NCBI GenBank assembly: GCA_900545815.1 | Contig: URAM01000003.1 | Span: 64,082 to 128,081 of the forward strand | Direction: 5' to 3' | DNA: 64,000 nucleotides | From: an uncultured Eubacteriales bacterium | GTDB lineage: Bacteria; Bacillota; Clostridia; Oscillospirales; Oscillospiraceae | Shown here: piece after piece, positions 1 through 64,000 of the stretch | Numbering within the stretch: the first letter of the stretch is position 1 | Layout of the letters: each line of letters opens with the position of its first letter | Translations under genes and position numbers: made by a program | The notes under the pieces: generated by a model | Database searches by the model: none | What the model was told of the DNA's origin: nothing | What the model saw: only the letters and a program-made list of their open reading frames with translations

Positions 1-1
1 C

Positions 2-1297
2 ATCCTCGGCTTCCTCGTGGTGATCATTTTGGTCTATCGCGATTGGTCGGTGTACCTTTCCACCTTTGCTGGGTTATGCGTTGTTGTTTTGCTTTCTGGC
101 AGCGATTTCATGACCGCTATGACGGAAACTTATACCAAAGGCGTCTTTACCGCCATTAACAGTTTCCTCTTTATGCTCATGTTTGGCTGCGTCCAATCCT
201 CCCTCTATCGGGAGAGCGGCGCCGCCTACTCCATCGCCTCCACCATCATGCACAAGCTCATCCGAGAAGATACCAGCAACACGGCGAAGAATATCATCGC
301 ATTGAGCATCATCATGGTCATTGGCACCCTGTTGAGCATGGGCGGCATCATTGCCGGTGTTGTGATCGTCCTCATGTATCCCATCGCCCTTGCCATTTTT
401 GAGCACTGCGACATCCCCAAGCGGTTCATCCTGGGCGTCCTGGGTGCTTCTGCCTACACCTTCACCCTGACCCTTCCCGGCAGTCCAGAAGTGACCAATG
501 TGGCTGCAATGAGCGTGCTGAAGACCAGCTCCACTGTGGCTGCAATCCCTGGCATTGTGGGTGCTGTCGTAGAGGTCGTGGTGATTCTGCTGGTGATGAA
601 CGCTCTGATCAATCATGCTCGGCATAACGGAGATCATTTCCAGCGCCATCCGGAAGACCCCTATATGGACGAAACATCAGAAAAGCCCCCTTTCTTCCTC
701 TCTCTCATCCCCCTTTTCGTCCTCTTTGTCCTTTTCAACTTCTTTAATCTGCACATTGTTCTCTGCTTGATTTTCAGCTGCCTGCTGTCCATCGTCCTAT
801 TTTGGAAATGGTTAAAGCCCAAAGACGTCAAGCATATTGTCTGCCAAGCTACGGTAGACTCTATCCCCATGACCCTGAATGTAGGCGCCATCTGCGGTTT
901 TGCCGCCATCATCACAAACTCTGACGCATTCCAAACCATTCTGGATACACTGACCAGCATGGAGGCCTCCCCCATCCTCATCTGCGCTGTCGTTGTGTCC
1001 ATCATGTGTATGCTCACCGGCGGTTCCTCTACCGGTCAGCTCATCGCCCTTCCCATCATCGCCCCTCGGCTCATGGAGATGGGGCTGAGTGTGGACATCA
1101 TCCACCGTGTTTCCGTTTTCGCCGCCACCACCCTTGACTCCATGCCCTACAGCGGCTCCATCCTGATGCTGCTGCCCATGTGTCATATGAAGCTGAAAGA
1201 AATCTATCCCGCCATGTTCATCACCACCGTCCTGGCCACCACCTGCGGCACCATTGCGGTCTGCCTCATGTGCGTCTTCTTCCCCGGTTTGACCTGA
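2..1297 (+). CDS. Polytopic membrane permease, 5'-truncated at window edge (ion-transporter superfamily, GntP/DcuC/NhaC-like two-repeat topology)
   Basis: Frame is open from nt 2 to a stop at 1295-1297. Almost entirely hydrophobic helices with two similar halves separated by a charged loop. A terminator lies immediately downstream. Confidence 0.55.
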   Translation: MLGFLVVIILVYRDWSVYLSTFAGLCVVVLLSGSDFMTAMTETYTKGVFTAINSFLFMLMFGCVQSSLYRESGAAYSIASTIMHKLIREDTSNTAKNIIALSIIMVIGTLLSMGGIIAGVVIVLMYPIALAIFEHCDIPKRFILGVLGASAYTFTLTLPGSPEVTNVAAMSVLKTSSTVAAIPGIVGAVVEVVVILLVMNALINHARHNGDHFQRHPEDPYMDETSEKPPFFLSLIPLFVLFVLFNFFNLHIVLCLIFSCLLSIVLFWKWLKPKDVKHIVCQATVDSIPMTLNVGAICGFAAIITNSDAFQTILDTLTSMEASPILICAVVVSIMCMLTGGSSTGQLIALPIIAPRLMEMGLSVDIIHRVSVFAATTLDSMPYSGSILMLLPMCHMKLKEIYPAMFITTVLATTCGTIAVCLMCVFFPGLT

Positions 1298-1340
1298 CCA
1301 GGACCCCCTGTGTTCTGTCTCTGACGCAGAGACAAAAATA

Positions 1341-1384
1341 AACGGAGCCGACCTTTCTCTGCAGGTCGGCTCCGTTGCTTTTTG
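1341..1384. terminator. Rho-independent terminator (bidirectional) between permease (+) and PucR regulator (-)
   Basis: Stem AACGGAGCCGACC / GGTCGGCTCCGTT with a 10-nt loop, followed by TTGCTTTTTG. An A-tract on the other side makes it usable from both strands. Confidence 0.7.
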
Positions 1385-1389
1385 TCCTG

Positions 1390-2946
1390 TTAGTCTTGCG
1401 CGATCATTCGGTTCTTGCGATACAAGAAAATCTTGAAGGATAACTGCAGGGTGAACACCAACTTGGCGTTCTTCTCACCAGACAGGTCAATGCTGCACAG
1501 CTGCTCGATCTGCTGGATGCGGTAGTTGATGGTGTTCCGGTGAATGAACAGCATCTGCGCTGCTTGCGCCTTGTTGAATCCCGTCTCGGTATACACACGC
1601 AGCGTCTCAAACAGTTCTCCGCCCTTCTTCCGGTCATAATCCGCCAGCTGCTTCAGAGCCGGATGATAGCAGTGATCCAAAAACTCTTCCTCTTTCACCT
1701 GATCCAAAATAACATAGAGGATATAGTCCAAGTAGAAGAAGAAGTGCCCCACCGAATCAGTGCGGGTGCTGAACTCCAGCACCTTATTTGCTTGGTTGAA
1801 GTGTTCGCCAAACTCGGAGATGTCCGAGAATACATTGCTCACGCCCACCAGCAGATTCTGCTTCTCCGCCAGCTCCTGAAGCTGTGCCCACTTATCCTCT
1901 GACAATTCCCCGTTGCTCTGGGTGCTGACCAGACAGACCAAGGACGAATGCCACGGGAAGCAGGGCTGATCCACCAAAATCTCACTGACCTCCGGCATAA
2001 TGATGTAGGAATAGTAATCCATATCCTTAGAGTACGGGGTGCGAAAGACCATGGTACGCATATACTTTTGAAATTTCAGACCACTGATCTTGGCACGGAG
2101 ATTTGTCTCCGCCGGCGTGGCGCCGGCCACAGCATCCAGAAGGATGTTGGTGCGCATAATAGAGCGATAGTCATTGATCCGATCCATGTCCTTCAGCCGC
2201 AGGATGCCCTCCTTCACCCGATGGGCGAACAAAGGCAGCATCTTTCGGGTGTAGCTATCAAAGGCCGGACGACTGTTCAAGGCGAACACATAGCCCAATG
2301 AGGCGTTATTATGCCACAGCGGTTCGACCATAATATACTTATCCATCTTTTGGCAGTACAGCTCCACCACATGGCTGTTTTTCGGCACATTCAGCTGCCG
2401 CCGCTGGAGGTTGATATAGTCCATCAGCGTTTCATCGCAGTAGCCCTGATAAATGCTGTTCATCCAAACAGGCACATCCACATAGAAGGGCTCCGAGTGC
2501 TCGATGATCTTGCCAGAAACATCAATGGCCACAAATAGGTTGCCGGTGTAGGTGGTAGCATCGGTGAAGATGGTGCGCAGATCTACGCCGGAGATCAGTT
2601 TTGTCACAATATCTCCGTACTGTGCCTGCAACTCCGGCGCTTCACTCAGCTGCAGCTTCACATACCGGAACACCTCTGCCAAAGAAACGCCTTCTCGAAT
2701 TTTGGCCCAGTTGAGCAAGTTCTTTTCCCGATACTCGGGCACTTCCCCCTGATAGATCAGGCAGGCGGGGAGCTTGGTCGTCGGGCCAATCTCCTCCGCT
2801 CGGATGAAGTACACCGTTTGGTTGTACATCTGCTGGCATTCGCGATCCATCAGGTTCAGATCCGCTACCTCGCAGTCCTCCTGGATCGCCACCTCTGTCA
2901 CCATGTCCGCTTTGTTCAAAATATCCATCAGCAGCGAAAATTTCAT
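1390..2946 (-). CDS. PucR/CdaR-family transcriptional regulator (C-terminal PucR-type HTH)
   Basis: 518-aa ORF. C-terminus ...GFNKAQAAQMLFIHRNTINYRIQQIEQL... is the PucR C-terminal HTH. The GAGGAG / GAGAGG SD precedes the ATG at 2946. Confidence 0.8.
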   Translation of the reverse strand: MKFSLLMDILNKADMVTEVAIQEDCEVADLNLMDRECQQMYNQTVYFIRAEEIGPTTKLPACLIYQGEVPEYREKNLLNWAKIREGVSLAEVFRYVKLQLSEAPELQAQYGDIVTKLISGVDLRTIFTDATTYTGNLFVAIDVSGKIIEHSEPFYVDVPVWMNSIYQGYCDETLMDYINLQRRQLNVPKNSHVVELYCQKMDKYIMVEPLWHNNASLGYVFALNSRPAFDSYTRKMLPLFAHRVKEGILRLKDMDRINDYRSIMRTNILLDAVAGATPAETNLRAKISGLKFQKYMRTMVFRTPYSKDMDYYSYIIMPEVSEILVDQPCFPWHSSLVCLVSTQSNGELSEDKWAQLQELAEKQNLLVGVSNVFSDISEFGEHFNQANKVLEFSTRTDSVGHFFFYLDYILYVILDQVKEEEFLDHCYHPALKQLADYDRKKGGELFETLRVYTETGFNKAQAAQMLFIHRNTINYRIQQIEQLCSIDLSGEKNAKLVFTLQLSFKIFLYRKNRMIAQD

Positions 2947-3405
2947 AGACCTCTCAGCTCCTCACAGTTCCGCGGTAATCCGCCTATGGTAAAGATTGCT
3001 TTTTCTTTGTTTGCCATAATTTTAGCATATTGTTAATATTGTAACATTTTAATTTCTCTGTCAATATCCGTTCTCTCATAATTATTTTTTCTATTTTGTG
3101 CATCCTGCACAAGCAATTTACAAAGGCACTCCAAATCATGACAGTTTTTAAAATATATATGAAATATCGCCCTTTTTCTCCGTTTCTTCGGAAAAATTGC
3201 TTTGTTTTGATTGAGAAAGTTTCCATTTCTTTTATACCTCTTTTTGCTGGAATTCCCATCCTTTTGCTCCATTGGTCGTATGGCACAAAAAGCGCCGCTT
3301 TTCCGGCACCGGCTAAAAAACACTTGACTTAACGTGGACTTTCCGTTATACCATAAGCAAAACCATCCATCCCCAGCCCCACGCTGGCGCAAGGAAAGGA
3401 GTCCT
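2947..3405. promoter_or_regulatory. AT-rich intergenic island (divergent promoter region for PucR regulator and esterase)
   Basis: ~0.45 kb with markedly lower GC than the flanking DNA, runs of A/T and many TATA-like hexamers. Only short Lys-rich spurious ORFs are present. Confidence 0.4.
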
Positions 3406-4443
3406 GTGAAAGCCGCTATGAAGAACCGAACCCGTACCCTCTATCTGACCTTCCTCGTTGTGCTGGTGCTGACCGTCGTGGCCGCCGTCCTCTGGCATCC
3501 CGCTGGACTGGCCGCTTCCACGCCACCCTCCTCCAGTCTGACCGAACCGGCCGCCTCTGTCTCCCAGCCCGACCCAGCGCCCCAACCCTCCAAGGCTCTA
3601 CGACAGGAGATCCAGCGGTACGCCCAAGCGGCCAACGCCGACGGCATCGTAACCGAGACGCCTGACCCCTATTTCATCGAAAAGCAGTCCGGCTACGACT
3701 ACCGAGCGCCGGAGACCATCTCCTATTTCTCCAGTCTGACGCATACCACCCGCCACGCCATGATTTTCCTGCCGGCGGACTACTCGGATGAAAAGACCTA
3801 CCCTGTGCTCTACCTGCTCCACGGCTACGGCGGAAGCCACCGCACCTGGCGGAACAAATCGGCTGACATCCTCCTCCAGAACCTGCACTACTTCGAAAAC
3901 GTGCCGGAGATGATCGTGGTCTGCCCCAACAGCAACGTGAACCAGGCGGAGAGCGTAGAGGGGCTGACCTTCTGGGAGAGCGTAGAACCCTTTGACCGGA
4001 CGCCGGACGAGGTAGTAGACTGCCTGATGCCCTATATCAACCGGCACTATCCGGTCAAGACCGGCCCTGAAAACACCGCCGTGGCGGGCAACTCTATGGG
4101 CGGCCGCAATGCCCTGGCGCTGGCCTACCGCCATCCGGAGCTGTTCGGTTATGTGGGCGCTTTCTCCTCCTCTGTTGCCGTGGCAGCCGCCAACGGCAAC
4201 ACCATGTCCACGCCGCTGCAAGACCTGTCTCTGCCGGACGGCGCACCGCCCTTCCAGCTGCTGTTTTTGGCGGTGGGGCGGTCGGACAACGTGTGCGGCA
4301 GCGTGACCTATGAGCTGGACAACTATATGACCCGACAAGGCATCAAACATCTATTCTACGACACCACCGGTGGCCATCAGAATGTGGTGTGGCAGAACGC
4401 CCTGTATAACTTCGGCAAAAAGCTGTTCCGGTCTAAATCGTGA
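3406..4443 (+). CDS. Membrane-anchored/secreted esterase of the putative-esterase (esterase D / CE1 feruloyl-esterase-like) alpha/beta-hydrolase family
   Basis: GTG start 5 nt after AAGGAG. N-terminal basic segment + TM helix, then a Pro/Ser-rich linker. Conserved motifs LLHGYGGSH and the nucleophile elbow GNSMGG. Confidence 0.75.
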   Translation: MKAAMKNRTRTLYLTFLVVLVLTVVAAVLWHPAGLAASTPPSSSLTEPAASVSQPDPAPQPSKALRQEIQRYAQAANADGIVTETPDPYFIEKQSGYDYRAPETISYFSSLTHTTRHAMIFLPADYSDEKTYPVLYLLHGYGGSHRTWRNKSADILLQNLHYFENVPEMIVVCPNSNVNQAESVEGLTFWESVEPFDRTPDEVVDCLMPYINRHYPVKTGPENTAVAGNSMGGRNALALAYRHPELFGYVGAFSSSVAVAAANGNTMSTPLQDLSLPDGAPPFQLLFLAVGRSDNVCGSVTYELDNYMTRQGIKHLFYDTTGGHQNVVWQNALYNFGKKLFRSKS

Positions 4444-4457
4444 CACTTGACCGCAGC

Positions 4458-4491
4458 AAAATCCCCTCACAAGAACTGTGAGGGGATTTTT
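4458..4491. terminator. Bidirectional rho-independent terminator between esterase (+) and OYE reductase (-)
   Basis: Stem AAATCCCCTCACA / TGTGAGGGGATTT, then TTTTT. A-tract on the opposite side. Confidence 0.75.
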
Positions 4492-4499
4492 GCGACACT

Positions 4500-6443
4500 T
4501 TACAGCTGGCTGGCAGCCAGGAAACCGCTTTCCACTGCATAAGCGATGTTCCCATACTGGACACAAGTGCCAATGGTGTGACAGTTGGGGAAGGCTGCGA
4601 ACTGCTGGGCAACATCCTGGTTAGGACGCATCCCCATCGCCAAGATGACGGCATCGCAGGGCGCCGTTTTCCGAGTCCCGTCCTCGGTTTCAAAGATACA
4701 GCTGTCCGGAGCGATCTCCACCAGCTTGTGGCTGGTGGACTGAGGCACATCTCCCAGGCGGTGCTCAATGTCGATGATGTTCTGAAAATGCTCTCCGTGC
4801 GCCACCTCCGGCAGCAGGTCGTAGACGGAAACCCGATTTCCCTTGCTTTTCAAATACTCTGCCGTCTCTAGGCCAGTCATACCGGCGCCGATGACCACCA
4901 CCGTCTGTCCCTCCAAGGTGACCTTGTCGGTAAGCAAGTCGGAGGCGGTGTACACCTGACTGCCGTGGATACCGGGGATACGGCTGGGGATCAGAGGGGA
5001 CGCACCAGCGGCCACCAGAACGGCATAGGGGTGCAGCTCCGCCACTGCTTCCGGCGCAGCCGCCTGTCCCAGACGAACGGTGACGCCCAGTTTGTCCAAC
5101 TGATGGGTCAGGTAGCGGACGAAAGCCAGAATCTTCTCCTTGTGGGGCGGTTTCGCCGCCTGGAGGAGGGCGCCGCCCAGCCGGTCATTCTGCTCCCACA
5201 GGGTGACCTGGAACCCCCGCAGAGCCAGCACCCGTGCCGCCTCCATGCCAGCGGGGCCGCCGCCAATGACAGCCACAGGACGCCCGTCCCCGTCCTGACG
5301 CAAGGTGCTGCGGGTACACTCGAAGGCCCCCTGGGCATTGACTGCGCAGTGCATTTCGCCGCAGGCCATGGTTTTCATACAGTTCAGGCAGGAGATACAG
5401 GGGCGGATGTCCTCATCCCGACCTTCCAGCGCTTTGTTCGTCCACTCCGGATCAGCCAGGTGGGCACGGGCGGAGCCAACGAAGTCACAGACGCCGTCCT
5501 TCAGCAGTCCTTCGGCGTAGTCCGGTTCCCGAATCATCGCAGTGCAGACCACAGGGATGTCCACCACCTGCTTCAGCTCGTGGGCCAGCTCCACCTTCCA
5601 GCCCTGGTCAAAGCCGGTGGGCTCCCAGGCGGTGTTCATGGTCTCATAGATGCCGGAACTGACGTCCAACAGGTCTGCTCCGGCGTCCTGGAACAGTTTG
5701 GCGTACTCCTTGGACAGTTCCAGGGTGATGCCAGCTTCACGAGGCAGGCCGATATAGTCCAGATATTCACAGGCAGAGATACGGATGGCAATGGGGAATT
5801 CCGGCCCGCAGGCATCCCGAATGCCGTGGATGATCTCCAGAGCGAAGCGGGCGCGATTGGCCACGGAGCCGCCATAGTAGTCGGTGCGGTGGTTGGTGTA
5901 GGGGCTCAAAAACTGGTTGATGAGGTAGCCGTGGGCGGCGTGGATGAGCACCCCATCCACGCCGGCTTTCTGACAGCGGATGGCGCCATTGATGAACTTC
6001 TGCACCATGCAGGCGATCTCCTCGGTAGTCATGGCAATGACCGGTTGGCGGGTCAGGCCGCACTGGATGGCGCTGGGGGCAAACATCCGGCGTCCGCCGT
6101 TGAGGGCACTGTCCCCCTGGCGGCCAGGGTGGTACAGCTCCACAAAGAAGGCACAGCCGTAGGGGTGCAGGACATCCATGAGCTGGCAGTAGCCAGGGAT
6201 AAGCTTATCATCGTCAATGCACAGGTTTCTGGGGTTGGCACGGCCGGAGTTGGAGGATACCGAGACGGCTTCGCTCATGATGAGTCCTGCGCCGCCTTTG
6301 GCACGGGCTTCATAGAAGGCGATGTCCTCTGCGCTCATGGAGCCATCCAGATTGGACAGGGCATTGCCCATGGCTTCCATGATGACACGGTTCTTCACAG
6401 TGAGGGCGCCGATTTTACCAGGGGAACTGAGGTATGGTCTCAT
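4500..6443 (-). CDS. Two-domain flavoenzyme: N-terminal Old-Yellow-Enzyme TIM barrel (NADH:flavin oxidoreductase) fused to C-terminal FAD/NAD(P)-binding pyridine-nucleotide-disulfide-oxidoreductase domain (2,4-dienoyl-CoA-reductase / enoate-reductase architecture)
   Basis: Start reassigned to the ATG at 6441-6443 (MRPYLSSPGKIGALTVKNRVIM...), preceded by AAAAGGAG. The upstream 92 codons of the longer ORF are Pro/Ala/Gly-rich and have no SD. OYE motifs are present (HAAHGYLINQFLSP...TNHRTD). C-terminal VAVIGGGPAGMEAA Rossmann motif. Confidence 0.8.
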   Translation of the reverse strand: MRPYLSSPGKIGALTVKNRVIMEAMGNALSNLDGSMSAEDIAFYEARAKGGAGLIMSEAVSVSSNSGRANPRNLCIDDDKLIPGYCQLMDVLHPYGCAFFVELYHPGRQGDSALNGGRRMFAPSAIQCGLTRQPVIAMTTEEIACMVQKFINGAIRCQKAGVDGVLIHAAHGYLINQFLSPYTNHRTDYYGGSVANRARFALEIIHGIRDACGPEFPIAIRISACEYLDYIGLPREAGITLELSKEYAKLFQDAGADLLDVSSGIYETMNTAWEPTGFDQGWKVELAHELKQVVDIPVVCTAMIREPDYAEGLLKDGVCDFVGSARAHLADPEWTNKALEGRDEDIRPCISCLNCMKTMACGEMHCAVNAQGAFECTRSTLRQDGDGRPVAVIGGGPAGMEAARVLALRGFQVTLWEQNDRLGGALLQAAKPPHKEKILAFVRYLTHQLDKLGVTVRLGQAAAPEAVAELHPYAVLVAAGASPLIPSRIPGIHGSQVYTASDLLTDKVTLEGQTVVVIGAGMTGLETAEYLKSKGNRVSVYDLLPEVAHGEHFQNIIDIEHRLGDVPQSTSHKLVEIAPDSCIFETEDGTRKTAPCDAVILAMGMRPNQDVAQQFAAFPNCHTIGTCVQYGNIAYAVESGFLAASQL

Positions 6444-6463
6444 AAGGGAGTGCTCCTTTTCAT

Positions 6464-7330
6464 TCAGATTTTGGCTTCCAGGCCAGCTGGAAGGATGCGG
6501 TGGGGCCAGTGCTGCTCCTGCGCCCACTGGGCGGCATAGGAATCCGGCTCCACCAGCAGAAGCGGCTGCTGGCCGCCGGATGGGCCGAAGGGCATCTGGC
6601 CAAGGGACTGGACAGCCGCTGGGATGCGCAGGGTCTTTAGACCGGTACAGCCCCAGAAGGCCATAGAACCGATGCGTTCCACGGTCTCCGGCAGAGTCAG
6701 GTCGGTCAGAGAACTGCAATTACACAGGGCGCTGTCCTGGACCACCTCCAGCCGGTCGGGCAGGCGGAGGTGGCAGAGGGATCTACAGTCGTAGAGGGTC
6801 AGGAGGGACAGGGTACGCAGGCCATGGGGCAAGGTAAGGGATTCCAGGTGGACGCAGCCGCTGAAGGCCGCTTCACCGATCTGGGTGACGCCGTCTGGAA
6901 CGTCCATGGACCGAAGGAAATGGCAATTGGTAAAGGCGTCGCTCTCGATGCGGCGCAGGGTCTGAGGCAAGGTGACTTGCTCCAAATGGATGCATTTGCA
7001 GAAGGCCATCCGACCGATCCCCTCCACCCCCTCTGGCAAATTCACTTGCCGGAGGGTCTTCTTGTGGTAGAAGCCCCCCTTCCCCAACTGGGTCACCGGC
7101 TTCCCGTCCAGTTGGGCAGGCACGTCCACCTGGGTGTCCTCCCCTCGATAGGCGGTGAGGGTGACGCCTTCCGGAGTGGTCTCGTAATCCCACTGAGCGT
7201 TTCGGTGCTGTTGGAGGAGGGCTTGGAGGGTTTCTTTGGTATAAGTGACGCCGCAGAGGGTACACTGGATTTGACCGGATGCTTCCACGGTCAGGGTACC
7301 GCCGCAGACTTGACAGGTGAGAACAGACAT
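6464..7330 (-). CDS. Cytoplasmic leucine-rich-repeat (BspA-type LRR) protein with N-terminal CxxC...CxxC zinc-ribbon
   Basis: N-terminus MSVLTCQVCGGTLTV...QCTLCG, then about nine ~23-aa repeats of the form LxxIGxxAFxxCxxLxxLxLP. No signal peptide. Start either ATG 7330 or 7390. Confidence 0.65.
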   Translation of the reverse strand: MSVLTCQVCGGTLTVEASGQIQCTLCGVTYTKETLQALLQQHRNAQWDYETTPEGVTLTAYRGEDTQVDVPAQLDGKPVTQLGKGGFYHKKTLRQVNLPEGVEGIGRMAFCKCIHLEQVTLPQTLRRIESDAFTNCHFLRSMDVPDGVTQIGEAAFSGCVHLESLTLPHGLRTLSLLTLYDCRSLCHLRLPDRLEVVQDSALCNCSSLTDLTLPETVERIGSMAFWGCTGLKTLRIPAAVQSLGQMPFGPSGGQQPLLLVEPDSYAAQWAQEQHWPHRILPAGLEAKI

Positions 7331-7725
7331 GGGAAAACAGCTCCAATCAATGTTTTTTTCGACACAGAAATGTTGTGCTCCGACTTTCATTTTACTGCAT
7401 CCGCCAGCCGTTGTCGTGGTCGTTTCTTTTCAAAATAACCGGTATAACTGAAAAGAACGGACAAAAATCCACTGGTGAATGGCTACGGTCGGCAGCAGGA
7501 AAAGTGCAAAAAAATGTGGCAAAATTGCGATAAAATCCGGATAGAAGCTGTGTTTTTTATGGAATTTCTCACGATGACAACAGGCGGTCTAAGTGCTATG
7601 ATATTACTCACAAAGCCCCGTGGGATTCAACAGGCACCCTCCCTTACTCTTTCCGCCTGCCCGCTATGGTGCGCTTTGTTCCTCTTTGATTTGAAGTATT
7701 AGACCCCAAACTGAAAATAACAGAG

Positions 7726-7770
7726 GAAAAAACACCTTCCCGTTCTTAATCTGCGGGAAGGTGTTTTTCT
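7726..7770. terminator. Rho-independent terminator (both strands) of an orphan unit
   Basis: A-tract, stem ACACCTTCCCG / CGGGAAGGTGT, then TTTTT. Confidence 0.65.
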
Positions 7771-7785
7771 ATGCTCCCAGCACGC

Positions 7786-7825
7786 AAAAACACGGCAGCG
7801 TTTTCCAGACACTGCCGTGTTTTTG
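7786..7825 (-). terminator. Rho-independent terminator downstream of the second PucR regulator
   Basis: Stem ACACGGCAG / CTGCCGTGT flanked by an A-tract and a T-tract, ~25 nt after the stop of the minus-strand gene ending at 7849. Confidence 0.7.
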
Positions 7826-7848
7826 CATTCATGGGTATTACTCAGGCT

Positions 7849-9450
7849 TTACTCGTGTTCTTTCTCCTCTTCCTCCCCATCGGCGGCTTTGCCGGCGTTT
7901 TCATAGGCCATCAGGTTCATGATCTTCTCCGACAGCATGACCCAGAAGCAATCCCTGCTGTCCTCTCCCGTAAAGCCGGTCAAAGACTCGATGCGATTGA
8001 TGCGGTTTTTCAGGGTGTTGTAGTGGAGATACATGGTCTTGGCAGTGTTGGGGATGGAGCAGTGGTTTTTAGTGTAGACAAAGAGGGTGTTGAGCAGATC
8101 GGCGCTGGAGGGTGCGGCCTGGAGCTTCTTCACAGCCGGATGGAGCAGATCCCACAGGTTCACCTCTTTGCCCAGGGACAGGATCATATGGTACTCAAAG
8201 ATGTCCCGATAGCAGAGGATCTGCTGCTGCTCGTGCTCCTTGGAGATGGTGCGGAACTCGGTGCAGAACAAGGTCTGCTGGTAATAATTGCGCACCTGGT
8301 ACAGCTCGTGGAAATGAGTGGAGATGTTGGCGGTGCAGTTGAGCTTTTCCAGGACGGAGGAGAGCTGGCTGAGCCACTTCTCGTCTTGGGTGATGTTCTC
8401 CTCATTGGAGTCATAGAGCACCAAAAAACAGCCGTTAACCCAGATGACCAGATTGTTATGGAAGTAGGAACGGATACGCTGCAAGGTGAAGGAGATAATA
8501 TCGTTGGTGGTCTGGGAACCGATGAAGTTGATGCCGATGACGTAGAGGTATTTGTAGAATTTCAGGTTGTATAGCTCCTGACGGGAGAGGATCTCATATT
8601 TGTTGGTGAACTTCCCCTCCAGCAGCGAGTGCAGAAAGTCCTCCGTCAAAGAGACCACATCTGGGATGCGTCCCCGAGTGCTGCTGCGGACGAAGGGGAC
8701 ATAGTGGCTGAAGAGCTGGAACACCTGCAAGTCAAAATTGCTGACTGGATGGTTGGCCTCCAACAGTTTCAGGTAGCCCAGGACGATGTTGTTCTGATTG
8801 ACCCGCGTGGAATACTGCTTCACAGAGGTGACCTCGTTGGGCAGCTCCACCCGAATGTCTCCTAAAATCAAGTGATCCTCATCGGCAAAGGCGGAGCGGT
8901 TCATGATATAGCCGATGTACTTAGAGGAGAACATCTGGTTGTCCAGGGCGTAGCGCCAGGCATCCTCATTCCGGAGGACAGAGGTGCCGGCGTGGGCAAT
9001 GAGGTTAAAGGAGATGTCCACCAACATGAGGGGGTTGTTGAGGATGCTGTAGGCGTACTCCATGAGCTTGTGGATGTCCCCGCCGCCGTGGATGATGGAG
9101 ATGAGGGTGCGGGAGATATTGTCCAGCTTGGATTCTTCGGAGAGCAGTCCGGAGATCTGTTCGATGAGGGTAACGTATGCAGCTACAGAATGCACTACCA
9201 TCAGGTTCCCCTGCGCCGCCAGCGTATCCGGCGGCACCTCCTGTTCCGTGCAGAGCAGGAAATTTCCCTGGGGCGGGAGGGTCTGTTCCGTCAGATCTGG
9301 CGCTTTACTAATATAAAGGTAGTCTGGGCTGTAGGCGGTGTCCAGCTCACGGAGCTGTTTCAGACCGATGATCTTGGCTGTGGGACGCCGGCAGAGGATC
9401 TGTGCATCGGACGGCAGCAGATCCAGGATGCGTTCAACAGATATTTCCAT
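7849..9450 (-). CDS. PucR/CdaR-family transcriptional regulator, divergent from the ADH/ALDH operon
   Basis: Start at the ATG 9448-9450 (MEISVERILDLL...), preceded by GGAGGAA. C-terminal PucR HTH (...KTMYLHYNTLKNRINRIESLTGF...). Confidence 0.8.
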   Translation of the reverse strand: MEISVERILDLLPSDAQILCRRPTAKIIGLKQLRELDTAYSPDYLYISKAPDLTEQTLPPQGNFLLCTEQEVPPDTLAAQGNLMVVHSVAAYVTLIEQISGLLSEESKLDNISRTLISIIHGGGDIHKLMEYAYSILNNPLMLVDISFNLIAHAGTSVLRNEDAWRYALDNQMFSSKYIGYIMNRSAFADEDHLILGDIRVELPNEVTSVKQYSTRVNQNNIVLGYLKLLEANHPVSNFDLQVFQLFSHYVPFVRSSTRGRIPDVVSLTEDFLHSLLEGKFTNKYEILSRQELYNLKFYKYLYVIGINFIGSQTTNDIISFTLQRIRSYFHNNLVIWVNGCFLVLYDSNEENITQDEKWLSQLSSVLEKLNCTANISTHFHELYQVRNYYQQTLFCTEFRTISKEHEQQQILCYRDIFEYHMILSLGKEVNLWDLLHPAVKKLQAAPSSADLLNTLFVYTKNHCSIPNTAKTMYLHYNTLKNRINRIESLTGFTGEDSRDCFWVMLSEKIMNLMAYENAGKAADGEEEEKEHE

Positions 9451-9842
9451 AGGTTCCTCCTTTTCATGTATCGCTCGGAACAATTTGTCAGGTTTACAAA
9501 ATGTAACTTTGTGCAAACATTCCATTCTCTAACATATCGGTATTATCCCCAAATGACGTTGCTTTTAGAGTACCCTAATTCGGCGAAAAAAACAATCCTT
9601 AAAAAGGAAAACTCAAATTTCCACCACGGTTCCATGAAAAATTTCAACAAAATACTCCAATTCTGTTAGCATATTTTTTCAACTTCACGCTGAAAAAACC
9701 CGGTTTCATTCATCGGAACAAACAGAAGAATTGACGTTTCAGAAAGGCTTTTTGTGCATTATACTAAAGCCAGTGAGTGAATGAACGTGTCTGCGCAGGC
9801 AGAAGAACCTGTATATGAAAATTTTTGAGGAGGTTTTTCGGA

Positions 9843-11024
9843 ATGAATCGAGCCTATGAAAAGCTCTGCAACTACACACAGCAGTGCCCCGTCACCTTCG
9901 GCGTTGGCAGTATCGCCACCGTCAAGGACGCAATGGGTATGCTGGGCGCAAAGAAACTGTTCGTGGTCTACGACCAGGGCGTGAAGATGTCCGGTCTGGC
10001 CGAGAAGGTCACCAAGTCCCTGGATGAACAGGGCGTAGACTATATCACTTATGATGACATCACCGCTGAACCCGTGGAAGACGTGGTGGACAAGGCTTAC
10101 GAAGTGGCCAAGGAAGCCGGCTGTGACGGCGTTCTGGGTCTGGGCGGCGGCTCCCCCATGGATACTGCCAAAATCATCTCCGTCCTGCTGAAAAAGGGCG
10201 GCAAGACCAGCGATTATTTCCTGAGTAAGCTGGGCCCCATCTTCCACGATCATGTTCCCTCTCTGATGGTTCCCACCTCCAGCGGCACCGGCTCCGAAGT
10301 CACCTGCGTTGCGGTAGTCTCCGACATCAACCATGCCAAGGACGGCGTTCTGGCTGGCCCCTCCATGGCCATCGTTGACCCTGAGATGACCCTCACCTGC
10401 CCCCCGCTGAACACCGTCACCAGCGCACTGGACGCCTTCGCCCATGCTGCCGAAGCCTTCACCGCAGCAGATGTGGACCCCGTCAGCGACCAGTTGGCTC
10501 TGGAAGCCATCCGCTTGATCATGGCCAACCTGGACAAGGTCTATCACAACGGCGCTGACATCGAAGCTCGCACCCGTATGTCCATGGCCGCCAACATGGC
10601 TGGCATCGCCTTCAGCAACACCGGCGTCTCCTTCGGCCACGCTGCCGGTCACGAATTCGGCACCAAGTTCCACATCGGCCACGGCCTGGCTTGCTGCTAC
10701 AGCGTGCCCGTCACTCTGAAGTGGAACGCCATCAACAACACCGAACGCGCCAGAAAGATTGCCGAAGCCATGGGCATCGAAGGCTTTGACACCCTGGCTC
10801 CCGAAGAACTGGGCAAGGTCATGGCCGACATCATCGTGAAGATGATGAAGGACTACAAGGTTCCCACTATGGCAGAAAAGGGCGCCACCAGACAGGCTTG
10901 CATCGACCTGGCGGAGGACTCCATCGCCCACAACCAGATGCAGTATGCCGATGTGGTGCGTCCCATCCCCATCGAAGAATACCGCGAAATGCTGGCTGAG
11001 ATGTACGACCTGTCTGTTCAGTAA
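9843..11024 (+). CDS. Iron-containing (group III) alcohol dehydrogenase
   Basis: Start MNRAYEKL after GAGGAGG. Fe-ADH motifs GLGGGSPMDTAKI and the His-rich metal site (AHAAEAF...GHAAGHEFGTKFHIGHG). Confidence 0.85.
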   Translation: MNRAYEKLCNYTQQCPVTFGVGSIATVKDAMGMLGAKKLFVVYDQGVKMSGLAEKVTKSLDEQGVDYITYDDITAEPVEDVVDKAYEVAKEAGCDGVLGLGGGSPMDTAKIISVLLKKGGKTSDYFLSKLGPIFHDHVPSLMVPTSSGTGSEVTCVAVVSDINHAKDGVLAGPSMAIVDPEMTLTCPPLNTVTSALDAFAHAAEAFTAADVDPVSDQLALEAIRLIMANLDKVYHNGADIEARTRMSMAANMAGIAFSNTGVSFGHAAGHEFGTKFHIGHGLACCYSVPVTLKWNAINNTERARKIAEAMGIEGFDTLAPEELGKVMADIIVKMMKDYKVPTMAEKGATRQACIDLAEDSIAHNQMQYADVVRPIPIEEYREMLAEMYDLSVQ

Positions 11025-11120
11025 TCTCCGCTCCAACGCTCCCATTTTAATCAAGCAAACGTGAAAGAAACAGAATAACCAACATCTAATTTTAGCTATT
11101 TCCCATAGGAGGAACCTATT

Positions 11121-12467
11121 ATGTATAAAGAAATGCACGGTGTATTTGAAGTGATCGAAGACGCAATCGACGCAGCATACGAAGCACAGCGTATCCTGGA
11201 AGCCAACTACACCACTGAAGACCGTCAGAAGTTCATCGACGCTGTCAAGGCAGAAGCGCTGAAGGTGGTCAACGAAGAAACCATCAAGGAATTTGAAGAA
11301 ACCGGCTACGGCCGTCTGGATCAGAAGCTGGTCAAGAACTATGGCTCCATCGCAGAAAACCCCGGCGTAGAATCCCTGAAGCATGAAGTCCTGGCCTCCG
11401 GCAAGGGCGTCACCATCGACTTCGCCGCTCCCTACGGCACCGTTGGCGCTCTGACTCCTGTCACCAACGGTCTGGTCACCGTGGTCTGCAACACCCTGAG
11501 TATGCTGGCCGCTGGCAACACCATCGTTTTCAACGCCCATCCCGCTGGCAAGGAATCCGCTTGCAAGGCTTGCGACCTGGTCAACCGTGCCATCGTCGAA
11601 GCAGGCGGCCCCGACAACGTCTGCACCATGATCGCTGATCCTACTTATGAAACTCTGGATGTCATCATGGCTTCCGACAAGATCAAGATGCTCATCGGCA
11701 CCGGCGGCGAAGGCATGGTGGCCAAGCTCATGAGCTCCAACAAGAAGGTCATCGCAGCCGGCCCGGGCAACCCTCCTGCCGTCATTGATGAGACTGCCAA
11801 CGTCAAGCAGGCCGCCCAGGTTCTGTACGAAATGGTTCCCTTTGAAAACAATATGCTCTGCATCACCGAGAAGGAAGCCTTCGTTGTGGAGAGCGTCTAT
11901 GACGAATTCGTGGAAGCCATGAAGGAATGCGGCGCTCGCGTCCTGACCGAGGAAGAAGCACAGAAGGTCATTGACCTGTGCATCGCGCCCAACGCAGAAG
12001 GCAAGCTGATGCCCAACAAGAAGTTCGTCGGCAAGAACGCCAATGTCATCCTGAAGGCCGCCGGCCTGGAAGTGGACGAGAGCGTGGATCTGCAGCTGGC
12101 TGTCATCCTGACCGACAGTGTGGATCATCCCTATGTTATGTGCGAACAGCTCATGCCCATCTTCCCCATCTGCAAGGTCAAGGATTGGGACGCAGCTATG
12201 GCCGCAGCCATCAAGGCAGAAGCGGGCTGCCACCACTCCGCCTGCGTCTGGACTGCTTCTCTGGAACGGGCTACCGCTCTGGGCAAGGCACTGGGCTGCA
12301 CCTGCTTCGCCATGAACGGCCCCACCGTTGGCGGCACCGGCATGATGGGCACCGGCTACGGCTCCCCCACCATCGCTGTCTCCACCGGCGAAGGCTTCAC
12401 CACCCCCAACACCTTCACCAGATTCCGCCGCTTCGCTATGTGCCAGGGCGCTGCCTACATGGGCTAA
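11121..12467 (+). CDS. CoA-acylating aldehyde dehydrogenase of the PduP/EutE family
   Basis: Blocks typical of PduP/EutE: GALTPVTNG...VCNTLSMLAAGN, GTGGEGMV, IAAGPGNPPAVIDETANVKQAA, FENNMLCITEKE (catalytic Cys). AGGAGGAA SD. Confidence 0.85.
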   Translation: MYKEMHGVFEVIEDAIDAAYEAQRILEANYTTEDRQKFIDAVKAEALKVVNEETIKEFEETGYGRLDQKLVKNYGSIAENPGVESLKHEVLASGKGVTIDFAAPYGTVGALTPVTNGLVTVVCNTLSMLAAGNTIVFNAHPAGKESACKACDLVNRAIVEAGGPDNVCTMIADPTYETLDVIMASDKIKMLIGTGGEGMVAKLMSSNKKVIAAGPGNPPAVIDETANVKQAAQVLYEMVPFENNMLCITEKEAFVVESVYDEFVEAMKECGARVLTEEEAQKVIDLCIAPNAEGKLMPNKKFVGKNANVILKAAGLEVDESVDLQLAVILTDSVDHPYVMCEQLMPIFPICKVKDWDAAMAAAIKAEAGCHHSACVWTASLERATALGKALGCTCFAMNGPTVGGTGMMGTGYGSPTIAVSTGEGFTTPNTFTRFRRFAMCQGAAYMG

Positions 12468-12650
12468 GGATAGCGAGCATCCCCTTTTTGCACACAACCA
12501 CTGTCTAATTTGTCCCTTATGAGGCAGTGACATCCGTCCCCGGGTACCACTGGATTACGGGAATCCGCCAAGATCCATGCGTATCCGGGGACAAGCTGTC
12601 AGAGAGAAGGCTCGTTGCTGTCTCTGAAAAGTCAAAAGAGGAGGTTCTTT

Positions 12651-13895
12651 ATGGAAATCAAAAAACTGAACTACGGTTGGGGTGTCAAACTGGCCGTCCT
12701 GCTCATCATCTGTGTGCAGTACACTGTCACCATCACCTCCCCCATCCTGGGCACCATCATGGAAGCGTTCCCGGAACACGCCAGCATGGTCAAGCTGCTG
12801 GAGACTATCCCCACCTTTGCAGCCGTGATCATCTCCATCCTGCTGGGACCGCTGATGAAGGTCTTTTATAAGAAGCAGCTGCTGCTGTTCGGCATCGCCC
12901 TGTCCTTCTTCCAGTTCATCCCCGCCATCGTCCCCGGCTTCTGGCCCCTGTTCATCTGCCGTACAGTCGCCGGCTTCGGCATCGGCTTCATGTACTCCTT
13001 CGCCGCTTCCTTCGCCGTCGATATGTTCGACGAAAAGGGCGCTGCGGATATGCTGGGTCTGAGAAGCACCCTGGGCGCTGTCATGGGCATCGTCTATCAG
13101 CAGCTGTCCGCCCGCTTCGCCGTGGCCTCCGGCAGCTATCAGCGCTCCTTCATGGTCGCTCTGATTCTGGTTCCCATCTTCCTGTACATCCTGTTCATGA
13201 TGCCCAAGAGCTGCCCAGTGGAGGACTACAATCGGGAACAGGCAAAGCTGCCCCATGAAGAAAAGGCCAAGGAAAAGATCTACTACCCCCTGACCATCGC
13301 TCTGCTGGCCGTCCAGTTCCTGACCCTGCTGTTCTCCTACGCATTCATGACCAACGTCTCCATCGTCACCAGCACCGCTGTGGAAGCTGGCGGCATGGGC
13401 ATGACCGCGGCCACCGCAGCAAACGTGCTGTCCGTCTTTACCGTGGCCATCGCCGTGGGCGGCCTGCTCTACGCCAGAGTGTGGTGCCGTATCTTCAAGA
13501 ACTTCACCACCGGCGCCGGCATCCTGTTCCTCTGCGTAGGCATGATCATCAACTTCACTGCCGCCAAAAGCTGTAGCCTGCCCCTGCTGATGGTGGGTAC
13601 TGTGCTGTATGGTTTCGGCTTCGAAATGAACAACTCTCACCTCTGCCAGCTCCTCCCCCTGACCTCCGTCCCCTCCGCTGCCGCTTCCCTGCTGGGCGTC
13701 ATGTACGCCTGCATCAACCTGGGCAGCTTCGCCGCCGGCTTTATCACTCCTGTCATCTCCAAGGCCATCTTCGGCGAAGGCATCCTGGCTGACTGGAACC
13801 TGTGCATCTTCGGTCTGGCCATCAGCACCGTCCTGATGCTCGTCTGCTGCGGCGCGGTCAACAAGCAGGTCAAAGCAAAATCCACTCAGCAGTAA
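12651..13895 (+). CDS. MFS transporter
   Basis: Start MEIKKLNYGW after GAGGAGG. 12 predicted TM helices with the typical MFS loop pattern. Confidence 0.75.
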   Translation: MEIKKLNYGWGVKLAVLLIICVQYTVTITSPILGTIMEAFPEHASMVKLLETIPTFAAVIISILLGPLMKVFYKKQLLLFGIALSFFQFIPAIVPGFWPLFICRTVAGFGIGFMYSFAASFAVDMFDEKGAADMLGLRSTLGAVMGIVYQQLSARFAVASGSYQRSFMVALILVPIFLYILFMMPKSCPVEDYNREQAKLPHEEKAKEKIYYPLTIALLAVQFLTLLFSYAFMTNVSIVTSTAVEAGGMGMTAATAANVLSVFTVAIAVGGLLYARVWCRIFKNFTTGAGILFLCVGMIINFTAAKSCSLPLLMVGTVLYGFGFEMNNSHLCQLLPLTSVPSAAASLLGVMYACINLGSFAAGFITPVISKAIFGEGILADWNLCIFGLAISTVLMLVCCGAVNKQVKAKSTQQ

Positions 13896-14083
13896 GTCTG
13901 CCACACAACGAAACACAACTGAATGGATGTGCCGTACAGAAGTGGGCCACAATGCCTGAAGTGACCTCTGTACGGAAGCGGACAGGATTCCCCCTGTCCC
14001 AAGGGAAAACCGGAGAGGGCAACCTCTCCGGTTTTTCCCCCACCTTATCATCCTCTACTCCGATACGAGAAGGAACAAAACCT

Positions 14084-15382
14084 ATGAAAGAACAAGTACG
14101 CTCCTCTCAATTCCAGACGACTCGGAGCAATTTCGGCGCCTGGGGCTGGTTCACCATCCTCTTCGCATTCTTCTCCTTCATGTTCGCCGGCAACCTGATC
14201 GTAGACGGCATGAACATCACCGTCTCCGCCTTCGCCCAGCTGCGTGGCTGGCAGAGCGGGGTACTGCTGAGTTACTCCACCGTGGCAGGGCTGATCTCCA
14301 TCGTTGGCTGCGTTGTCCTCAGCAACAGTGTGTGCAGATACGGGGTCAAGATCGTTTACTGCATCAGTCTGGCCATTGTGGCTCTGTGCTGTATGGTCTG
14401 GGGTGCAGTGACCCAGCTGTGGCAGTACGTCCTCATCCTCATCCTGGTCAATATCTTCGGCAACGGCTTCGGTTTCGTGGGCGGCACCGCCATTCTCTCC
14501 AACTGGTTTCCTCGGAAAAAGGGTCTGGCCATGGGCTGGGCCACCATCGGCTTCCAAGCCTCTCCCGTCCTCATGCTCCCCACCTTCTCCTGGGTCATGC
14601 ATCGGTTCAACCTGCGCATCGCCTATCAGACGGTGGGTGCGTGCCTGCTGGTCATGCTACTGGTGTGCATCTTCTTGGTCAAGAGTGATCCGGAAGAGCA
14701 TGGCTGTGCGCCGGACAACGACTGGACCCACACCTTGGAGGAATTCAAGGCGCTGCATGAAAAGGCAGTGGCATACGAAAAGAGCCACCACCTGACCACC
14801 GCCCAGCTGCTCAAGACCAAGCAGATGTGGCAGATCGGGGTGGTCAACGGACTGCTACAGATGGCCATCACCGTCCTCATCGTCCAGTTCATCCCCAATA
14901 TGATCGCCTGCGGCTTCTCCGCCTCTACCTCCACCGCCATCTATTCTGTCGCTTCTATCCTGGGCGGTGTGGGCAGCTACCTGTGGGGATTGCTGGATCA
15001 GAAGGTGGGTGTGAAAAAGGCCACCGTTTGGATGTGCCTCATGCACGCCATCGCCGGCGCCGCCTTCGCCGTGGCTGCGGGACATCTGATCGAGGGGCCG
15101 GCGGTGCCCCTGTTCGGCGCCTTTATCGTTGGCTCCATCCTAGGCGTCTCCTCCAACTACGTTGGCTCCTTCACCGCCACCGTCTTTGGCCGCTACGGCT
15201 ACGCCCGTGCCTTCGGGCTGGTCTACATGGTGGTCTGCGCCCTGCGCTCTGCCGGTTATGCCCTCATCGGTGTGATCCAGACCGCCACCGGCAGTTACAC
15301 ACTCTCTTACTGGATCGCAGGCATCCTGAGTCTGCTGGCGCTGGCGCTGACCTTCCGCATTGATGACCGCTGCATCGGCTGA
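14084..15382 (+). CDS. MFS transporter (oxalate/formate-antiporter-like OFA-type features)
   Basis: Start MKEQVRSSQF after GAGAAGGAA. The upstream part of the long ORF overlaps the previous gene and is non-hydrophobic. Motif ...LSNWFPRKKGLAMGW... and 12 TM segments. Confidence 0.7.
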   Translation: MKEQVRSSQFQTTRSNFGAWGWFTILFAFFSFMFAGNLIVDGMNITVSAFAQLRGWQSGVLLSYSTVAGLISIVGCVVLSNSVCRYGVKIVYCISLAIVALCCMVWGAVTQLWQYVLILILVNIFGNGFGFVGGTAILSNWFPRKKGLAMGWATIGFQASPVLMLPTFSWVMHRFNLRIAYQTVGACLLVMLLVCIFLVKSDPEEHGCAPDNDWTHTLEEFKALHEKAVAYEKSHHLTTAQLLKTKQMWQIGVVNGLLQMAITVLIVQFIPNMIACGFSASTSTAIYSVASILGGVGSYLWGLLDQKVGVKKATVWMCLMHAIAGAAFAVAAGHLIEGPAVPLFGAFIVGSILGVSSNYVGSFTATVFGRYGYARAFGLVYMVVCALRSAGYALIGVIQTATGSYTLSYWIAGILSLLALALTFRIDDRCIG

Positions 15383-15404
15383 CCACAGGGAAAGGAGAAC
15401 GACC

Positions 15405-16244
15405 ATGGGGGATTGGAACCATGTGAACGGCTACCTCATCCGGCCGGAGCTGCAATACGCCGTGGAAGCAGCGCTGACCCTGAACAAGCCTCTCCTCCTC
15501 CGAGGCGAACCGGGCACGGGAAAGACCGGTCTGGCGCAGGCTGCTGCTCAAGCGCTCCAACGGCCGCTGCTGGTGTGGAACCTGAAATCGGACGCCAAGG
15601 CCAACCAAGGTCTATACCAATATGACGGGGTACGGCGGCTGTACGACAGTCAACTGCTGCGTGCGGCCGTCCCTGGCCGTCCCCGTCCCAAGGATCTGAC
15701 CGCCTATCTGCACCTGGGGCAGCTGGGACAGGCGTTTGTGTCCCACGAACCGGTGGTGCTGCTCATCGACGGCATCGACAAGGCGGATTTGGACTTCCCC
15801 GGCGACTTACTGTGGGAGTTGGAACGGGGACAATTCCAGATTGCCGAGACGGGAGCGGTCATCCAGGCTCGGCATCCCCCCTTGGTGCTCCTGACCTCCA
15901 ACGGAGAAAAGGAACTGCCCGTCGCCTTTCTCCGGCGCTGTCTGTTCTATGTCATCCCCTTTCCGGAGAAAGACGAAATGCGTGCCATCCTCTCCGTCCA
16001 CACCGGACTGGATGCGCTGCCGCCGGAACGGTTCGACCGAGCGTTGGAGGTATTCTACTGGATCCGCTCCCTGACCACACTGCAAAAGAAGCCCGGTACC
16101 TCCGAGCTGCTGGATTGGCTCCACGCCCTGGCTCTGACTGGGGCAGAGCCGGATGGGCTGCCTTATCTGGGGACGCTGCTGAAGCTGGAGGGGGACTGGG
16201 CAAAGGTACAGCAATACTGGAAGGGGCGACAGAATGTTCACTGA
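15405..16244 (+). CDS. MoxR-class AAA+ ATPase (CoxD/CbbQ/NorQ-like, ~280 aa)
   Basis: Start MGDWNHV after AAAGGAGAA. Walker A GEPGTGKT, Walker B VLLIDGIDKAD, sensor/Arg finger region. Confidence 0.8.
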   Translation: MGDWNHVNGYLIRPELQYAVEAALTLNKPLLLRGEPGTGKTGLAQAAAQALQRPLLVWNLKSDAKANQGLYQYDGVRRLYDSQLLRAAVPGRPRPKDLTAYLHLGQLGQAFVSHEPVVLLIDGIDKADLDFPGDLLWELERGQFQIAETGAVIQARHPPLVLLTSNGEKELPVAFLRRCLFYVIPFPEKDEMRAILSVHTGLDALPPERFDRALEVFYWIRSLTTLQKKPGTSELLDWLHALALTGAEPDGLPYLGTLLKLEGDWAKVQQYWKGRQNVH

Positions 16245-17442
16245 ATTCTTCTATTTGCTGCGGCAGGCGTATGGCCTGAACCTCTCCCTGCCTGAATGGC
16301 AGACCCTGCTCCGAGGGCTGGAGGCGGGTCTGCACCGGAACAGCCTGCTGGGCTTTTACGAGCTGTGCCGCCTGACCTTGGCCAAGAGCGAGAGCGACCT
16401 GGACAAGCTGGATCGGGGCTTTCTGGACTACTTCGGAGACATCGACCTGTTGGAATCGGTGCCGGAGGCGTTCATGGAGTGGCTGGCGCATCCGGAAGTG
16501 CAGGACAACGGCGTTTACAACTTCAAATTGGCGGAAGCAAACGATGCCTACTCCAACAACGAAGTCTCCCAGATGTTCCGAGAACGGCTGCGCACCCAGA
16601 AGGAGGAGCACAACCGAGGCAATTTCTATGTGGGCACCAGCGGCGTCTCCCCCTTCGGACGCAATGGGTACAGTCCCAAAGGCGTGCGGGTGGGGGGAGA
16701 AGGCCGGTTCCGCCGTGCCTTCTCCGTGGCTCAGCGACGGGAATTCCGAGATTTCCGAGAGGATCAGGTGCTGGACTTGCGGCAGATGCAGGTCGCCTTC
16801 CGGCGCCTGCGGCAGTACTCTGGTCGAGAGGATGTGCCGGAAACGGAATTCGCCCTGGACAAGACCATCCACGCCACCTGCCAGAACGGCGGCTGTCTGC
16901 GGGTGGTCTACGAAAAGCCCCGAAAAAACACCATCAAGCTGGCTCTGCTCATGGACAGCGGCGGCTCCATGTACCACTACGGCCGTCTCTGCTCCACTCT
17001 GTTCCATGCGGCCAATCAGGCCAACCACTGGAAGGATTTCAAACTTTTCTACTTCCACAACTGTGTCTATGACCAGCTCTACACCGACCCTCGCTGTCAG
17101 GATCAAAGCGCCATCGCCACCGAACAGGTCTTGCGTCAGCTGACATCAGACTACCGGCTCATGTTCGTAGGTGACGCCCAGATGAACCCAGATGAACTGT
17201 TACGCACCTCCTACTTCTCATTCAGCCGTTACGGCGTCAACAAGACGCCAGGGATTCAGTGGCTGAAGCGGTTCAAGGATCGCTATCCCCATCTGGTCTG
17301 GGTCAATCCGGAAGGGCGTCCCTCCGGCGGCAAGTTCTGGACGACCAGCTATGACGCCATCTCCGACCTGTTCGGCGGGATGTATCAGCTGACCCTGGAG
17401 GGGCTCAACGAAGCATTCAAAACACTGCTGGCCAAGGCATAG
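16234..17442 (+). CDS. VWA-domain protein of the CoxE family (partner of MoxR ATPase)
   Basis: ATG overlaps the stop region of the ATPase gene by 11 nt (translational coupling). CoxE-like N-terminus. C-terminal VWA/MIDAS region (ALLMDSGGSMY). Confidence 0.75.
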   Translation: MFTEFFYLLRQAYGLNLSLPEWQTLLRGLEAGLHRNSLLGFYELCRLTLAKSESDLDKLDRGFLDYFGDIDLLESVPEAFMEWLAHPEVQDNGVYNFKLAEANDAYSNNEVSQMFRERLRTQKEEHNRGNFYVGTSGVSPFGRNGYSPKGVRVGGEGRFRRAFSVAQRREFRDFREDQVLDLRQMQVAFRRLRQYSGREDVPETEFALDKTIHATCQNGGCLRVVYEKPRKNTIKLALLMDSGGSMYHYGRLCSTLFHAANQANHWKDFKLFYFHNCVYDQLYTDPRCQDQSAIATEQVLRQLTSDYRLMFVGDAQMNPDELLRTSYFSFSRYGVNKTPGIQWLKRFKDRYPHLVWVNPEGRPSGGKFWTTSYDAISDLFGGMYQLTLEGLNEAFKTLLAKA

Positions 17443-17445
17443 TGG

Positions 17446-17485
17446 AAACAGGCGTTCGATTGTTTATCGAACGCCTGTTTTGTGT
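17446..17485 (+). terminator. Rho-independent terminator after the VWA gene
   Basis: Stem AAACAGGCGTTCGAT / ATCGAACGCCTGTTT with loop TGTTT, then TTTGTGTATTTT. Confidence 0.8.
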
Positions 17486-17820
17486 ATTTTAGTCATTTTC
17501 TACGATGTCACTGGTGAAAAATGCAGCATTTCACAGGAGCGATGTGGGGGAAGGTTGCCAGATGGAATCGCAAGGAGTGTGAATATTTTTGCGGAAAACT
17601 TGGATGATTTTCAGTTTATTTTCGATATTTAAGTATTTTGTTCCGATGACACTCCCCCCTTCCAATGCTATCATGAAAGCAGATCAAGGCCCGCTCAGGG
17701 GTTACATCCTTCCACCCCATGGTCATTCACTCACTTGTGCCCCCTGGGCGGCCCCTATGTCAAGGAAACTTGTCCCTCTATAAATGAGATAAAATCCAAA
17801 CCAATACAAAGGAGAACAAT

Positions 17821-19035
17821 ATGGACGCACCTCTGAAAGGAATTAAAGTGCTGGAACTGGGCACTCATGTAGCGGTTCCCTCTGCCTGCCGGCTGATGGC
17901 AGAGTATGGCGCGGACGTGATCAAGATTGAGACTGCCGGTGGCGACCCCTGGCGTTACTCTGGGTTGAACGTCAACCTGACCATTGATGATTTCTCCTGC
18001 CCCGTCTTTACCATCCAGAACAACGGCAAGCGCCTGATCAGCCTGGATCTGAAAACCGAAGGCGGCAGAGCAGTGTTTATGAAGCTGCTGGAGAACACCG
18101 ATGTGTTCTGCACCAGCGTGCGCATGAAGGGTCTGGCCAAGATGGGGCTGGACTACGACACCCTGAAAAAAAAGTTCCCCAAGCTCATCTACTTCCACTT
18201 CACCGGCTACGGTCACCGCGGCCCCGACGCCGAAGCCCCCGGCTTCGACATCGCCTCCTTCTGGTCTCGGGTCGGCGCCCGTGTGGGTTGGGTGGAGGAA
18301 GGTACCTTCCCCGTCCGTGCCTCCGGCGGCTATGGCGACATGGTCACCGGTCTGCTCATCTTCGCTGGTATGGTCACCGCCCTGCGGGGTCGTGACGTCA
18401 CCGGCAAGGGCACCCTGGTCACCAACTCTCTCTTTGGCACCAGTATGTGGGTCAACGCACAGTCCATCATGTGCGCACAGCCCCCTTACAACCACCACTT
18501 CCCCGAGGACGTAGACCGTCCCGGCAGCCCCATGGTCTATGACTATGTGTGCAAGGACGGCGAATGGCTGGCGTTGGTGGGCATCGGCTATGAGAAGAAC
18601 TTCTCCCGCTACTGCAAAGCCCTGGGCATGGAAGAAGAAATCGACGACCCCCGCTGTCAGAATGAAAAAACCCTGGCGGACAGCGACTACATCTATGACC
18701 TGACCATGAAGGTGCGTGCCAAGATGAAGGAAAAGACCTCTTACGAATGGGAGGACATCTTCCGCAAGGCCGACCTGGTCTACTCCCGCCTGAACCACTT
18801 TGAGGACGTGCCCAAGGACGAACAAGCCTGGGCCAACGACTACCTCCAGGAAGTCACCTGGGGCAATGGCGTCACCAACGCCGTCGTTCGTCCTCCCCTC
18901 CACTTCAAGAGCTACGAACAGCGTGAGACTGTCTCCCTGGGCGGCATCGGCCAGCACACCGATGAAGTCCTGAAGGAATACGGCTTCACCCAGGAAATCA
19001 TTGACACCATGCGTACCAACAAAGAGATCATCTGA
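17821..19035 (+). CDS. Family III CoA-transferase (CaiB/BaiF/Frc family)
   Basis: Family-III N-terminal motif LKGIKVLELGTHVAVPSACRLMAEYGADVIKIE. AAAGGAGAA SD. Confidence 0.85.
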   Translation: MDAPLKGIKVLELGTHVAVPSACRLMAEYGADVIKIETAGGDPWRYSGLNVNLTIDDFSCPVFTIQNNGKRLISLDLKTEGGRAVFMKLLENTDVFCTSVRMKGLAKMGLDYDTLKKKFPKLIYFHFTGYGHRGPDAEAPGFDIASFWSRVGARVGWVEEGTFPVRASGGYGDMVTGLLIFAGMVTALRGRDVTGKGTLVTNSLFGTSMWVNAQSIMCAQPPYNHHFPEDVDRPGSPMVYDYVCKDGEWLALVGIGYEKNFSRYCKALGMEEEIDDPRCQNEKTLADSDYIYDLTMKVRAKMKEKTSYEWEDIFRKADLVYSRLNHFEDVPKDEQAWANDYLQEVTWGNGVTNAVVRPPLHFKSYEQRETVSLGGIGQHTDEVLKEYGFTQEIIDTMRTNKEII

Positions 19036-19103
19036 TCGCATCCCTCTCTGGTGAATTGGATTGTTTTATCTTTTCCATTTTCACCCGCCTATCATTCATG
19101 GGG

Positions 19104-19150
19104 ACACCCCTCCGCCGCACCCGACGGAGGGGTGTTTCTCCCTTTTCCTC
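19104..19150 (+). terminator. Rho-independent terminator after CoA-transferase
   Basis: Stem ACACCCCTCCG / CGGAGGGGTGT, then a T-rich tail. Confidence 0.7.
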
Positions 19151-19286
19151 AGACTGGGGGAAAATTTCCCTGTACAAACTCCGGCGAATCGTTATAATAG
19201 AGTTACTATCCTTCTCTCCACGCTTTCTAACTGTGCTGGAACAGAAGATACCATTCTATTATATCAAGGTAAGGAACGTGAACGCT

Positions 19287-20678
19287 ATGGAACAAGGAAC
19301 CGCCAAGCTGGATATGCTCCACGGCTCTATTTGGGACAAACTCCTCCGGTTTGCCCTGCCAGTCGCCGCCACAGCGGCGTTAGGGCAGCTGTTTAATGCT
19401 GCGGACGTAGCCGTAGTGGGCAACTTTGCCAGCGGCAGCCGCACCGCCGCCGTAGCCGCCGTAGGCGCCAACGGGCCGATTATCAACCTGATCTTGGGGC
19501 TTTTCATCGGCATCGCTCTGGGCGCCACCGTAGTCATCGCCAACGCCATTGGCAACAACGACAGAAAAAGCGCACAAAACGCCGTTCACACCTCCATGGT
19601 CATGGCGGTGATAGGAGGGGTCATCGTAGCCATCATCGGCGAGCTGATCGCCGGCAGCCTGCTGAACCTGCTTCAGGTGCCAGAGGACGTCTACCCCCTC
19701 TCCCTGCTCTACCTGCGCATCTATTTCTTGGGTATGCCCGCCATCTTGCTCTACAACTTTGAAGCCGCTATCTTCCGCAGCATCGGCGAGACTAAGGTAC
19801 CGCTCATCGCCCTGGCCGCCTCCGGTGTCCTGAATGTGCTGCTGAACCTGCTGTTCGTCATTGGGTTCCATATGACTGTCAATGGCGTAGCCATCGCCAC
19901 GGTGCTATCTAATGTAGTCAGCTCCATCCTTTTATACCGGAAACTGCGGAAAAGCGACCAGTACATCCATGTGGAACCGCAGCTGCTGACCATTCACTGG
20001 GGCAGCTTCCGCCAGATCATGCGCATTGGCTTGCCCGCCGGCATCCAGAGCGCAGTCTTTGCCATCTCCAACATCGTCATCCAGTCCGCCATCAACAGCT
20101 TGGGCACCATCGTCATGGCCGCTTCCAGCGCTGCGCTGAACATCGAGATTATCGCCTATTACGTCATGAACTCCTTCAGCCAGGCTTGCGCCACCTTTGT
20201 GGGACAGAATTATGGTGCAGGGCAGGTCAAGCGCTGCCGAAAAATTCTCGGCCTGTGCATCTTAGAGGATGCCATTGCCACTGCGTCCGCCATTTTTATC
20301 ATTCTCTTTGCCGGAAAATTCGTTCTGGCGCTGTTCAACCCAGACCCCCAGGTCATCGACATCGGCTATTCTCGACTGCTCATCGTCTTTACTGCCTACG
20401 TCTTTAGTATGCTCTACGAGGTTATGTCTGGCTACCTTCGCGGATTTGGCATTTCCTTGGCGCCCGCCTTGCTGGTCATCTTCGGCGTTTGCGGAATACG
20501 CATCCTCTGGATTTCCTTCGTGTTCCCCGTCAAGCGCACCTTTTCCACCATCCTGTACGTCTATCCGATTAGTCTAGCCACAACCGCCTTGCTCATCGGC
20601 ATCGCTCTGTTGGTTTTCCGACCGTCCAAACGGCTGGCAGGACAGGCACAGAACGCCGATTCCGCCTCAGCAACTTGA
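19287..20678 (+). CDS. MATE-family efflux transporter
   Basis: Start MEQGTAKLDML. CGTTATAAT -10 element ~90 nt upstream. 12 TM helices with MATE-like repeat. Confidence 0.75.
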   Translation: MEQGTAKLDMLHGSIWDKLLRFALPVAATAALGQLFNAADVAVVGNFASGSRTAAVAAVGANGPIINLILGLFIGIALGATVVIANAIGNNDRKSAQNAVHTSMVMAVIGGVIVAIIGELIAGSLLNLLQVPEDVYPLSLLYLRIYFLGMPAILLYNFEAAIFRSIGETKVPLIALAASGVLNVLLNLLFVIGFHMTVNGVAIATVLSNVVSSILLYRKLRKSDQYIHVEPQLLTIHWGSFRQIMRIGLPAGIQSAVFAISNIVIQSAINSLGTIVMAASSAALNIEIIAYYVMNSFSQACATFVGQNYGAGQVKRCRKILGLCILEDAIATASAIFIILFAGKFVLALFNPDPQVIDIGYSRLLIVFTAYVFSMLYEVMSGYLRGFGISLAPALLVIFGVCGIRILWISFVFPVKRTFSTILYVYPISLATTALLIGIALLVFRPSKRLAGQAQNADSASAT

Positions 20679-20714
20679 CAGAAGGGCAAAATCCCCCCCA
20701 AATCCGCCCAAACA

Positions 20715-20757
20715 CCCAAAAAACAGGCACAAGTACCCAACTTGTGCCTGTTTTTTA
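20715..20757. terminator. Bidirectional terminator between MATE (+) and LysR (-)
   Basis: A-tract, stem ACAGGCACAAGT / ACTTGTGCCTGT, then TTTTTT. Confidence 0.8.
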
Positions 20758-20849
20758 TGCAAGGACGCCTGAAAATCCGATTGTTTTTTTCGATAGATTG
20801 ATTGGTTTTGTCTATCTGTTCCAATTTCGATGCCGAAATTTGTGCAATT

Positions 20850-21731
20850 TCACAGTGTCCCTCCGTTGAGTACAAACTGCCGGAATTTCTGCACCGCCGG
20901 CGGCTGATAGGCTCGGTCATCACTGACCAGGTAGAAGCTGCGCTCCCACAACGGATGGGCGATCTGGATGATCTTCACATCCAACCGCAGCAGCATATCC
21001 ATATAGGGTACCACGGCGATACCAAATCCGGCAGCAACCAAACCGGCCACCACCTGATCTTCCTCCGTCTCGTAGGCGATGACGGGTTTGCCGTCAATTT
21101 TAGAGAACAATTCCTCCACCACGCCCCGCATTCCGGAGCCTTCTGAGAAGTAGACCTGGGGATAAGGCAGGGTTTCCGTCAGATCCACCGAGTGGTTCTT
21201 TGCCAAAGGATGGTTTTTGGGCACGATGAGCACCAGATCCTGCTGCTCTACTGCAATGGCAGTTAAGCCCATTTCCACTGGCGGTTTGGATGAAAAAACC
21301 AAATCAACCTTTTTCTCTGCCAGTTCATCCAAAAGATGGCTGGTCACACCGGTGTGAAAGGCGAATCGAATGTCCTTTCCCGGGTTCTCTGCCAGGAATC
21401 GAGCTGCCAATTTGGGCACATAATCTACCCCCAACGTCCGCAGCAATCCCAGCCGGATCAGCCCCTCCCCACGGCTGACCCGCTGGAGGGATTCCACCCC
21501 CTCATCCAAAATGGACAGGGTTTCCTGGGCACAGGCTAGGAACTGTTCTCCATACTGGGTCAGGGAGATACTCCGCCCGTTCTTCTCAAACAGCGGCACC
21601 CCCAGTTCCCCCTCCAGCTGGGAGATGGCGTGGCTGAGGCTGGGCTGAGTGATGCATAGCCGCTCGGCAGTGCGGGTGTAATGCTGGACGTGAGCCAGCT
21701 CTACGAAGTAACGCAGGTGTGATAAATTCAC
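20850..21731 (-). CDS. LysR-family transcriptional regulator
   Basis: N-terminal HTH MNLSHLRYFVELAHVQHYTRTAERLCITQPSLSHAISQLE. Divergent from the hydroaromatic operon. Confidence 0.85.
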   Translation of the reverse strand: MNLSHLRYFVELAHVQHYTRTAERLCITQPSLSHAISQLEGELGVPLFEKNGRSISLTQYGEQFLACAQETLSILDEGVESLQRVSRGEGLIRLGLLRTLGVDYVPKLAARFLAENPGKDIRFAFHTGVTSHLLDELAEKKVDLVFSSKPPVEMGLTAIAVEQQDLVLIVPKNHPLAKNHSVDLTETLPYPQVYFSEGSGMRGVVEELFSKIDGKPVIAYETEEDQVVAGLVAAGFGIAVVPYMDMLLRLDVKIIQIAHPLWERSFYLVSDDRAYQPPAVQKFRQFVLNGGTL

Positions 21732-21772
21732 GCAAAATACGCCCCCTTTCTTTGGTATGATTATACTATAAC

Positions 21773-21791
21773 TGATAGAAAAAAACTATCA
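21773..21791. promoter_or_regulatory. Candidate LysR-type binding site (T-N11-A palindrome)
   Basis: TGATAG-AAAAAAA-CTATCA, a perfect inverted repeat in the divergent intergenic region. Confidence 0.45.
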
Positions 21792-21950
21792 TTTTATCAA
21801 ATTTTATTGATTTGTTATTTTCCTCACAATGGGGTACAGTAGGGTCAGCCGAGGGCGGCAGCCGCCAGGCAAGCAGCACGGACGCCTGTACCGCCGCCCC
21901 AACCAATACGAAAAAATGCCGCCGCTGGACGGCAAGAGGAGGAAACGCAT

Positions 21951-22817
21951 ATGCAGCTGTCAGGAACCACCACCCTGCTGGGACTGATTGGATCGCCGGT
22001 CGCACACTCCAAGTCCCCTGCCATGTATAACTACTGTTTTCGGAAGTTCCATATGGACTGCGCCTATCTGGCCTTTGATGTGGCCGCCGATCAGGTGGAG
22101 CAGTCCGTAAAAGCCATCCGCACCCTGCATATGCGGGGCGCCAACGTGACGATGCCCTTTAAGACCACGGTCGTCCCTTACTTAGATCGCCTGACCCCGG
22201 CGGCAGAGACCATTCAGGCCGTGAACACCATCGTCAATGAGGACGGCGTCTTGGTGGGATACAACACCGACGGCTGCGGCTACACCCAGAACCTCCGCCG
22301 GAACGGCATCGAAGTGGCCGGCAAGAAGATCACCTTGATCGGCTGTGGCGGCGTTGGTTCCTCCATCGCCGTACAGGTGGCGCTGGAAGGTGCGGCGGAG
22401 CTGGCCATCTTCAATCGGAAGGATAAGTTCTGGCCCAGCATTGAAGAACGGATGGAGGCCATCCACAAGGTCGCCCCCAACTGTGTCCTCTCCCTCCACG
22501 ACCTGGCCGACCAGGACGCCCTGCATGAGGCAGTGGATCACTGCGACATCCTCTCCAACGCCAACATGGTGGGGATGCCCCCCATGGAGGACATGAGCAA
22601 CATCAAAGACCCCAGCTGGTTCCGGCCTGATCTGATCGTCACCGATGTGGTCTACTCCCCCACCGAAACGAAAATGCTCCGAGAAGCCAAAGCCGCTGGC
22701 TGCAAGACCTGCGGCGGGCTGGGGATGCTGCTGTGCCAGGGTGCGGAAGCGTTCCGGCTGTACAGCAAGGATCTGGAGATGCCCATTGATGAGATTCAAG
22801 CACTGCTTTACGATTAA
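21951..22817 (+). CDS. Shikimate/quinate 5-dehydrogenase family (AroE-like) paralogue 1
   Basis: LIGSPVAHSKSPAMYN...NVTMPFK...NTDG...GCGGVGSSIA motifs. Confidence 0.8.
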   Translation: MQLSGTTTLLGLIGSPVAHSKSPAMYNYCFRKFHMDCAYLAFDVAADQVEQSVKAIRTLHMRGANVTMPFKTTVVPYLDRLTPAAETIQAVNTIVNEDGVLVGYNTDGCGYTQNLRRNGIEVAGKKITLIGCGGVGSSIAVQVALEGAAELAIFNRKDKFWPSIEERMEAIHKVAPNCVLSLHDLADQDALHEAVDHCDILSNANMVGMPPMEDMSNIKDPSWFRPDLIVTDVVYSPTETKMLREAKAAGCKTCGGLGMLLCQGAEAFRLYSKDLEMPIDEIQALLYD

Positions 22818-22850
22818 CCACCAACGAAAGAGAGAAAGGATGAACAAGAC

Positions 22851-24077
22851 ATGACAAAGACAGATTCCAGAAGATACTATCCCACTGCCTTAGCCCTGTA
22901 CATCACCTACTTTGTCCTGGGCATCGCAGCAACCATCATGGGGCAGTACAAGCAGGACTTCGCCGCCCTGTGGGGCGCCAGCAAGCTGGCAGACGGCAGC
23001 TTTGACGTATCCAGCGTCGTGGCCGTCATCGCCGCCATCGGCCTGGGCCGTCTGGTGGCCTTCCCCATCGCAGGTCCTCTGTCCGACCGTCTCGGCCGCC
23101 GCCTGTCCGCTCTGATCGGCTGCGTCCTCTACGCCATCTTCCTGCTGGCCATCACTTTTGCACCGAATATGTATATCGGTTACGTCCTGGCCGTCATCAG
23201 CGGTATGGCAAACTCCTTCCTGGACACTAGCATCACCCCCTCCTGCATGGAGATCTTCAAGGAAAAGGGCACCATCGCCAACATCTTCACCAAGCTGGCC
23301 ATCTCCATCGCACAGTTCCTGCTCCCCTTTGCCATCGGCTTTGTGGCCGCACGGAACCTGCCCTTCCACACCATCTTCATCGCCACTGCGATCATCATCA
23401 TCGTAGACGGCATCTTCCTCTGCTTCCTGCCCTTCCCGCCTTTTGAACGAGTGGTCAAGAGCGCCGACAAGCCCAAGGAAAAGATGCACTTCACCGCCCC
23501 CGCTATCATCCTGATCTGCCTGGGCTTCACCACCTCCACCACCTTCATGCTGTGGATGAACTGCAACCAGGAGCTGGGCAAGCTGTACGGCTTACAGGAT
23601 CCTGCTATGATTCAGTCCTTCTACTCCGTGGGCATCGTCTGCGCCCTGTTCGTCAGCGCTGCACTGCTCAGCCGCAAGGTAGAACCGGCTAAGATCCTCA
23701 TCGTCTATCCCTGCATCGCCTTTATCACCCTGGGCGTCATCTACTTCGTACAGACCCCGTTCATCTGCCTGGCCGGCGGCTTCCTCCTGGGCTTCTTCGC
23801 AGCAGGCGGCGTGCTCCAGCTGGTCGCCGCAGTCGCCAACGAGATGTTCCCCAAGAACCGCGGCGTCATCACCTCCATCGTCATGATCGCCTCCAGCGTG
23901 GCCAACTACCTGGTCATCAGCGTGGCCGGCGTCCTGACCCGTGTGGGCGGCACCAACGGCCCCCGTCTGGTTCTGCTGTTCAATATGGCAGTCACCCTGG
24001 TGGGCATCCTGCTGGCTCTGTACCTGAACGTCTGCCAGAAGCGGGAGCGGGCAGCTGCTGAAAGAGCGGAGGCATAA
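22851..24077 (+). CDS. MFS transporter
   Basis: 12 TM helices with the MFS loop motif (GPLSDRLGRR). Confidence 0.75.
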   Translation: MTKTDSRRYYPTALALYITYFVLGIAATIMGQYKQDFAALWGASKLADGSFDVSSVVAVIAAIGLGRLVAFPIAGPLSDRLGRRLSALIGCVLYAIFLLAITFAPNMYIGYVLAVISGMANSFLDTSITPSCMEIFKEKGTIANIFTKLAISIAQFLLPFAIGFVAARNLPFHTIFIATAIIIIVDGIFLCFLPFPPFERVVKSADKPKEKMHFTAPAIILICLGFTTSTTFMLWMNCNQELGKLYGLQDPAMIQSFYSVGIVCALFVSAALLSRKVEPAKILIVYPCIAFITLGVIYFVQTPFICLAGGFLLGFFAAGGVLQLVAAVANEMFPKNRGVITSIVMIASSVANYLVISVAGVLTRVGGTNGPRLVLLFNMAVTLVGILLALYLNVCQKRERAAAERAEA

Positions 24078-24080
24078 CGG

Positions 24081-24596
24081 ATGAAAACAACGAACAACCT
24101 CTTTCTCATTGGCTTCATGGGTGCGGGCAAATCCTCTGTCTCCGCCGCCCTGGGACAGAAGCTCGGCCGTGCGGTCGTTGAAATGGATCAGTGCATCTCG
24201 GAAAACGAGGGCATGACCATCCCCGAAATTTTCGCCCAGAAGGGCGAGCCCTACTTCCGTACCTGTGAAACAGCCCTGCTCCAGGGCTGTGCCCAGGGGG
24301 AACCCCGTATCATCTCCTGCGGCGGCGGCGTGCCCATGCGGGAGGAAAACGTAGCGGCTATGAGAGCCTGCGGCACCATCGTCCTGCTCACCGCCCGTCC
24401 CGAAGTCATCCTGGAGCGAGTCAAGGACAGCGATGACCGCCCTCTGCTCCAGAACCGCAAAAGCGTAGAAGGCATCTCCGAACTGATGGAGCAGCGCCGA
24501 CCCAAATACGAGGCTGCGGCCGATGTGACCGTGGACACCTCGGACTTGAACATCGAAGAAGTCTGCGAAGCAGTATTGCAGCAGGTCAACCATTGA
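24081..24596 (+). CDS. aroK: Shikimate kinase-like P-loop kinase
   Basis: LIGFMGAGKSSV Walker A, 171 aa, shikimate-kinase length and motif layout. Confidence 0.75.
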   Translation: MKTTNNLFLIGFMGAGKSSVSAALGQKLGRAVVEMDQCISENEGMTIPEIFAQKGEPYFRTCETALLQGCAQGEPRIISCGGGVPMREENVAAMRACGTIVLLTARPEVILERVKDSDDRPLLQNRKSVEGISELMEQRRPKYEAAADVTVDTSDLNIEEVCEAVLQQVNH

Positions 24597-24620
24597 TAGA
24601 AACACAAGGAGGAAACTACT

Positions 24621-25466
24621 ATGTCTCAGAAATATCCCATCACCGTCAGCTCCTGGACCCTGGGCGATCAGTGCACCTTTGAAGAACGTGTTGCAGCAGC
24701 AAAGGCCGCCGGTTTTGAAGGCATCGGTCTCCGTGCGGAAACCTATGTGGACGCCCTGAACGAAGGTCTGTTCGATGCGGACATCCTGGCCATCCTGGAA
24801 AAGTACGATATGAAGGTCACCGAAGTGGAATACATCGTCCAGTGGGCAGATGACCACCGCTCCTACGAGCAGAAGTACAAGGAACAGATGTGCTTCCATA
24901 TGTGCCATCTGTTCGGCGTCAACCACATCAACTGCGGCCTGATGGAGAACTACTCTGTCGAACACACCGCTCAGAAGCTGCGTGAACTGTGCCACCGTGC
25001 AGGCAAGTACACCATCGGCGTGGAACCCATGCCCTACAGCGGTCTGCCCGATGTGAAGAAGGCTTGGGCTGTGGTCAAGGAATCCGGCTGCGACAACGCA
25101 AAGCTCATCCTGGACTCCTGGCACTGGATCCGTGCCAACCAGAGCTATGACCCCTCCGTTCTGGCTGACGTCCCCGCTGATAAGGTAGTCGCCGTCCAGA
25201 TCAACGATGTTCAGGCACACCCCTATGCCGCTCCCGTCCTCCGGGACGAGTCCATGCATGACCGCATGATGCCCGGCACCGGCCACGGCGACACCGCCGG
25301 CTTTGTGAAGATGATCCGCGAAAAGGGCATCGAACCCGCTGTCATGGGCGTGGAAGTCATCAGCGATGAGATCCTGAGCGCCGGCGTGGCAGAAGCCGCC
25401 AAGGCAAACTTCAACGCAACCCGCGCTGTTCTGGAACAGGCTTGGCCTGAAGTAGTGGAACAGTAA
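24621..25466 (+). CDS. Xylose-isomerase-like TIM-barrel (sugar-phosphate isomerase/epimerase) protein; 3-dehydroshikimate-dehydratase-like in this context
   Basis: ~280 aa with (beta/alpha)8 pattern and conserved His/Glu/Asp positions (HLFGVNHINCG...GVEPMP...DSWHW). AGGAGG SD. Confidence 0.55.
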   Translation: MSQKYPITVSSWTLGDQCTFEERVAAAKAAGFEGIGLRAETYVDALNEGLFDADILAILEKYDMKVTEVEYIVQWADDHRSYEQKYKEQMCFHMCHLFGVNHINCGLMENYSVEHTAQKLRELCHRAGKYTIGVEPMPYSGLPDVKKAWAVVKESGCDNAKLILDSWHWIRANQSYDPSVLADVPADKVVAVQINDVQAHPYAAPVLRDESMHDRMMPGTGHGDTAGFVKMIREKGIEPAVMGVEVISDEILSAGVAEAAKANFNATRAVLEQAWPEVVEQ

Positions 25467-25522
25467 GCGCCACACACCGAACCCTTAAATTTGATCTACG
25501 ACTTTTTTGGAGGTATTACAAT

Positions 25523-26398
25523 ATGGAAAGCAGAATCTCTGGACACACGAAGCTCTTTTGCCTGATCGGCTCCCCCGTTGGCCACTCCGGCTCCCCCGCT
25601 ATGTACAACTACACCTTCGAACGCCTGGGCATTGACGCCGCTTACCTGGCCTTTGACATTCCCCTGGAGCAGGTGGAAGCAGGCGTAGAAGCCCTCAAGA
25701 CCCTGGGCGTAGGCGGCTTCAACGTGACCATGCCGGACAAGACCGCTGTCTCCCACCTGGTGGACGAGCTGTCCCCCGCAGCCAAACTCATCGGCGCCTG
25801 CAACACCGTCACCGTGGACGAGAACGGCAAGCTGACCGGCCACAACACCGATGGTATGGGCTTCGTCCGCAACCTGCATGAGCATGGCGTGGAAGTCAAG
25901 GGCAAGAAACTGGTGGTCATGGGCGCAGGCGGCGCAGCAACCGCCATCTGTATGCAGACCGCTCTGGACGGCGCCGCTGAGATCGCCATCTTCAACCGTA
26001 CCGGCTATGACTTCTACTCCAACGGCGAACTGACCGTCCAGAAGCTGGCAGAAGCGGTGCCCAACTGCAAAGTCACCATCCAGCCCCTCCAGGACAAGGA
26101 AGCCCTGGCAGAAGCGGTCAACCATTGTGACATCCTGGTCAACGCCACCAAGGTGGGCATGAAGCCCCTGGAAGACCAGAGCCTCATCGACCCCTCCCTG
26201 TTCCGTCCTGACCTGGTGGTTGCCGACACCGTCTACAACCCCAGAGAGACCCGCATGATCCAGGAAGCCAAGGCAGCCGGCTGCAAGATCGCCGTAGGCG
26301 GCATCGGTATGCTGCTGTGGCAGGGTGTGGCAGCGTTCAAGCTGTACACCGGCAAGGATATGCCTGCGCAGGAAGTCCTGGAGAAGTTCTTCTCCTGA
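25523..26398 (+). CDS. Shikimate/quinate 5-dehydrogenase family (AroE-like) paralogue 2
   Basis: LIGSPVGHSGSPAMYN...NVTMPDK...NTDGMG...GAGGAATAI motifs. Confidence 0.8.
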   Translation: MESRISGHTKLFCLIGSPVGHSGSPAMYNYTFERLGIDAAYLAFDIPLEQVEAGVEALKTLGVGGFNVTMPDKTAVSHLVDELSPAAKLIGACNTVTVDENGKLTGHNTDGMGFVRNLHEHGVEVKGKKLVVMGAGGAATAICMQTALDGAAEIAIFNRTGYDFYSNGELTVQKLAEAVPNCKVTIQPLQDKEALAEAVNHCDILVNATKVGMKPLEDQSLIDPSLFRPDLVVADTVYNPRETRMIQEAKAAGCKIAVGGIGMLLWQGVAAFKLYTGKDMPAQEVLEKFFS

Positions 26399-26454
26399 GT
26401 TCCCGCCTGTAACGTCTGAAATTACCGAAGATACCAAAGAGGAGGAGTTAAGAT

Positions 26455-28383
26455 ATGAAGTTTCCGACTATGTTTTCCCCGGTGCAGATCGGCACTGTGA
26501 CCGTCCCCAACCGTTTCGTCGTGCCTCCCATGGGCAACAACTTCGCCAACACCGATGGCACCCTCAGCGACCGTTCTCTGTCCTACTACCAGGCACGTGC
26601 CAAGGGCGGTTTCGGCCTGATCACCATCGAATCCACCGTCGTCTACAAGGAAGCCAAGGGCGGCCCCCGCAAGCCCTGCCTGTTCTCTGACGACACCGTT
26701 GACAGCTTCCGCCGAGTGGCAGACGCATGTCACGCCTACGGCGCCAAGGTCTCCATCCAGCTCCAGCACGCTGGCCCCGAGGGCAACTCCGCCCTCACCG
26801 GCTACCCCCTGAAGGCAGCCAGCGCCATGCCCGCTGCGGTCGGTCGTGAGATCCCCGTGGCCATGCCTACCGAGGAAGTGTACCGCCTGATCGAGTGCTA
26901 CGGCGACGCCGCTCGCCGTGCCCAGCAGGCTGGCATCGACATGGTTGAAGTCCACTGCGCCCACGGTTACCTGGTGAGCACCTTCATCTCCCAGCGTACC
27001 AACAACCGCACCGATGAGTTCGGCGGCTGCTTTGAAAACCGGATGCGTCTGCCCCGCCTCATCATCGAAAACATCCGTCGGAAGACTGGCGGCAACCTGC
27101 CCATCCTCTGTCGTATCAACGCCAGCGATGAAGTGGAAGGCGGCCAGACCGTTCAGGACGCAGCTGCTGTGGCCGCTTACCTGGAACAGGAATGCGGCGT
27201 AGACGCCCTCCATGTGACCCGTGCTGTCCACCTCCATGACGAGTTTATGTGGGCGCCTGGCATCACCCACGGCGGCTTCAACGCCAACCTGGTCACTGAG
27301 ATCAAGCAGGCTGTCTCCGTCCCCGTCATTGCTGTGGGTCGTTTTACCGAACCTCAGTACGCAGAACTGCTGGTCAAGCAGGGTCGTGCCGACCTGATCG
27401 CCTTCGGCCGTCAGAGCATCGCTGACCCCGAACTGCCCGCCAAGGCAAGAACCGGCAACCTGGAGACTCTGGCTCCCTGCATCGGCTGCCTGCTGGGCTG
27501 CGTGCCTAATATGTTCGCCGGCCGTCCCATCTCCTGCGCCGTAAACCCCTGCGTTGGCCGTGAATCTGACCTGACGCCCGCCGAAGTGTCCAAGAATGTG
27601 GTCGTGGTCGGCGGTGGCCCCGGCGGTCTGTACGCCGCTTGGATCTGCGCCCTGCGTGGGCACCAGGTCACCCTGCTGGAGAAGCACCCGGAACTGGGCG
27701 GCAACTTCCGCATCGCCGCTTACCCCACCGGCAAGGGTCAGATCACCGAAGTCATCCGCTCCTTCATCGTCAAATGCGAGAAGGCCGGCGTGGATCTGCG
27801 CTGCAACGTGGAAGCAGATGAAGCCCTCCTCACTTCCCTGCATCCCGATGCCATCATCCTGGCCACCGGCTCCACCCCCCTCATCCTGCCCATCCCCGGC
27901 CTGGATACCTGCGGCTACATCACCGCTCAGGATATGCTGGAAGGCAAGGCGCCCATGGGACAGAAGGTTCTGGTGGTCGGCGGCGGCATGGTGGGCTGCG
28001 AAGCTGCCGAATACCTGGCAGAACGGGGCCACGAGGCTGCTGTGATTGAGATGAAGGACGTTATCGCCGCTGACGTCACCCCTGAAAACCGTCGTTATAT
28101 GTTCGCGAACTTTGAAGAACACCATGTCCTCCTGCGGCCCAGCGCCAAGGTCAGCCAGTTCTATCCCGATGGCGTGGACTACACCCTGGCTGATGGCACT
28201 GCCGGTTCCCTCCGTGGGTATGACAATGTGGTTCTGGCCATGGGTTCCCGTTCCAACGCCGTGCTGAAGGAAACCGCCGAGAAGGTCGCTCCCCAGGTCT
28301 TTGTCATTGGCGAAGCTGCCAAGGCGCCCGGCAACGCCGTCCTGGCCACCCATGACGCCCTGGAAGCTGCCCTTCAGATCTGA
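26455..28383 (+). CDS. Second OYE TIM-barrel + FAD/NAD(P)-binding two-domain reductase (enoate-reductase architecture)
   Basis: GAGGAGG SD. OYE motifs (HCAHGYLVSTFISQRTNNRTDE). C-terminal VVVVGGGPGGLYAA and VLVVGGGMVGCEAAEYL Rossmann motifs. Paralogue of 4500-6443. Confidence 0.85.
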   Translation: MKFPTMFSPVQIGTVTVPNRFVVPPMGNNFANTDGTLSDRSLSYYQARAKGGFGLITIESTVVYKEAKGGPRKPCLFSDDTVDSFRRVADACHAYGAKVSIQLQHAGPEGNSALTGYPLKAASAMPAAVGREIPVAMPTEEVYRLIECYGDAARRAQQAGIDMVEVHCAHGYLVSTFISQRTNNRTDEFGGCFENRMRLPRLIIENIRRKTGGNLPILCRINASDEVEGGQTVQDAAAVAAYLEQECGVDALHVTRAVHLHDEFMWAPGITHGGFNANLVTEIKQAVSVPVIAVGRFTEPQYAELLVKQGRADLIAFGRQSIADPELPAKARTGNLETLAPCIGCLLGCVPNMFAGRPISCAVNPCVGRESDLTPAEVSKNVVVVGGGPGGLYAAWICALRGHQVTLLEKHPELGGNFRIAAYPTGKGQITEVIRSFIVKCEKAGVDLRCNVEADEALLTSLHPDAIILATGSTPLILPIPGLDTCGYITAQDMLEGKAPMGQKVLVVGGGMVGCEAAEYLAERGHEAAVIEMKDVIAADVTPENRRYMFANFEEHHVLLRPSAKVSQFYPDGVDYTLADGTAGSLRGYDNVVLAMGSRSNAVLKETAEKVAPQVFVIGEAAKAPGNAVLATHDALEAALQI

Positions 28384-28507
28384 TCCAAGCCTCACACAAA
28401 CCATTGCCAACCCATTTTGATTCTCCTCATAAAAACAACTCCTACTTTTTCAAACATCTCTCCTAGATAGATCGAACAAACTCCTTAACACGTTGACAAG
28501 CAAAAGG

Positions 28508-28545
28508 CAAGCGGACATTTCTTTCGAAATGTCCGCTTGTCTTTG
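28508..28545 (+). terminator. Rho-independent terminator of the hydroaromatic operon
   Basis: Stem CAAGCGGACATTTC / GAAATGTCCGCTTG, then TCTTT. Confidence 0.7.
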
Positions 28546-28559
28546 CATGAAAATACAGA

Positions 28560-28776
28560 TCAGCGCTGTTGTTTCTCTTGATACAGGGCAATGGCCTTCA
28601 AAAACGCTTCCCCATATTTCTCCGCTTTTACCTCACCCACGCCGGACACGCCCAAAAACTCCGGCATGGTGCAGGGCACTTTGACCGCCATATCAGTAAT
28701 GATACACGGAAGTGGTAAAAAACGCAAGTATCCCCTTCCAAACGGCGAAAAACGGGTCAGAATCCTAAGATTCTGA
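28560..28776 (-). pseudogene. Remnant of a RecQ-family helicase C-terminus (HRDC domain only; upstream frame closed by an in-frame stop)
   Basis: Minus-strand frame encodes ...LRFLPLPCIITDMAVKVPCTMPEFLGVSGVGEVKAEKYGEAFLKAIALYQEKQQR*. This matches the HRDC consensus (pPyxIf.D.tL.emA...P.t..eL..i.GvG..K..kyG..fl..I). No SD before the internal ATG. The rest of a helicase gene is absent, and ftsZ starts 38 nt upstream. Confidence 0.4.
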
Positions 28777-28790
28777 CCCGTTGCTTTTCA
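28744..28790 (-). terminator. Rho-independent terminator of ftsZ
   Basis: Stem AACGGGTCAGAATC / GATTCTGACCCGTT, then TTTTTCG on the minus strand. Confidence 0.75.
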
Positions 28791-28813
28791 TAGGCTATGT
28801 AGCTTGAACAACC

Positions 28814-30034
28814 TTACTTTCTGCGGTTGAACATTTCCATCAGATCGTCAAAGGGATCCTTTTTGGCCGGTGCTGCCTTGGGCTGCTCAGGCGCAGGAGC
28901 AGCCTTCTGCTGGGTGGCAGTGCTGAACGGATCAAACTCTACCGCCTGAAAGAAGCTCTCCTGGGGCGTCTGAGGGGCAGGTGCAGGGGTGGGTTCGGGC
29001 ACAGGTGCGGGAGCCGGTTCCTGCTGAGTGACCTGGCTGCTGATCTGGGAGAAGGAGGGCACTTCCGGTTCCTCGTCCGCATCGTCAAAGCCGGTGGCAA
29101 TGACGGTGACCCGCATCTCGTCCTCCATGTTCTCATCGAAGATGCTGCCGAAGATGATGTTGGCTTCGGGATGAGCAGCCTGCTGCACCAGGGTGACAGC
29201 GGTATCCACCTCGTCCAGGCCGATGTCCTTGCCGCTGGTGATGTTGATGAGCACGCCCTTGGCGCCATTGATGGAAGTCTCCAGCAACGGGGAGGAGACG
29301 GCCAGCTTGGCCGCTTCCTTGGCCTTGTTCTCGCCTGCGGCACGGCCTACGCCCATGTGGGCAAGACCGGCATCCTTCATGACGGAGGTCACATCAGCGA
29401 AGTCCAGGTTGATGACGCCCACCTTTTGAATCAGGTCGGAGATAGACTCCACCGCCTGACGGAGCACGTCATCTGCGATCTCGAAGGCGTTGGCCAGGGT
29501 GATCTTCTGGTCGGTGGCCATCTTTAACCGTTCGTTGGGGATGATGACCAGGGCATCCACCTTGTTCTTCAGCTCCGTGATGCCTTCCTCGGCCTGGCGC
29601 ATACGCACCTTGCCTTCAAAGGCGAAGGGCTTGGTAACCACGCCCACGGTGAGGATGCCCAGCTCCCGAGCCACGTCTGCCACGATGGGGCTGCCGCCGG
29701 TACCGGTGCCGCCGCCCATACCACAGGTGACAAAGACCATATCGGTGTTTTCCAGCGCCTTAGACAGCTGACTGCGGTTTTCCTCGGCTGCCTTCCGGCC
29801 TACATCGGGCTTTGCGCCTGCGCCCTTGCCGTGGGTCAGCTTCTCGCCGATCTGGAGCTTAAAGGTGGCGTTGGAGGCATCCAGTGCCTGCTTGTCCGTG
29901 TTGACCGCCACAAAATCCACACCCTTGGTGCCGGAGAGCACCATGCGGTTGACTACGTTGTTGCCGCCGCCGCCGACGCCGACGACTTTGATGTTTACTG
30001 CGCTGTTGGGCTCAGTTTCGAATCCAAAGGACAT
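28814..30034 (-). CDS. ftsZ: Cell division GTPase FtsZ
   Basis: GGGGNN tubulin signature (VGVGGGGNNVVNRM), T7 loop, Pro/Ala-rich C-terminal linker and conserved C-terminal peptide. GGGGGAA SD. Confidence 0.95.
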   Translation of the reverse strand: MSFGFETEPNSAVNIKVVGVGGGGNNVVNRMVLSGTKGVDFVAVNTDKQALDASNATFKLQIGEKLTHGKGAGAKPDVGRKAAEENRSQLSKALENTDMVFVTCGMGGGTGTGGSPIVADVARELGILTVGVVTKPFAFEGKVRMRQAEEGITELKNKVDALVIIPNERLKMATDQKITLANAFEIADDVLRQAVESISDLIQKVGVINLDFADVTSVMKDAGLAHMGVGRAAGENKAKEAAKLAVSSPLLETSINGAKGVLINITSGKDIGLDEVDTAVTLVQQAAHPEANIIFGSIFDENMEDEMRVTVIATGFDDADEEPEVPSFSQISSQVTQQEPAPAPVPEPTPAPAPQTPQESFFQAVEFDPFSTATQQKAAPAPEQPKAAPAKKDPFDDLMEMFNRRK

Positions 30035-30177
30035 ATTTGTTTCCCCCTATATTTTCTTCGCATACGAAGTAATCACGCAAAATGAATGTACCTTATTATT
30101 GTAAACTGAAACAGGGAACAGGTCAATAGGTTCCGGAGTATTTCCTGTTCAATTTTTCCCACATTTCCTTCCTGTTG

Positions 30178-30963
30178 TCAGGATTTTTTATTTTTCGTCA
30201 GATGCGGGTGTCCGTCAGCGTAGGTCATATCCAACGTCCCCTTGTCGTCCTTGCTCCAGTTGACATCTACATACTTTTCCAGCACGGCTTCCAGCATCTT
30301 CACCTGGTAGTCAAAGTCGGCATCTGCCAGTATTTTCACCGTCAGCTGTCCCCGATAATCCATCACCAGCAGCTTGCTGTCTGTGCAGTCCACACTACGC
30401 ACATCCTCCAGCAATTCCCGCCCCTTCATGGCCTTGAGCAGCCGGAGCAAGCTGTCCCGCATGGGTTTATCCTCGCTCTTGACCTTCATGCTCTGTCCCG
30501 CCTCTGGGGACACCAGCTCCAGGCCGGTGATTTGGATAAATTCCTTTGGTTTTTTGGTGGTGTCCAGCACCTTGCCCTCCTCGTTGACCAGCCACCACTC
30601 CTTTCCGGATTGGATGGCGGCGGCGGCGTTCGTCTCGGCCACAGTGATCACCAGGGTGTCCGGCAGCTTGCGCTTGATGTTCACCGAGCGCACATAGGCC
30701 AGCTCATCCAGCAGCTTCCGAGCCGTCTCGGTCTTGTTCACTAAAAACAGGTTATCTCCCTTGCTCACTCCAGAGGCTTTGGCGATCTCCTCGGTGGAGT
30801 ACCGTTGGTTGCCCTCCACCTCAAACTGGTTCACCTTGAAAAAGACAATGCAGCCAGCACCGATTACCACGGCGGTCACCACCACTGCCAGCACCAAATA
30901 CAGGCTCAGAAAGCGTCCGCCGCCTCGACTGCGGCGCCTTCTGCGCTTGCGTGGTCTTGCCAT
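30178..30963 (-). CDS. ftsQ: Cell division protein FtsQ/DivIB (POTRA domain)
   Basis: Arg-rich N-terminus, single TM helix, POTRA-like region (FEVEGNQRYSTEEI...LFLVN). Position in dcw cluster. Confidence 0.75.
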   Translation of the reverse strand: MARPRKRRRRRSRGGGRFLSLYLVLAVVVTAVVIGAGCIVFFKVNQFEVEGNQRYSTEEIAKASGVSKGDNLFLVNKTETARKLLDELAYVRSVNIKRKLPDTLVITVAETNAAAAIQSGKEWWLVNEEGKVLDTTKKPKEFIQITGLELVSPEAGQSMKVKSEDKPMRDSLLRLLKAMKGRELLEDVRSVDCTDSKLLVMDYRGQLTVKILADADFDYQVKMLEAVLEKYVDVNWSKDDKGTLDMTYADGHPHLTKNKKS

Positions 30964-30983
30964 CCTATCCCTCCTATCTGTTT

Positions 30984-32246
30984 CTATGGTTGTTGCGGGA
31001 TTCGCTGCAAATGAGCCCCCAAACAGGTCAGATCTCCGGCCAGATCGGCATAACCCCGATCGATATGACGCAGACCGGTGATCACGCTCTCCCCTTCCGC
31101 TCCCAGGGCGGCCACCACCAAAGCGGCGCCTCCCCGCAGGTCAGGGGCATGGACGGGCGCTCCTTTCAGCTGGGAGACTCCGGTGACCACCGCCACTCGG
31201 CCTTCCACCCGCACATCCGCTCCCATCCGCAGCAGCTCGCCGCAGTGCCGGAAGCGATTTTCAAAAATAGTCTCTACAAACACGCTGGTTCCCTGGGCAC
31301 GGCACAAGGCTGCCAGTACCGGCGGTTGGGCATCGGTGGGAAACCCCGGATAGGGCGCCGTGCGCACGGGGCGGACGGCTTTCAGCCGTTGGGGACAGGT
31401 CATGGTGATGCTGTCCGGCCGAGTATGCACCTCGCATCCCGCCATCCGGTACACTTCCAGCACCGGCAGCAGCGCCCGCCGGTCTACCCCAGTCAGGGTT
31501 GCTTCTCCCCCAGCCGCCGCCACGGCAGACAGGTAGGTAGCTGCCACGATGCGGTCTGCGATGATGGTGTGTTCGGTATCGTGCAGGGAACGTTTTCCTT
31601 GGACGATCACAGTGGAGCTGCCCGCTCCAGAGACGTCCGCTCCGGCGCTGCACAGGAACGCTTCCAAGTCCACAATCTCCGGCTCCCGGGCGGCGTTGGA
31701 GATCACCGTCACGCCATCGGCGCAGCAGGCCGCCAGCATGGCATTCTCGGTGGCTCCTACGCTGGGGATAGACAGGACGATCTCCCGTCCTCGAAGGTGG
31801 TGTCCACGGCAGTGGAGACTGCCGCCCTGACATTTTACCTGTCCGCCCATGGCGGTCAATGCCGCCAGGTGCAGATCGATGGGTCTGGGGCCTAGCTCAC
31901 AGCCCCCAGGCATGGATAGCTCCGCCTGCCCCATGCGTCCCAGAATGGCCCCCAGGAACACCACGGAAGACCGCATCTCCCGCATGAGCTGATCGGGCAC
32001 ATCCCAGCGGTGCATGGTGCTGGAATCCACCGTGATGGTTTCCCCGTCCTGCACGACCACGCAGCCCAGGTGGCGCAGAATGGCCACGGAAGCGTCTACA
32101 TCGGTTAGTTGGGGGCAGTTATGTAGGACACTGACGGCGCCGGTCAGGATGGTGGCCGCCAGAATGGGGAGGACGCTGTTTTTTGCGCCCTGGACGGTCA
32201 CTTCCCCGAACAGGGGGCTGCCGCCTTGAATGAGATAAGCACTCAC
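30984..32246 (-). CDS. murA: UDP-N-acetylglucosamine 1-carboxyvinyltransferase MurA
   Basis: GTG start after GGAGGAA. MSAYLIQGGSPLFGEVTVQGAKNSVLPILAA N-terminus is typical of MurA. 420 aa. Confidence 0.9.
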   Translation of the reverse strand: MSAYLIQGGSPLFGEVTVQGAKNSVLPILAATILTGAVSVLHNCPQLTDVDASVAILRHLGCVVVQDGETITVDSSTMHRWDVPDQLMREMRSSVVFLGAILGRMGQAELSMPGGCELGPRPIDLHLAALTAMGGQVKCQGGSLHCRGHHLRGREIVLSIPSVGATENAMLAACCADGVTVISNAAREPEIVDLEAFLCSAGADVSGAGSSTVIVQGKRSLHDTEHTIIADRIVAATYLSAVAAAGGEATLTGVDRRALLPVLEVYRMAGCEVHTRPDSITMTCPQRLKAVRPVRTAPYPGFPTDAQPPVLAALCRAQGTSVFVETIFENRFRHCGELLRMGADVRVEGRVAVVTGVSQLKGAPVHAPDLRGGAALVVAALGAEGESVITGLRHIDRGYADLAGDLTCLGAHLQRIPQQP

Positions 32247-32315
32247 GTTCCATTCCTCCGCTTCGTCTGGATTCTCAGGCCATCCTATGCGAAGGAAGGG
32301 GACGTTGTGTGAAAG

Positions 32316-33443
32316 TTACGCTTTTTTCATCAGACCACAGAGGGTCTCATAGATGCGCTCGTTGGCATCCACATGAGCCATGGCTTTCAGCTCCTGGCTC
32401 ATCTTGGCCCTGCCTGCCTGATCGGCCAACATTGCCTGAACCTGCTCATAGAGCTTATCTCCGGTGCAGTCCGGCTCCAGCATGAGCACTGCCGCCCCTC
32501 GGTCAGAGAGGACACGGGCGTTCTTCTCCTGATGGTTGGCGGTCACGTTGGGAGAGGGCACCAGGATGCTGGGGCAGGCGATGGCGGTGATTTCGGAGAT
32601 GGTGGAAGCGCCCGCTCGGCTGAGCATCACGTCCGCCCCGTCCATGACCACGGGCATATCATAGATATACTCCCGCACATCCACATCGGGATAGTCCGCC
32701 AGGTCAATGCCCCGCTCCTTCAGTGCTTCCAGCACCCGACTGTAATAGCGCTGTCCCACGCCGTAGATGTGGTGGAAGGGTTGTCCCTCCCGACACTCCC
32801 GTGCCACGAAGTCCACCATGTGCTGGTTCATCACCAAGGCGCCCAAGGAGCCCCAGCTGGTGACCACCACCGGCTTGTCATCGGTGAATCCCAGTTTTTG
32901 GCGTGCTTCCACCTTGGTCTGGAGGAAGAAATCTCCTCGAACAGGGGTGCCGGTGACCACCACCCGTTCTGGGTGGGGATAGTGCTTCCGGCTCTCCTCA
33001 AAGCCCACCATGACAATATCCACATACTTGGACAGCATCTTGGTGGTCAGACCAGGCTCGGCGTTGGACTCGTGGACGGCGGTGGGAATGCCCCGCCGTG
33101 CCGCCTCCCGCACCACAGGGAAGGAGGCGTAGCCGCCGGTACCCACCACCAGGTCGGGCTGGAACTGATCCAGAATGTCCTTGGCCTGGCGCTTGGAGCG
33201 GCTCAGGTTGCGCAAAGTCTTGAGGTTATGCTTAATGCCCGCCCCGTTGAGCTTCCGCAGGAAGCTGGTGATGGTGACGGTGCGGATGGGGTAGCCCTCT
33301 CTGGGCACCAGCTGCCGTTCCATGCCGCCATCTGCCCCTACAAAGAGGATGTCTGCCCGGTTCCGTTCCCGAAACATACCGGCCAGCGCCACGGCTGGGT
33401 TGATGTGTCCGGCGGTGCCGCCGCAGGTAAACAGGATTTTCAT
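32316..33443 (-). CDS. murG: Lipid II synthase MurG (UDP-GlcNAc:undecaprenyl-PP-MurNAc-pentapeptide GlcNAc transferase)
   Basis: MKILFTCGGTAGHINPAVALA N-terminal motif. 375 aa. Confidence 0.9.
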   Translation of the reverse strand: MKILFTCGGTAGHINPAVALAGMFRERNRADILFVGADGGMERQLVPREGYPIRTVTITSFLRKLNGAGIKHNLKTLRNLSRSKRQAKDILDQFQPDLVVGTGGYASFPVVREAARRGIPTAVHESNAEPGLTTKMLSKYVDIVMVGFEESRKHYPHPERVVVTGTPVRGDFFLQTKVEARQKLGFTDDKPVVVTSWGSLGALVMNQHMVDFVARECREGQPFHHIYGVGQRYYSRVLEALKERGIDLADYPDVDVREYIYDMPVVMDGADVMLSRAGASTISEITAIACPSILVPSPNVTANHQEKNARVLSDRGAAVLMLEPDCTGDKLYEQVQAMLADQAGRAKMSQELKAMAHVDANERIYETLCGLMKKA

Positions 33444-33485
33444 AGGAAAACACCTCGTTCTGATTTGTCTCTTTTTCTCCCCCGC

Positions 33486-34736
33486 TCACCCTTTTTTCGG
33501 TGCGGGGATCTGTCGGGATACTGATAATATGATCCCGATCTCTGCCAGCTGGATGAGCAAGGCAGTGCCGCCGTAGCTGAAGAAGGGCAGTGCAATCCCC
33601 GTAGCCGGAATGACATTGAGCACCACAGCCATATTCAGAAAGACCTGGACGGCCAGCAGGGTGGTGATCCCCACGATGAGCAGGGAGCCGAACCGATCTC
33701 TGGCGTGGAGCGCCAGCCAATAGCCCCGAATGATGAGCAGGGCAAAGAGGATGATGATGAGCGCTGCGCCGATGAACCCCAGCTCCTCACAGATGATGGC
33801 GAAGATGAAGTCGTTCTGTTCTTCCGGTAAGTACAGATATTTCTGCCGGCTCTGGCCAAAGCCCAGGCCGGTGAGGCCACCGGAGGCCACAGCATAGAGG
33901 GACTGGACGATCTGATAGCCCTTATCACCAGGATCCCACCATGGGTTCAGCCAGGTCTTGATGCGGTCGCTGTTGTAGCCGCCCACAAAGACGATGAGCG
34001 CCATAACGACCCCCATCAGCCCGCCGCCCAAAGCGAACCAGCCCCACCGGATACCGGCGGTGAACAGGATGGCAGCGGCAGCAGCCAGCACCAGGATGGT
34101 GCCGGACATATGCGGCTCCTTCAGCATGAGCAGGGCAATGACGATCAGGATGCCCACATAGGGGAGCAATTCTCCCAGGTCGCTCCAATAGAGGAAGCTG
34201 CGCAGCTGATTCTTCCAGATCGGATCCTTCCGACGGAGCCGCGGAGGCTGGTTTTTCCGCTTAGACATACCGGCGGCAAAGACCAGCACGATCCCCAGCT
34301 TGGCGATCTCAGAGGGCTGATAGGTGGGTCCCACCACCAGCAGCAGCTTGAGCCAGCGGGTGGCGCCGTTGACGTTGACGCCAAAGGGAGTGAGCACCAA
34401 GATTAGGAACACCACTGCCGCACACAGGATGGGCACCGCCCAGGCACGCCAGCGCTGGTAGTCCAATCGCGACACCAGCCAGAGAACGAGCACACCCAGG
34501 ACGGCGTAAATGAGCTGGTGCTTGAAATAGTACAGGGCATCCCCCATCTGCACCACGCCATCCTCCACCTGATATCCGGCGGCTGGGTCGTACAGAGCCG
34601 CATAGGAGGAGGCGGAGAGGAGCATGAGCAGGCCAATGGCCAGCAGCAGCAGGGTGAGCATCAAAAAGGGCAAGTCGATAGGACCCCGTGCCAGCTGCTG
34701 TGCCCGGGTCAAGTCTCGGAAGGATTTTCTTGCCAT
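33486..34736 (-). CDS. ftsW: SEDS-family peptidoglycan polymerase FtsW/RodA/SpoVE
   Basis: 10-TM SEDS topology, conserved GGYNSDRIKTWLNPW and C-terminal motif. dcw position. Confidence 0.85.
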   Translation of the reverse strand: MARKSFRDLTRAQQLARGPIDLPFLMLTLLLLAIGLLMLLSASSYAALYDPAAGYQVEDGVVQMGDALYYFKHQLIYAVLGVLVLWLVSRLDYQRWRAWAVPILCAAVVFLILVLTPFGVNVNGATRWLKLLLVVGPTYQPSEIAKLGIVLVFAAGMSKRKNQPPRLRRKDPIWKNQLRSFLYWSDLGELLPYVGILIVIALLMLKEPHMSGTILVLAAAAAILFTAGIRWGWFALGGGLMGVVMALIVFVGGYNSDRIKTWLNPWWDPGDKGYQIVQSLYAVASGGLTGLGFGQSRQKYLYLPEEQNDFIFAIICEELGFIGAALIIILFALLIIRGYWLALHARDRFGSLLIVGITTLLAVQVFLNMAVVLNVIPATGIALPFFSYGGTALLIQLAEIGIILSVSRQIPAPKKG

Positions 34737-34783
34737 TTGGATGCGCCTTCTTTCCTAGTCAGGATGGGTAACGCAGGTTCCGC

Positions 34784-35761
34784 TCACTTGCCCATAACGC
34801 CAAAGTAGGCCAGGACACAGCAGACCAAGGTCACCAAGGTGAACACGGTAAAGAGCTTCTCCTCGCTCCAGCCCCCCATCTCAAAATGGTGATGGAGGGG
34901 CGCCATGCGGAAGATGCGCTTGCCGTGGGTCAGTTTGAAATAAGTCACTTGGATGATGTCGGACAGAGTCTCCAGCAGGTAGATGATCCCCACCAGGACG
35001 ATGATAAGGGGGATATCCAAGGCAAAGGCCAAGCCGCACACGGTACCTCCCAGAAAGAGGGAGCCGGTATCGCCCATAAAGACCTTGGCTGGGTGGAAGT
35101 TGTAGATCAAAAAGGCGCACAGGCCGCCCACCAGGGCGGCGGCGAAAATGCTCAGGTCGGTGATCTTCCACATGAGAGAGACCGCCAAGAAAAACAGTGC
35201 CACAGGCAGGGTCACGCCAGTAGCCAGGCCATCCACACCATCGGTCAGGTTCACCGCATTGACGGTGGCCACGATGACAAAGGCCGCAAAAACCATGTAT
35301 ACCGCCCAAGGCAGCTGGAAGCTGACGTTGAAGAAGGGGATATACAGGTCGGGGGTCAGGTAGCCGGTGTAGCGCAGGAGGACGGTGAACACGATAGCTG
35401 CCGCCAGCTGGAGGAGGAACTTCTGGGGCGCAGTAAGACCCTCATTCTTGTGGTACTTGACCTTCATAAAGTCGTCCAAAAAACCGATGACGCCAAAGAC
35501 CAGGGCAAACAGGAACACAAACAGGGCGCCGAACCGTCCCTGGGAAAAGTCCTGCCAGCCGGTGACCAGGATGGCGATAAAAATACCGGCGATGAACATG
35601 ATGCCCCCCATGGTGGGCGTCCCCTGCTTGGCCATGTGCCAGACTGGGCCGATCTCTTTGATGGACTGCCCCGCCTTCAGGGCGTGCAGCCAGGGGATCA
35701 GGAATCTCCCGATCAGGGCGGAGGCGGCAAAAGCCACCAGGAAACTAATCAAATACCTCAT
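34784..35761 (-). CDS. mraY: Phospho-N-acetylmuramoyl-pentapeptide transferase MraY
   Basis: MraY motifs (KQGTPTMGG, DDFMKV, NAVNLTDGVDGLA, HHHFE). Confidence 0.9.
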   Translation of the reverse strand: MRYLISFLVAFAASALIGRFLIPWLHALKAGQSIKEIGPVWHMAKQGTPTMGGIMFIAGIFIAILVTGWQDFSQGRFGALFVFLFALVFGVIGFLDDFMKVKYHKNEGLTAPQKFLLQLAAAIVFTVLLRYTGYLTPDLYIPFFNVSFQLPWAVYMVFAAFVIVATVNAVNLTDGVDGLATGVTLPVALFFLAVSLMWKITDLSIFAAALVGGLCAFLIYNFHPAKVFMGDTGSLFLGGTVCGLAFALDIPLIIVLVGIIYLLETLSDIIQVTYFKLTHGKRIFRMAPLHHHFEMGGWSEEKLFTVFTLVTLVCCVLAYFGVMGK

Positions 35762-36956
35762 CTTTTGCTCCTTCGGACGTCTCTAGGCGTCCTTTCTCTC
35801 TTTTTTCTTTCTCACTCCCCATCTGGGAAGCATATTTCAGCACAATTTCCCGCTCCTGGAAGGGAATGACCCCGTATTGGGTACACATAGTTTGTTTATC
35901 CCCTCGACCGCTGAGGATCACCAAATCTCCCGGCTGCGCCAGATCCAGCGCCTGGAGGATAGCCGCCTTGCGGTCGGGCTGGAAGTGCGCGTGCTTGGAC
36001 ATTCCCGCCCGAATCTGGGCGCAGATGTCCTTCACCGGCTCGGTGCGGGGGTCGTCTGCGGTCAAGATGACCACGTCCGCCCGAGACGCCGCCTCGCCCA
36101 GCTGGGGACGGCGGCTGCGATCTCGGTCGCCGGGAGCGCCTAAGACCAGAATCTTCCGCTTCTCCCCCAGCCCATTGGCCGCCAGCAGCAGGTTATCCAC
36201 CTGCTCCGGCGTGGCGGCGCTGTCGATGAGCACCCCCACGTCATTGGGCAGGCGCAGCAGCTCCATCCGGCCGGCGACGCCAACCGTGTGGGGCAAAATG
36301 TCCGCCATAGTGTGCAAGGTAAGCCCTGCGCTCAAGCCGCAGGCCAACGCCGCCAAGGCGTTGTACAGGCCGAACCCGCCGGGGATGGGCAGGCGCATCC
36401 GACAGATGTCCTGATCGGTGAGGGCTTCAAATTCGATCCGATCGGCGCACAGGCGCAGGTTCCTGGCGTTCAAATCCGCCTCCCCACGCCGCTCGGCATA
36501 GGTCATCCGGACGCCGCCGCAGGTCTTGACCGCCTGGCGCAGGACGGGGTCATCTATGTTGCAGATACAGCGGTCGCCCCAGCGAATCAAGGATCGGTGC
36601 AGCTCTTTTTCCCGCATCCGTCCCACGCCGCCGGTAAAGACCACGCATTGGAGTTCCAGACCGTCCATCATGGCGCTGTTCAGCGCCTCTGGCAGCAGGG
36701 TCAGAATGACCCCATCACAATGACTCTCCGTCATTTCCGCCAAAGTCTCCTTCAGCTGTTCCCGCCAGTGGAGCCAGGACAGGGGCGGCCGAATCTGTCC
36801 GTTCAGATAGACGTGTCGGGTGGTGATCAACCCGTATTGTCTCCCTAACCCTGCTTCCAGCACGCTGCGCATCAAATGCGCCGCACAGGTTTTGCCTGCG
36901 CCGCCGGTCACCACGGTCAATGGGATGGGTTTACCGTTGGAGCGCGCCACGGTCAT
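35745..36956 (-). CDS. Mur-ligase-family protein lacking the N-terminal UDP-binding domain (MurE/MurF position in dcw cluster)
   Basis: Begins directly at the P-loop (VTGGAGKTCAAH). Central and C-terminal Mur-ligase domains are present (DSAATPEQ...ILVLGAPGDRD). Its ORF overlaps the 3' end of the PBP gene, so there is no room for an N-terminal domain. Confidence 0.65.
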   Translation of the reverse strand: MTVARSNGKPIPLTVVTGGAGKTCAAHLMRSVLEAGLGRQYGLITTRHVYLNGQIRPPLSWLHWREQLKETLAEMTESHCDGVILTLLPEALNSAMMDGLELQCVVFTGGVGRMREKELHRSLIRWGDRCICNIDDPVLRQAVKTCGGVRMTYAERRGEADLNARNLRLCADRIEFEALTDQDICRMRLPIPGGFGLYNALAALACGLSAGLTLHTMADILPHTVGVAGRMELLRLPNDVGVLIDSAATPEQVDNLLLAANGLGEKRKILVLGAPGDRDRSRRPQLGEAASRADVVILTADDPRTEPVKDICAQIRAGMSKHAHFQPDRKAAILQALDLAQPGDLVILSGRGDKQTMCTQYGVIPFQEREIVLKYASQMGSEKEKREKGRLETSEGAKDEVFD

Positions 36957-39315
36957 TATCAGCCTCCGTTTTGTTGGTAAAGGATACGGTCACCACAGTG
37001 CCCCGCGCCACTTTCTTGCCCCGTTTCACACTCTGCTTGTAGGCCACGGTGCTGCTGGTATAGTTGCCAGACGTGCCGGTGGCCATCATATAGAGATTCA
37101 GGTTGTTCAAAGCAGCCTTGGCCTGGTCTGGGGTCATACCCGTCAGGTCGGGCATGGTGATGCTGTCTTTGGGGGGTGTCTCGCCCAGGTAGAGGATGAC
37201 CTTGCTGCCGCTGGGGATGGTGGTTCCCGCCGCGGGGATCTGAGCGGTGACGGTGTCGCCGCCGCCCACGGTGCGATAGGTCAGATCCTTGTTGTTCAAT
37301 GCCTCCTGAGCCTGCTTGGAGCTATAGCCGGTCAACGATGGGACGCTGACGCTGGCGCCAGTCAGGTCGTTGGCGGTGTACTCCTTCTCGAAGCCCAGGT
37401 AATCCAGCACGTCAGCGATCAATTCGCCGGCGATGGGCGCAGCCAAGCTGCCGCCGGAGATATAGTAGCCGGTGGTGGTGTAGTCGCTGCCCTTGTTCTT
37501 CACCTTGGGCGCCTGGAAGCCCACCAGGGCGATGACTTGGGGATCATTGGCCGGAGCGAAACCGATGAAGGAGGTGATGTACTCATCCTTCACCAATGTC
37601 TCCGAGGTGCCGGTCTTGCCGCCAATGCGGTAACCGGCCTGATAGGCGTTGGAGCCGCCGTACTTACTGACGACCCCCTCTAAGATCTCGGCACAGGTGG
37701 CAGAGGTTTTCTCGCTGATCACCTGCCGCACTGGGGTATTGTCCGCCTCATACACGGTGTTTCCCTCCTTGTTGGTGATGGACTGCACCACATGAGGGGT
37801 ATATAGGTATCCACCGTTGACAACGGCGTTGACAGCGGTGATGAGCTGCACCGGAGTGACGGTAAAGCGCTGGCCAAACGAAGCGGTGGCCAGGTTGACG
37901 GTGTTGAAGTTCCCTTCGTCCCAGATCACGCTGTTCCCCTCCCCCGGCAGGTCGATGCCGGTGCTGTCGGTGAAGCCGAAGGCATTCAGGTAGGAGTAGA
38001 ACTTCTCCGTGCCCAGGGACTGGCCGATCTTGATGAAGGCTGGGTTACAGGAGTGTCCCACCGCCTCCGCCAAGGTCTGCTGGCCGTGGCCGGCACGGTT
38101 GGAGCATTTGATGGTCCACTTGCCCATCTTCACTGAGCCGCTGCAATAAAAGGTGTCCTTCGTACTGATCGTCCCCGCCTCCAGGGCGGAGGCCAGCACG
38201 ACCGATTTGAAGGTGGAACCAGGTTCGTAGGTGTCGTTGAGGGCTTTGTTCCGCCACATCTCGTTGAGGGCTTCGCTCTCCTTCAGTTCGCCCCCCTTAA
38301 CCTTGTTCAGAAGGGTCTTGTCAATGATGGTGCTGTAGTCGTTCAGGTCATAGTCCGGAGAGCTGGCCATGCCCAAGATGCCGCCGGTCTTGCAGTCCAT
38401 GACGATGATAAATCCGCCCTTTCGGACGTCATAGGACTGGATGCCCTCCTTTAAATACTTCTCACAGTAAGATTGAATGGTGGCATCCAGGGTCAGTTTC
38501 ACGCTGTCCCCGTTCTTGGCGTCATAGTAATCCTGGAAGAAGTTCATCAGGTCGGTGCCGCGGGCGTTGGTGGCGGTGACCACCAGGCCATTGGTGCCGG
38601 CCAGCTCTGTATTATACTGGGCTTCCACCCCGTAAGCGCCCCCGTTGTCATTGGTAAAGCCAATGACCTGGGCAGCCAGGTTGGAGTAGGGATAGTAACG
38701 CTTGGTATTGGGCGTCAGGTAGACACAGCGAGCCAGCTCATGCTTAGAGATGAACTTACGCACGGCGGCTTCCGTCTCTGTGTCGATCTTGGTGGCGATC
38801 TTTTTGTACTGGCTCTTTTTGTCCGTACACTTCTTCGCCACATCCTCCTCCGTGACCCCATCCAACAGGTTTGCCAGGTTTTTGGCAATCAATTCCTGCA
38901 CGTTCACATCATACTCCTTGGTGCTCTTGCCCGCCTTTTTGGCCGATGCCAGCGCCTCGTCCAGCTCCTCCTGCTTTTCCACGATGGCTTTGGGGGAGAG
39001 AATGACATCATAGACGGTGGAGCTGATGGCCAACACATTGCCCTGGCTGTCGTAGATAGTGCCACGCTGGGCGTTGATGGACAGCTCACTGGTCTGCTGC
39101 TCGATGGCCTCCTGCTCTAAGGTGTCGTGCTGGATGACCTGTAGATCCCACAGCTTCCAGCCGATGGGCAAGAATACGACAACGCCGAACATGACCAACA
39201 GAACGAGGATCCGCTTGAGTATTTTGTAATTTCTATCTTTCCCATGCTTTCTTCTCTTTTCGCCGTTACTCATTTTCTCACCTGCTTTCATGGCACAAGG
39301 GCGTAAGAAATCCAC
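36931..39315 (-). CDS. Class B penicillin-binding protein (FtsI/SpoVD-type transpeptidase with two C-terminal PASTA domains)
   Basis: N-terminal TM anchor, dimerisation and transpeptidase domains (STFK, SSN, KTGT motifs), two PASTA repeats at the C-terminus. Alternative start at ATG 39273 (MSNGEK..., AGGTGAG SD). Confidence 0.85.
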   Translation of the reverse strand: MDFLRPCAMKAGEKMSNGEKRRKHGKDRNYKILKRILVLLVMFGVVVFLPIGWKLWDLQVIQHDTLEQEAIEQQTSELSINAQRGTIYDSQGNVLAISSTVYDVILSPKAIVEKQEELDEALASAKKAGKSTKEYDVNVQELIAKNLANLLDGVTEEDVAKKCTDKKSQYKKIATKIDTETEAAVRKFISKHELARCVYLTPNTKRYYPYSNLAAQVIGFTNDNGGAYGVEAQYNTELAGTNGLVVTATNARGTDLMNFFQDYYDAKNGDSVKLTLDATIQSYCEKYLKEGIQSYDVRKGGFIIVMDCKTGGILGMASSPDYDLNDYSTIIDKTLLNKVKGGELKESEALNEMWRNKALNDTYEPGSTFKSVVLASALEAGTISTKDTFYCSGSVKMGKWTIKCSNRAGHGQQTLAEAVGHSCNPAFIKIGQSLGTEKFYSYLNAFGFTDSTGIDLPGEGNSVIWDEGNFNTVNLATASFGQRFTVTPVQLITAVNAVVNGGYLYTPHVVQSITNKEGNTVYEADNTPVRQVISEKTSATCAEILEGVVSKYGGSNAYQAGYRIGGKTGTSETLVKDEYITSFIGFAPANDPQVIALVGFQAPKVKNKGSDYTTTGYYISGGSLAAPIAGELIADVLDYLGFEKEYTANDLTGASVSVPSLTGYSSKQAQEALNNKDLTYRTVGGGDTVTAQIPAAGTTIPSGSKVILYLGETPPKDSITMPDLTGMTPDQAKAALNNLNLYMMATGTSGNYTSSTVAYKQSVKRGKKVARGTVVTVSFTNKTEADNDRGALQR

Positions 39316-39383
39316 TGGTTTTCCTTACGCCCTGTTTCTCTCTTATGGCACTGCTACAAAACCGTATGCCCATGGACATTTGA

Positions 39384-39950
39384 TTATGATTTCCCCAAAT
39401 CAAAAAAGTCCCGCACACTCTGGAAGAACGCCGCGATGCCGCCGCTCTTTTCTTCCTGTTCGTAGACAACGATATTATCCGGGTCGGACAGCTCCACATA
39501 GACGATCTGATCACTGGTGACCGGCTTCAGGTTCCCAGCCTTTTTGACCGCCTTGCTGAGCACGTCTTGATTGAACACTTCTTCATATTCCGCTTTCAGG
39601 GTATTTTCCTCCGTCTGAAGGGTGGTGAGCTGATTTTGAAGGGCAACGGTACTTGCATACACGTTGTTGAGTTTGACATAGCTGAACAGCACCAGCACGG
39701 CCATCACAGCAGCCAAGGCAAAGCCCACCACCGCCGTGGGAGTGACCGCCTCTCTGGGGCGGAGCTTCACCTTGGGACGGGTCATCACGCGGCGGCGCTG
39801 ACGGGTTCCGGTTCGGGTATGCTTTCGGGGCTGGGGCTGTCTGGAGGGCTCGCCGCCATCGGGGACAGGAACCACATTGCGCTGATAGTTCAAGTCATAG
39901 GCCACGTTGCCATAGGTTGTTTGCTGATACCGTTTTTTCTCATTGGCCAT
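39384..39950 (-). CDS. ftsL: FtsL-like septum-formation initiator protein
   Basis: Basic N-terminus, single TM helix, then a coiled coil (LQNQLTTLQTEENTLKAEYEE). AAAAGGAG SD. dcw position between rsmH and PBP. Confidence 0.7.
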   Translation of the reverse strand: MANEKKRYQQTTYGNVAYDLNYQRNVVPVPDGGEPSRQPQPRKHTRTGTRQRRRVMTRPKVKLRPREAVTPTAVVGFALAAVMAVLVLFSYVKLNNVYASTVALQNQLTTLQTEENTLKAEYEEVFNQDVLSKAVKKAGNLKPVTSDQIVYVELSDPDNIVVYEQEEKSGGIAAFFQSVRDFFDLGKS

Positions 39951-39980
39951 AATGACTCGCTCCTTTTCAAAATTCTCAGG

Positions 39981-40925
39981 CTAGTTTGGTACCTTTTCCG
40001 CCACACGCAGCTTGGCGCTGCGGGCGCGGGGATTGCGTTCCAGCTCCTCCTGACTGGGCAGGATGGGCTTCCTGGGTTTCAGGATAATCTGCGGCTTCTT
40101 GCCGCAGATGCACACGGGGAACTCCGGCGGGCAGGTGCAGCCCTTGGCCGCCTTGGCCAGCTGCTGCTTAACGATGCGATCCTCCAGGGAGTGGAAGGAG
40201 ATGACACACAGCCGTCCGCCCGGCTTGAGCAGGGGGATGGCGCCGGCCACCACATCGGACACGGCGGCAAGCTCGTCATTGACGGCAATGCGGATGCCCT
40301 GGAAGGTGCGCTTTGCCGGATGCTGCTTTTCCCGCAGGGCAGCGGCCGGCATGGCGCTGCGGATCACGTCCACCAGCTGACCGGTAGTCTCAATGGGCGT
40401 CTCCTGGCGTCTGCGGACAATTGCGCCGGCGATAGAGCCGGCGTAGCGTTCTTCTCCGTATTTGCGCAGCACGTCTTTGAGCTGACCCTCCGACCATGTA
40501 TTGACCACCACTGCCGCCGTCAGCGGCTGGGTCTGATCCATGCGCATATCCAAGGGGGCATCGTGCTGATAGGAAAACCCCCGTTTCGGGTCATCCAGTT
40601 GGGGGGAGGACACGCCCAAGTCCAACAGGATCCCGTCCACCTCAGAGAGATCCAGCCCCTGGAGCAGCTCCGGCATATCCCGAAAGTTGCCATGCACCAG
40701 GGTCACCCGTTCCATCCAGGGCGCCAGCCGCTCTTGGGCGGCGTCCAGCGCCGCCTGATCTCGGTCGATGGCGATGAGCCGTCCGGTGGTCAGGCGTTTA
40801 GCGATCGCTCGGCTGTGGCCGGCGCGGCCTAAGGTGCCGTCTACATAGACGCCATCCGGCCGGATGTGTAAGCCCTGGATACATTCCTCCAACAGGACTG
40901 GGCAATGGGTCAATTCACTCATCAT
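39981..40925 (-). CDS. rsmH: 16S rRNA (cytosine1402-N4)-methyltransferase RsmH (MraW)
   Basis: Start ATG overlaps the mraZ stop (ATGA). HCPVLLEE...DGTLGRAGHS...SFHSLEDRIVK motifs. Confidence 0.9.
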   Translation of the reverse strand: MMSELTHCPVLLEECIQGLHIRPDGVYVDGTLGRAGHSRAIAKRLTTGRLIAIDRDQAALDAAQERLAPWMERVTLVHGNFRDMPELLQGLDLSEVDGILLDLGVSSPQLDDPKRGFSYQHDAPLDMRMDQTQPLTAAVVVNTWSEGQLKDVLRKYGEERYAGSIAGAIVRRRQETPIETTGQLVDVIRSAMPAAALREKQHPAKRTFQGIRIAVNDELAAVSDVVAGAIPLLKPGGRLCVISFHSLEDRIVKQQLAKAAKGCTCPPEFPVCICGKKPQIILKPRKPILPSQEELERNPRARSAKLRVAEKVPN

Positions 40926-41365
40926 CAGAACCCCAACAAATCCATCATATCGGCCACGCGATCGCCGCTGAGGGCGGCTTCGTCCTTGGCCTTCCACACT
41001 TCTGCGTTCCAAATCTTCGCTTTTTTGTTGTTGCCCACAATGGCAACCTCCTTCTCCAAGCCAGCGTAATCCCGGAGCTTCTTGGGGATCATAAAGCGAT
41101 TCTGGCTGTCCGGCTCACACTTGGCCGCATTGGCGAAAAAGGTGTCCGAGATGGCAGCCTTACTGCTGGGCAGAGCGGCCAGCTTCTCACAGAGCCTGTC
41201 CCATTCGGGCATGGGATAGACGTTGAGGTACTGATACAAGGTTCCATCCGGTTCTCGGTTGGCACCTACGGCCACATAGAAGCAGGTGCCCAATTCCTCC
41301 CGAAAGTTGGCGGGGACAAAGAGACGACCTTTGCCATCCAGATTATGCAGATAGGTACCGGTCAT
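40925..41365 (-). CDS. mraZ: Transcriptional regulator MraZ
   Basis: 146 aa with duplicated MraZ/SpoVT-AbrB halves (GKGRLFVPANFREEL; NRFMIPKKLRDYAGL). Confidence 0.9.
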   Translation of the reverse strand: MTGTYLHNLDGKGRLFVPANFREELGTCFYVAVGANREPDGTLYQYLNVYPMPEWDRLCEKLAALPSSKAAISDTFFANAAKCEPDSQNRFMIPKKLRDYAGLEKEVAIVGNNKKAKIWNAEVWKAKDEAALSGDRVADMMDLLGF

Positions 41366-41397
41366 CTACTCACTCCCTCCACCAACGAGGCTGTGCG

Positions 41398-41423
41398 CTC
41401 CCATTTGCTCCACTTTGCTCCAC
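41398..41423 (-). promoter_or_regulatory. MraZ operator: three direct repeats (GTGGAGCAAA, GTGGAGCAAA, TGGGAGCGCA on the mraZ strand) spaced 10 bp
   Basis: Plus-strand CTCCCA / CTCCAC / CTCCAC hexamers at 41398, 41408 and 41418, 30-60 nt upstream of the mraZ start and immediately downstream of the putative promoter. Confidence 0.6.
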
Positions 41424-41434
41424 AGTATAGGTCT

Positions 41435-41463
41435 AGTATACGTCTTTTCCTGGAAAAAGGCAA
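41435..41463 (-). promoter_or_regulatory. Putative sigma-A promoter of the dcw cluster (-35 TTGCCT, 17-nt spacer, -10 TATACT on the minus strand)
   Basis: Hexamers read on the mraZ strand. Correct spacing. Sits just upstream of the MraZ boxes. Confidence 0.45.
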
Positions 41464-41714
41464 GTAGTATTCCACCGCTTTTTGCTCTTTTTATCTCGGT
41501 TTTTCCTGAGAATTTAGGGCGCTTTCGTAACAAAACATTTGTTCCATCCTTTCCAGCGCTTCCAGTCCCGCCCCATCCCTTCTACCCTTTCCCAGCCCCA
41601 CAAGAATCCGCCTTTTCGTTCCAAAATCCCCCTTTCCCTTGCACTTTGTGAAAATTTATGCTAGGATACGGGTGCAATCTTACTACTTCGAATCCAATCG
41701 AGGCGATCTACAAT

Positions 41715-41993
41715 ATGAACCCAAAGGGGAAAAACTGTTCCATTGCCGCCCTCATCCTAGGCATTGTATCCATCGTCCTATGCTTTCCATATGTCCTCAG
41801 CGCTCTGGCCATGGCCTGCGGCATCGTGGGGATCATCTGCGCCACCAACGGCCAGAAATACTGCCTGGAAGCAGGCCAGCCCACCGGCCTGGCCACTGCC
41901 GGTCTGGTGCTGTCCATCATTGGCCTGACCCTCTCTGCCATCTCCTTCTTCACCTGTACCCTCTGCGTCACCTGCGTGGGGTTCGTGCTGTGA
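41715..41993 (+). CDS. Small membrane protein (DUF4190-like, two hydrophobic hairpins)
   Basis: MNPKGKNCSIAALILGIVSIVLCF... Stop is 1 nt before the lgt ATG (coupled). Confidence 0.5.
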   Translation: MNPKGKNCSIAALILGIVSIVLCFPYVLSALAMACGIVGIICATNGQKYCLEAGQPTGLATAGLVLSIIGLTLSAISFFTCTLCVTCVGFVL

Positions 41994-41994
41994 T

Positions 41995-42750
41995 ATGGCA
42001 CCGTTTTTCACCCTCTTTGGACGCACCGTCGGCAGTTACGGCCTCTGCTCCGTTTTCGGACTGCTGGTCAGCAGCTTTGTCGCCATCCGGCTGGGACGGC
42101 GGCAGGGCTTTCCCATCTACCCCGTCATCCAGGCGGCTGTCGCCGCCCTAGTGGGGCTGTTGGCAGGCGGACATTTGCTCTACGGCCTGCTCCACCTGCC
42201 AAGGCTGCTGGCACAGCCTGCCCCGATCATGTTTCTGCGTTGTTTCAGCGGCTCTGTCTACTACGGCGGCTTTTTGGGCGCCTGGTTCTGTGTCCACTGG
42301 TACGCCCATCGCTTTGCGCCCAACCAATGCGAACCGCTCACCGATCTATTTGCCTGCTCTGTCCCCCTATTCCACGCCTTTGGCCGGATCGGATGTTTTC
42401 TGGGTGGCTGCTGCTATGGCATCCCCTGCCGATGGGGCTTTACCGCTGAGGGAAATCCGCTGGTGCCGGAGGTGAACGGCGTCTGTCGGTTCCCAGTGCA
42501 GCTGTTGGAGGCTGGGTGCGAGCTAGGGCTGCTTCTTCTGCTGCTGCGGCTCTTTCGCAAGGGGAAGTACTCCGGACGGCTGGTGGCCTGCTACCTGCTG
42601 GGCTATGCGCCTCTGCGGTTTGGGCTGGAGTTTTTGCGCGGGGACGCCGCGCGTGGGGTGGTTTTCCGCCTGTCCGCCAGTCAATGGCTCAGTGTCCTGT
42701 TGTTTTGCACAGCCCTGTGGATATTTCGCCGCGCTCCACAAAACGAATAA
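41995..42750 (+). CDS. lgt: Prolipoprotein diacylglyceryl transferase Lgt
   Basis: Lgt signature GRIGCFLGGCCYG and the N-terminal Y-G-L motif region. Confidence 0.85.
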   Translation: MAPFFTLFGRTVGSYGLCSVFGLLVSSFVAIRLGRRQGFPIYPVIQAAVAALVGLLAGGHLLYGLLHLPRLLAQPAPIMFLRCFSGSVYYGGFLGAWFCVHWYAHRFAPNQCEPLTDLFACSVPLFHAFGRIGCFLGGCCYGIPCRWGFTAEGNPLVPEVNGVCRFPVQLLEAGCELGLLLLLLRLFRKGKYSGRLVACYLLGYAPLRFGLEFLRGDAARGVVFRLSASQWLSVLLFCTALWIFRRAPQNE

Positions 42751-42797
42751 AAAAACTGTCTCGGTGGGGATGTGACCCCACCGAGGCAGTTTTTTCG

Positions 42798-43028
42798 TTA
42801 TTCGACCGCCGGTTCCCCCGGCTTTTTGTAGATCTTGTCCAGCTTCTCGTCGATCTCCCGCTGGCAGAAGGCATCCCATTCCGCCTCCGGCACCTCTTCA
42901 TAGGCTACCGAGACATATTCCGTGTCCATTTTGAACAGGTCGGCCACGTCCAAGGCGATGCGGTTGGCCAAGGCGCGTTTTTCCTCGTCGCTCCGTCCCG
43001 GCCACACGTTGACTACGATATGGGGCAT
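42798..43028 (-). CDS. Tautomerase-superfamily protein (4-oxalocrotonate-tautomerase-like, catalytic Pro1)
   Basis: MPHIVVNVWPGRSDEEKRALANRIALDVADLF: beta-alpha-beta fold with Pro immediately after the initiator Met (second ATG of the ORF). Confidence 0.65.
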   Translation of the reverse strand: MPHIVVNVWPGRSDEEKRALANRIALDVADLFKMDTEYVSVAYEEVPEAEWDAFCQREIDEKLDKIYKKPGEPAVE

Positions 43029-43072
43029 CTCCATCCCTCCTTCTGGTTTTTCTCATTATACCATGCCGAAGG

Positions 43073-43972
43073 TCAGGGTTCCACCGTTTCCTCCAACTTC
43101 TTTGCCATCCGGTGATGCTGTACCAGGTTGTCCCCCACAAAGAGGAGCACTGCCACCCAGACAAATGCGAAAACGATCTGATTGGTGCGGGTAAATTCCT
43201 CGCCGTACAGGAAAACCCCCAGCAAGAGCACCATGGTGGGGTTGATATACATTAAAATGCCGGAGAGGGTGATGGAAGTCCCTTTGATGCCCTGGGCAAA
43301 GAGCATCAGGGGCACCGATGTGACCACACCGGTCAGGGGCAGCAGGACAAACTGCCAGCCGTGCAAAAGACCCATGGCGCCGCTGCCATGCAGCTCTGCA
43401 AAGATCAGAAAAGCCAAGGCAAAGGGCGCCATAAAGAGCGTTTCCAGAAAGATCGAAGTCTCTCCATCTGCGTTCACCTTCTTTTTCAGCGCTCCATAAA
43501 CGGCAAAGGAACCGCCAATGGTCAGCGCCAGCCAGGGCACACTGCCGTACATGACCACGGCAATGAGCACTCCCACAGCGGCGATGGTGATGGCCAGCCA
43601 CTGGACAAGCCCGTGCTTTTCCCGAAAAAAGAGTGCGCCAATGAGCACGGAGATGATGGGACTCATGTAGTAGGCCAAACTGCTCTCCAGCACCTTGCCG
43701 ATAGCGATGGAGAAGATGTACAGCCCCCAGTTGATGCTGATGAGGATAGCACAGAGGAAGATGAGCCCTACCTCCCCCTTGTCCGCCAGGGCAATTTTCA
43801 CTCTGTTCCACCGCCGGCGGAGCAGGAGCAGCGAGCCGCAGAAGATGGCCGACCAGATGATACGGGAGGCCAGGACATAGGCGGAATTGACCATGCTCAG
43901 TTGCTTCCAAAAAAGGGGCAGCAAACCCCAGATAAGGTAGCTTGCAAACACCAGACCGTTCTCTCGTTTCAT
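43073..43972 (-). CDS. rarD: RarD/EamA-family (DMT superfamily) permease
   Basis: Start MKRENGLVFASYLIWGLLPLFWK after AAGGAGAAAGAGA. The upstream part of the long ORF is Gly/Arg/His-rich with no SD. 10 TM helices. Confidence 0.75.
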   Translation of the reverse strand: MKRENGLVFASYLIWGLLPLFWKQLSMVNSAYVLASRIIWSAIFCGSLLLLRRRWNRVKIALADKGEVGLIFLCAILISINWGLYIFSIAIGKVLESSLAYYMSPIISVLIGALFFREKHGLVQWLAITIAAVGVLIAVVMYGSVPWLALTIGGSFAVYGALKKKVNADGETSIFLETLFMAPFALAFLIFAELHGSGAMGLLHGWQFVLLPLTGVVTSVPLMLFAQGIKGTSITLSGILMYINPTMVLLLGVFLYGEEFTRTNQIVFAFVWVAVLLFVGDNLVQHHRMAKKLEETVEP

Positions 43973-44097
43973 TCTCTTTCTCCTTTTTTCGTGATGGTCT
44001 TTAGGATAGCACCCTTCTCCACCAGCGTCAACCGTAGAGGAGCCGAAAAGCAGCAGCCCCGCACACAGGACTGCTGCTTTTATGCATTTGACCGATT

Positions 44098-44820
44098 TTA
44101 TCCCATTTTCAGCATTTCCCTGCGCAGACGGGAGACGATGCGCTTCTCCAAGCGGGAGATGTAGGACTGGGAGATGCCCATGCAGTCGGCCACCTCCTTC
44201 TGGGTGGCGGTCTTGCGTCCCTCCAGTCCGAAGCGCATGGAGATGATGAGGTGTTCCCGCTCGTTCAAGTGGCTCATGGCTTCCCGAAGCATCTGCCGGT
44301 CCACGTCCGCCTCGATGGGCTTCACCACCAAGTCGCTGTCCGTGCCCAGCACATCGGACAGGAGCAGCTCGTTGCCGTCCCAATCCGTGTTCAACGGCTC
44401 GTCCAAAGAGATCTCCCCCTTCTGGTTGGCGGTCTTTCGCAGGTGCATCAAAATTTCATTCTCGATACATCGGGAAGCATAGGTGGCCAGCTTGATGTTT
44501 TTGTCCACCTTAAACGTATTCACCGCCTTGATCAGCCCGATGGTACCGATGGAGATCAAGTCCTCGATGTTGATGCCCGTGTTCTCAAAGCGGCGGGCAA
44601 TGTAGACCACCAGGCGAAGGTTGTGCTCGATGAGGGTGCTTTTGGCCCCCAAGTCCCCGTTCTTCATGGCCTCCAGCACCTCCCGTTCCTTGGCACGGGG
44701 CAGGGGCTGGGGCAGGACATCGCTGCCGCCGATGTACCAGATGGGGTCTGGCTCCCGCAGACCCAGCCGGATGAGCAGTTGGTTCACTTTCATCTTCCAA
44801 AGCAGTTTATTGTACTTCAT
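44098..44820 (-). CDS. sigE: Sporulation sigma factor E (pro-sigma-E with N-terminal pro-sequence)
   Basis: Near-identical blocks to known SigE: [79 protein letters not shown]. Hydrophobic pro-peptide [21 protein letters not shown]. Confidence 0.9.
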
Positions 44821-44835
44821 CTTCCTCTTTCCTCC

Positions 44836-45696
44836 CTATCCATCTGCCCCGACCAGGGCAGTATAGTTGCCATTGACGCTCAATTTTCCCGGGCACAACG
44901 CCACCAGCAGGCGGTTTTCCACCCGACTGCCGATGACCGCTCCATCCACCCGCACTGCCAGCAGCATCCCGCTGGACACCCCCACGGAACGGTATGGGAT
45001 CATCCGCACCCGCTGTGCTCCCAGCACCGCAGCCAGCTTTGCCGCTCCCCCCACTGGATCACAAAGCGCCTGTTCTGTCAACAGATCAGCGGCAAACAGT
45101 CCCCGCACCGCCTCCCACTCCGCCACCAGTACCTTGGCATCACTGAGGGGGTCAGCCAGGGTGTTGCCCGTGTCCACCAGGGCATCCAGACGGACGGTAC
45201 GACCCTCCATGGTCAATGTCACTGGCAAGATCTCCTTGGACACCTTGGAGTACCGCCCCAGACAGCGCATTCCCACCGACAGCACCAGGTAACTCCCTGC
45301 CGCTGACAGGCACAGGATCTTGAAATCCAGCCCCGTGGCTGGGATACCGTTGGCGTAGGTCAGGCCACCGCTGCCCAGCAGGGACAGCATCAGCACCCCG
45401 CCCCCCAAGGCACAGGCACAGGCGAAGAACACCAGCGTCAGCCGCAGCAGCCGCTGCCGTCCGCCGAAGGCGGTCAGCGCCAGGGCGACCCCCACTGCCA
45501 CCTTCACCGGCGGGTAGGTCAAAAAGTGCCCCTGGGGCAGGAAGGCGCACAGGGCGTACACCGCCCCCATCAGCGCCCCCAGCGCCAGACGCAGGGTGGG
45601 CACATACTGCCCGCAGATGCGGGCGGAGAGACGGAGCAATAAGTAGTCGATGGTCAGGTTGAGCAGAAACAAGGTGTCCACGTACACCACCGTCAT
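44836..45696 (-). CDS. spoIIGA: Sigma-E processing aspartic peptidase SpoIIGA
   Basis: Start MTVVYVDTLFLLNLTIDYLLL after GAAGGGAGG. Five TM helices then a protease domain with DTGN motif (LVDTGNTLADPLS). Immediately upstream of sigE. Confidence 0.85.
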   Translation of the reverse strand: MTVVYVDTLFLLNLTIDYLLLRLSARICGQYVPTLRLALGALMGAVYALCAFLPQGHFLTYPPVKVAVGVALALTAFGGRQRLLRLTLVFFACACALGGGVLMLSLLGSGGLTYANGIPATGLDFKILCLSAAGSYLVLSVGMRCLGRYSKVSKEILPVTLTMEGRTVRLDALVDTGNTLADPLSDAKVLVAEWEAVRGLFAADLLTEQALCDPVGGAAKLAAVLGAQRVRMIPYRSVGVSSGMLLAVRVDGAVIGSRVENRLLVALCPGKLSVNGNYTALVGADG

Positions 45697-45770
45697 AGGC
45701 GTCCTCCCTTCTGTGGGTTCCAGTATAGCCCACTGGGATGGAAAATTTCGTCTAAGTGGGGACAAGGCGC

Positions 45771-45805
45771 AAAAAATCCCTCCTGCCGAAGCAGGAGGGA
45801 TTTGG
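45771..45805 (-). terminator. Rho-independent terminator of the MATE gene
   Basis: Stem ATCCCTCCTGC / GCAGGAGGGAT with loop TTCG, then TTTTTT (minus strand). Confidence 0.8.
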
Positions 45806-45807
45806 GA

Positions 45808-47124
45808 TCATAGCGGCGACCGGAGGAAGTTCCGCAAACACTTCTGGGACAGCGCCAGACAGAGCAGCTCCGAGATGAGCGGTGCAAACCAGATGCTGCT
45901 GTCGCCCACCGTATAGGCCAAGACCATCAGTGCCCCCGCCTGGAGCACTAGGCCACGGCCGACGGAGATGCAGATGGCAGGACGCGGCCGTTCCACCGCA
46001 GTGAGGAACCCGCCGATGAGGATGTTGACCCCTAGGATGAGGTAGCACAGACTGTACCGCCGGAGGGCGTGGACGGAGGTCAGGTTCAGCTCCGGGTTAG
46101 TGTTGGACAGGAACGCCTGCACCAGCTGGGGGGCAAGCAGGAAGATGCCCAAAAAGACCACGGCGGTGACGATAGCCACGGCGGTGAACCCGTACCGCAA
46201 CAGCTTCCGGCAGCCGGCGGCGTCCTCCTTGCCGTAGTGGAAGCTGACCAGGGGCTGACTGCCCTGAGAGATGCCCATCATCATGTTGATGACCAGGGTG
46301 TTGGTGTAGGCGATGATGGTGTAGCTGACCAAGCCCTCCTGGCCGATGCACCGGAGGATCATGTGGTTGAAGAGCAGGATCATGAGCCCGTTGCACAGCT
46401 CATTGACCCCATCGGAGATGCCAATAGGGATGAGACGGCGGTAGATGCGCCAATCCATCCGGAAGCGGACAAAGTGGAAGGTGGTCTTGCCCCGAATAAA
46501 GTGGCGCAGATAGATCACACAGGTGAGCATCTGAGACAGGCCGGTAGCCACAGCGGCACCCCAAACCCCCAAATCCAGGTGGAAGATGGCCATATAGTCC
46601 AGGACACAGTTGGTCAGGCAGCCGATGATCACCGTCCGAATGGCCAGCTGGGGATACCCATCGGTCTTGATCAAAATTTCCATATTGTAGGAAATGATAA
46701 AGCAAACAGCAAAGGGGGCAAGGCCGGCCAAGTAGTCCTTGGTATAGGGCAGCGTGACCCCTTCCGCCCCCAGCAGCTTGGCCACTGGCTCCAGGAACAG
46801 AAAGACCAAGACGGTGATGACAACACCGGCCACGGTGAGGAGGGTGACATTTTGGCTGAACAGACTGTTGGCCCGCTCCCGTTTGCCCTGTCCCAGGAAG
46901 ATGGAGAGGATGGTACTGGTACCCACGGCGAAGATGACTGCGATGGAAAAGAGCAGGTTCAGGAAGGGCGCGGACAGGTTGACCGCGCTCATGGCGTACT
47001 CGCCTACTCCACGAGCCACGAACAATCCATCCACGATGGAGTACAAGGAAAAGACCATCAAGGAGGCTACTGTAGCGGTGGAGAAGCGGACGAACTGAGA
47101 GAGTAAGCTGCGCTCATCGAGCAT
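45808..47124 (-). CDS. MATE-family efflux transporter
   Basis: Start MLDERSLLSQFVRF. 12 TM helices. Confidence 0.75.
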   Translation of the reverse strand: MLDERSLLSQFVRFSTATVASLMVFSLYSIVDGLFVARGVGEYAMSAVNLSAPFLNLLFSIAVIFAVGTSTILSIFLGQGKRERANSLFSQNVTLLTVAGVVITVLVFLFLEPVAKLLGAEGVTLPYTKDYLAGLAPFAVCFIISYNMEILIKTDGYPQLAIRTVIIGCLTNCVLDYMAIFHLDLGVWGAAVATGLSQMLTCVIYLRHFIRGKTTFHFVRFRMDWRIYRRLIPIGISDGVNELCNGLMILLFNHMILRCIGQEGLVSYTIIAYTNTLVINMMMGISQGSQPLVSFHYGKEDAAGCRKLLRYGFTAVAIVTAVVFLGIFLLAPQLVQAFLSNTNPELNLTSVHALRRYSLCYLILGVNILIGGFLTAVERPRPAICISVGRGLVLQAGALMVLAYTVGDSSIWFAPLISELLCLALSQKCLRNFLRSPL

Positions 47125-47221
47125 TTTGGATTGAAATTCCTTTCTGTTTTGAATTTTCCGCTGGGGAATCTTACCGGATATTATACCGGAACCCTGACAA
47201 ACTGTCAACACACCTCCCGAT

Positions 47222-48091
47222 TCAGGGCAGCTGGTCGATGTGCTGGAACAAAAACTCGATGAAATATTTGCTGGCGATGGGCATGGTGTTCTTGTCCTTC
47301 ATGACCAGGCCGATCTTGCGCATGACCACCGGTCTTGTGGGCAAAATAGCCACCTGATAATTGGTCTTGCGTAGCACCAGCTCTGGCAGGATACTGATGC
47401 CCAGCCCCGCCTCGATCATGGACAAAATGGAGTAGTCATCGTGGACACGGAGCCGGACGGAAGGCTCCAGCCCCTGCTGATGGAAGGCCTCCAACGGCTC
47501 GCTGAGCAGTCCTTCCTCCAACAACAAAAAGGGTTCGTTTACCAAATCCTCCAAGGTCACATAAGGCGCTTGCGCCAAGGGATGGTTTAACGGCAGCACC
47601 GCACGGTGCTCACCGGCCTTGACGAAGCGGGTCTTGATATTGGGGATGGCGTCCGGATTCACAAACCCGAAATCCGCCTCCCCAGTGCGCACCCGTTCTG
47701 GAATACTGGTGTAATCCCCCTGGTGCAGGACGAACTCCACATTGGGGTAGCGCTCCTGGAACTGCTTGATGAGGGTGGGCAGCCAGTGGCAGGAGACGCT
47801 GGAGATGGTGCCGATGCGGATGGTTCCGGTGTCCAGGCCGCGAATTTCTTTGGCGATCTCCTGCATGGCCTGATACTGGGCGACGGTCTTTTGGATGGAG
47901 GGGAAAAGGCGTTCCCCCTCGATGGTCAGTCGGCTGCCGTAGCGGGAGCGGTAGAGGAGCTTGATGGACAGTTCTCGTTCCAGGGAGGTGATCATCTGGC
48001 TCATGGCAGGCTGGGTATACCCCAACACCTCCGCCGCTTTGGTCAAACTACCCAGTTCGACCGCCTTTTGCAGGGCAATATATCGGTTCAT
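47222..48091 (-). CDS. LysR-family transcriptional regulator
   Basis: HTH MNRYIALQKAVELGSLTKAAEVLGYTQPAMSQMITSLE. Divergent from the EamA transporter. Confidence 0.85.
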   Translation of the reverse strand: MNRYIALQKAVELGSLTKAAEVLGYTQPAMSQMITSLERELSIKLLYRSRYGSRLTIEGERLFPSIQKTVAQYQAMQEIAKEIRGLDTGTIRIGTISSVSCHWLPTLIKQFQERYPNVEFVLHQGDYTSIPERVRTGEADFGFVNPDAIPNIKTRFVKAGEHRAVLPLNHPLAQAPYVTLEDLVNEPFLLLEEGLLSEPLEAFHQQGLEPSVRLRVHDDYSILSMIEAGLGISILPELVLRKTNYQVAILPTRPVVMRKIGLVMKDKNTMPIASKYFIEFLFQHIDQLP

Positions 48092-48227
48092 TTCCACATA
48101 ACCTTTCTGCATATTTACATTCCAAACATTTATTTTACTTATGCTAAATTTCAGTATATACTAGAGCCACGGAAAACGCAAGGAGCGAACCGCTCTACGC
48201 AATCAAATCTCAAAGGAGGTTCTTTTC

Positions 48228-49133
48228 ATGAGCAGCAAACGAGCAGAATTATTGATGGTTAGCGTCACCCTAGCTTGGGGTTCCTCTTACCTGCTGATGA
48301 AAGTGGGCCTCAACGGCATCGGGCCATTCAACCTCATCGCCCTGCGCTTCGGCATCGCCTTTGTCTTTATGACCCTGGCTTTTTTGCCCAAGTTCCGCAA
48401 GCTGACCCGCGCCACCCTCCTGAAGGGACTTTTGGCCGGCGTCATCCTGTTCCTGCTCTTTACCGGCATGGTCTGCGGCGTCAACTACACCACCGCCTCC
48501 ACCGCCGGTTTTCTGACCAGCACCACTGTTGTGCTGGTGCCCATTTTGGAGAGCTTCCTGAAACGGAAGCTGCCGGAAAAGTCCATGGTCGCCAGCATTT
48601 GCATCGCCATCTGCGGCCTGTTCCTGCTGACCGCCACAGACGGACTGGCTCTGGATAAGGGTGCGCTGCTCTGTCTCATGGGCGCACTGTTTTACGCCAT
48701 CTACATCATCGTGCTGGACAAGATCGCCAAAAAGGAGGACGCCTTCCTCATCAGCATCATCCAGCTGGGGGTCGCCTCCGCCCTGGGCGCCGTGGCTATG
48801 TGCCTGTTCGAGACTCCCTCCCTGCCCACCAGACCGGTGGAATGGGGTGCCGTCATTGGCCTGGGGCTGGTGTGCAGTGCCTACGGGTTCGTGGTACAGC
48901 CCATTGCCCAGAAGTACGCCGCGCCGGAAAAGATCGGTTTGATTTTTGCCCTGGAGCCGGTCTTTTCCGCCATCCTCTCCTTCCTGTTCCTTCATGAAGT
49001 GCTGGACGTCCGTGGCTACCTGGGCGCTGCCCTCATCCTGCTGTCTGTGGTCTTTTCCGAACTTATGACCTCTGGTCGGAACGTCACCGTCAGCGAAACG
49101 CTCCCGATGGACGTCCACACGGCTTGTCGCTGA
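48228..49133 (+). CDS. EamA/DMT-family transporter
   Basis: Two EamA repeats, 10 TM helices. AAAGGAGG SD. Confidence 0.8.
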   Translation: MSSKRAELLMVSVTLAWGSSYLLMKVGLNGIGPFNLIALRFGIAFVFMTLAFLPKFRKLTRATLLKGLLAGVILFLLFTGMVCGVNYTTASTAGFLTSTTVVLVPILESFLKRKLPEKSMVASICIAICGLFLLTATDGLALDKGALLCLMGALFYAIYIIVLDKIAKKEDAFLISIIQLGVASALGAVAMCLFETPSLPTRPVEWGAVIGLGLVCSAYGFVVQPIAQKYAAPEKIGLIFALEPVFSAILSFLFLHEVLDVRGYLGAALILLSVVFSELMTSGRNVTVSETLPMDVHTACR

Positions 49134-49257
49134 GTCAAGCACCTTTCCTCACGCTAATATCCATTTCTTAATACCTACTCTCTAAACGGAAAGCGGAGAC
49201 TACCATGTAGTCTCCGCTTTCTACTTTTTCGCATAAATGCAAGTATTTTTCTAAACC

Positions 49258-50133
49258 TTACAAGCCGCGGCTCCACTCCGGCCGCATCTGGCTCTTGCCG
49301 GCCAGCACGCTGTCGATCTTGGCCAGCATCTCCGGCGTCTTGTCCGGGATGGTGTCGTTGAACGCCAGATAGTTGGATGCGTGGTTGCTGGTGAAGTGGA
49401 TGGGGCCTTCGTGGATATTGGCCAGCAGCAGCCGTGTTTCCTCCAACACCTGGCGGGGGGTCAGCATCTTGAACTTGCCCTGCTGGACGTCCTGATACAT
49501 GGGAGTGCCCGGCTCACACATATAGGTCAGGGCGGACAGGTGCTGGGGCACCATCTTGTTCATCAGTTCAGCAGTCGCCAGGGCGTGCCGCTTGGAGGGC
49601 TCGCCGGGGCCAGCCAGACCCAAGATGATCATGGTCCACAGGTCAAACCCGCAGTCCTTCAGCAGCAGTGCAGCGTCCAAGATCTCCTGGGCGGTGGCAC
49701 CCTTCTTGACCTTTTTCAACAGCTCATCATCCCCAGTCTCCACCCCCAGGTAGGCACGCTTCAGACCAGCTTCGTTCAGCTCCTTGAGCTGGGCAGGGGT
49801 CTTGGACATGGTGGACTTGGGGCCTGCGTAGGTGGTGACCTTTTCCAAGTAGGGAAAGGTCTTATAGAGTCGATCCAGGATGGTCAGCAGTTCCTCCTGC
49901 TTCATGATGATGGCATCGCCATCGCACAGGAACACCCGACGCACGCCGTTGCCATAGGCTTTGCGTGCCATTTCAATGTCATCCAAAATATCCTTCAACG
50001 GGCGGATGCGGAACCGCTTGTCCTTATACATACTGCAAAAGGTGCAGCTGTTATTGGAACAGCCGATGGTACACTGGAGCAGGTAGCTTTTCCACTCTCC
50101 GGGGGGACGGTAAATCATGCCTTCATATCTCAT
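49258..50133 (-). CDS. Radical-SAM-like protein with non-canonical Cys cluster (C-x3-C-x4-C-x2-C)
   Basis: CTIGCSNNSCTFC near the N-terminus, then a TIM-barrel-like G-rich pattern. ATGA overlap with the hisC stop. Confidence 0.55.
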   Translation of the reverse strand: MRYEGMIYRPPGEWKSYLLQCTIGCSNNSCTFCSMYKDKRFRIRPLKDILDDIEMARKAYGNGVRRVFLCDGDAIIMKQEELLTILDRLYKTFPYLEKVTTYAGPKSTMSKTPAQLKELNEAGLKRAYLGVETGDDELLKKVKKGATAQEILDAALLLKDCGFDLWTMIILGLAGPGEPSKRHALATAELMNKMVPQHLSALTYMCEPGTPMYQDVQQGKFKMLTPRQVLEETRLLLANIHEGPIHFTSNHASNYLAFNDTIPDKTPEMLAKIDSVLAGKSQMRPEWSRGL

Positions 50134-51197
50134 AATACATTCTCCACAAATCGTTTCATTGTCGCACAGAATTTCTCCATTTCTTCCTCGCTGCCGATAG
50201 TCACCCGGAGGAAGTTGTCGATTCTGGGCAGGTCAAAATAGCGAACCAGAATGCCCGCCTCACGCAAATCCGCAAAGAGCTTGCGGGCAGGTCGTTCCGG
50301 ATGGGTGATAAAAATAAAGTTGCTCTTGGAGGGCAGGACGGTAAAGCCCAGCTCCCGCAGGGTCTCCGACGTCCGGTCTCTGGTGGCCGCCACCTGGGCA
50401 CAGCGCTGGGCAAAGTAGTCCCCATCCTCCACCGCTGCCACACCGGCCAAAATGGCCAGCTGGTCGATGGTATAGGAGTTGATGGAATTTTTGACACAGT
50501 TCAGCCCCTGGATGAGGTTCTCACTGCCAAAGGCGAAGCCCACCCGCATCCCTGCCAGGGCACGGGACTTGGACATGGTCTGCACTACCAGCAGGTTGGG
50601 GTACTCGTCCAGCAGGGGCAGGGCAGAGGTGCCGCCGAAGTCGATATAGGCTTCGTCCACGATGACCACCACATCTGGATTTCCCTCCAAAATGCGCCGC
50701 AGGGACGCCTGATCCAGCTCGATGCCGGTGGGGGCATTGGGGTTGGTGATGACCACGCCATCATTATCCCCCAGCATCTTCTCCACCGGAATGGTGAAGT
50801 CGTCCTGCAAGGGGACGGTGCGGTAGTGGATGCCGAACATATTGCAGTAGACCGGATAGAAGGAGTAGGTGATGTCCGGAAACAGGACGGTACCCCCTTC
50901 CTCAAAGAACGCCTGGAAGGCAAAGGCCAGCACCTCGTCCGAACCGTTGCCCACGAACACCTGGCTCTCCTTGACGCCGTAGGACTGCGCCAGCGCAGAC
51001 ACCAGCTTGCTGGCGTCCGGATCGGGATAGAGCTTGAGCCGCTCGTCCACCCCCTTCTGTACCGCTTCCACCACCTTGGGGGAGGGTGGGTAGGGGTTCT
51101 CGTTGGTGTTTAACTTGATGAATTTCCGCTCCTTGGGCTGCTCCCCAGGGGTGTAGGGGGTCAGACTGCGGATACGGCCGCTCCAAAATTCTTTCAT
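50130..51197 (-). CDS. hisC: Histidinol-phosphate/aromatic aminotransferase (class II PLP aminotransferase, HisC-like)
   Basis: NTNENPYPPSP, GNGSDE, YPNLLVVQTMSKSRALAGMRVG (PLP-Lys) motifs. Confidence 0.85.
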   Translation of the reverse strand: MKEFWSGRIRSLTPYTPGEQPKERKFIKLNTNENPYPPSPKVVEAVQKGVDERLKLYPDPDASKLVSALAQSYGVKESQVFVGNGSDEVLAFAFQAFFEEGGTVLFPDITYSFYPVYCNMFGIHYRTVPLQDDFTIPVEKMLGDNDGVVITNPNAPTGIELDQASLRRILEGNPDVVVIVDEAYIDFGGTSALPLLDEYPNLLVVQTMSKSRALAGMRVGFAFGSENLIQGLNCVKNSINSYTIDQLAILAGVAAVEDGDYFAQRCAQVAATRDRTSETLRELGFTVLPSKSNFIFITHPERPARKLFADLREAGILVRYFDLPRIDNFLRVTIGSEEEMEKFCATMKRFVENVL

Positions 51198-51223
51198 AGC
51201 TCGTGCGCTCCCTTATGCTTTTA

Positions 51224-51418
51224 TCATTGTGGCTCCTGCCCCTGGGGCAGGACTTTTTTCACACTTTTTTCCGCCTTGCTGCGCAAGATCATCACTTCTC
51301 GCCCGCAGGTTTGGCAGCGGAGACGAAAGTCCATACCCACCCGCAGCACCAGCCATTCTCTCCCCCCGCAGGGGTGCGTTTTTTTCATCTGCAAGACATC
51401 GCCTACTTGAATGTTCAT
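51224..51418 (-). CDS. DUF951-family small protein (CxxC...CxxC)
   Basis: 64 aa, VGDVLQMKKTHPCGGREW...RCQTCGREVMI, the pattern of the DUF951 family. Confidence 0.6.
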   Translation of the reverse strand: MNIQVGDVLQMKKTHPCGGREWLVLRVGMDFRLRCQTCGREVMILRSKAEKSVKKVLPQGQEPQ

Positions 51419-51586
51419 GGGGTTCGCCTCCTATATTACTTTAGCACACTGATACGCTATCATATTATATCTTCCCTGTCAATAGCACTCCTGCACAAAT
51501 CCAGCCGCCGGACGGTGCAAGAACAAACCCCCTCCCTGCGGCATAGGATACACCATCCATACAACTGAAAAAGAGGAGGAAGGATT

Positions 51587-52501
51587 ATGCATGATTTCTG
51601 GCCGGAAGGCCGCCGATACGCCACCCAGGAAAATCAGCACTTTTTATCCAGCCGAGCCGGTCTAGAGGCCGCCTGGCGGCAGCAGATCATCTTGGAAGGG
51701 CTTGCCCTCCGCTGTGACCCCACTCACGCTCTGACGGTGCAGCTGGGGGACACGGTGGGAGTCATCCCACGGGAGGAGTGCGCCCTGGGCATCCGAGAGG
51801 GCAGTACACGGGACATCGCCATCCTCACCTGCGTGGGCAAGGCGGTGAGCTTTGTGGTCACCGGCTTTGCAAACGGCGTCCCCCAACTCTCCCGGCGCTT
51901 GGCGCAGGAACGGGCGCTGGCACAGCTGCTGCAATGTCAGCCGGGGGACATCTTGCCCGCCACCGTCACCCACCTGGAACCCTACGGCGCCTTTGTGGAC
52001 ATCGGCTGCGGCGTCCCCTCCCTGCTGCCCTTGAAAACCCTCTCCATCTCCCGCATCCCCCATCCCAACTGTCGTTTCCGATCGGGGCAGGAGATTTTTT
52101 GCGTGGTGCGGCAGGTGATGCCGGAGCTGGGACGGGTGCAGCTGTCCCACAAGGAGCTGCTAGGCACCTGGTCGGAGAACGCCAGCCACTTTGAAGCAGG
52201 GGAGACGGTGACCGGCATCATCCGCAGCGTCATGGACTACGGCATCTTCGTGGAGCTGGCCCCCAACCTGACCGGCCTGGCAGAACCGCTGGAAGGCTTT
52301 CAGACTGGGGATTCCGTGTCGGTCTACATCAAATCCATCTTACCCGACCGGCAGAAGATCAAGCTGGCCATCATCGGCGCCGTGGCGCCTCAGCCCCCTG
52401 CTCCTCTGGCCTACCACGCCACCGCCGGTCGGGTGGTGGACTGGAACTATCACGGAGTCACCCACATCCTCCCGCCGGAAGAACTTATCCCTTCCCCTTG
52501 A
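51587..52501 (+). CDS. S1 RNA-binding-domain protein (tandem S1 repeats)
   Basis: GGAGGAAGG SD. Repeated G-x-V-x-G...GAFVDIG / GIFVEL S1 signatures. Confidence 0.65.
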   Translation: MHDFWPEGRRYATQENQHFLSSRAGLEAAWRQQIILEGLALRCDPTHALTVQLGDTVGVIPREECALGIREGSTRDIAILTCVGKAVSFVVTGFANGVPQLSRRLAQERALAQLLQCQPGDILPATVTHLEPYGAFVDIGCGVPSLLPLKTLSISRIPHPNCRFRSGQEIFCVVRQVMPELGRVQLSHKELLGTWSENASHFEAGETVTGIIRSVMDYGIFVELAPNLTGLAEPLEGFQTGDSVSVYIKSILPDRQKIKLAIIGAVAPQPPAPLAYHATAGRVVDWNYHGVTHILPPEELIPSP

Positions 52502-53756
52502 TGCGCGCCCAATAGGCTTTGGCCGCTTGTTCGGTCTTGTTCTCGCCGTATTGATAATAGGCGGCGTCCTTGAGCCGGTCGGGCAGGTACTGCTGGGGAA
52601 CATAGTGGTTGGGGAAGCTGTGGGGATACTGGTAGGTCAGCCCACGACCCAGCTTTTTGGCACCGGTGTAATGGCTGTCCATGAGATAGGCGGGGATGTC
52701 CCCATAGTTTCCCTTGCGGATGTCGCTGAGGGCGGCGTCAATGCCCATAATGGCGGAGTTGGATTTGGGCGCCGTGGCCATCAAGATGACCGCTTCCGCC
52801 AATGGGATACGGGCCTCCGGCAGCCCCAACATATTGGCCGCGTCAATGCAGGATTTCACAATGGACACCGCTTGAGGATAGGCCAACCCCACATCCTCGG
52901 ATGCAATGACCATGAGCCGCCGGCAGGCGGACACCAAATCCCCCGCCTCCAGCAGCCGTGCCAGATAGTGCAGCCCTGCGTCTGGGTCACTGCCTCGGAT
53001 GGACTTTTGCAAAGCGGACAGGATGTCATAGTGGTTGTCTCCGTCCCGATCATAGCGGAAGGCAGACTTCTGTCCCACCAGCTCCGCATCCTCCAAGGTC
53101 ACCGTCACCACGCCGTCCACCTGCTGGCCAGCGGCACAGAGCAGCTCCGCCCCGTTGATGGCCTTGCGCACATCGCCGCCGCAGGCGGTGGCCAGGTAAT
53201 CCCGCACATCGTCCGATGCCTGGATGGTCACGCCGTTGCGCTCCTCCAACAGCCGGAAGGCACGGTCTACCGCCGGTCGAACCTCCTGGGGCGTGACCGG
53301 TTTGAACTCAAAGACGGTGGAGCGGGAGAGGACGGCATTGAAAATGGTGAAGTAGGGGTTCTCCGTGGTGGAAGCGATGACGGTGATCTTGCCGTTCTCC
53401 ATGAACTCCAACAGGGACTGCTGCTGCTTTTTATTGAAATACTGGATCTCATCCAGGTAGAGCAGCACCCCGTTGGGCGCCAGCAAGGTGTCAACATCAG
53501 CGATGACCTCCCGAATGTCCGCAATGGAGGCGGTGGTGGCGTTGAGCCGGTGCAGGGTGCGGTGGGTCTGATTGGCGATGATGTTGGCCACTGTGGTCTT
53601 GCCGGTGCCGGACGGGCCGAAAAAGACCATGTTGGGCACCTGACCGCTCTCGATGATGCGGCGCAAAACCCCGTTCTTGCCCAGGATGTGGCTCTGCCCC
53701 ACCACGTCCTCCAAGGTCTGCGGCCGAATTTCATCGGCCAACGGACGGTACTGCAT
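52485..53756 (-). CDS. rarA: Replication-associated recombination protein A (RarA/MgsA AAA+ ATPase)
   Basis: MQYRPLADEIRPQTLEDVVGQSHILG...FGPSGTGKTT, very typical RarA. 17-nt convergent overlap with the S1 gene. Confidence 0.9.
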   Translation of the reverse strand: MQYRPLADEIRPQTLEDVVGQSHILGKNGVLRRIIESGQVPNMVFFGPSGTGKTTVANIIANQTHRTLHRLNATTASIADIREVIADVDTLLAPNGVLLYLDEIQYFNKKQQQSLLEFMENGKITVIASTTENPYFTIFNAVLSRSTVFEFKPVTPQEVRPAVDRAFRLLEERNGVTIQASDDVRDYLATACGGDVRKAINGAELLCAAGQQVDGVVTVTLEDAELVGQKSAFRYDRDGDNHYDILSALQKSIRGSDPDAGLHYLARLLEAGDLVSACRRLMVIASEDVGLAYPQAVSIVKSCIDAANMLGLPEARIPLAEAVILMATAPKSNSAIMGIDAALSDIRKGNYGDIPAYLMDSHYTGAKKLGRGLTYQYPHSFPNHYVPQQYLPDRLKDAAYYQYGENKTEQAAKAYWARIKGKG

Positions 53757-53758
53757 CT

Positions 53759-53995
53759 GTGCCGCCTCCTTTCCTTCGTACTTGCGTCTATTTTACCACA
53801 TTTTATGACGTGGGAAAAGGGATGAGCATTGTGGAATATTCCGTTTTTTCTCATGCAATGTACCAAAAAAGTCTGGGAGTTCATCCCAGACTTTTTCTCG
53901 TGCTGCTTGCACTGCTTTTTATCATTTTTGTGTATACGATGCTTCTGATCGGCCTTGTCGGCCTGTTCATCGCTGCATGGAACATAAAGAAGTAA
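53759..53995 (+). CDS. Hypothetical small membrane protein (real start probably internal, MSIVEYS...)
   Basis: One strongly hydrophobic helix (LFLVLLALLFIIFVYTMLLIGLVGLFIAAW). Weak SD. Confidence 0.25.
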   Translation: MPPPFLRTCVYFTTFYDVGKGMSIVEYSVFSHAMYQKSLGVHPRLFLVLLALLFIIFVYTMLLIGLVGLFIAAWNIKK

Positions 53996-54201
53996 CCACT
54001 CAGCCTTCACCTTGAGCGGTTATTTCTTATAAAGTAACTTTTCAGGGGGGCTAACCGTTTTGCCGGTAGCGCCCTTGCTCTATTCTCAGTATAGTGCATC
54101 CCACCAAACTTGTCAACCATTTCAAATTCAGAAACACGGGTTTCCCCGCCCCCTGTTTTATGCTACAATCAATGGTGACTTTATCACAGGAGGAACACGC
54201 C

Positions 54202-54864
54202 ATGAAGACCAAAGAGGAGGCACGCGCCATCGTCAACGGGCTGAAAGCACTGTACCCGGATGGCATCTGTTCCCTGCAATACCAAAAAGATTATGAACTG
54301 CTGTTCTCCGTCCGCCTGTCCGCCCAGTGTACCGATGCCCGAGTGAACAAGGTCACCCCCGCCCTGTTCCAGCGCTTCCCCACCCTGGAAGCCTTTGCAG
54401 AGGCCACTCCGGAGGAGGTGGCCGAATACATCCACTCCTGCGGCTTCTACAACGGCAAGAGCCGAGATTTGGTGGGCTGCGCTCAAATGCTGCTGCGGGA
54501 CTTCGGAGGCAAAGTTCCCCGTGCCATGGACGATCTGTTAAAACTCCCCGGCATCGGCCGCAAGACCGCCAACCTCATTCGGGGCGACATCTTCCATGAA
54601 CCAGGCTGTGTGGTAGCAGACACCCACTGCATCCGCATCTCCGGCCGCCTGGGCCTGACCGACGGGACAAAAGACCCGATAAAGGTGGAAAAGCAGCTGC
54701 GGGAAGTGCTGCCACCGGAGGAATCCAACGACTTCTGTCACCGATTGGTGCTCCACGGACGGGCGGTGTGTACCGCTCGGACGGCCAAGTGTGAGCTCTG
54801 TCCCCTGTGCGAGTGGTGCGATCACTTCTTGAGCCAGGGGAAGTCGTCGGAGGGGAAAAAGTAA
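54202..54864 (+). CDS. nth: Endonuclease III (Nth, HhH-GPD DNA glycosylase with 4Fe-4S cluster)
   Basis: Start MKTKEEAR after AGGAGGAA. An extended -10 TGCTACAAT lies upstream. HhH motif LPGIGRKTAN. C-terminal Cys cluster C-x6-C-x2-C-x5-C. Confidence 0.9.
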   Translation: MKTKEEARAIVNGLKALYPDGICSLQYQKDYELLFSVRLSAQCTDARVNKVTPALFQRFPTLEAFAEATPEEVAEYIHSCGFYNGKSRDLVGCAQMLLRDFGGKVPRAMDDLLKLPGIGRKTANLIRGDIFHEPGCVVADTHCIRISGRLGLTDGTKDPIKVEKQLREVLPPEESNDFCHRLVLHGRAVCTARTAKCELCPLCEWCDHFLSQGKSSEGKK

Positions 54865-54920
54865 CCCATTTCAAAGAGGAACCACGCAACGTCCTATCCA
54901 GATGTTGCGTGGTTCTTTTT

Positions 54921-56867
54921 TCAACCTTTTCGCTTCTTCCCGCCAGCCTTTTTCTCCACACGCCCTGTGGATTTCTTACCTTTTCCAACTTCGGGCTTCC
55001 CTTTCGGACGCTTCTCGCCGCCCTTTTCCCCGACCTTTTTCGCCCTCGGCGGATACGGCCGGATCAAGCACCTGGCGTCAAACCCGATCAGATCCTCTCG
55101 CCCTGCCTTTTGCAGCGCTTCCCGCACCAGCTTCCAGTTTTCCGGCACCTTCCACTGAAGCAAGGCTCGCTGGAGGGCTTTCTCGTGGGGATCGGTGGCT
55201 ACATACACCGGTTTCATGGTGCGCGGGTCGATGCCCGTGTGGTACATACAGGTGGACAGGCAGCCGGGCACCGGATAGAAGTCCTGCACCTGCTCCGGCA
55301 GCCGGTGGCTGGCGTTCAGGTACTCCGCCAGCGCCACTGCATCCTGCAAGGTGCTGCCCGGGTGGGAGGACATCAAATAAGGTACCAAAAACTGCTTTTT
55401 CCCAGCGTTTTTGTTCAGCGCATTGTACTTCTGCTGGAACCGCTCATAGACCTCGATATGGGGCTTGCCCATATAGTCCAGCACCGAATTGATGCAGTGC
55501 TCCGGCGCCACCTTCAGCTGGCCGGACACATGGTACTGTACCAGCTCCCGAAAGAAGGTGTCCCGTTTGTCACAGAGCATATAGTCATAGCGGATGCCGG
55601 AGCGGATGAAGATCTTTTTGATGCCAGGAATCTTTCGCAGCTTCCGCAGCAGCGCCACATAATCGGACTCATCCGCATCCAGGTTGGGACAGGGCTTGGG
55701 CGCCAGACACACCCGTTTGGCACAGACTCCCTCCTTCAACTGCTTCTTACAGCTTGGGTGGCGCAGGTTGGCCGTAGGGCCGCCTACATCGTGGATGTAG
55801 CCCTTAAATCCAGGGTGATGGGTCAGCGCTGTGACCTCTCGGATAACGCTCTCGTGACTGCGGCAGGTCATCATCCGCCCCTGGTGAAAGGCCAGGGCAC
55901 AGAAGTTACAGCCGCCGATGCACCCACGGTTATGAGTGACCGAAAAACGCACCTCCTCAATGGCCGGCACGCCGCCCATGGCGTCGTACATAGGGTGCGG
56001 TTCTCGCACATAGGGCAGCTCTGCGATGCGATCCAGCTCCTTGGTGGACAGGGGCATCTGGGGCGGGTTGGTCACCAGCCACCGGTTCCCGTGCTTCTGC
56101 AAGATGGCCTTGCCCCGCACCGGGTCGTGCTCCTCGTACTCCACCTGGTTGGCTCTGGCGTAAGCCATCTTGTCCGCCTTCACTTCTTCATAAGAGGGCA
56201 CCTCCACCCAGGGATACACACAGGCTTCCCGCTCCCTTGCGGCGAAGCTGGTGCCTCGGACGGCGGTGATGTCACTGACCGGCACACCGGCGTTGAGCTG
56301 TGCGGCAATCTCCAACGTGGCCGCCTCCCCCATGCCGTAAATGAGCAGATCTGCTCTGGCATCAAACAAGATCGCTCGGCGCACCTGGCCGCTCCAGTAA
56401 TCATAGTGAGCAAATCGCCGCAGAGAGGCTTCCAGACCACCAATGATGAGGGGTATGTCCGAAAAGGCTTCCCGCACCCGATTGGCATAGACGATCACCG
56501 CCCGATCTGGCCGCAAGCCAGTCTGATGACCGGGGGAATAGGCATCCTGGCGGCGGCGCTTTTTTGCTGCGGTGTAATGGGCTACCATGGAGTCTAGGTT
56601 GCCGGAGGAGAGCATGACCGCCAGTCGGGGTTTCCCCATGGCACGAAATGCATCCGCACTGTGCCAGTCCGGCTGGGGCAACAGTGCCACCCGATACCCC
56701 TCCGCCTCCAAGGTGCGCGCGATGACCACCCCGCCGAAGGAAGGGTGGTCTACATAGGCGTCGCCGTTGATGATCAAGAAGTCGTACCAATCCCAACCAC
56801 GGGCCTCCATATCCGCCTTGGACACGGGCAGGAAGGGATTTTGATCGACCTGTTTCTTCCCGCTCAT
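54921..56867 (-). CDS. ygiQ: YgiQ-family (UPF0313) radical SAM protein with Lys-rich C-terminal tail
   Basis: N-terminal ARGWDWYDFLIINGDAYVDHPSFG. CIGGCNFC radical-SAM cluster. Basic K/G-rich tail. Confidence 0.85.
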   Translation of the reverse strand: MSGKKQVDQNPFLPVSKADMEARGWDWYDFLIINGDAYVDHPSFGGVVIARTLEAEGYRVALLPQPDWHSADAFRAMGKPRLAVMLSSGNLDSMVAHYTAAKKRRRQDAYSPGHQTGLRPDRAVIVYANRVREAFSDIPLIIGGLEASLRRFAHYDYWSGQVRRAILFDARADLLIYGMGEAATLEIAAQLNAGVPVSDITAVRGTSFAAREREACVYPWVEVPSYEEVKADKMAYARANQVEYEEHDPVRGKAILQKHGNRWLVTNPPQMPLSTKELDRIAELPYVREPHPMYDAMGGVPAIEEVRFSVTHNRGCIGGCNFCALAFHQGRMMTCRSHESVIREVTALTHHPGFKGYIHDVGGPTANLRHPSCKKQLKEGVCAKRVCLAPKPCPNLDADESDYVALLRKLRKIPGIKKIFIRSGIRYDYMLCDKRDTFFRELVQYHVSGQLKVAPEHCINSVLDYMGKPHIEVYERFQQKYNALNKNAGKKQFLVPYLMSSHPGSTLQDAVALAEYLNASHRLPEQVQDFYPVPGCLSTCMYHTGIDPRTMKPVYVATDPHEKALQRALLQWKVPENWKLVREALQKAGREDLIGFDARCLIRPYPPRAKKVGEKGGEKRPKGKPEVGKGKKSTGRVEKKAGGKKRKG

Positions 56868-58021
56868 ACCGGATACCCGATCTCTTTCTCCATCAGCCGC
56901 AGCGGAACTGCGCTGTCCGCAGCTGGCCCGATGTCGGTGAACCCGTTGCGCAGATAAAACCGCTGGGCTAGGTCATTGTCCGGACTGCACCGCAGGCGGA
57001 GCTTGGTGCGTCCCATGGGACGGAAGGTGGACACAGCCTGGCCAATGAGCTGGATACCCAAGCCGTGATGGCGGAATTTTTGGTTCATATAGTAAAAGGG
57101 AATGTATCCGGCGTTGGCTTCTGCGTATCGTTCCAAGTCCATTTGCAGCAGCCCTGCGATCTCCTCCCCATTCATGGCCACCATGACCGCTTTGGCGTCC
57201 GCTTCACTGGACGCCTTCGCCGCCTGATAGAACTGCTCCATGGGGCAAGGCTCGTCACCGTGGACGCCGATCCAAGCCTCCCGACGGTAGTGCTCATACA
57301 ACTCCCGCTCCGCCGTCGGTTCCCAAGGACGATACCAGATATTCTGGTTCTCAATGGCTGCCTTCTCCTTGGGTTCCCGCCACCAGGTCTGTTTGCCCAG
57401 GGTGGACAGTTCCGGTGTCAGGTGCGCGCCGTCCCCGTAGAAGATCACCTTGGCCTGTTCCCCCTCGATCTCCACACAGCTAACCGCTGTGTTATCGCTG
57501 GGGATCATGTTGTGCATCTCCTCCAAAGGGCGGCCATAGAAGGCGTTCACCGCCGTCCGGATGGCCTCCCCGTGGCTGACGCAGGCGATGGTCTTACCAT
57601 CGTTGGCTGCCGCCAGCCGGTAATAGGTGGCCACCACCCGCTCTCGCAGCTCTTGAAAGCTCTCACCGCCCATGGAGGTGTAGTGGGTGTTTCCGCCGGA
57701 GAAATAGGCCATCTGCTCCGGATATTTCCGTGCCGCACCGCCCCAGGTGTCGTCCTCCCAATCCCCCATGGAGATCTCTCGCAGCCCCGGTTCCAGCTGC
57801 AAGGGCAGCCCCTTGGGCAGATAGAGGGCTTTGGCAGTGGTCTGGGTGCGGAACAGGTCGCTGGAATAGACCGCATCCAAGTGGATGTCCTGGAACCGTT
57901 TCTCCAGCGCTTGAATCTGCCGGTACCCTAAGGGGGTGACCAAGCTATCATATTGACCATGGATGCGCCGGTATAGATTTCCCTCCGCCTCCGCATGGCG
58001 GATGATGTAAATTCTGGTCAT
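56864..58021 (-). CDS. Fusion protein: histidine-phosphatase (phosphoglycerate-mutase superfamily) domain + C-terminal GNAT N-acetyltransferase domain
   Basis: RHAEAEGN...H catalytic motif at the N-terminus. C-terminal GNAT motif A (QKFRHHGLGIQLIGQAV). ATGA overlap with ygiQ. Confidence 0.7.
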   Translation of the reverse strand: MTRIYIIRHAEAEGNLYRRIHGQYDSLVTPLGYRQIQALEKRFQDIHLDAVYSSDLFRTQTTAKALYLPKGLPLQLEPGLREISMGDWEDDTWGGAARKYPEQMAYFSGGNTHYTSMGGESFQELRERVVATYYRLAAANDGKTIACVSHGEAIRTAVNAFYGRPLEEMHNMIPSDNTAVSCVEIEGEQAKVIFYGDGAHLTPELSTLGKQTWWREPKEKAAIENQNIWYRPWEPTAERELYEHYRREAWIGVHGDEPCPMEQFYQAAKASSEADAKAVMVAMNGEEIAGLLQMDLERYAEANAGYIPFYYMNQKFRHHGLGIQLIGQAVSTFRPMGRTKLRLRCSPDNDLAQRFYLRNGFTDIGPAADSAVPLRLMEKEIGYPV

Positions 58022-58072
58022 AAAAACACTTCTTTTCTATCTCTGCTTCATTGACATAATGACAACGCTATT

Positions 58073-58990
58073 TTACCAAGGCAAGACGCCTCCGGTCAGC
58101 TCTGTGACCGATCTCAGCCCCTGCCGTTGGGCAATAGCCGCCAGCTCATCCCGCACCTGCAAGGGGGCGTAGGGATCAACAAAGTTCGCCGTCCCCACCG
58201 CCACAGCGGAAGCGCCGGCCAGCATCATCTCAGCGGCGTCTGCGCCGGTGGCAATGCCGCCCATTCCCAGCACAGGGATGCTGACCGTATTGGCCACCTC
58301 CCACACCATCCGCACGGCGATGGGCAGGACAGCAGGGCCGGACAGGCCGCCGGTATTCATCTTCAAAATGGGACGGCGGGTGTTCACGTCAATCCGCATC
58401 CCACGGACAGTGTTGATAAGGGACACTGCATCCGCACCGGCAGATTCCACCGCCTTTGCAATGGCGGTGATGTCGGTGACATTGGGGGAGAGCTTGACCA
58501 TGACCGGCACGGCGGAATGTTTCTTCGCCACCTCGGTCACTTCCGCGGTCATCTCCGGCACCACGCCGTACTGCAAGCCGCCGCATTTGACGTTGGGACA
58601 GGAGACGTTGACCTCGATCATGTCCACCCCAGCATCGCTGAGCTTCTGGCACAGGATGCCGTACTCCTCCGGAGTGTTGCCAGAGATGTTGGCGATGATC
58701 TTCACGTCATGTTTCCGTAGTTCCGGCAGCTCTTGGGCGATAAATTCGTCCACGCCAGGGTTCTGAAGCCCCACGGAGTTCAGGATTCCCATGGGGGTTT
58801 CGGCCACACGAGGGGGTGGGTTACCCTCCCTTGGGGCAAGTGTAAGTCCTTTACAGCAAATGCCCCCAAGTTCACTCAGGTCGTAGAACTGACCGTATTC
58901 CCGACCAAACCCGTAGGTGCCAGAGGCCACTACAACGGGATTTTTCATTGATATACCAGCAAAATTCACCTGTTGGCGCACCTTATTCAT
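58073..58990 (-). CDS. pyrD: Dihydroorotate dehydrogenase catalytic subunit (class 1B PyrD)
   Basis: NPVVVASGTYGFG, CPNV, flavin-binding GGI motifs. Overlaps pyrK. Confidence 0.9.
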   Translation of the reverse strand: MNKVRQQVNFAGISMKNPVVVASGTYGFGREYGQFYDLSELGGICCKGLTLAPREGNPPPRVAETPMGILNSVGLQNPGVDEFIAQELPELRKHDVKIIANISGNTPEEYGILCQKLSDAGVDMIEVNVSCPNVKCGGLQYGVVPEMTAEVTEVAKKHSAVPVMVKLSPNVTDITAIAKAVESAGADAVSLINTVRGMRIDVNTRRPILKMNTGGLSGPAVLPIAVRMVWEVANTVSIPVLGMGGIATGADAAEMMLAGASAVAVGTANFVDPYAPLQVRDELAAIAQRQGLRSVTELTGGVLPW

Positions 58991-59738
58991 CCCACTCTAC
59001 CTCCTCACTTCGGAACACAGGGCCGTCCTTGCAAACCCGTCTGTAATGTCCTTTTACTTTACAGGAACAGGTCAAACAGGCGCCCAAGCCACAGGCCATC
59101 CGTTCCTCCAAAGAGACTTGACAACCACTCCCCTCCCCCGCCGTCACGGCGGAGATCGCCTTCAGCATAGGAGTGGGGCCACAGGCCAGCACAGTCAGGT
59201 TGGGATTTTCCCGCAGCAGCCGCTGCACCACCTGATCCACCCGACCGATTTCGCCGCAGGAGCCGTCCTCAGTGGTCACAGTGACGGGCACGCCTGCCGC
59301 CGCCAGCTCATCCGCCAGGATGACGCCATCCTGGGAACGGAAGCCAAAGGCTGCCTGGCACCGGTTGCCCAGCAGGCGGGCTGCAAAGCACATAGGTGCG
59401 GTGCCGATGCCGCCGCCCACCAGCAGAATGGGCTTGTCGCCGGACAGATCGAAGCCGTTGCCCAAGGGGCCCAGGACATCCAAGCGCTCTCCAACAGTTC
59501 GCTTTGCCAGCCAATCCGTCCCCGTCCCACGGACTTGAAAGACGATGCGCAGGTTGTCCTTCCAGGCATCGCAGATGGAGATGGGACGGCGAAGCAGGTG
59601 TCCTTCGCCGCAGCGGATGTGGACGAACTGTCCGGGCTGGGCAGCGCTTGCCATCTCTCCGGCATCCAATACCATAGAGAAGATATCCGCCGTCAGCGGT
59701 TTCATTTCTCGAATTTCACACTGTTTTTGAATGGGCAT
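58983..59738 (-). CDS. pyrK: Dihydroorotate dehydrogenase electron-transfer subunit PyrK (FAD + 2Fe-2S)
   Basis: Start MPIQKQ after AAAGGGGAG. RPISI FAD motif. C-terminal C-x4-C-x2-C...C cluster. Confidence 0.85.
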   Translation of the reverse strand: MPIQKQCEIREMKPLTADIFSMVLDAGEMASAAQPGQFVHIRCGEGHLLRRPISICDAWKDNLRIVFQVRGTGTDWLAKRTVGERLDVLGPLGNGFDLSGDKPILLVGGGIGTAPMCFAARLLGNRCQAAFGFRSQDGVILADELAAAGVPVTVTTEDGSCGEIGRVDQVVQRLLRENPNLTVLACGPTPMLKAISAVTAGEGSGCQVSLEERMACGLGACLTCSCKVKGHYRRVCKDGPVFRSEEVEWDE

Positions 59739-59752
59739 TTTACTCCCCTTTC

Positions 59753-60682
59753 TCAATCACCGATGGTGGTATAAGCGCAGATGTCCTCCCGCATATCCAG
59801 CGCCGCCTGACGGGCGGCTTCCTGGTAGTCCAGACCGTTCTGACCGGTCTTTTTCCAAGCACACATAATCCCGCGGGAAGAATTTATGATGGCACCCTTG
59901 CCCCCTGCATGGAAGGCGTTGGCCACGTCCGCTGCCGTGCCGCCCTGGGCGCCGTAGCCAGGCACCAGGAAAAAGGTGTGGGGCATCTGCTGGCGCAGCT
60001 TGCGCAGATCCTCCGGATAGGTGGCGCCGGTGACGGCACCTACCCGACTGAAGCCGTACTGGGCACTGCGGCTCCCTTCGCCCCACTGCTCTACCAGGTC
60101 GCCCATGACCGTGTATACCTTCCGGCCATTGATCTCCCGATCCTGCAAATCCACAGCGGAGGGGTTAGAGGTGCGCACCAGCACGAACAAGCTCTTGTCC
60201 TCCGCTTCCGCCACGGTCAAGAAGGGTTTTACCGCATCGCTGCCCATGTAGCCGTTGACAGTCACGCAGTCGGCGTCAAACCCAGGCAAGGTCACATCTC
60301 CCACCACAGTCTTGCCCAGCCAGCCCTCGGCATAGGCGGTGGCGGTACTGCCGATGTCCCCTCGCTTGATGTCGGCGATGACGTAGAAGCCCTTTCCTTG
60401 GGCGTAACGGATGGTGCGTTCCAGCATCTCCATCCCCTCCCAGCCCAGGTTTTCGTAGTAGGCGGACTGGGGTTTCACGGCGGGGACGATGTCGCAGAGG
60501 GCATCCATGAGTCCACAGTTGAAGGTATAGATGGCTTCTGCCGCCGCCTTGCGGGTCTGCCCATATTGGGCGATTTTCTCCGCCTGAATGTGGGGCGGTA
60601 CATAATCCCACCGGGCGTCCAAACCAGCCACGGTGGGGTTTTTCAGGTTCAAAATTCTATCTTGCAGTTTGTCAAAGGACAT
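59753..60682 (-). CDS. pyrF: Orotidine-5'-phosphate decarboxylase (type 2, long form)
   Basis: Start MSFDKLQDRIL. ADIKRGDIGST active-site motif. Confidence 0.85.
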   Translation of the reverse strand: MSFDKLQDRILNLKNPTVAGLDARWDYVPPHIQAEKIAQYGQTRKAAAEAIYTFNCGLMDALCDIVPAVKPQSAYYENLGWEGMEMLERTIRYAQGKGFYVIADIKRGDIGSTATAYAEGWLGKTVVGDVTLPGFDADCVTVNGYMGSDAVKPFLTVAEAEDKSLFVLVRTSNPSAVDLQDREINGRKVYTVMGDLVEQWGEGSRSAQYGFSRVGAVTGATYPEDLRKLRQQMPHTFFLVPGYGAQGGTAADVANAFHAGGKGAIINSSRGIMCAWKKTGQNGLDYQEAARQAALDMREDICAYTTIGD

Positions 60683-61988
60683 CGTTGTTCCCATCCTTTC
60701 TATCCTCATCTCGCCGATAAATGATCTTGCCTCCGGCGATGGTATAAGCGTTTCTCCCCTGCACTTCCATCCCGCCGAAGGGGGTGTTGCGCCCCTTGGA
60801 ACGGAAGGTTTCCGGTTGAATCGTCCATGTTTCGTCTAGCTGAAAGAGCACCAAATCTGCCCGTCCGCCAGGGGTGAGACCAGACCACTTCTGACCCAAA
60901 ACCTTGGCCGGATTCATGCTCATTTTGGCAGCAATCTCCTCCAAGGTCAGGTATCCTCCATGGTACAGCTTGGTCAGCGTCAGCGCCAGCGCCGTCTCCA
61001 AACCCACCATGCCGCTGGGCGCTTCGGTCAGCCCCTTGGCCTTTTCCGCCGCTGTGTGGGGCGCATGGTCGGTGGCGATACAATCCAATGTGCCGTCCTG
61101 AAGGCCGGCCAAGATGGCCTCCACATCCGCCTGGGTGCGCAGGGGCGGATTGACCCGTGCCAGGGAGCCTTTTTTCAAAATGGCGTCCTGGGTCAGGGTG
61201 AAATACTGAGGGCAGGTTTCCGCCGTGACCGGTGCACCGTGAGCCTTCAGCTGGCGGATGATCTCCACGCTGCCAGCGGTGGAAATGTGGCAGAAGTGCA
61301 GGGGCACGCCGGTCTCCAACGCCAGCATCCCATCCCGCATGACCATCAGTTCTTCCGCAATGGCGGGACGGCCGGGGATGCCCAGTTGCTTGGAGATTTT
61401 GCCCTCGTTGACGGCATAGTTCTGCACCATCTCCTTGTCCTCCTCGTGACAGAGGATGGTCATGCCCCAGGCGCTGGCTTGTTTCAGGGCTTCCCGCATA
61501 AGAGTTGCGCTCATGATGGGCACGCCATCGTCGGAGAGCGCCGCCGCACCGGCGGTTTTCAAGGCGGCAAAGTCATTTAACGTTTCCCCTTTTTGTCCCG
61601 CCGTCACCGCCGCAACGGGCAGGACGCGGACACCAGAACCCACTGTTTCCGCTCGCTCCAGCACATACTGCACCAGCTCCGGCGTGTCCACCACCGGTTT
61701 GGTGTTGGGCATACAGGCGATGGCAGTAAAGCCGCCGGCGGCGGCGGCGGCAGTGCCGGTCTGGATATCCTCCTTCTCGGTCTGACCCGGGTCACGGAGG
61801 TGAACATGAGGGTCGATGAGCCCCGGCGCCACGCAAAGACCGGCGGCATCTACGCAGATGCAGTCCTCAGTCGGAGTGATGTGAGGAGCGATTTTTGCAA
61901 TCGTTTCGTTTTCAATTAAAATGTCATACTGACCGGCATATGTCCGGCTAGGGTCGATGAGTTGACCCTGTTGGATGAGCAGCTTCAT
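60672..61988 (-). CDS. pyrC: Dihydroorotase (amidohydrolase)
   Basis: GLIDPHVHLRDPG metal-binding motif. GGGAGGAAGC SD. Confidence 0.9.
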   Translation of the reverse strand: MKLLIQQGQLIDPSRTYAGQYDILIENETIAKIAPHITPTEDCICVDAAGLCVAPGLIDPHVHLRDPGQTEKEDIQTGTAAAAAGGFTAIACMPNTKPVVDTPELVQYVLERAETVGSGVRVLPVAAVTAGQKGETLNDFAALKTAGAAALSDDGVPIMSATLMREALKQASAWGMTILCHEEDKEMVQNYAVNEGKISKQLGIPGRPAIAEELMVMRDGMLALETGVPLHFCHISTAGSVEIIRQLKAHGAPVTAETCPQYFTLTQDAILKKGSLARVNPPLRTQADVEAILAGLQDGTLDCIATDHAPHTAAEKAKGLTEAPSGMVGLETALALTLTKLYHGGYLTLEEIAAKMSMNPAKVLGQKWSGLTPGGRADLVLFQLDETWTIQPETFRSKGRNTPFGGMEVQGRNAYTIAGGKIIYRRDEDRKDGNNDVL

Positions 61989-62149
61989 GCTTCCTCCCTA
62001 TTCTGTCAACTGAATGGTGCTTATAAGTATACTAAGTTACATGATACCGCAAGGGGGCGCAAAACGCAAGAAATACCAGAAACTTCATCGTAATTTTCCG
62101 CAAAACCAGCCATACTAACGGTGACAACCAAAAAAGGAGGCGGATTGGA

Positions 62150-62323
62150 ATGAAACAGATTCCCTTTGCAAGAGGCGTTGGCCTGGGCATCAGCGTGGGC
62201 GTTGCTCTGGGCATGGCCATGCACGGCAAGCGAAAGCACGTCTTGGCTAAGAGTAAGGTGGGCAAGACCATCAAGGCAGTGTCCGACGTGATGGAAGACC
62301 TGACGGACGCCATCGGGCTGTAA
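62150..62323 (+). CDS. Un-called 57-aa small protein (Gly-zipper hydrophobic N-terminus, basic middle, acidic C-terminus)
   Basis: MKQIPFARGVGLGISVGVALGMAMHGKRKHVLAKSKVGKTIKAVSDVMEDLTDAIGL. Perfect AAAAAGGAGG SD 9 nt upstream. Followed directly by a strong terminator. Below the 60-aa cutoff of the ORF track. Confidence 0.55.
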   Translation: MKQIPFARGVGLGISVGVALGMAMHGKRKHVLAKSKVGKTIKAVSDVMEDLTDAIGL

Positions 62324-62342
62324 CCGGCAGGGTGCGCATAGC

Positions 62343-62376
62343 AAAGGGAGAACCCTGAGTGGGTTCTCCCTTTTGT
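62343..62376. terminator. Bidirectional rho-independent terminator (small ORF on + / glmS on -)
   Basis: Stem GGGAGAACCC / GGGTTCTCCC with loop TGAGT, T-tract after it and an A-containing tract before it. Confidence 0.85.
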
Positions 62377-62398
62377 ATTCCTTATGATAGGTCGGCTC

Positions 62399-64000
62399 TC
62401 ACTCCACCGTGACCGACTTGGCCAGATTCCTGGGCTTGTCAATATCGCACCCACGCGCCAGCGCCACATAATAGGCGAACAGCTGCATGGGCACCACAGC
62501 CAAGGAGGGCATCAGCAGCGGATGGGTTTCCGGCACGGTGATGATGGCGTTGGCGTGCTTGCCCAACGCTTCCTCGTGGGTGGTGTCAGTCAGACCCAGC
62601 ACCGTTGCGCCGCGGCTCTGCACCTCGATCATGTTGCTCACTGCCTTGTCGAATAGCTGCCCGTAGGTAGCCAGAGCGATGACCAGGGTGCCCTGCTCGA
62701 TGAGGGAGATGGTGCCGTGCTTCAGCTCACCGGCTGCGTAGGCTTCGGAGTGGATGTAGGAGATCTCCTTCAGCTTCAGAGACGCTTCCAGGCCAATGGC
62801 ATAGTCCAGGTTGCGGCCGATGAAGAAGATGGAGTCGTGGTTGAAGAACTGGGAGGCATACTGCTGAATGCGTTCCTTCTGCTCCAGGACTTCCTTCAGT
62901 TTGTCCGGAATTCGAGTCAATTCCGTCAAAATCTCCGTGTATTCCTCCGGCGCAATGCTCCCCAGCAGGTCAGCCAGGTACAGGCAGAGCAGATCCAGCA
63001 CCGCCAACTGGGTGGAATAAGCCTTGGTGGTGGCCACGGCGATCTCGGGACCCGCCCAGGTGTAGATGACATCATCCGCTTCTTTGGCGATGGAGCTGCC
63101 CACCACGTTGACGATGGCCAGGGTACGCCCGCCCAGCCGCTTGGCTTCTCGGAGGGCTTCCATGGTGTCTAACGTCTCGCCAGACTGGCTGATGACGATG
63201 ACCAAAGTGTTTTTGTCCACAATGGGGGAGCAATAGCGGAACTCGGAGGCCAGCGCCACCTCTACCGGCTTGCGGAGCATTTTTTCCAGGACATACTTGC
63301 CCACCATACCCACATGATACGAGGAGCCGCAGGCGATGATGTAGAATTTGGAGATGTTCTTCACATAGTCCGCACTCAGGTCGATGTCATCCAGCACCAC
63401 CCGACCGTCCTTGATGCGGGGGGTGATGGTCTTACGGATGGCTTCGGGCTGCTCCATGATCTCTTTGAACATAAAGTGCTCATAACCACCCTTTTCGGCG
63501 TCGGAAATGTCCCAATCCACCGTGGAATGTTCCTTTTCCACCGGTTCCAGCAGGAGGTTATAGACCTGGATGCCCTGGCGGGTAAGGACAGCGATCTCGC
63601 CGTTTTCCATGTAGGACACGTCCCGAGTGTACTTAATGAGGGCGGTCACGTCGCTGGCCATCATGTTAAACCCATCGCCGTAGCCCAGCACCAGAGGACT
63701 GTCCTTTCGGGCGGCAATGAGCTGCTCTGGGTGCTCAGAGCAGATGATGCCCAGGCCGTAGGAGCCTTCGATGCGGTGGAGCACCTTCTGGACGGCGTCC
63801 AGGATGTCTCCCCGATAGTAGTAGTCCAGCAGCTGCGCCACCACTTCGGTATCCGTATCCGAGTGGAACACGACACCCTTCTCCTGTAGGAACTCTTTGA
63901 TCTCCATATAATTTTCAATGATGCCGTTGTGCACCACTGCAATGCGGCCGGAATCGCTGAGCAAAGGGTGAGAGTTTGCATCAGACGGCTCCCCGTGAGT
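62399..64000 (-). CDS. glmS: Glutamine--fructose-6-phosphate aminotransferase GlmS, 3' portion (N-terminus beyond window)
   Basis: Two SIS domains and the conserved C-terminus ...CDIDKPRNLAKSVTVE. The open frame continues through the window end into the glutaminase-domain region. Confidence 0.9.
   Translation of the reverse strand, partial: THGEPSDANSHPLLSDSGRIAVVHNGIIENYMEIKEFLQEKGVVFHSDTDTEVVAQLLDYYYRGDILDAVQKVLHRIEGSYGLGIICSEHPEQLIAARKDSPLVLGYGDGFNMMASDVTALIKYTRDVSYMENGEIAVLTRQGIQVYNLLLEPVEKEHSTVDWDISDAEKGGYEHFMFKEIMEQPEAIRKTITPRIKDGRVVLDDIDLSADYVKNISKFYIIACGSSYHVGMVGKYVLEKMLRKPVEVALASEFRYCSPIVDKNTLVIVISQSGETLDTMEALREAKRLGGRTLAIVNVVGSSIAKEADDVIYTWAGPEIAVATTKAYSTQLAVLDLLCLYLADLLGSIAPEEYTEILTELTRIPDKLKEVLEQKERIQQYASQFFNHDSIFFIGRNLDYAIGLEASLKLKEISYIHSEAYAAGELKHGTISLIEQGTLVIALATYGQLFDKAVSNMIEVQSRGATVLGLTDTTHEEALGKHANAIITVPETHPLLMPSLAVVPMQLFAYYVALARGCDIDKPRNLAKSVTVE

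Follow-up and report, generated by a model that had tools for sequence, protein, structure and literature searches.

Shikimate and quinate are converted in the gut to cyclohexanecarboxylate and hippurate precursors. In the 1970s, Whiting and Coggins reportedly found that Lactobacillus plantarum takes both acids anaerobically through 3-dehydroshikimate to dihydroshikimate and 3,4-dihydroxycyclohexanecarboxylate, and aerobically to protocatechuate and catechol; to our knowledge, that work never linked the conversions to genes. In Listeria monocytogenes, the qui1 and qui2 loci serve uptake of shikimate and quinate and their oxidation by YdiB/SdhD (bioRxiv 10.1101/2025.04.08.647683; 10.1101/2025.08.13.670189), and QuiC2 dehydrates 3-dehydroshikimate, in its unphosphorylated form, to protocatechuate (bioRxiv 10.1101/2025.04.08.647683). 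QuiR activates with shikimate, and QuiR2 (Lmo2233) represses, with modulation by protocatechuate (bioRxiv 10.1101/2025.04.08.647683; 10.1101/2025.08.13.670189). Protocatechuate accumulates from shikimate, reduced products are unreported, and the authors frame the system as a partitioning between chorismate and protocatechuate (bioRxiv 10.1101/2025.04.08.647683). In Eggerthella lenta and Sutterella wadsworthensis, the enoate alkene of shikimate is reduced to hydroshikimate and thereby used as an electron acceptor; the portion of that report drawn on here attributes this to a shikimate-induced 'flavin reductase' acting on shikimate itself, and describes no dehydrogenase or dehydratase partners for it (Little et al., bioRxiv 10.1101/2022.12.26.521950).

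We analysed a 64-kb stretch of DNA (the window) from a strictly anaerobic gut Oscillospiraceae bacterium, in which a LysR gene stands divergent from six plus-strand genes spaced 3-56 nt apart. The seven genes and a T-N11-A box lie where the first-pass annotation had placed them, the open reading frames matching its coordinates exactly:

20850-21731, minus strand: LysR regulator of QuiR/QuiR2 type, divergent from the operon (Pfam HTH_1 and LysR_substrate)
21775-21789, no strand: LysR operator ATAG-N7-CTAT (T-N11-A), the centre of TGATAG-N7-CTATCA (21773-21791), read from the sequence
21951-22817, plus strand: AroE1, shikimate/quinate dehydrogenase paralogue 1, accessory (Shikimate_dh_N and SDH_C)
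22851-24077, plus strand: MFS transporter, presumed shikimate/quinate importer (MFS_1)
24081-24596, plus strand: shikimate kinase AroK, accessory (Pfam SKI, 155 bits)
24621-25466, plus strand: xylose-isomerase-like TIM barrel, putative QuiC2-class single-domain 3-dehydroshikimate dehydratase (PF01261)
25523-26398, plus strand: AroE2, core shikimate dehydrogenase, Lmo2236 counterpart (NCBIfam PRK12548)
26455-28383, plus strand: OYE (FMN), 4Fe-4S and FAD/NAD(P)H ene-reductase of 642 aa, FadH/2-enoate-reductase family (Oxidored_FMN and Pyr_redox_2)
28508-28539, no strand: bidirectional terminator-like hairpin at the operon end, with a 14-bp stem and T-rich tails on both strands

Judged by orthology, this locus is the gut-Clostridia counterpart of Listeria qui2 (lmo2233 and lmo2234-lmo2238) and not a new kind of system. 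Five core genes, lmo2233-lmo2237, are shared at 51-59% identity: LysR 51% (Lmo2233, QuiR2), TIM barrel 53% (Lmo2234, PDB 2G0W), OYE 59% (Lmo2235), shikimate dehydrogenase (SDH) 54% (AroE2 to Lmo2236) and MFS 57% (Lmo2237). Identities to the C. difficile cluster are 57% for AroE2, 58% for the MFS transporter and 62% for the OYE enzyme. The divergent LysR, hydroaromatic substrates and QuiR-family regulation are also in common, whereas gene order differs (LysR <-> TIM-OYE-SDH-MFS-MFS in Listeria, locus L084; SDH-MFS-AroK-TIM-SDH-OYE in the window), and the window adds a second dehydrogenase and the shikimate kinase. The implication in the first-pass annotation that such chemistry lacks known genes is outdated, since orthologous qui2 has been studied, down to its induction by shikimate through QuiR, its repression by QuiR2 and its protocatechuate product.

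We consider it likely that the locus is a self-contained module, under a QuiR/QuiR2-type LysR, for plant hydroaromatic acids. The MFS protein, whose presumed direction is inward, would import shikimate and probably quinate too; AroE2, of the YdiB/SdhD class, and AroE1 would then use NAD(P)+ to oxidise the 3-hydroxyl, yielding 3-dehydroshikimate, from which three fates could branch. No dehydroquinase gene was found within the window, so quinate use would need one elsewhere in the genome.

In the PDB, the LysR protein matches the effector domain of Lmo0488 (QuiR; 5TED, E 7e-38) best. The T-N11-A box noticed at first pass proved to be real and conserved: of 74 intergenic regions between orthologous LysR genes and operons, 49 contain ATAG-N7-CTAT, whereas shuffling predicts 0.54 and never exceeded 3 in 500 rounds. 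A search of the Listeria and C. difficile intergenic regions did not reveal the exact box.

Gene association was counted at 57 genomic loci where the surroundings of a TIM-barrel homologue were complete. A divergent LysR is present in 56 and at least one SDH in all 57 (two in 41), while OYE is found in 51, MFS in 49 and AroK in 31. Co-occurrence of the module genes far exceeds chance, and over 50 genomes of gut Firmicutes, as well as C. difficile, carry the module; the core (LysR, MFS, TIM barrel, SDH, OYE) is present in Blautia as well. AroK, chorismate mutase and dehydroquinases occur as genomic partners of the module.

Both dehydrogenases retain every canonical shikimate-binding and catalytic residue. 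AroE2 scores 441 bits on PRK12548, exceeding the cut-off of 432, has YdiB-class 3TNL and 1NPD as its closest structures, and is the counterpart of Lmo2236, presumably the published SdhD. AroE1 scores 402 bits on the same model, conserves HSxSP, NVxMPxK, NT, TDG, Y and Q, and shows 54% identity to AroE2 and 51% to Lmo2236. The residues that bind the carboxylate and hydroxyls are invariant in AroE1, AroE2 and the shikimate-bound 3TNL protein. This counts against a different substrate such as an inosose, cyclitol or keto-sugar, on which SDH-fold proteins (5-ketofructose reductase, 7COK) and IolI-like TIM barrels can act. With Listeria orthologues that respond to and act on shikimate, a TIM barrel that resembles QuiC1 and not IolI at two active-site positions, and the genomic partners listed above, we regard such a substrate as extremely improbable. 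The earlier view of a LysR-controlled shikimate/quinate locus, separate from aromatic biosynthesis by aro genes, is supported.

The TIM barrel is the most conserved protein of the module (76-99% identity across families), and its description as a relative of dehydroshikimate dehydratases holds: after Lmo2234, QuiC1 and IolI rank next among matching folds, rather than sugar-phosphate epimerases. Q193 and S211 are common to the barrel and QuiC1 but not to IolI, and the active site of the barrel matches the metal-dependent enolising site of QuiC1. Lmo2234, the sole qui2 gene of this dehydratase fold, is what we take to be QuiC2. Given 53% identity to Lmo2234 and the conserved active site, the TIM barrel is predicted to dehydrate 3-dehydroshikimate to protocatechuate, the first of the three fates. 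Identity to the 3-dehydroshikimate dehydratases QuiC1, QsuB and AsbF (EC 4.2.1.118) is only about 20%, and no residues of the barrel could be aligned with R64 and L97 of QuiC1. As a single-domain protein, the barrel lacks the HPPD-like C-terminal domain that QuiC1 and QsuB carry. Unlike these enzymes, it occurs in anaerobes lacking a beta-ketoadipate or petrobactin pathway.

The first-pass annotation had instead proposed that AroK phosphorylates shikimate, the TIM barrel eliminates the phosphate and the enoate reductase reduces the resulting diene toward cyclohexene/cyclohexane carboxylates. AroK does lie directly upstream of the TIM barrel, with a gap of 24 nt, and one database protein (P0009) reads as an AroK-TIM fusion, but the latter, seen on one contig, consists of a truncated AroK that reads through into the TIM gene and is probably an artefact. 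Of the 57 loci, 26 have no AroK; among them are those of Blautia, Listeria and C. difficile, which retain both the TIM barrel and OYE. A fusion of AroK with chorismate mutase (CM_2-SKI) occurs in 11 loci. Moreover, the substrate of the QuiC1 enolising site is a 3-keto compound, not a phosphate ester, and the Listeria class dehydrates unphosphorylated substrate. This part of the proposal is not supported, and its chance of being right is minimal.

AroK itself shows the Walker A GFMGAGKS, FRxxE, GGG and RPLL motifs. Its optional presence and the chorismate mutase fusions argue for biosynthetic salvage over a leaving-group role, and where present it quite probably phosphorylates incoming shikimate and thereby supplies shikimate-3-phosphate for the synthesis of aromatic amino acids, as a branch to chorismate. 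Salvage might even be the whole purpose, the dehydrogenases and AroK feeding imported quinate and shikimate to chorismate while TIM barrel and OYE dispose of the excess. Such a role would suit the kinase and its fusions inside the operon, the two SDHs seen in 25 of 26 AroK loci that have OYE and MFS, and the partitioning described by the Listeria authors. However, the core is conserved without AroK, a transporter and a housekeeping kinase would suffice for shikimate salvage, and a 642-aa Fe-S flavoenzyme is a costly overflow valve; we therefore judge salvage as the sole function very unlikely.

The OYE enzyme (Oxidored_FMN, 249 bits, plus Pyr_redox_2) carries the classical OYE motif HCAHGY together with CIGCLLGC-x11-C, and its FMN domain is closest to ene-reductases of the YqjM/TsOYE class; it keeps H-x-x-H-G-Y, which corresponds to S-E-G-Y in FadH. 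Its scores fall short of the equivalog cut-offs for BaiCD, BilR and mycofactocin-OYE. In Listeria, its gene appears to be among the qui2 genes marked uncharacterised in the preprint, whose text names none. A second subfamily (OYE_b), 33-36% identical to the window enzyme and 53-70% among its own members, lies in Megasphaera and on contig L088 beside a dehydroquinase and a Lmo0490-like SDH, in sub-operons from which the TIM barrel is absent, and in the Clostridium botulinum/sporogenes group and Carnobacterium as part of a complete LysR/MFS operon. These qui1-type operons share with the window a QuiR-family LysR, MFS, SDH-family dehydrogenase (in the qui1-type operons YdiB-like, Lmo0490/3TNL-like, 61%) and HxxH-Y OYE/Fe-S/FAD enzyme, but have a type I or type II dehydroquinase as dehydratase in place of the QuiC2 TIM barrel. 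Both the dehydroquinase and the SDH yield 3-dehydroshikimate, a 2-cyclohexenone, which argues that the OYE enzymes reduce its enone.

We therefore propose that the window OYE is a 3-dehydroshikimate ene-reductase, although, given the promiscuity of this family, the substrate cannot be deduced from operon context alone. In this second fate, our main mechanistic proposal and one we hold at about even odds, NAD(P)H would reduce the C1=C2 bond and a dehydrogenase would then reduce the ketone, giving dihydroshikimate-type cyclohexane carboxylates. Reduction of the C=C bond toward such products, also part of the first-pass scheme, is plausible. In a strict anaerobe the plant acid would become a net sink for reducing equivalents, and the Fe-S flavoenzyme probably makes plant acids an electron sink. 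Shikimate reduction in Eggerthella and Sutterella follows the same electron-acceptor logic, whereas the window enzyme would act on the 3-keto form. Their flavin reductase is said to be of a fumarate-reductase-like type.

Alternatively, the locus might only oxidise and dehydrate, as in Listeria, with protocatechuate exported for cross-feeding, metal chelation or signalling and an auxiliary OYE that serves to recycle NADH or to reduce quinones derived from protocatechuate, or that is unrelated. Accumulation of protocatechuate in Listeria, the response of QuiR2 to it and the strong conservation of the TIM barrel all speak for this, and fast conversion of 3-dehydroshikimate by the barrel would make OYE a competitor, not a cooperator. 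Yet a strict anaerobe gains nothing from making NADH without an acceptor, o-quinone formation requires oxygen, and OYE is kept in nearly all loci. OYE_b also occurs in complete LysR-dehydroquinase-SDH-MFS operons without any dehydroshikimate dehydratase, so protocatechuate cannot be their end product. We consider protocatechuate production alone unlikely.

Enone reduction on a cyclohexane ring would follow the chemical logic of bile-acid 7-alpha-dehydroxylation by bai (BaiA/BaiCD/BaiE/BaiH): 3-hydroxyl to ketone, dehydration, C=C reduction by an OYE/Fe-S/FAD enzyme and ketone reduction. As a third, speculative and rather doubtful fate, the TIM barrel might remove the 5-hydroxyl of the reduced ketone, creating a second enone for OYE in a bai-like reductive dehydroxylation. 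With 475 bits on the BaiCD model, where the cut-off is 825, the window OYE is not a BaiCD orthologue; the dehydrogenase and dehydratase belong to families unrelated to those of bai, and the window-type module has no conserved CoA ligase or transferase. The branch points reportedly seen in Lactobacillus plantarum are exactly those predicted for the window gene set.

Shikimate and quinate, the latter obtained chiefly from the chlorogenic acids of coffee, fruit and forage, are plant acids abundant in the diet, and their conversion by gut microbes supplies host hippurate and catechol pools; to our knowledge, this conversion has yet to be traced to particular genes in gut anaerobes. The locus analysed here, from an uncultured gut Oscillospiraceae bacterium, comprises six tightly spaced + strand genes, divergent from a LysR regulator gene:

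20850-21731, - strand: divergent LysR regulator gene, QuiR/QuiR2 family
21775-21789: LysR box ATAG-N7-CTAT, within TGATAG-N7-CTATCA
21951-22817, + strand: AroE1, dehydrogenase of the shikimate dehydrogenase (SDH) family
22851-24077, + strand: MFS transporter
24081-24596, + strand: shikimate kinase AroK (Pfam SKI)
24621-25466, + strand: xylose-isomerase-like TIM barrel
25523-26398, + strand: AroE2, second SDH-family dehydrogenase
26455-28383, + strand: OYE, 642 aa; OYE/FMN domain at the N-terminus, iron-sulfur motif CxxCxxxC-x11-C, FAD/NAD(P)H domain at the C-terminus
28508-28539: bidirectional terminator-like hairpin closing the operon

The first-pass annotation had described this region as a LysR-controlled hydroaromatic locus, and both its genes and its LysR box were recovered. 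Of 74 intergenic regions between orthologous LysR genes and operons, 49 contain ATAG-N7-CTAT, where shuffled sequences would give 0.54; the box is thus a genuine operator motif. The LysR protein is 51% identical to Lmo2233, and its best PDB match is 5TED, the effector domain of QuiR (Lmo0488; E 7e-38), with CatM and BenM far behind. We also considered a riboswitch or other leader element in the 219-nt intergenic region and rejected it: Rfam families gave zero matches there and across the whole window, and folding energies were unremarkable over the 74 loci (mean z -0.66). The AT-rich promoter/operator region is separated from the first gene by a GC-rich leader of about 110 nt (21830-21940), with a GC-rich hairpin (21917-21934) directly before the ribosome-binding site; the closest Oscillospiraceae loci carry comparable GC hairpins of differing sequence.

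The first-pass annotation overlooked an orthologous operon already known in Listeria monocytogenes, qui2 (lmo2233-lmo2238), from which the window operon differs by a slight elaboration, namely AroK and a second SDH. The Listeria locus (L084) has a LysR gene (lmo2233) divergent from TIM (lmo2234)-OYE/FAD-SDH-MFS-MFS, the C. difficile locus (L085) a LysR gene divergent from TIM-OYE-SDH-MFS, and synteny of the core genes extends over these two and 57 further loci. Full-length identities between window and Listeria proteins are 53% for the TIM barrel, 59% for the OYE, 54% for the SDH (AroE2) and 57% for the MFS transporter. The window therefore combines, as a qui2-type locus does, a divergent QuiR/QuiR2-family LysR gene with Lmo2234-, Lmo2236-, Lmo2235- and Lmo2237-like genes within one operon.

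According to a 2025 preprint from the Christendat laboratory that reviews earlier publications on the system, the qui1 and qui2 operons of Listeria turn environmental quinate and shikimate into protocatechuate: YdiB, AroD and SdhD yield 3-dehydroshikimate, and QuiC2, a 'novel class' of dehydroshikimate dehydratase, makes protocatechuate from it (10.1101/2025.04.08.647683). For both operons QuiR is the activator and shikimate its co-inducer, and Lmo2233 (QuiR2), encoded divergently upstream of qui2, is a repressor responsive to protocatechuate (10.1101/2025.04.08.647683). A second preprint likewise assigns uptake, sequential oxidation and dehydration to qui1/qui2 (10.1101/2025.08.13.670189). 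Uncharacterised genes remain in each operon, and the fate of the accumulating product protocatechuate is called enigmatic (10.1101/2025.04.08.647683). Shikimate induction and protocatechuate production are known for Listeria only. As Lmo2234 is the sole dehydratase-fold protein of qui2, we infer that it is QuiC2.

Homologues of the TIM barrel form more than 1,200 clusters at 90% identity in public data (E 1e-10 or better), and relatives are encoded in at least 292 stretches of species-representative genomes. Among the 57 loci with complete context, a divergent LysR gene accompanies the TIM barrel in 56, at least one SDH in all 57 and a second in 41, the OYE in 51 and an MFS transporter in 49; AroK is found in only 31. 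This recurrence marks a conserved module rather than a fortuitous set of neighbours. Flanking genes vary between taxa, and the module is therefore self-contained; in locus L001, cluster proteins are 96-99% identical to those of the window. Carriers include Oscillospiraceae, Blautia, Anaerotignum, Megasphaera, Agathobaculum and C. difficile, from gut samples of human, chicken, goat and other hosts. Taken together, the qui2 module is widespread and unusually conserved among strictly anaerobic gut Firmicutes, and the gut conversion of quinate and shikimate to protocatechuate thereby gains a concrete gene marker.

Conservation of the TIM barrel itself is unusually high: proteins from Oscillospiraceae, Lachnospiraceae and Megasphaera (Negativicutes) share 76-90% identity (L031-L080). 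It also occurs in metagenome-assembled genomes that carry the labels Bacteroidaceae, Prevotella, Succinivibrio, Hallerella and Streptococcus pasteurianus, a distribution suggesting that the module spreads horizontally among gut bacteria, that contigs were mis-binned, or both. A variant in the Enterococcus casseliflavus group (L086, 6865-16852) has a LysR gene divergent from TIM-SDH-MFS, followed by two proteins without a Pfam match, a hydantoinase-like protein, an SDR and a 971-aa protein in which OYE, FMN_bind and FAD_binding_2 are fused; the place of the FadH-type OYE appears to be taken by a flavin reductase of another kind.

The TIM barrel had been proposed to resemble dehydroshikimate dehydratases, and this assignment is well supported by comparison with characterised relatives. 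Its match to PDB 2G0W (Lmo2234 of Listeria monocytogenes) has an E value of 3e-94, and clustering with unrelated sugar-phosphate epimerases was not observed, these ranking below both Lmo2234 and QuiC1.

Comparison values of the TIM barrel against related proteins
2G0W (Lmo2234): 44.4
QuiC1 dehydroshikimate dehydratase, 5HMQ: 31.8
IolI inosose isomerase: 31.3
Next match: 27.2
IolE: about 24
AsbF: 23.0
Sugar epimerases: lower

The QuiC1 active site comprises R64, L97, E134, L136, D165, H168, Q191, S206, R210 and E239 (PMC7442255). In a phmmer alignment, allowing a constant +2 offset for the tag, QuiC1 E134, L136, D165 and H168 correspond to E135, M137, D165 and H168 of the window protein, and Q191, S206, R210 and E239 to Q193, S211, R215 and E245. 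The metal-binding/catalytic constellation of QuiC1 (E134, D165, H168, Q191, S206, R210, E239) is thus matched, and all eight mapped residues are invariant across 32 homologues from Listeria, Enterococcus, C. difficile and gut Clostridia; Q193 and S211 agree with QuiC1 and not with IolI. An identity as a QuiC1/QsuB orthologue was nevertheless rejected, because the protein, at 281 aa, consists of one domain and does not have the two-domain architecture of dehydratase plus HPPD-like domain, and because it reaches only 48.7 bits against the cut-off of 1200 of the NCBIfam QuiC equivalog, over profile positions 114-254 only. It instead falls into the separate Lmo2234 (QuiC2) class, and it is for Listeria QuiC2 that conversion of 3-dehydroshikimate to protocatechuate has been reported (10.1101/2025.04.08.647683).

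Both dehydrogenases have their nearest structures in the YdiB class. The SDH residues for catalysis (the Lys/Asp pair) and substrate binding, found in HSxSP, NVxMPxK, NT, TDG, the carboxylate-binding Tyr and a Gln, do not vary among AroE1, AroE2, Lmo2236, the proteins of C. difficile and Blautia, and 3TNL, a Listeria protein with bound shikimate and NAD. AroE2 lies above the PRK12548 cut-off of 432 (441) and AroE1 slightly under it (402); identities to Lmo2236 are 54% and 51%, and to Lmo0490/3TNL 47% and 44%, respectively. AroE2 is the universally present copy and AroE1 an accessory duplicate. The 'FNRKD' of AroE1 resembles the NAD-accepting YdiB class and AroE2 has 'FNRTGYD', a difference that by itself does not fix substrate or cofactor preference. 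We did not adopt 3TNL/3TOZ as the structure of the cluster dehydrogenase, as it belongs to the Listeria paralogue of Lmo2236, the two being only 53% identical.

The kinase was the point on which the first-pass interpretation failed: the hydroaromatic locus, the dehydroshikimate dehydratase and the LysR box stood, C=C reduction stayed plausible, and phosphorylation by AroK to create a leaving group for the TIM barrel did not. AroK matches Pfam SKI over its full length (155 bits), and its translation shows Walker A, the shikimate-binding Asp/Arg, the GGG motif and the lid Arg; it misses the NCBIfam equivalog cut-off (149 versus 204) and is therefore a divergent member of the family. It is dispensable for the module, being absent from 26 of the 57 loci, those of Listeria, C. 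difficile and Blautia among them. In 11 loci of Anaerotignum, Lachnospiraceae and Ruminococcus types (L045, 9174-9977; L029, L030, L032, L033, L036, L044, L047, L049, L062 and L067), an N-terminal chorismate mutase (CM_2) is fused to AroK, which would tie the kinase to aromatic amino-acid synthesis from imported shikimate and speaks against the leaving-group role. The one database protein reading as an AroK-TIM fusion (P0009) was discarded as evidence of coupling, its AroK being truncated and the fusion a read-through on a single contig.

The OYE comprises Oxidored_FMN (residues 6-334) and Pyr_redox_2 (381-607), and its CIGCLLGC...C aligns with the cluster cysteines of FadH (CxxCxxxC-x11-C). 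Its best full-length structures are NCR 6QKG and FadH 1PS9, and it fits the FadH/2-enoate reductase architecture of FMN TIM barrel, 4Fe-4S motif and FAD/NAD(P)H domains. Orthology to a characterised member was not found: it scores 475 bits on BaiCD (cut-off 825), 468 on bilirubin reductase BilR (750) and 483 on the mycofactocin OYE (793). The enzyme is a distinct subfamily without an assigned substrate, uncharacterised even in Listeria. The FMN domain is closest to YqjM/TsOYE-type ene-reductases and retains the classical H-x-x-H-G-Y carbonyl-binding/proton-donor motif, where FadH has S-E-G-Y, and this fits a free enone or enoate better than a CoA thioester.

Comparison tells most about this enzyme. 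A second OYE subfamily (OYE_b) is found in qui1-type operons, for which we compared those of Clostridium, Carnobacterium and Megasphaera in place of Listeria qui1 itself. OYE_b proteins are 33-36% identical to the window OYE and 53-70% identical to one another, keep HxxH-Y, and are encoded with a dehydroquinase (DHQase) and an Lmo0490-like dehydrogenase in operons that have no TIM barrel:

L039, 16566-20386, - strand: Megasphaera elsdenii, OYE_b-SDH-DHQase I, adjoining a qui2-type cluster
L088, 7001-11731: SDH-DHQase II-OYE_b

The remaining two operons (L089, 5027-11346; L090, 3735-11266) are those of the Clostridium botulinum/sporogenes group, with a LysR gene divergent from DHQase I-SDH-MFS-OYE_b, and of Carnobacterium gallinarum, with a LysR gene divergent from OYE_b-SDH-MFS-DHQase I-MFS. 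The dehydroquinase type is interchangeable and OYE_b is retained. Since the operons of Clostridium and Carnobacterium each include their own regulator and transporter and are thus complete, and 3-dehydroshikimate, a beta-carboxy-2-cyclohexenone, is the product of dehydrogenase plus dehydroquinase, it would be the only sensible substrate for their OYE_b; by extension, we propose the same substrate for the window OYE.

NAD(P)H-dependent reduction of C1=C2 of 3-dehydroshikimate by the window OYE is plausible, given OYE paralogues in dehydroquinase and SDH operons without a dehydroshikimate dehydratase, together with the HxxHGY site. The enzyme might also reduce the enone that would arise if the reduced ketone lost its 5-hydroxyl to the TIM barrel, and an SDH paralogue could then reduce the ketone, so that shikimate or quinate would consume reducing equivalents, of use to a fermenting anaerobe. 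The OYE is thereby a precise candidate for a reductive branch with a specific predicted substrate and, if this branch is confirmed, the unexplained accumulation of protocatechuate in Listeria would be reinterpreted. Lactobacillus plantarum was reportedly found in the 1970s to form dihydroshikimate and 3,4-dihydroxycyclohexanecarboxylate anaerobically and protocatechuate and catechol aerobically, and rat gut flora is known to reduce shikimate; the proposed route agrees with both. The shikimate 'flavin reductases' of Eggerthella and Sutterella, which we take to be fumarate-reductase-like, are distinct from the window OYE. They are shikimate-induced and have been shown to reduce shikimate (10.1101/2022.12.26.521950). 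The literature consulted on lmo2234-2236, dihydroshikimate, quinate with ene-reductase and Lactobacillus hydroaromatics yielded no gene-level description of a reductive branch.

A broader reading, which we put forward tentatively and consider rather unlikely, is that both OYE/Fe-S/FAD subfamilies of qui operons are dedicated hydroaromatic-enone ene-reductases that form, with SdhD/YdiB, a CoA-independent, bai-like route of reductive dehydroxylation. Dehydroquinase would be the partner of one subfamily and the QuiC2 TIM barrel that of the other; the conjugated C=C made by either dehydratase would be saturated by its OYE, and dietary quinate and shikimate would become dihydroshikimate and 3,4-dihydroxycyclohexanecarboxylate. 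If true, the genes still lacking for the classical route by which gut microbes turn quinate and shikimate toward cyclohexanecarboxylate and hippurate would be in hand, as would those of the anaerobic pathway of lactobacilli. Oxygen sensitivity is typical of this OYE/Fe-S family, and the 'dead-end protocatechuate' paradox of Listeria would then be a shunt seen when the presumably oxygen-sensitive reductases are inactive.

The window encodes a second FadH-type OYE/FAD enzyme (ORF 4500-6719, - strand, likely start near 6443), 36% identical to the cluster OYE and with an HAAHGY motif, adjoined by a 'putative esterase' (3334-4443, PF00756) and two PucR-type regulators (flanks 1390-2946 and 7849-9525). 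That esterase and enoate reductase, 15 kb from the operon, might hydrolyse chlorogenate-type esters and reduce the cinnamate half is pure speculation.

No signs of mobile elements were found around the qui-like operon, which lies in an ordinary chromosomal context, with a cell-division/cell-wall (dcw) cluster (28814-39315, - strand) directly downstream:

28814-30034, - strand: ftsZ
30178-30963, - strand: DivIB/FtsQ-like gene
30984-32246, - strand: MurA-like gene
32316-33443, - strand: murG
36931-39315, - strand: PASTA-containing PBP

Immediately upstream of the LysR gene lie a family III, CaiB/Frc-like CoA-transferase of 404 aa (17821-19035) and a MATE efflux protein (19284-20678). We considered both as pathway members and set them aside: their synteny is confined to the three nearest relatives (L001, L002, L027), other flanks differing, and they are therefore probably unrelated to the module. 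Further upstream, a MoxR-like AAA_5 ATPase gene (15360-16244) overlaps that of a VWA/CoxE-like protein (16234-17442) by 11 nt, an arrangement typical of MoxR-VWA chaperone pairs. Another small-molecule utilisation unit (9825-15382) may follow a PucR regulator; it would consist of an iron-containing alcohol dehydrogenase (9825-11024), an aldehyde dehydrogenase (11121-12467) and two MFS-family ORFs (12615-13895 and 13802-15382).

Follow-up and report, generated by a model that had tools for sequence, protein, structure and literature searches.

Two genes of one flavoenzyme family lie within a 64,000-nucleotide stretch (hereafter the window) of a contig from an uncultured Eubacteriales bacterium of the Oscillospiraceae, which raises the question of whether they encode one enzyme twice or two enzymes with substrates of their own. 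The first, p1 (positions 26455-28383, plus strand; 642 aa), is a putative ene-reductase encoded by the last gene of an operon, and the second, p2 (4500-6443, minus strand; 647 aa), is enoate-reductase-like. Both open reading frames were recovered at exactly the coordinates originally predicted, and both have the predicted three-part architecture of FadH and the enoate reductases, in which an OYE-type FMN domain is followed by a [4Fe-4S] segment and an FAD/NAD(P)H domain. The Pfam profiles Oxidored_FMN (PF00724; 8e-74 for p1 and 4e-65 for p2, with almost the full profile covered) and Pyr_redox_2 (1e-29 and 4e-26) match both proteins. The GxGxxG Rossmann motif occurs twice in each protein, at residues 386 and 509 of p1 and 394 and 519 of p2; the Pfam FAD_binding_2 match in p1 is short and at the Rossmann level only (residues 382-421). 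The original prediction recommended a search for an Fe-S cysteine motif between the domains, and a four-cysteine [4Fe-4S] motif is present in both proteins. It consists of C342, C345, C349, and C361 in p1 (CIGCLLGC-x11-C) and of C349, C352, C355, and most probably C366 in p2; the last aligns with C361 of p1, and C361 of p2 is an extra cysteine. In alignments these residues fall on the cluster cysteines of FadH and NCR, and 165 of 166 sampled family members have Cys in all four columns. The active-site motif is HCAHGY from residue 167 in p1 (H167-x-x-H170-G-Y172) and HAAHGY from residue 168 in p2. Neither p1 nor p2 has a signal peptide or a membrane anchor.

The p1 start codon is an ATG preceded by AGAGGAGG at 26438-26445. 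For p2, the ATG has a Shine-Dalgarno sequence (AAAGGAG, 9 nt 5' of the codon), in agreement with the start originally proposed. A longer p2 frame begins with a TTG at 6719 and overlaps the upstream leucine-rich repeat (LRR) gene (6464-7390) by about 255 nt. The short start is right because of this overlap, because the closest homologs of p2 are 646 to 650 aa long, and because the alignment of p2 with p1 begins at residue 3, so that the longer frame is indeed the artifact it was taken to be.

Judged by their sequences, p1 and p2 are real genes and real, old paralogues, with a likeness far beyond chance. They are 36% identical over their full length, about the same as each is to Escherichia coli FadH, and a tblastn search of the window returned p1 and p2 only, with no third copy. 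In a sample of 166 family representatives the two fall into separate clades, and their common ancestor spans 71 of the 166. This low identity and the separate clades rule out a recent duplication within a single orthologous group, one of the outcomes that the original prediction had named as its refutation, and it is therefore plausible that p1 and p2 differ in substrate specificity. The clade of p1 is discrete: its best 50%-cluster representative shows 56% identity, followed by one at 44%. A "predicted enoate reductase" of Clostridium kluyveri (P0284) is 48% identical to p2 and 32% identical to p1. Orthologues of p1 (72% to 99% identity) occur in 80 genome loci, 6 of which have a further paralogue within 10 kb, and two such paralogues inside 24 kb are thus ordinary for gut Clostridia.

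Several named enzymes of this and other families had been suggested as relatives. The OYE architecture on which that list was built stands, but two of its entries, the urocanate and caffeate reductases, belong to other families. Urocanate reductase is a fumarate-reductase-type flavoprotein, not an OYE, and the caffeate reductase of acetogens is of the acyl-CoA-dehydrogenase type. Neither copy falls in the bilirubin reductase subclade. BilR is marked by an HGDR motif at the position of FadH Y166 (PMC10769871), where both proteins have HGYL (residues 170-173 in p1, and likewise in p2); HGDR is absent from all 166 sampled relatives. The similarity to NCBIfam models is high by E-value, which is what could recommend p1 and/or p2 as BilR, BaiCD/BaiH, or a steroid 5-beta-reductase. 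Yet every score is far under the curated cutoffs (BilR long form NF045599, p1 468 and p2 421 bits versus 750; BaiCD NF041087, 475 and 425 bits versus 825), and the annotated neighborhoods of p1 and p2 contain no bai genes, bai operon, or HSDH neighbor. Neither protein is a BilR or a BaiCD by motif or cutoff, and an identity of this kind has next to no probability. The model for the mycofactocin FadH/OYE oxidoreductase 2 (TIGR03997) gave 483 and 427 bits versus a cutoff of 793, and this identity was rejected; no mycofactocin genes were seen in the annotated neighborhoods of either gene.

The best solved-structure matches are NCR (1e-90) and FadH (1e-83), and the dearomatizing NCR is the closest solved structure to p1. 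These matches favor a reading of p1 and p2 as FadH- or NCR-type enzymes that reduce CoA thioesters (dienoyl-CoA or aryl-CoA), and p1 has the domain order, the Fe-S cysteines, and the presumed electron path in common with both enzymes. FadH and NCR, however, bind CoA thioesters and lack the His-x-x-His pair kept in p1 and p2 (in the alignment, MGSEGY in FadH and CAIVGY in NCR versus HCAHGY and HAAHGY). Identity to FadH is just 33%, and no CoA ligase or CoA transferase gene lies in either neighborhood within the window, so we give this assignment a very slight probability. In OYEs, the H-x-x-H-G-Y motif binds the carbonyl or carboxylate of free substrates, which we count in favor of the role proposed for p1 below. 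The same motif and the same three-part architecture are found in the clostridial 2-enoate reductases (EC 1.3.1.31; C. tyrobutyricum, C. kluyveri, and Moorella, FldZ-like), the cytoplasmic enzymes with which anaerobic Firmicutes reduce free alpha,beta-unsaturated carboxylates. Unlike these, p1 belongs to a discrete clade of its own and is encoded inside a proposed hydroaromatic-acid operon rather than standing alone.

The operon says far more about the substrate of p1 than paralogy does. The original prediction correctly named a LysR gene beside p1 but missed the shikimate-type operon around it. Six closely spaced genes, with intergenic gaps of 33, 3, 24, 56, and 56 nt, encode in order a shikimate/quinate dehydrogenase paralogue (SDH-A), an MFS transporter, a shikimate kinase paralogue, a TIM-barrel enzyme (TIM), a second dehydrogenase paralogue (SDH-B), and p1. 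The LysR-type transcriptional regulator (20850-21731, minus strand; Pfam HTH_1 and LysR_substrate) is divergent from the operon and, as predicted, differs from the PucR-family regulator found upstream of the LRR gene and p2. The intergenic region between the LysR gene and the operon contains a predicted LTTR box, TGATAGAAAAAAACTATCA (21773-21791), an ATAG-N7-CTAT dyad of the T-N11-A type that lies some 43 nt 5' of the LysR start. When no more than one mismatch is allowed, this box recurs in 106 of 109 related loci, which have a LysR of 58% to 99% identity; the chance rate is roughly estimated at 0.1 to 0.2 per 260-nt region. Downstream of p1, a consensus scan only indicated a terminator-like hairpin with a 14-bp stem and a T-rich tail (28751-28782, plus strand) and a second palindromic hairpin (28508-28539).

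All six operon genes are on the plus strand. SDH-B (25523-26398), a core gene, scores above the cutoff of the NCBIfam shikimate dehydrogenase subfamily PRK12548 (441 versus 432). Its best PDB matches are the Listeria shikimate dehydrogenase (3tnl, 4e-82) and the quinate/shikimate dehydrogenase YdiB (1npd/1vi2, 1e-74), and the S-x-S, catalytic K, D, and Q residues align. In sequence SDH-B is YdiB-like, with the catalytic Lys/Asp pair and the Ser and Gln positions that bind substrate. SDH-A (21951-22817; Pfam Shikimate_dh_N and SDH_C) is about 54% identical to SDH-B, falls below the same cutoff (402 versus 432), and is accessory, being missing in roughly a third of related clusters. The shikimate kinase paralogue (24081-24596; Pfam SKI, 1.9e-45) has the Walker A, D36, R60, and GGG motifs and an RRPKY stretch, and it scores under all NCBIfam shikimate kinase equivalog cutoffs (149 versus 204). 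The presumed substrate importer (22851-24077; Pfam MFS_1, 7.5e-31) has no specific NCBIfam assignment and matches no recognized shikimate or quinate transporter type. TIM (24621-25466; Pfam AP_endonuc_2), also a core gene, is a xylose-isomerase-like protein 54% identical to Lmo2234 (PDB 2g0w, 3e-94). Its best characterized match in profile searches is the IolI inosose isomerase (1i60, 2e-9). It also matches the QuiC1 dehydroshikimate dehydratase (5hmq, 1e-9 to 4e-8), with whose metal and base positions its E, D-x-x-H, Q, and E residues align; the QuiC model is hit at an E-value of 4e-13 with 49 bits versus a cutoff of 1200. IolI and QuiC1, the only characterized relatives of TIM, act on cyclitol ring ketones. 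We regard TIM as a putative keto-cyclitol-carboxylate dehydratase or isomerase; it may also be an epimerase.

With slightly better than even confidence, we propose that the operon encodes a cytoplasmic route that would oxidize, dehydrate or isomerize, and then reduce quinate and/or shikimate, with p1 reducing the ring C=C bond. From the neighboring genes only, we infer the substrate; step order, reaction direction, and physiological role are likewise inferred. Under LysR control, these plant- or microbe-derived hydroaromatic acids would be brought in by the MFS transporter, and their 3-hydroxyl would be oxidized to a ketone by a shikimate/quinate dehydrogenase paralogue. The Lmo2234-type TIM-barrel enzyme would then carry out enolate chemistry beside that ketone, by converting 3-dehydroquinate to 3-dehydroshikimate, by removing a further ring hydroxyl, or by a keto shift. 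The resulting ring enone or enoate (3-dehydroshikimate, or shikimate itself) would be reduced by p1, in which electrons may pass, by analogy with FadH, from NAD(P)H through FAD, the [4Fe-4S] cluster, and FMN to the substrate, and the ketone would be re-reduced by a dehydrogenase. The expected products are dihydroshikimate-type hydroxycyclohexane-carboxylates and the net effect an NADH sink, with the accessory shikimate kinase perhaps diverting part of the shikimate into aromatic amino-acid synthesis. The operon is probably an electron sink that operates by reduction of plant-derived quinate or shikimate. Respiration in the strict sense, which had been suggested for both reductases, is unlikely in view of their lack of signal peptides and membrane anchors and of the importer that serves p1. 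Shikimate and quinate are diet-derived gut metabolites (PMC12529788), shikimate is found in feces, and gut bacteria use the shikimate enoate as an electron acceptor, forming hydroshikimate with a different enzyme family (bioRxiv 10.1101/2022.12.26.521950). In the steroid and bile-acid pathways of the gut, 3-oxo-enones are handled by the same pairing of a dehydrogenase and an OYE Fe-S reductase (PMC12238238).

Some features of the operon count against quinate or shikimate as the substrate. None of the six operon genes encodes an aroD/aroQ-type 3-dehydroquinate dehydratase, a place that TIM might fill, and the transporter is of no recognized type, as noted above. TIM scores far under the QuiC cutoff, the kinase and SDH-A are accessory, and the SDH family also covers non-hydroaromatic ketones, as in the 5-ketofructose reductase 7cok. 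This last enzyme, the generic transporter, and the IolI match of TIM are what would favor a keto-sugar or cyclitol (inositol-derived or ketofructose-like) as the substrate, in which case the SDH-like proteins would be ketoreductases, TIM an IolI/IolE-like isomerase or dehydratase, and p1 the reductase of an enone. We consider this unlikely, given that SDH-B exceeds its subfamily cutoff and keeps the carboxylate-binding S-x-S, that no iol genes are nearby, that about half of the clusters include a kinase paralogue bearing motifs of the shikimate-kinase type, and that a kinase-chorismate mutase fusion and a neighboring aro operon occur among the variants described below.

Conservation of the operon was assessed in 69 genome loci with at least 2 kb of upstream flank, in which p1 is 72% to 99% identical. 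Directly upstream of p1, TIM is present in 65 of these and SDH-B in 66. Where the upstream flank reached 6.5 kb or more (48 loci), LysR was found in 47, MFS in 43, and the shikimate kinase in 26. The loci belong to Oscillospiraceae, Agathobaculum, Enterocloster alcoholdehydrogenati, Blautia, and Megasphaera massiliensis; the taxonomy given in many MAG record titles is unreliable. When metagenome loci were anchored on TIM instead, a p1 orthologue followed within 1.5 kb downstream in 44 of 54, and four more have p1 further downstream or at 58% identity. Gene membership is kept even where the order is reshuffled to TIM-p1-SDH-MFS (L152, L153, and L157), and in L139 and L143 an OYE/FAD paralogue of 34% identity, accompanied by an SDH-like gene of its own, lies on the other side of LysR. 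A few p1 orthologues, those of L035, L055, and L068, lack TIM and SDH, which counts against the proposed route. The cluster is very common in human gut metagenomes, where anchoring on TIM gave more than 537 stretches and 705 contigs carry SDH-B with its exact sequence. Its functional annotation consists of generic names only. It is also present in cultured strains, namely Megasphaera massiliensis NP3, Agathobaculum sp. Marseille-P7918, and Enterocloster alcoholdehydrogenati C5-48.

Two variants bear on the relation of the cluster to aromatic amino-acid synthesis. The dehydrogenases and the kinase of the cluster are extra copies, which favors the proposed route. In M. massiliensis (L079) the operon directly follows a complete aroB-aroA-aroC-pheA-aroE-aroK set, and in L139 the shikimate kinase is fused to chorismate mutase. 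Both arrangements, like the presence of the kinase itself, would be expected if imported quinate or shikimate were salvaged for aromatic amino acids and p1 were an accessory or general redox enzyme with no step in the pathway. The constant enzyme core, however, is p1, TIM, and SDH-B, the kinase is dispensable (26 of 48 loci), and the path from quinate to shikimate-3-phosphate requires no C=C reduction. Salvage with p1 as a bystander is, in our estimate, decidedly improbable.

The direction of the p1 reaction also has to be considered. OYE Fe-S enzymes are able to run oxidatively, for example BaiCD, which counts against a reductive role. As a desaturase or aromatizing enzyme comparable to BaiCD or a dienoyl-CoA oxidase, p1 would convert hydroxycyclohexane- or cyclohexene-carboxylates to aromatic acids such as benzoate or protocatechuate. 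The oxidatively working members of the family (bai pathway, PMC12238238) and the closeness of the NCR structure speak for this, as does the conversion of quinate to hippurate precursors by gut microbiota (routes are listed in PMC9960799). Against it, a strict anaerobe offers no evident high-potential acceptor, the C-terminal domain of p1 is of the NAD(P)H type, and the sole reported gut reaction on shikimate is reductive (bioRxiv 10.1101/2022.12.26.521950), making an oxidative p1 highly unlikely.

The reductive quinate/shikimate route proposed here for p1 has counterparts in several known systems. The aerobic qui/qsu/qut clusters likewise contain a YdiB-like dehydrogenase, an MFS transporter, a LysR-type regulator, and, in the QuiC dehydratase domain, a TIM barrel distantly akin to that of the p1 operon. 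In contrast to them, the p1 operon has neither an aroD/aroQ dehydroquinase nor protocatechuate ring-cleavage genes; it contains an Fe-S flavin ene-reductase, frequently accompanied by a shikimate kinase, its hosts are strict anaerobes, and its outcome would be reductive rather than aromatizing. The overall chemistry proposed for p1 is that of the shikimate reductases of Eggerthella lenta and Sutterella wadsworthensis, in which the ring C=C of shikimate is reduced to give hydroshikimate as an electron sink in the gut (bioRxiv 10.1101/2022.12.26.521950). The Eggerthella and Sutterella enzymes come from another family, that of respiratory-like flavin reductases, and are induced singly, whereas p1 is predicted to be cytoplasmic and NAD(P)H-linked and has dehydrogenase and TIM partners. 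To our knowledge, they are not OYE/Fe-S proteins. Membership of p1 among the respiratory shikimate flavin reductases was rejected, p1 being an OYE/Fe-S protein that lacks a signal peptide; the enzymes may nevertheless work alike. The bai and steroid (5-beta-reductase plus HSDH) pathways use the same reductase family as p1 and the same logic, in which a hydroxyl is oxidized to a ketone, dehydration and C=C reduction follow, and the ketone is re-reduced. They differ in substrate class, in their SDR-type HSDH as opposed to the SDH-family partner of p1, and in the BaiE-type dehydratase, which the p1 operon lacks. The same enzyme types as in the p1 operon appear, in different organisms, in the reduction of quinate and shikimate by heterofermentative lactobacilli. 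Work by Whiting and Coggins in the 1970s reportedly described dehydrogenases, dehydration, and C=C reduction leading to dihydroshikimate and 3,4-dihydroxycyclohexane-carboxylate in these bacteria. We know of no gene assignments for the lactobacillus pathway, and a literature search for them found none. The pair of paralogues is ordinary, and the new part is the operon, a candidate variant of known systems. If its substrate is right, it would add a substrate class to the rapidly lengthening list (bile acids, steroids, bilirubin, and cinnamates) of the gut-Clostridia OYE Fe-S reductases; if wrong, an ordinary pair of divergent enoate-reductase paralogues would be left.

The surroundings of p2 are of a different kind. 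Twenty nucleotides upstream of p2, and probably co-transcribed with it, is the gene for a BspA-type LRR protein with an N-terminal CxxC...CxxC (6464-7390, minus strand; Pfam LRR_5, 2.8e-55). Homologs of this protein are encoded immediately ahead of p2 relatives, with 70% identity in L081 and 41% in the Christensenellaceae locus L083. The PucR-family gene (7849-9525, minus strand; Pfam HTH_30) follows further upstream, and such genes are also found upstream of p2-like genes in L081 and L082; to judge from the two hairpins with T-runs that come after it, the PucR-family gene of the window probably has a transcript of its own. In the best explanation of these data, p2 is a separate, PucR-associated, enoate-reductase-like enzyme with a substrate different from that of p1. 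Convergent with p2 is the gene for a secreted or anchored CE1 protein (3334-4443, plus strand; Pfam Esterase) whose best PDB matches are ferulic acid esterases (5cxu, 3e-31; the XynZ FAE domain 1jjf, 2e-30). Its association with p2 is not conserved, the esterase being missing in L081, L082, and L083.

A doubtful but wider interpretation would make the window most of a utilization system for chlorogenic acid (caffeoyl- or feruloyl-quinate), composed of the CE1 esterase, p2, and the p1 operon. In this scheme the secreted feruloyl-type esterase would split the ester into quinate and a hydroxycinnamate, whose side chain p2 would reduce, and the p1 operon would reductively dehydroxylate quinate and shikimate to hydroxycyclohexane-carboxylates. 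If true, this would place long-sought microbial genes of the diet-to-hippurate axis, in which quinate or shikimate is converted to cyclohexane-carboxylate and then, in the host, to benzoate and hippurate, in an abundant uncultured member of the Oscillospiraceae of the human gut. It would also constitute a third route, with enzymes unlike the respiratory flavin reductases known from Eggerthella and Sutterella. Hippurate is widely used to mark gut microbiome diversity. The gut enzymes so far linked to shikimate reduction are of another family and from other phyla only (bioRxiv 10.1101/2022.12.26.521950), and a 2024 review of gut polyphenol enzymology does not mention the fate of quinic acid; the p1 cluster thus offers a candidate gene for an old metabolic observation. 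Quinate and shikimate are major plant acids of the diet, supplied by coffee, fruit, and vegetables; they arrive in the colon and have been listed as precursors of hippurate in urine (PMC9960799; PMC12529788).

The two reductase genes claimed in the original prediction are both present in the window: p1 at 26455-28383 on the plus strand (642 aa) and its paralogue p2 at 4500-6443 on the minus strand (647 aa). The expected architecture holds for each: an Oxidored_FMN barrel (8e-74 in p1 and 4e-65 in p2) occupies the N-terminal part, and a FAD/NAD(P)H module of the Pyr_redox_2 type forms the C-terminal part. A tblastn search of the window detected no third copy. The Fe-S cysteine motif sought between the domains is present in both proteins and lines up with the residues that ligate the [4Fe-4S] cluster in FadH (the 2,4-dienoyl-CoA reductase from E. 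coli) and 2-naphthoyl-CoA reductase (NCR); in p1, alignment with these enzymes places the [4Fe-4S]-type cysteines at C342, C345, C349, and C361. Two GxGxxG motifs are found in each protein. The short p2 start that had been proposed (ATG at 6443, with AAAGGAG 9 nt upstream) is correct, given this upstream motif, the length of the nearest homologues (646 to 650 aa), and the overlap of the longer frame with the upstream gene. Residues 100-108 of p1 include a QLQ(H/N)AGP motif that is shared by the p1 clade, where p2, FadH, and most relatives have H-x-G-R; this replacement of a conserved Arg by Pro near the flavin site is specific to the p1 clade.

p1 and p2 are 36% identical to each other, close to the identity of each with FadH (approximately 33% in a trimmed alignment). 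In a neighbor-joining tree of 166 family members they fall into separate clades whose common ancestor takes in 71 of the 166, and a C. kluyveri "predicted enoate reductase" is 48% identical to p2 and 32% identical to p1. A search of a representative library of 1.84 billion proteins showed that the p1 clade is discrete: the top full-length representative has 56% identity (784 bits) and the next 44% (560 bits), and lower-ranking matches grade into one another across a very large family, of which 5583 representatives have E <= 1e-30. The low identity, separate clades, and discreteness of the p1 clade, together with different synteny, rule out a simple recent duplication within one orthologous group, which had been named as the alternative to two substrate specificities. 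The H-x-x-H-G-Y catalytic motif and the four cysteines are the same in p1 and p2; since both are nearly family-wide, they are uninformative on specificity. The enzymes belong to a well-known family, and a 24-kb stretch with two divergent paralogues is nothing unusual: another paralogue occurs within 10 kb in 6 of the 80 genome loci listed.

The top NCBIfam models for both proteins are mycofactocin OYE-2 (of the FMN TIM-barrel family OYE), BaiCD (a bile-acid Fe-S flavoenzyme), and BilR-long (bilirubin reductase). Every score is far under the curated cut-off, with p1 at 483 bits vs 793, 475 vs 825, and 468 vs 750, respectively, and p2 lower than p1 on all three. These cut-offs rule out the BaiCD and mycofactocin OYE assignments. 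The defining motif of BilR is HGDR, located where FadH has Y166 (PMC10769871); p1 and p2 both read HGYL there, and this difference, together with the score under the cut-off, eliminates BilR as well. The closest solved structures are those of NCR (1e-90) and FadH (1e-83), both CoA-ester reductases. The His pair of OYE enzymes is replaced in NCR (CAIVGY) and FadH (MGSEGY), whereas it is kept in p1 (HCAHGY) and p2 (HAAHGY). Judged from structural knowledge of OYE enzymes, retention of this pair points to a free carbonyl or carboxylate as the likely substrate of p1 and p2, rather than a thioester.

p1 is the final gene of a tight plus-strand operon (gaps of 33, 3, 24, 56, and 56 nt) that comprises a shikimate-dehydrogenase paralogue (SDH-A, 21951-22817), an MFS transporter (22851-24077), a shikimate kinase (24081-24596), a xylose-isomerase-like TIM-barrel protein (TIM, 24621-25466), and a second shikimate-dehydrogenase paralogue (SDH-B, 25523-26398). 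A LysR regulator (20850-21731) is divergent from the operon and a PucR-family regulator lies upstream of p2, as had been noted in suggesting two substrate specificities. SDH-B scores above the cut-off of an NCBIfam shikimate-dehydrogenase subfamily; it is nearest to the Listeria shikimate dehydrogenase (3tnl) and the YdiB quinate/shikimate dehydrogenases, with which the catalytic Lys/Asp and substrate-binding residues align. TIM shares 54% identity with Lmo2234 (PDB 2g0w), a protein from structural genomics without assigned function that appears in the literature as a PCR marker or is listed as unknown. In Listeria, lmo2234 is presumably a neighbor of an OYE gene and a shikimate dehydrogenase gene. 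Only two characterized enzymes are reached by the TIM family profile: the B. subtilis inosose isomerase IolI (2e-9) and QuiC1, through its dehydroshikimate-dehydratase domain (4e-8). Each performs enolate chemistry beside a cyclitol's ring ketone, and the positions of the metal ligands and the base in TIM align with those of its characterized relatives. Database names for the proteins of the operon are generic ("sugar phosphate isomerase/epimerase", "shikimate dehydrogenase"). The window contains no Rfam families or tRNAs, and thus an explanation by a riboswitch or leader does not apply.

This set, in which a transporter and an ene-reductase accompany one or two dehydrogenases for ring alcohols and a dehydratase or isomerase for keto-cyclitols, fits an oxidize-dehydrate-reduce-reduce scheme. 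On balance we lean toward p1 being an ene-reductase for a hydroaromatic acid, and we infer the substrate, step order, and reaction direction from the context of the operon. Quinate would be oxidized to 3-dehydroquinate and then dehydrated to 3-dehydroshikimate, or shikimate would be oxidized to that enone; p1 would reduce the ring C=C, after which the ketone would be reduced again, and further rounds could strip more hydroxyls. Alternatively, shikimate itself might be the substrate of p1, which would then reduce its enoate in the way that clostridial enoate reductases act on free acids. By both routes, NADH would be consumed and hydroxycyclohexane-carboxylates excreted, and the accessory kinase would shunt shikimate into biosynthesis.

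A route of this very kind, made up of dehydrogenase, dehydration, and C=C-reduction steps, was reportedly described in lactobacilli by Whiting and Coggins in the 1970s, without genes. Compared with the aerobic qui/qsu/qut clusters, the p1 operon has an Fe-S flavin ene-reductase in place of aromatization. The bile-acid and steroid pathways of the gut follow the same logic on 3-oxo-enones, using the same reductase family as p1 (PMC12238238). As a precedent for the overall reaction, the enoate of shikimate serves Eggerthella lenta and Sutterella wadsworthensis as an electron acceptor and is reduced to hydroshikimate, but with a flavin-reductase family other than that of p1, and faeces contain detectable shikimate (bioRxiv 10.1101/2022.12.26.521950). 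Both quinate and shikimate are hippurate precursors (PMC9960799). The literature searched yielded neither a gene-level account of a reductive quinate/shikimate pathway nor a description of the operon around p1. That microbes convert dietary quinate and shikimate has long been known, and the p1 operon provides specific candidate genes for this conversion that can be tested in cultured strains.

Orthologues of p1 (72% to 99% identity, three of them at 98% to 99%) are present in the 80 genome loci listed, mostly Oscillospiraceae MAGs. Carriers outside the bulk of these include Agathobaculum sp. Marseille-P7918, Enterocloster alcoholdehydrogenati C5-48, a Blautia MAG, and Megasphaera massiliensis NP3; several "cleanbin" titles in this set are taxonomically implausible and were not relied on. 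Directly upstream of p1, TIM is present in 65 and SDH-B in 66 of the 69 loci with at least 2 kb of upstream sequence. In the 48 loci whose flank extends to 6.5 kb or more, 47 retain LysR, 43 the MFS transporter, and 26 the kinase; SDH-A, like the kinase, is accessory. An ATAG-N7-CTAT dyad, a LysR-type box, is located at 21773-21791, approximately 43 nt upstream of the LysR start. When up to one mismatch is allowed, it recurs in 106 of the 109 related loci, far above a roughly estimated chance rate for the eight-base motif of 0.1 to 0.2 per region, and is recognizable down to 58% regulator identity. The operon is abundant in human gut metagenomes: a TIM-anchored scan found more than 537 related stretches, mostly from human gut, including one contig 100% identical to p1, and a p1 orthologue lies within 1.5 kb downstream of TIM in 44 of the 54 metagenome loci listed with enough downstream sequence.

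The exceptions to this arrangement are informative. Loci L152, L153, and L157 have the order TIM, p1 (58% identical), SDH, MFS. At L139 and L143 the p1 position is vacant; on the opposite side of LysR, an OYE/FAD paralogue (34% identical) is accompanied by an SDH-like gene and an MFS transporter of its own. In this variant (L139 7133-7960 and 11187-14060; also L138, L141, L143, and L148) the kinase forms a fusion with a type II chorismate mutase, a TRAP (DctPQM) carboxylate transporter follows TIM and SDH, and the far side of LysR also encodes a 478-aa protein without a Pfam match. In the cultured M. massiliensis NP3 (L079), the operon comes right after a complete aroB-aroA-aroC-pheA-aroE-aroK set (330-5963), which indicates that the dehydrogenases and kinase of the cluster are extra copies, distinct from those of biosynthesis. 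Behind this operon comes a second pair in convergent orientation (15644-19012), an SDH-like gene plus a gene for a 783-aa OYE/FAD protein, and the pair has its own LysR; the Pfam matches of the 783-aa protein are split, suggesting an insertion. The recurrent theme is an SDH-like dehydrogenase with an OYE Fe-S reductase and usually TIM, with the order shuffled and paralogues swapped in. Cross-matching of the SDH-A and SDH-B queries made an automated tally of SDH genes beside distant OYE paralogues noisy, and only the inspected loci L079, L152/L153, and L139/L143 were used.

Directly downstream of p1 lies a standard dcw (cell-division/cell-wall) cluster (28814-39315, minus strand) encoding FtsZ, FtsQ, a MurA-like EPSP-synthase-fold protein, MurG, FtsW, MraY, a Mur ligase, and a PASTA-domain PBP, which places the p1 operon in a chromosomal core neighborhood rather than an obvious mobile island. 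The 430-nt spacer between p1 and ftsZ (28384-28813) contains two perfect hairpins with 14-bp stems (28508-28539 and 28751-28782) without Rfam matches, which may be crossed terminators for the convergent genes. Large minus-strand ORFs of 924, 498, 184, and 428 aa without Pfam matches (9759-14602 and 17755-19041) adjoin a MoxR-type AAA ATPase (15360-16244) and a VWA/CoxE-like protein (16234-17442).

p2 is best described as an enoate-reductase-like enzyme. Its relatives are rarer than those of p1, at 96%, 86%, 77%, and 73% identity followed by a broad group near 48%. Its recurrent neighbors are the PucR-family regulator, also found upstream of p2 relatives in L081 and L082, and a BspA-type LRR protein with an N-terminal, zinc-ribbon-like CxxC...CxxC (6464-7390, minus strand), located 20 nt upstream of p2. 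Homologues of this small and cytoplasmic-looking LRR protein lie directly upstream of p2 relatives in two further lineages, at L081 (5114-6001, 70%) and at the Christensenellaceae locus L083 (5201-5944, 41%). The gene at 3334-4443 (plus strand) runs convergently to p2 and divergently from another PucR regulator gene (1390-2946). It encodes a secreted CE1-type esterase that carries a hydrophobic segment at its N terminus and has a linker rich in Ser and Pro. Among solved structures, CE1 ferulic acid esterases match it best (5cxu, 3e-31; the XynZ FAE domain, 2e-30), which invites the idea that p2 reduces released hydroxycinnamates. A conserved esterase-p2 pairing is not supported, as the esterase is absent beside the p2 relatives in L081-L083. 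In L082 (1-625 and 6001-7950), p1 is 97.6% identical to that of the window and a PucR-linked p2-like gene approximately 5 kb away is only 69% identical to p2, indicating that the p2-type locus varies between close relatives while p1 is stable.
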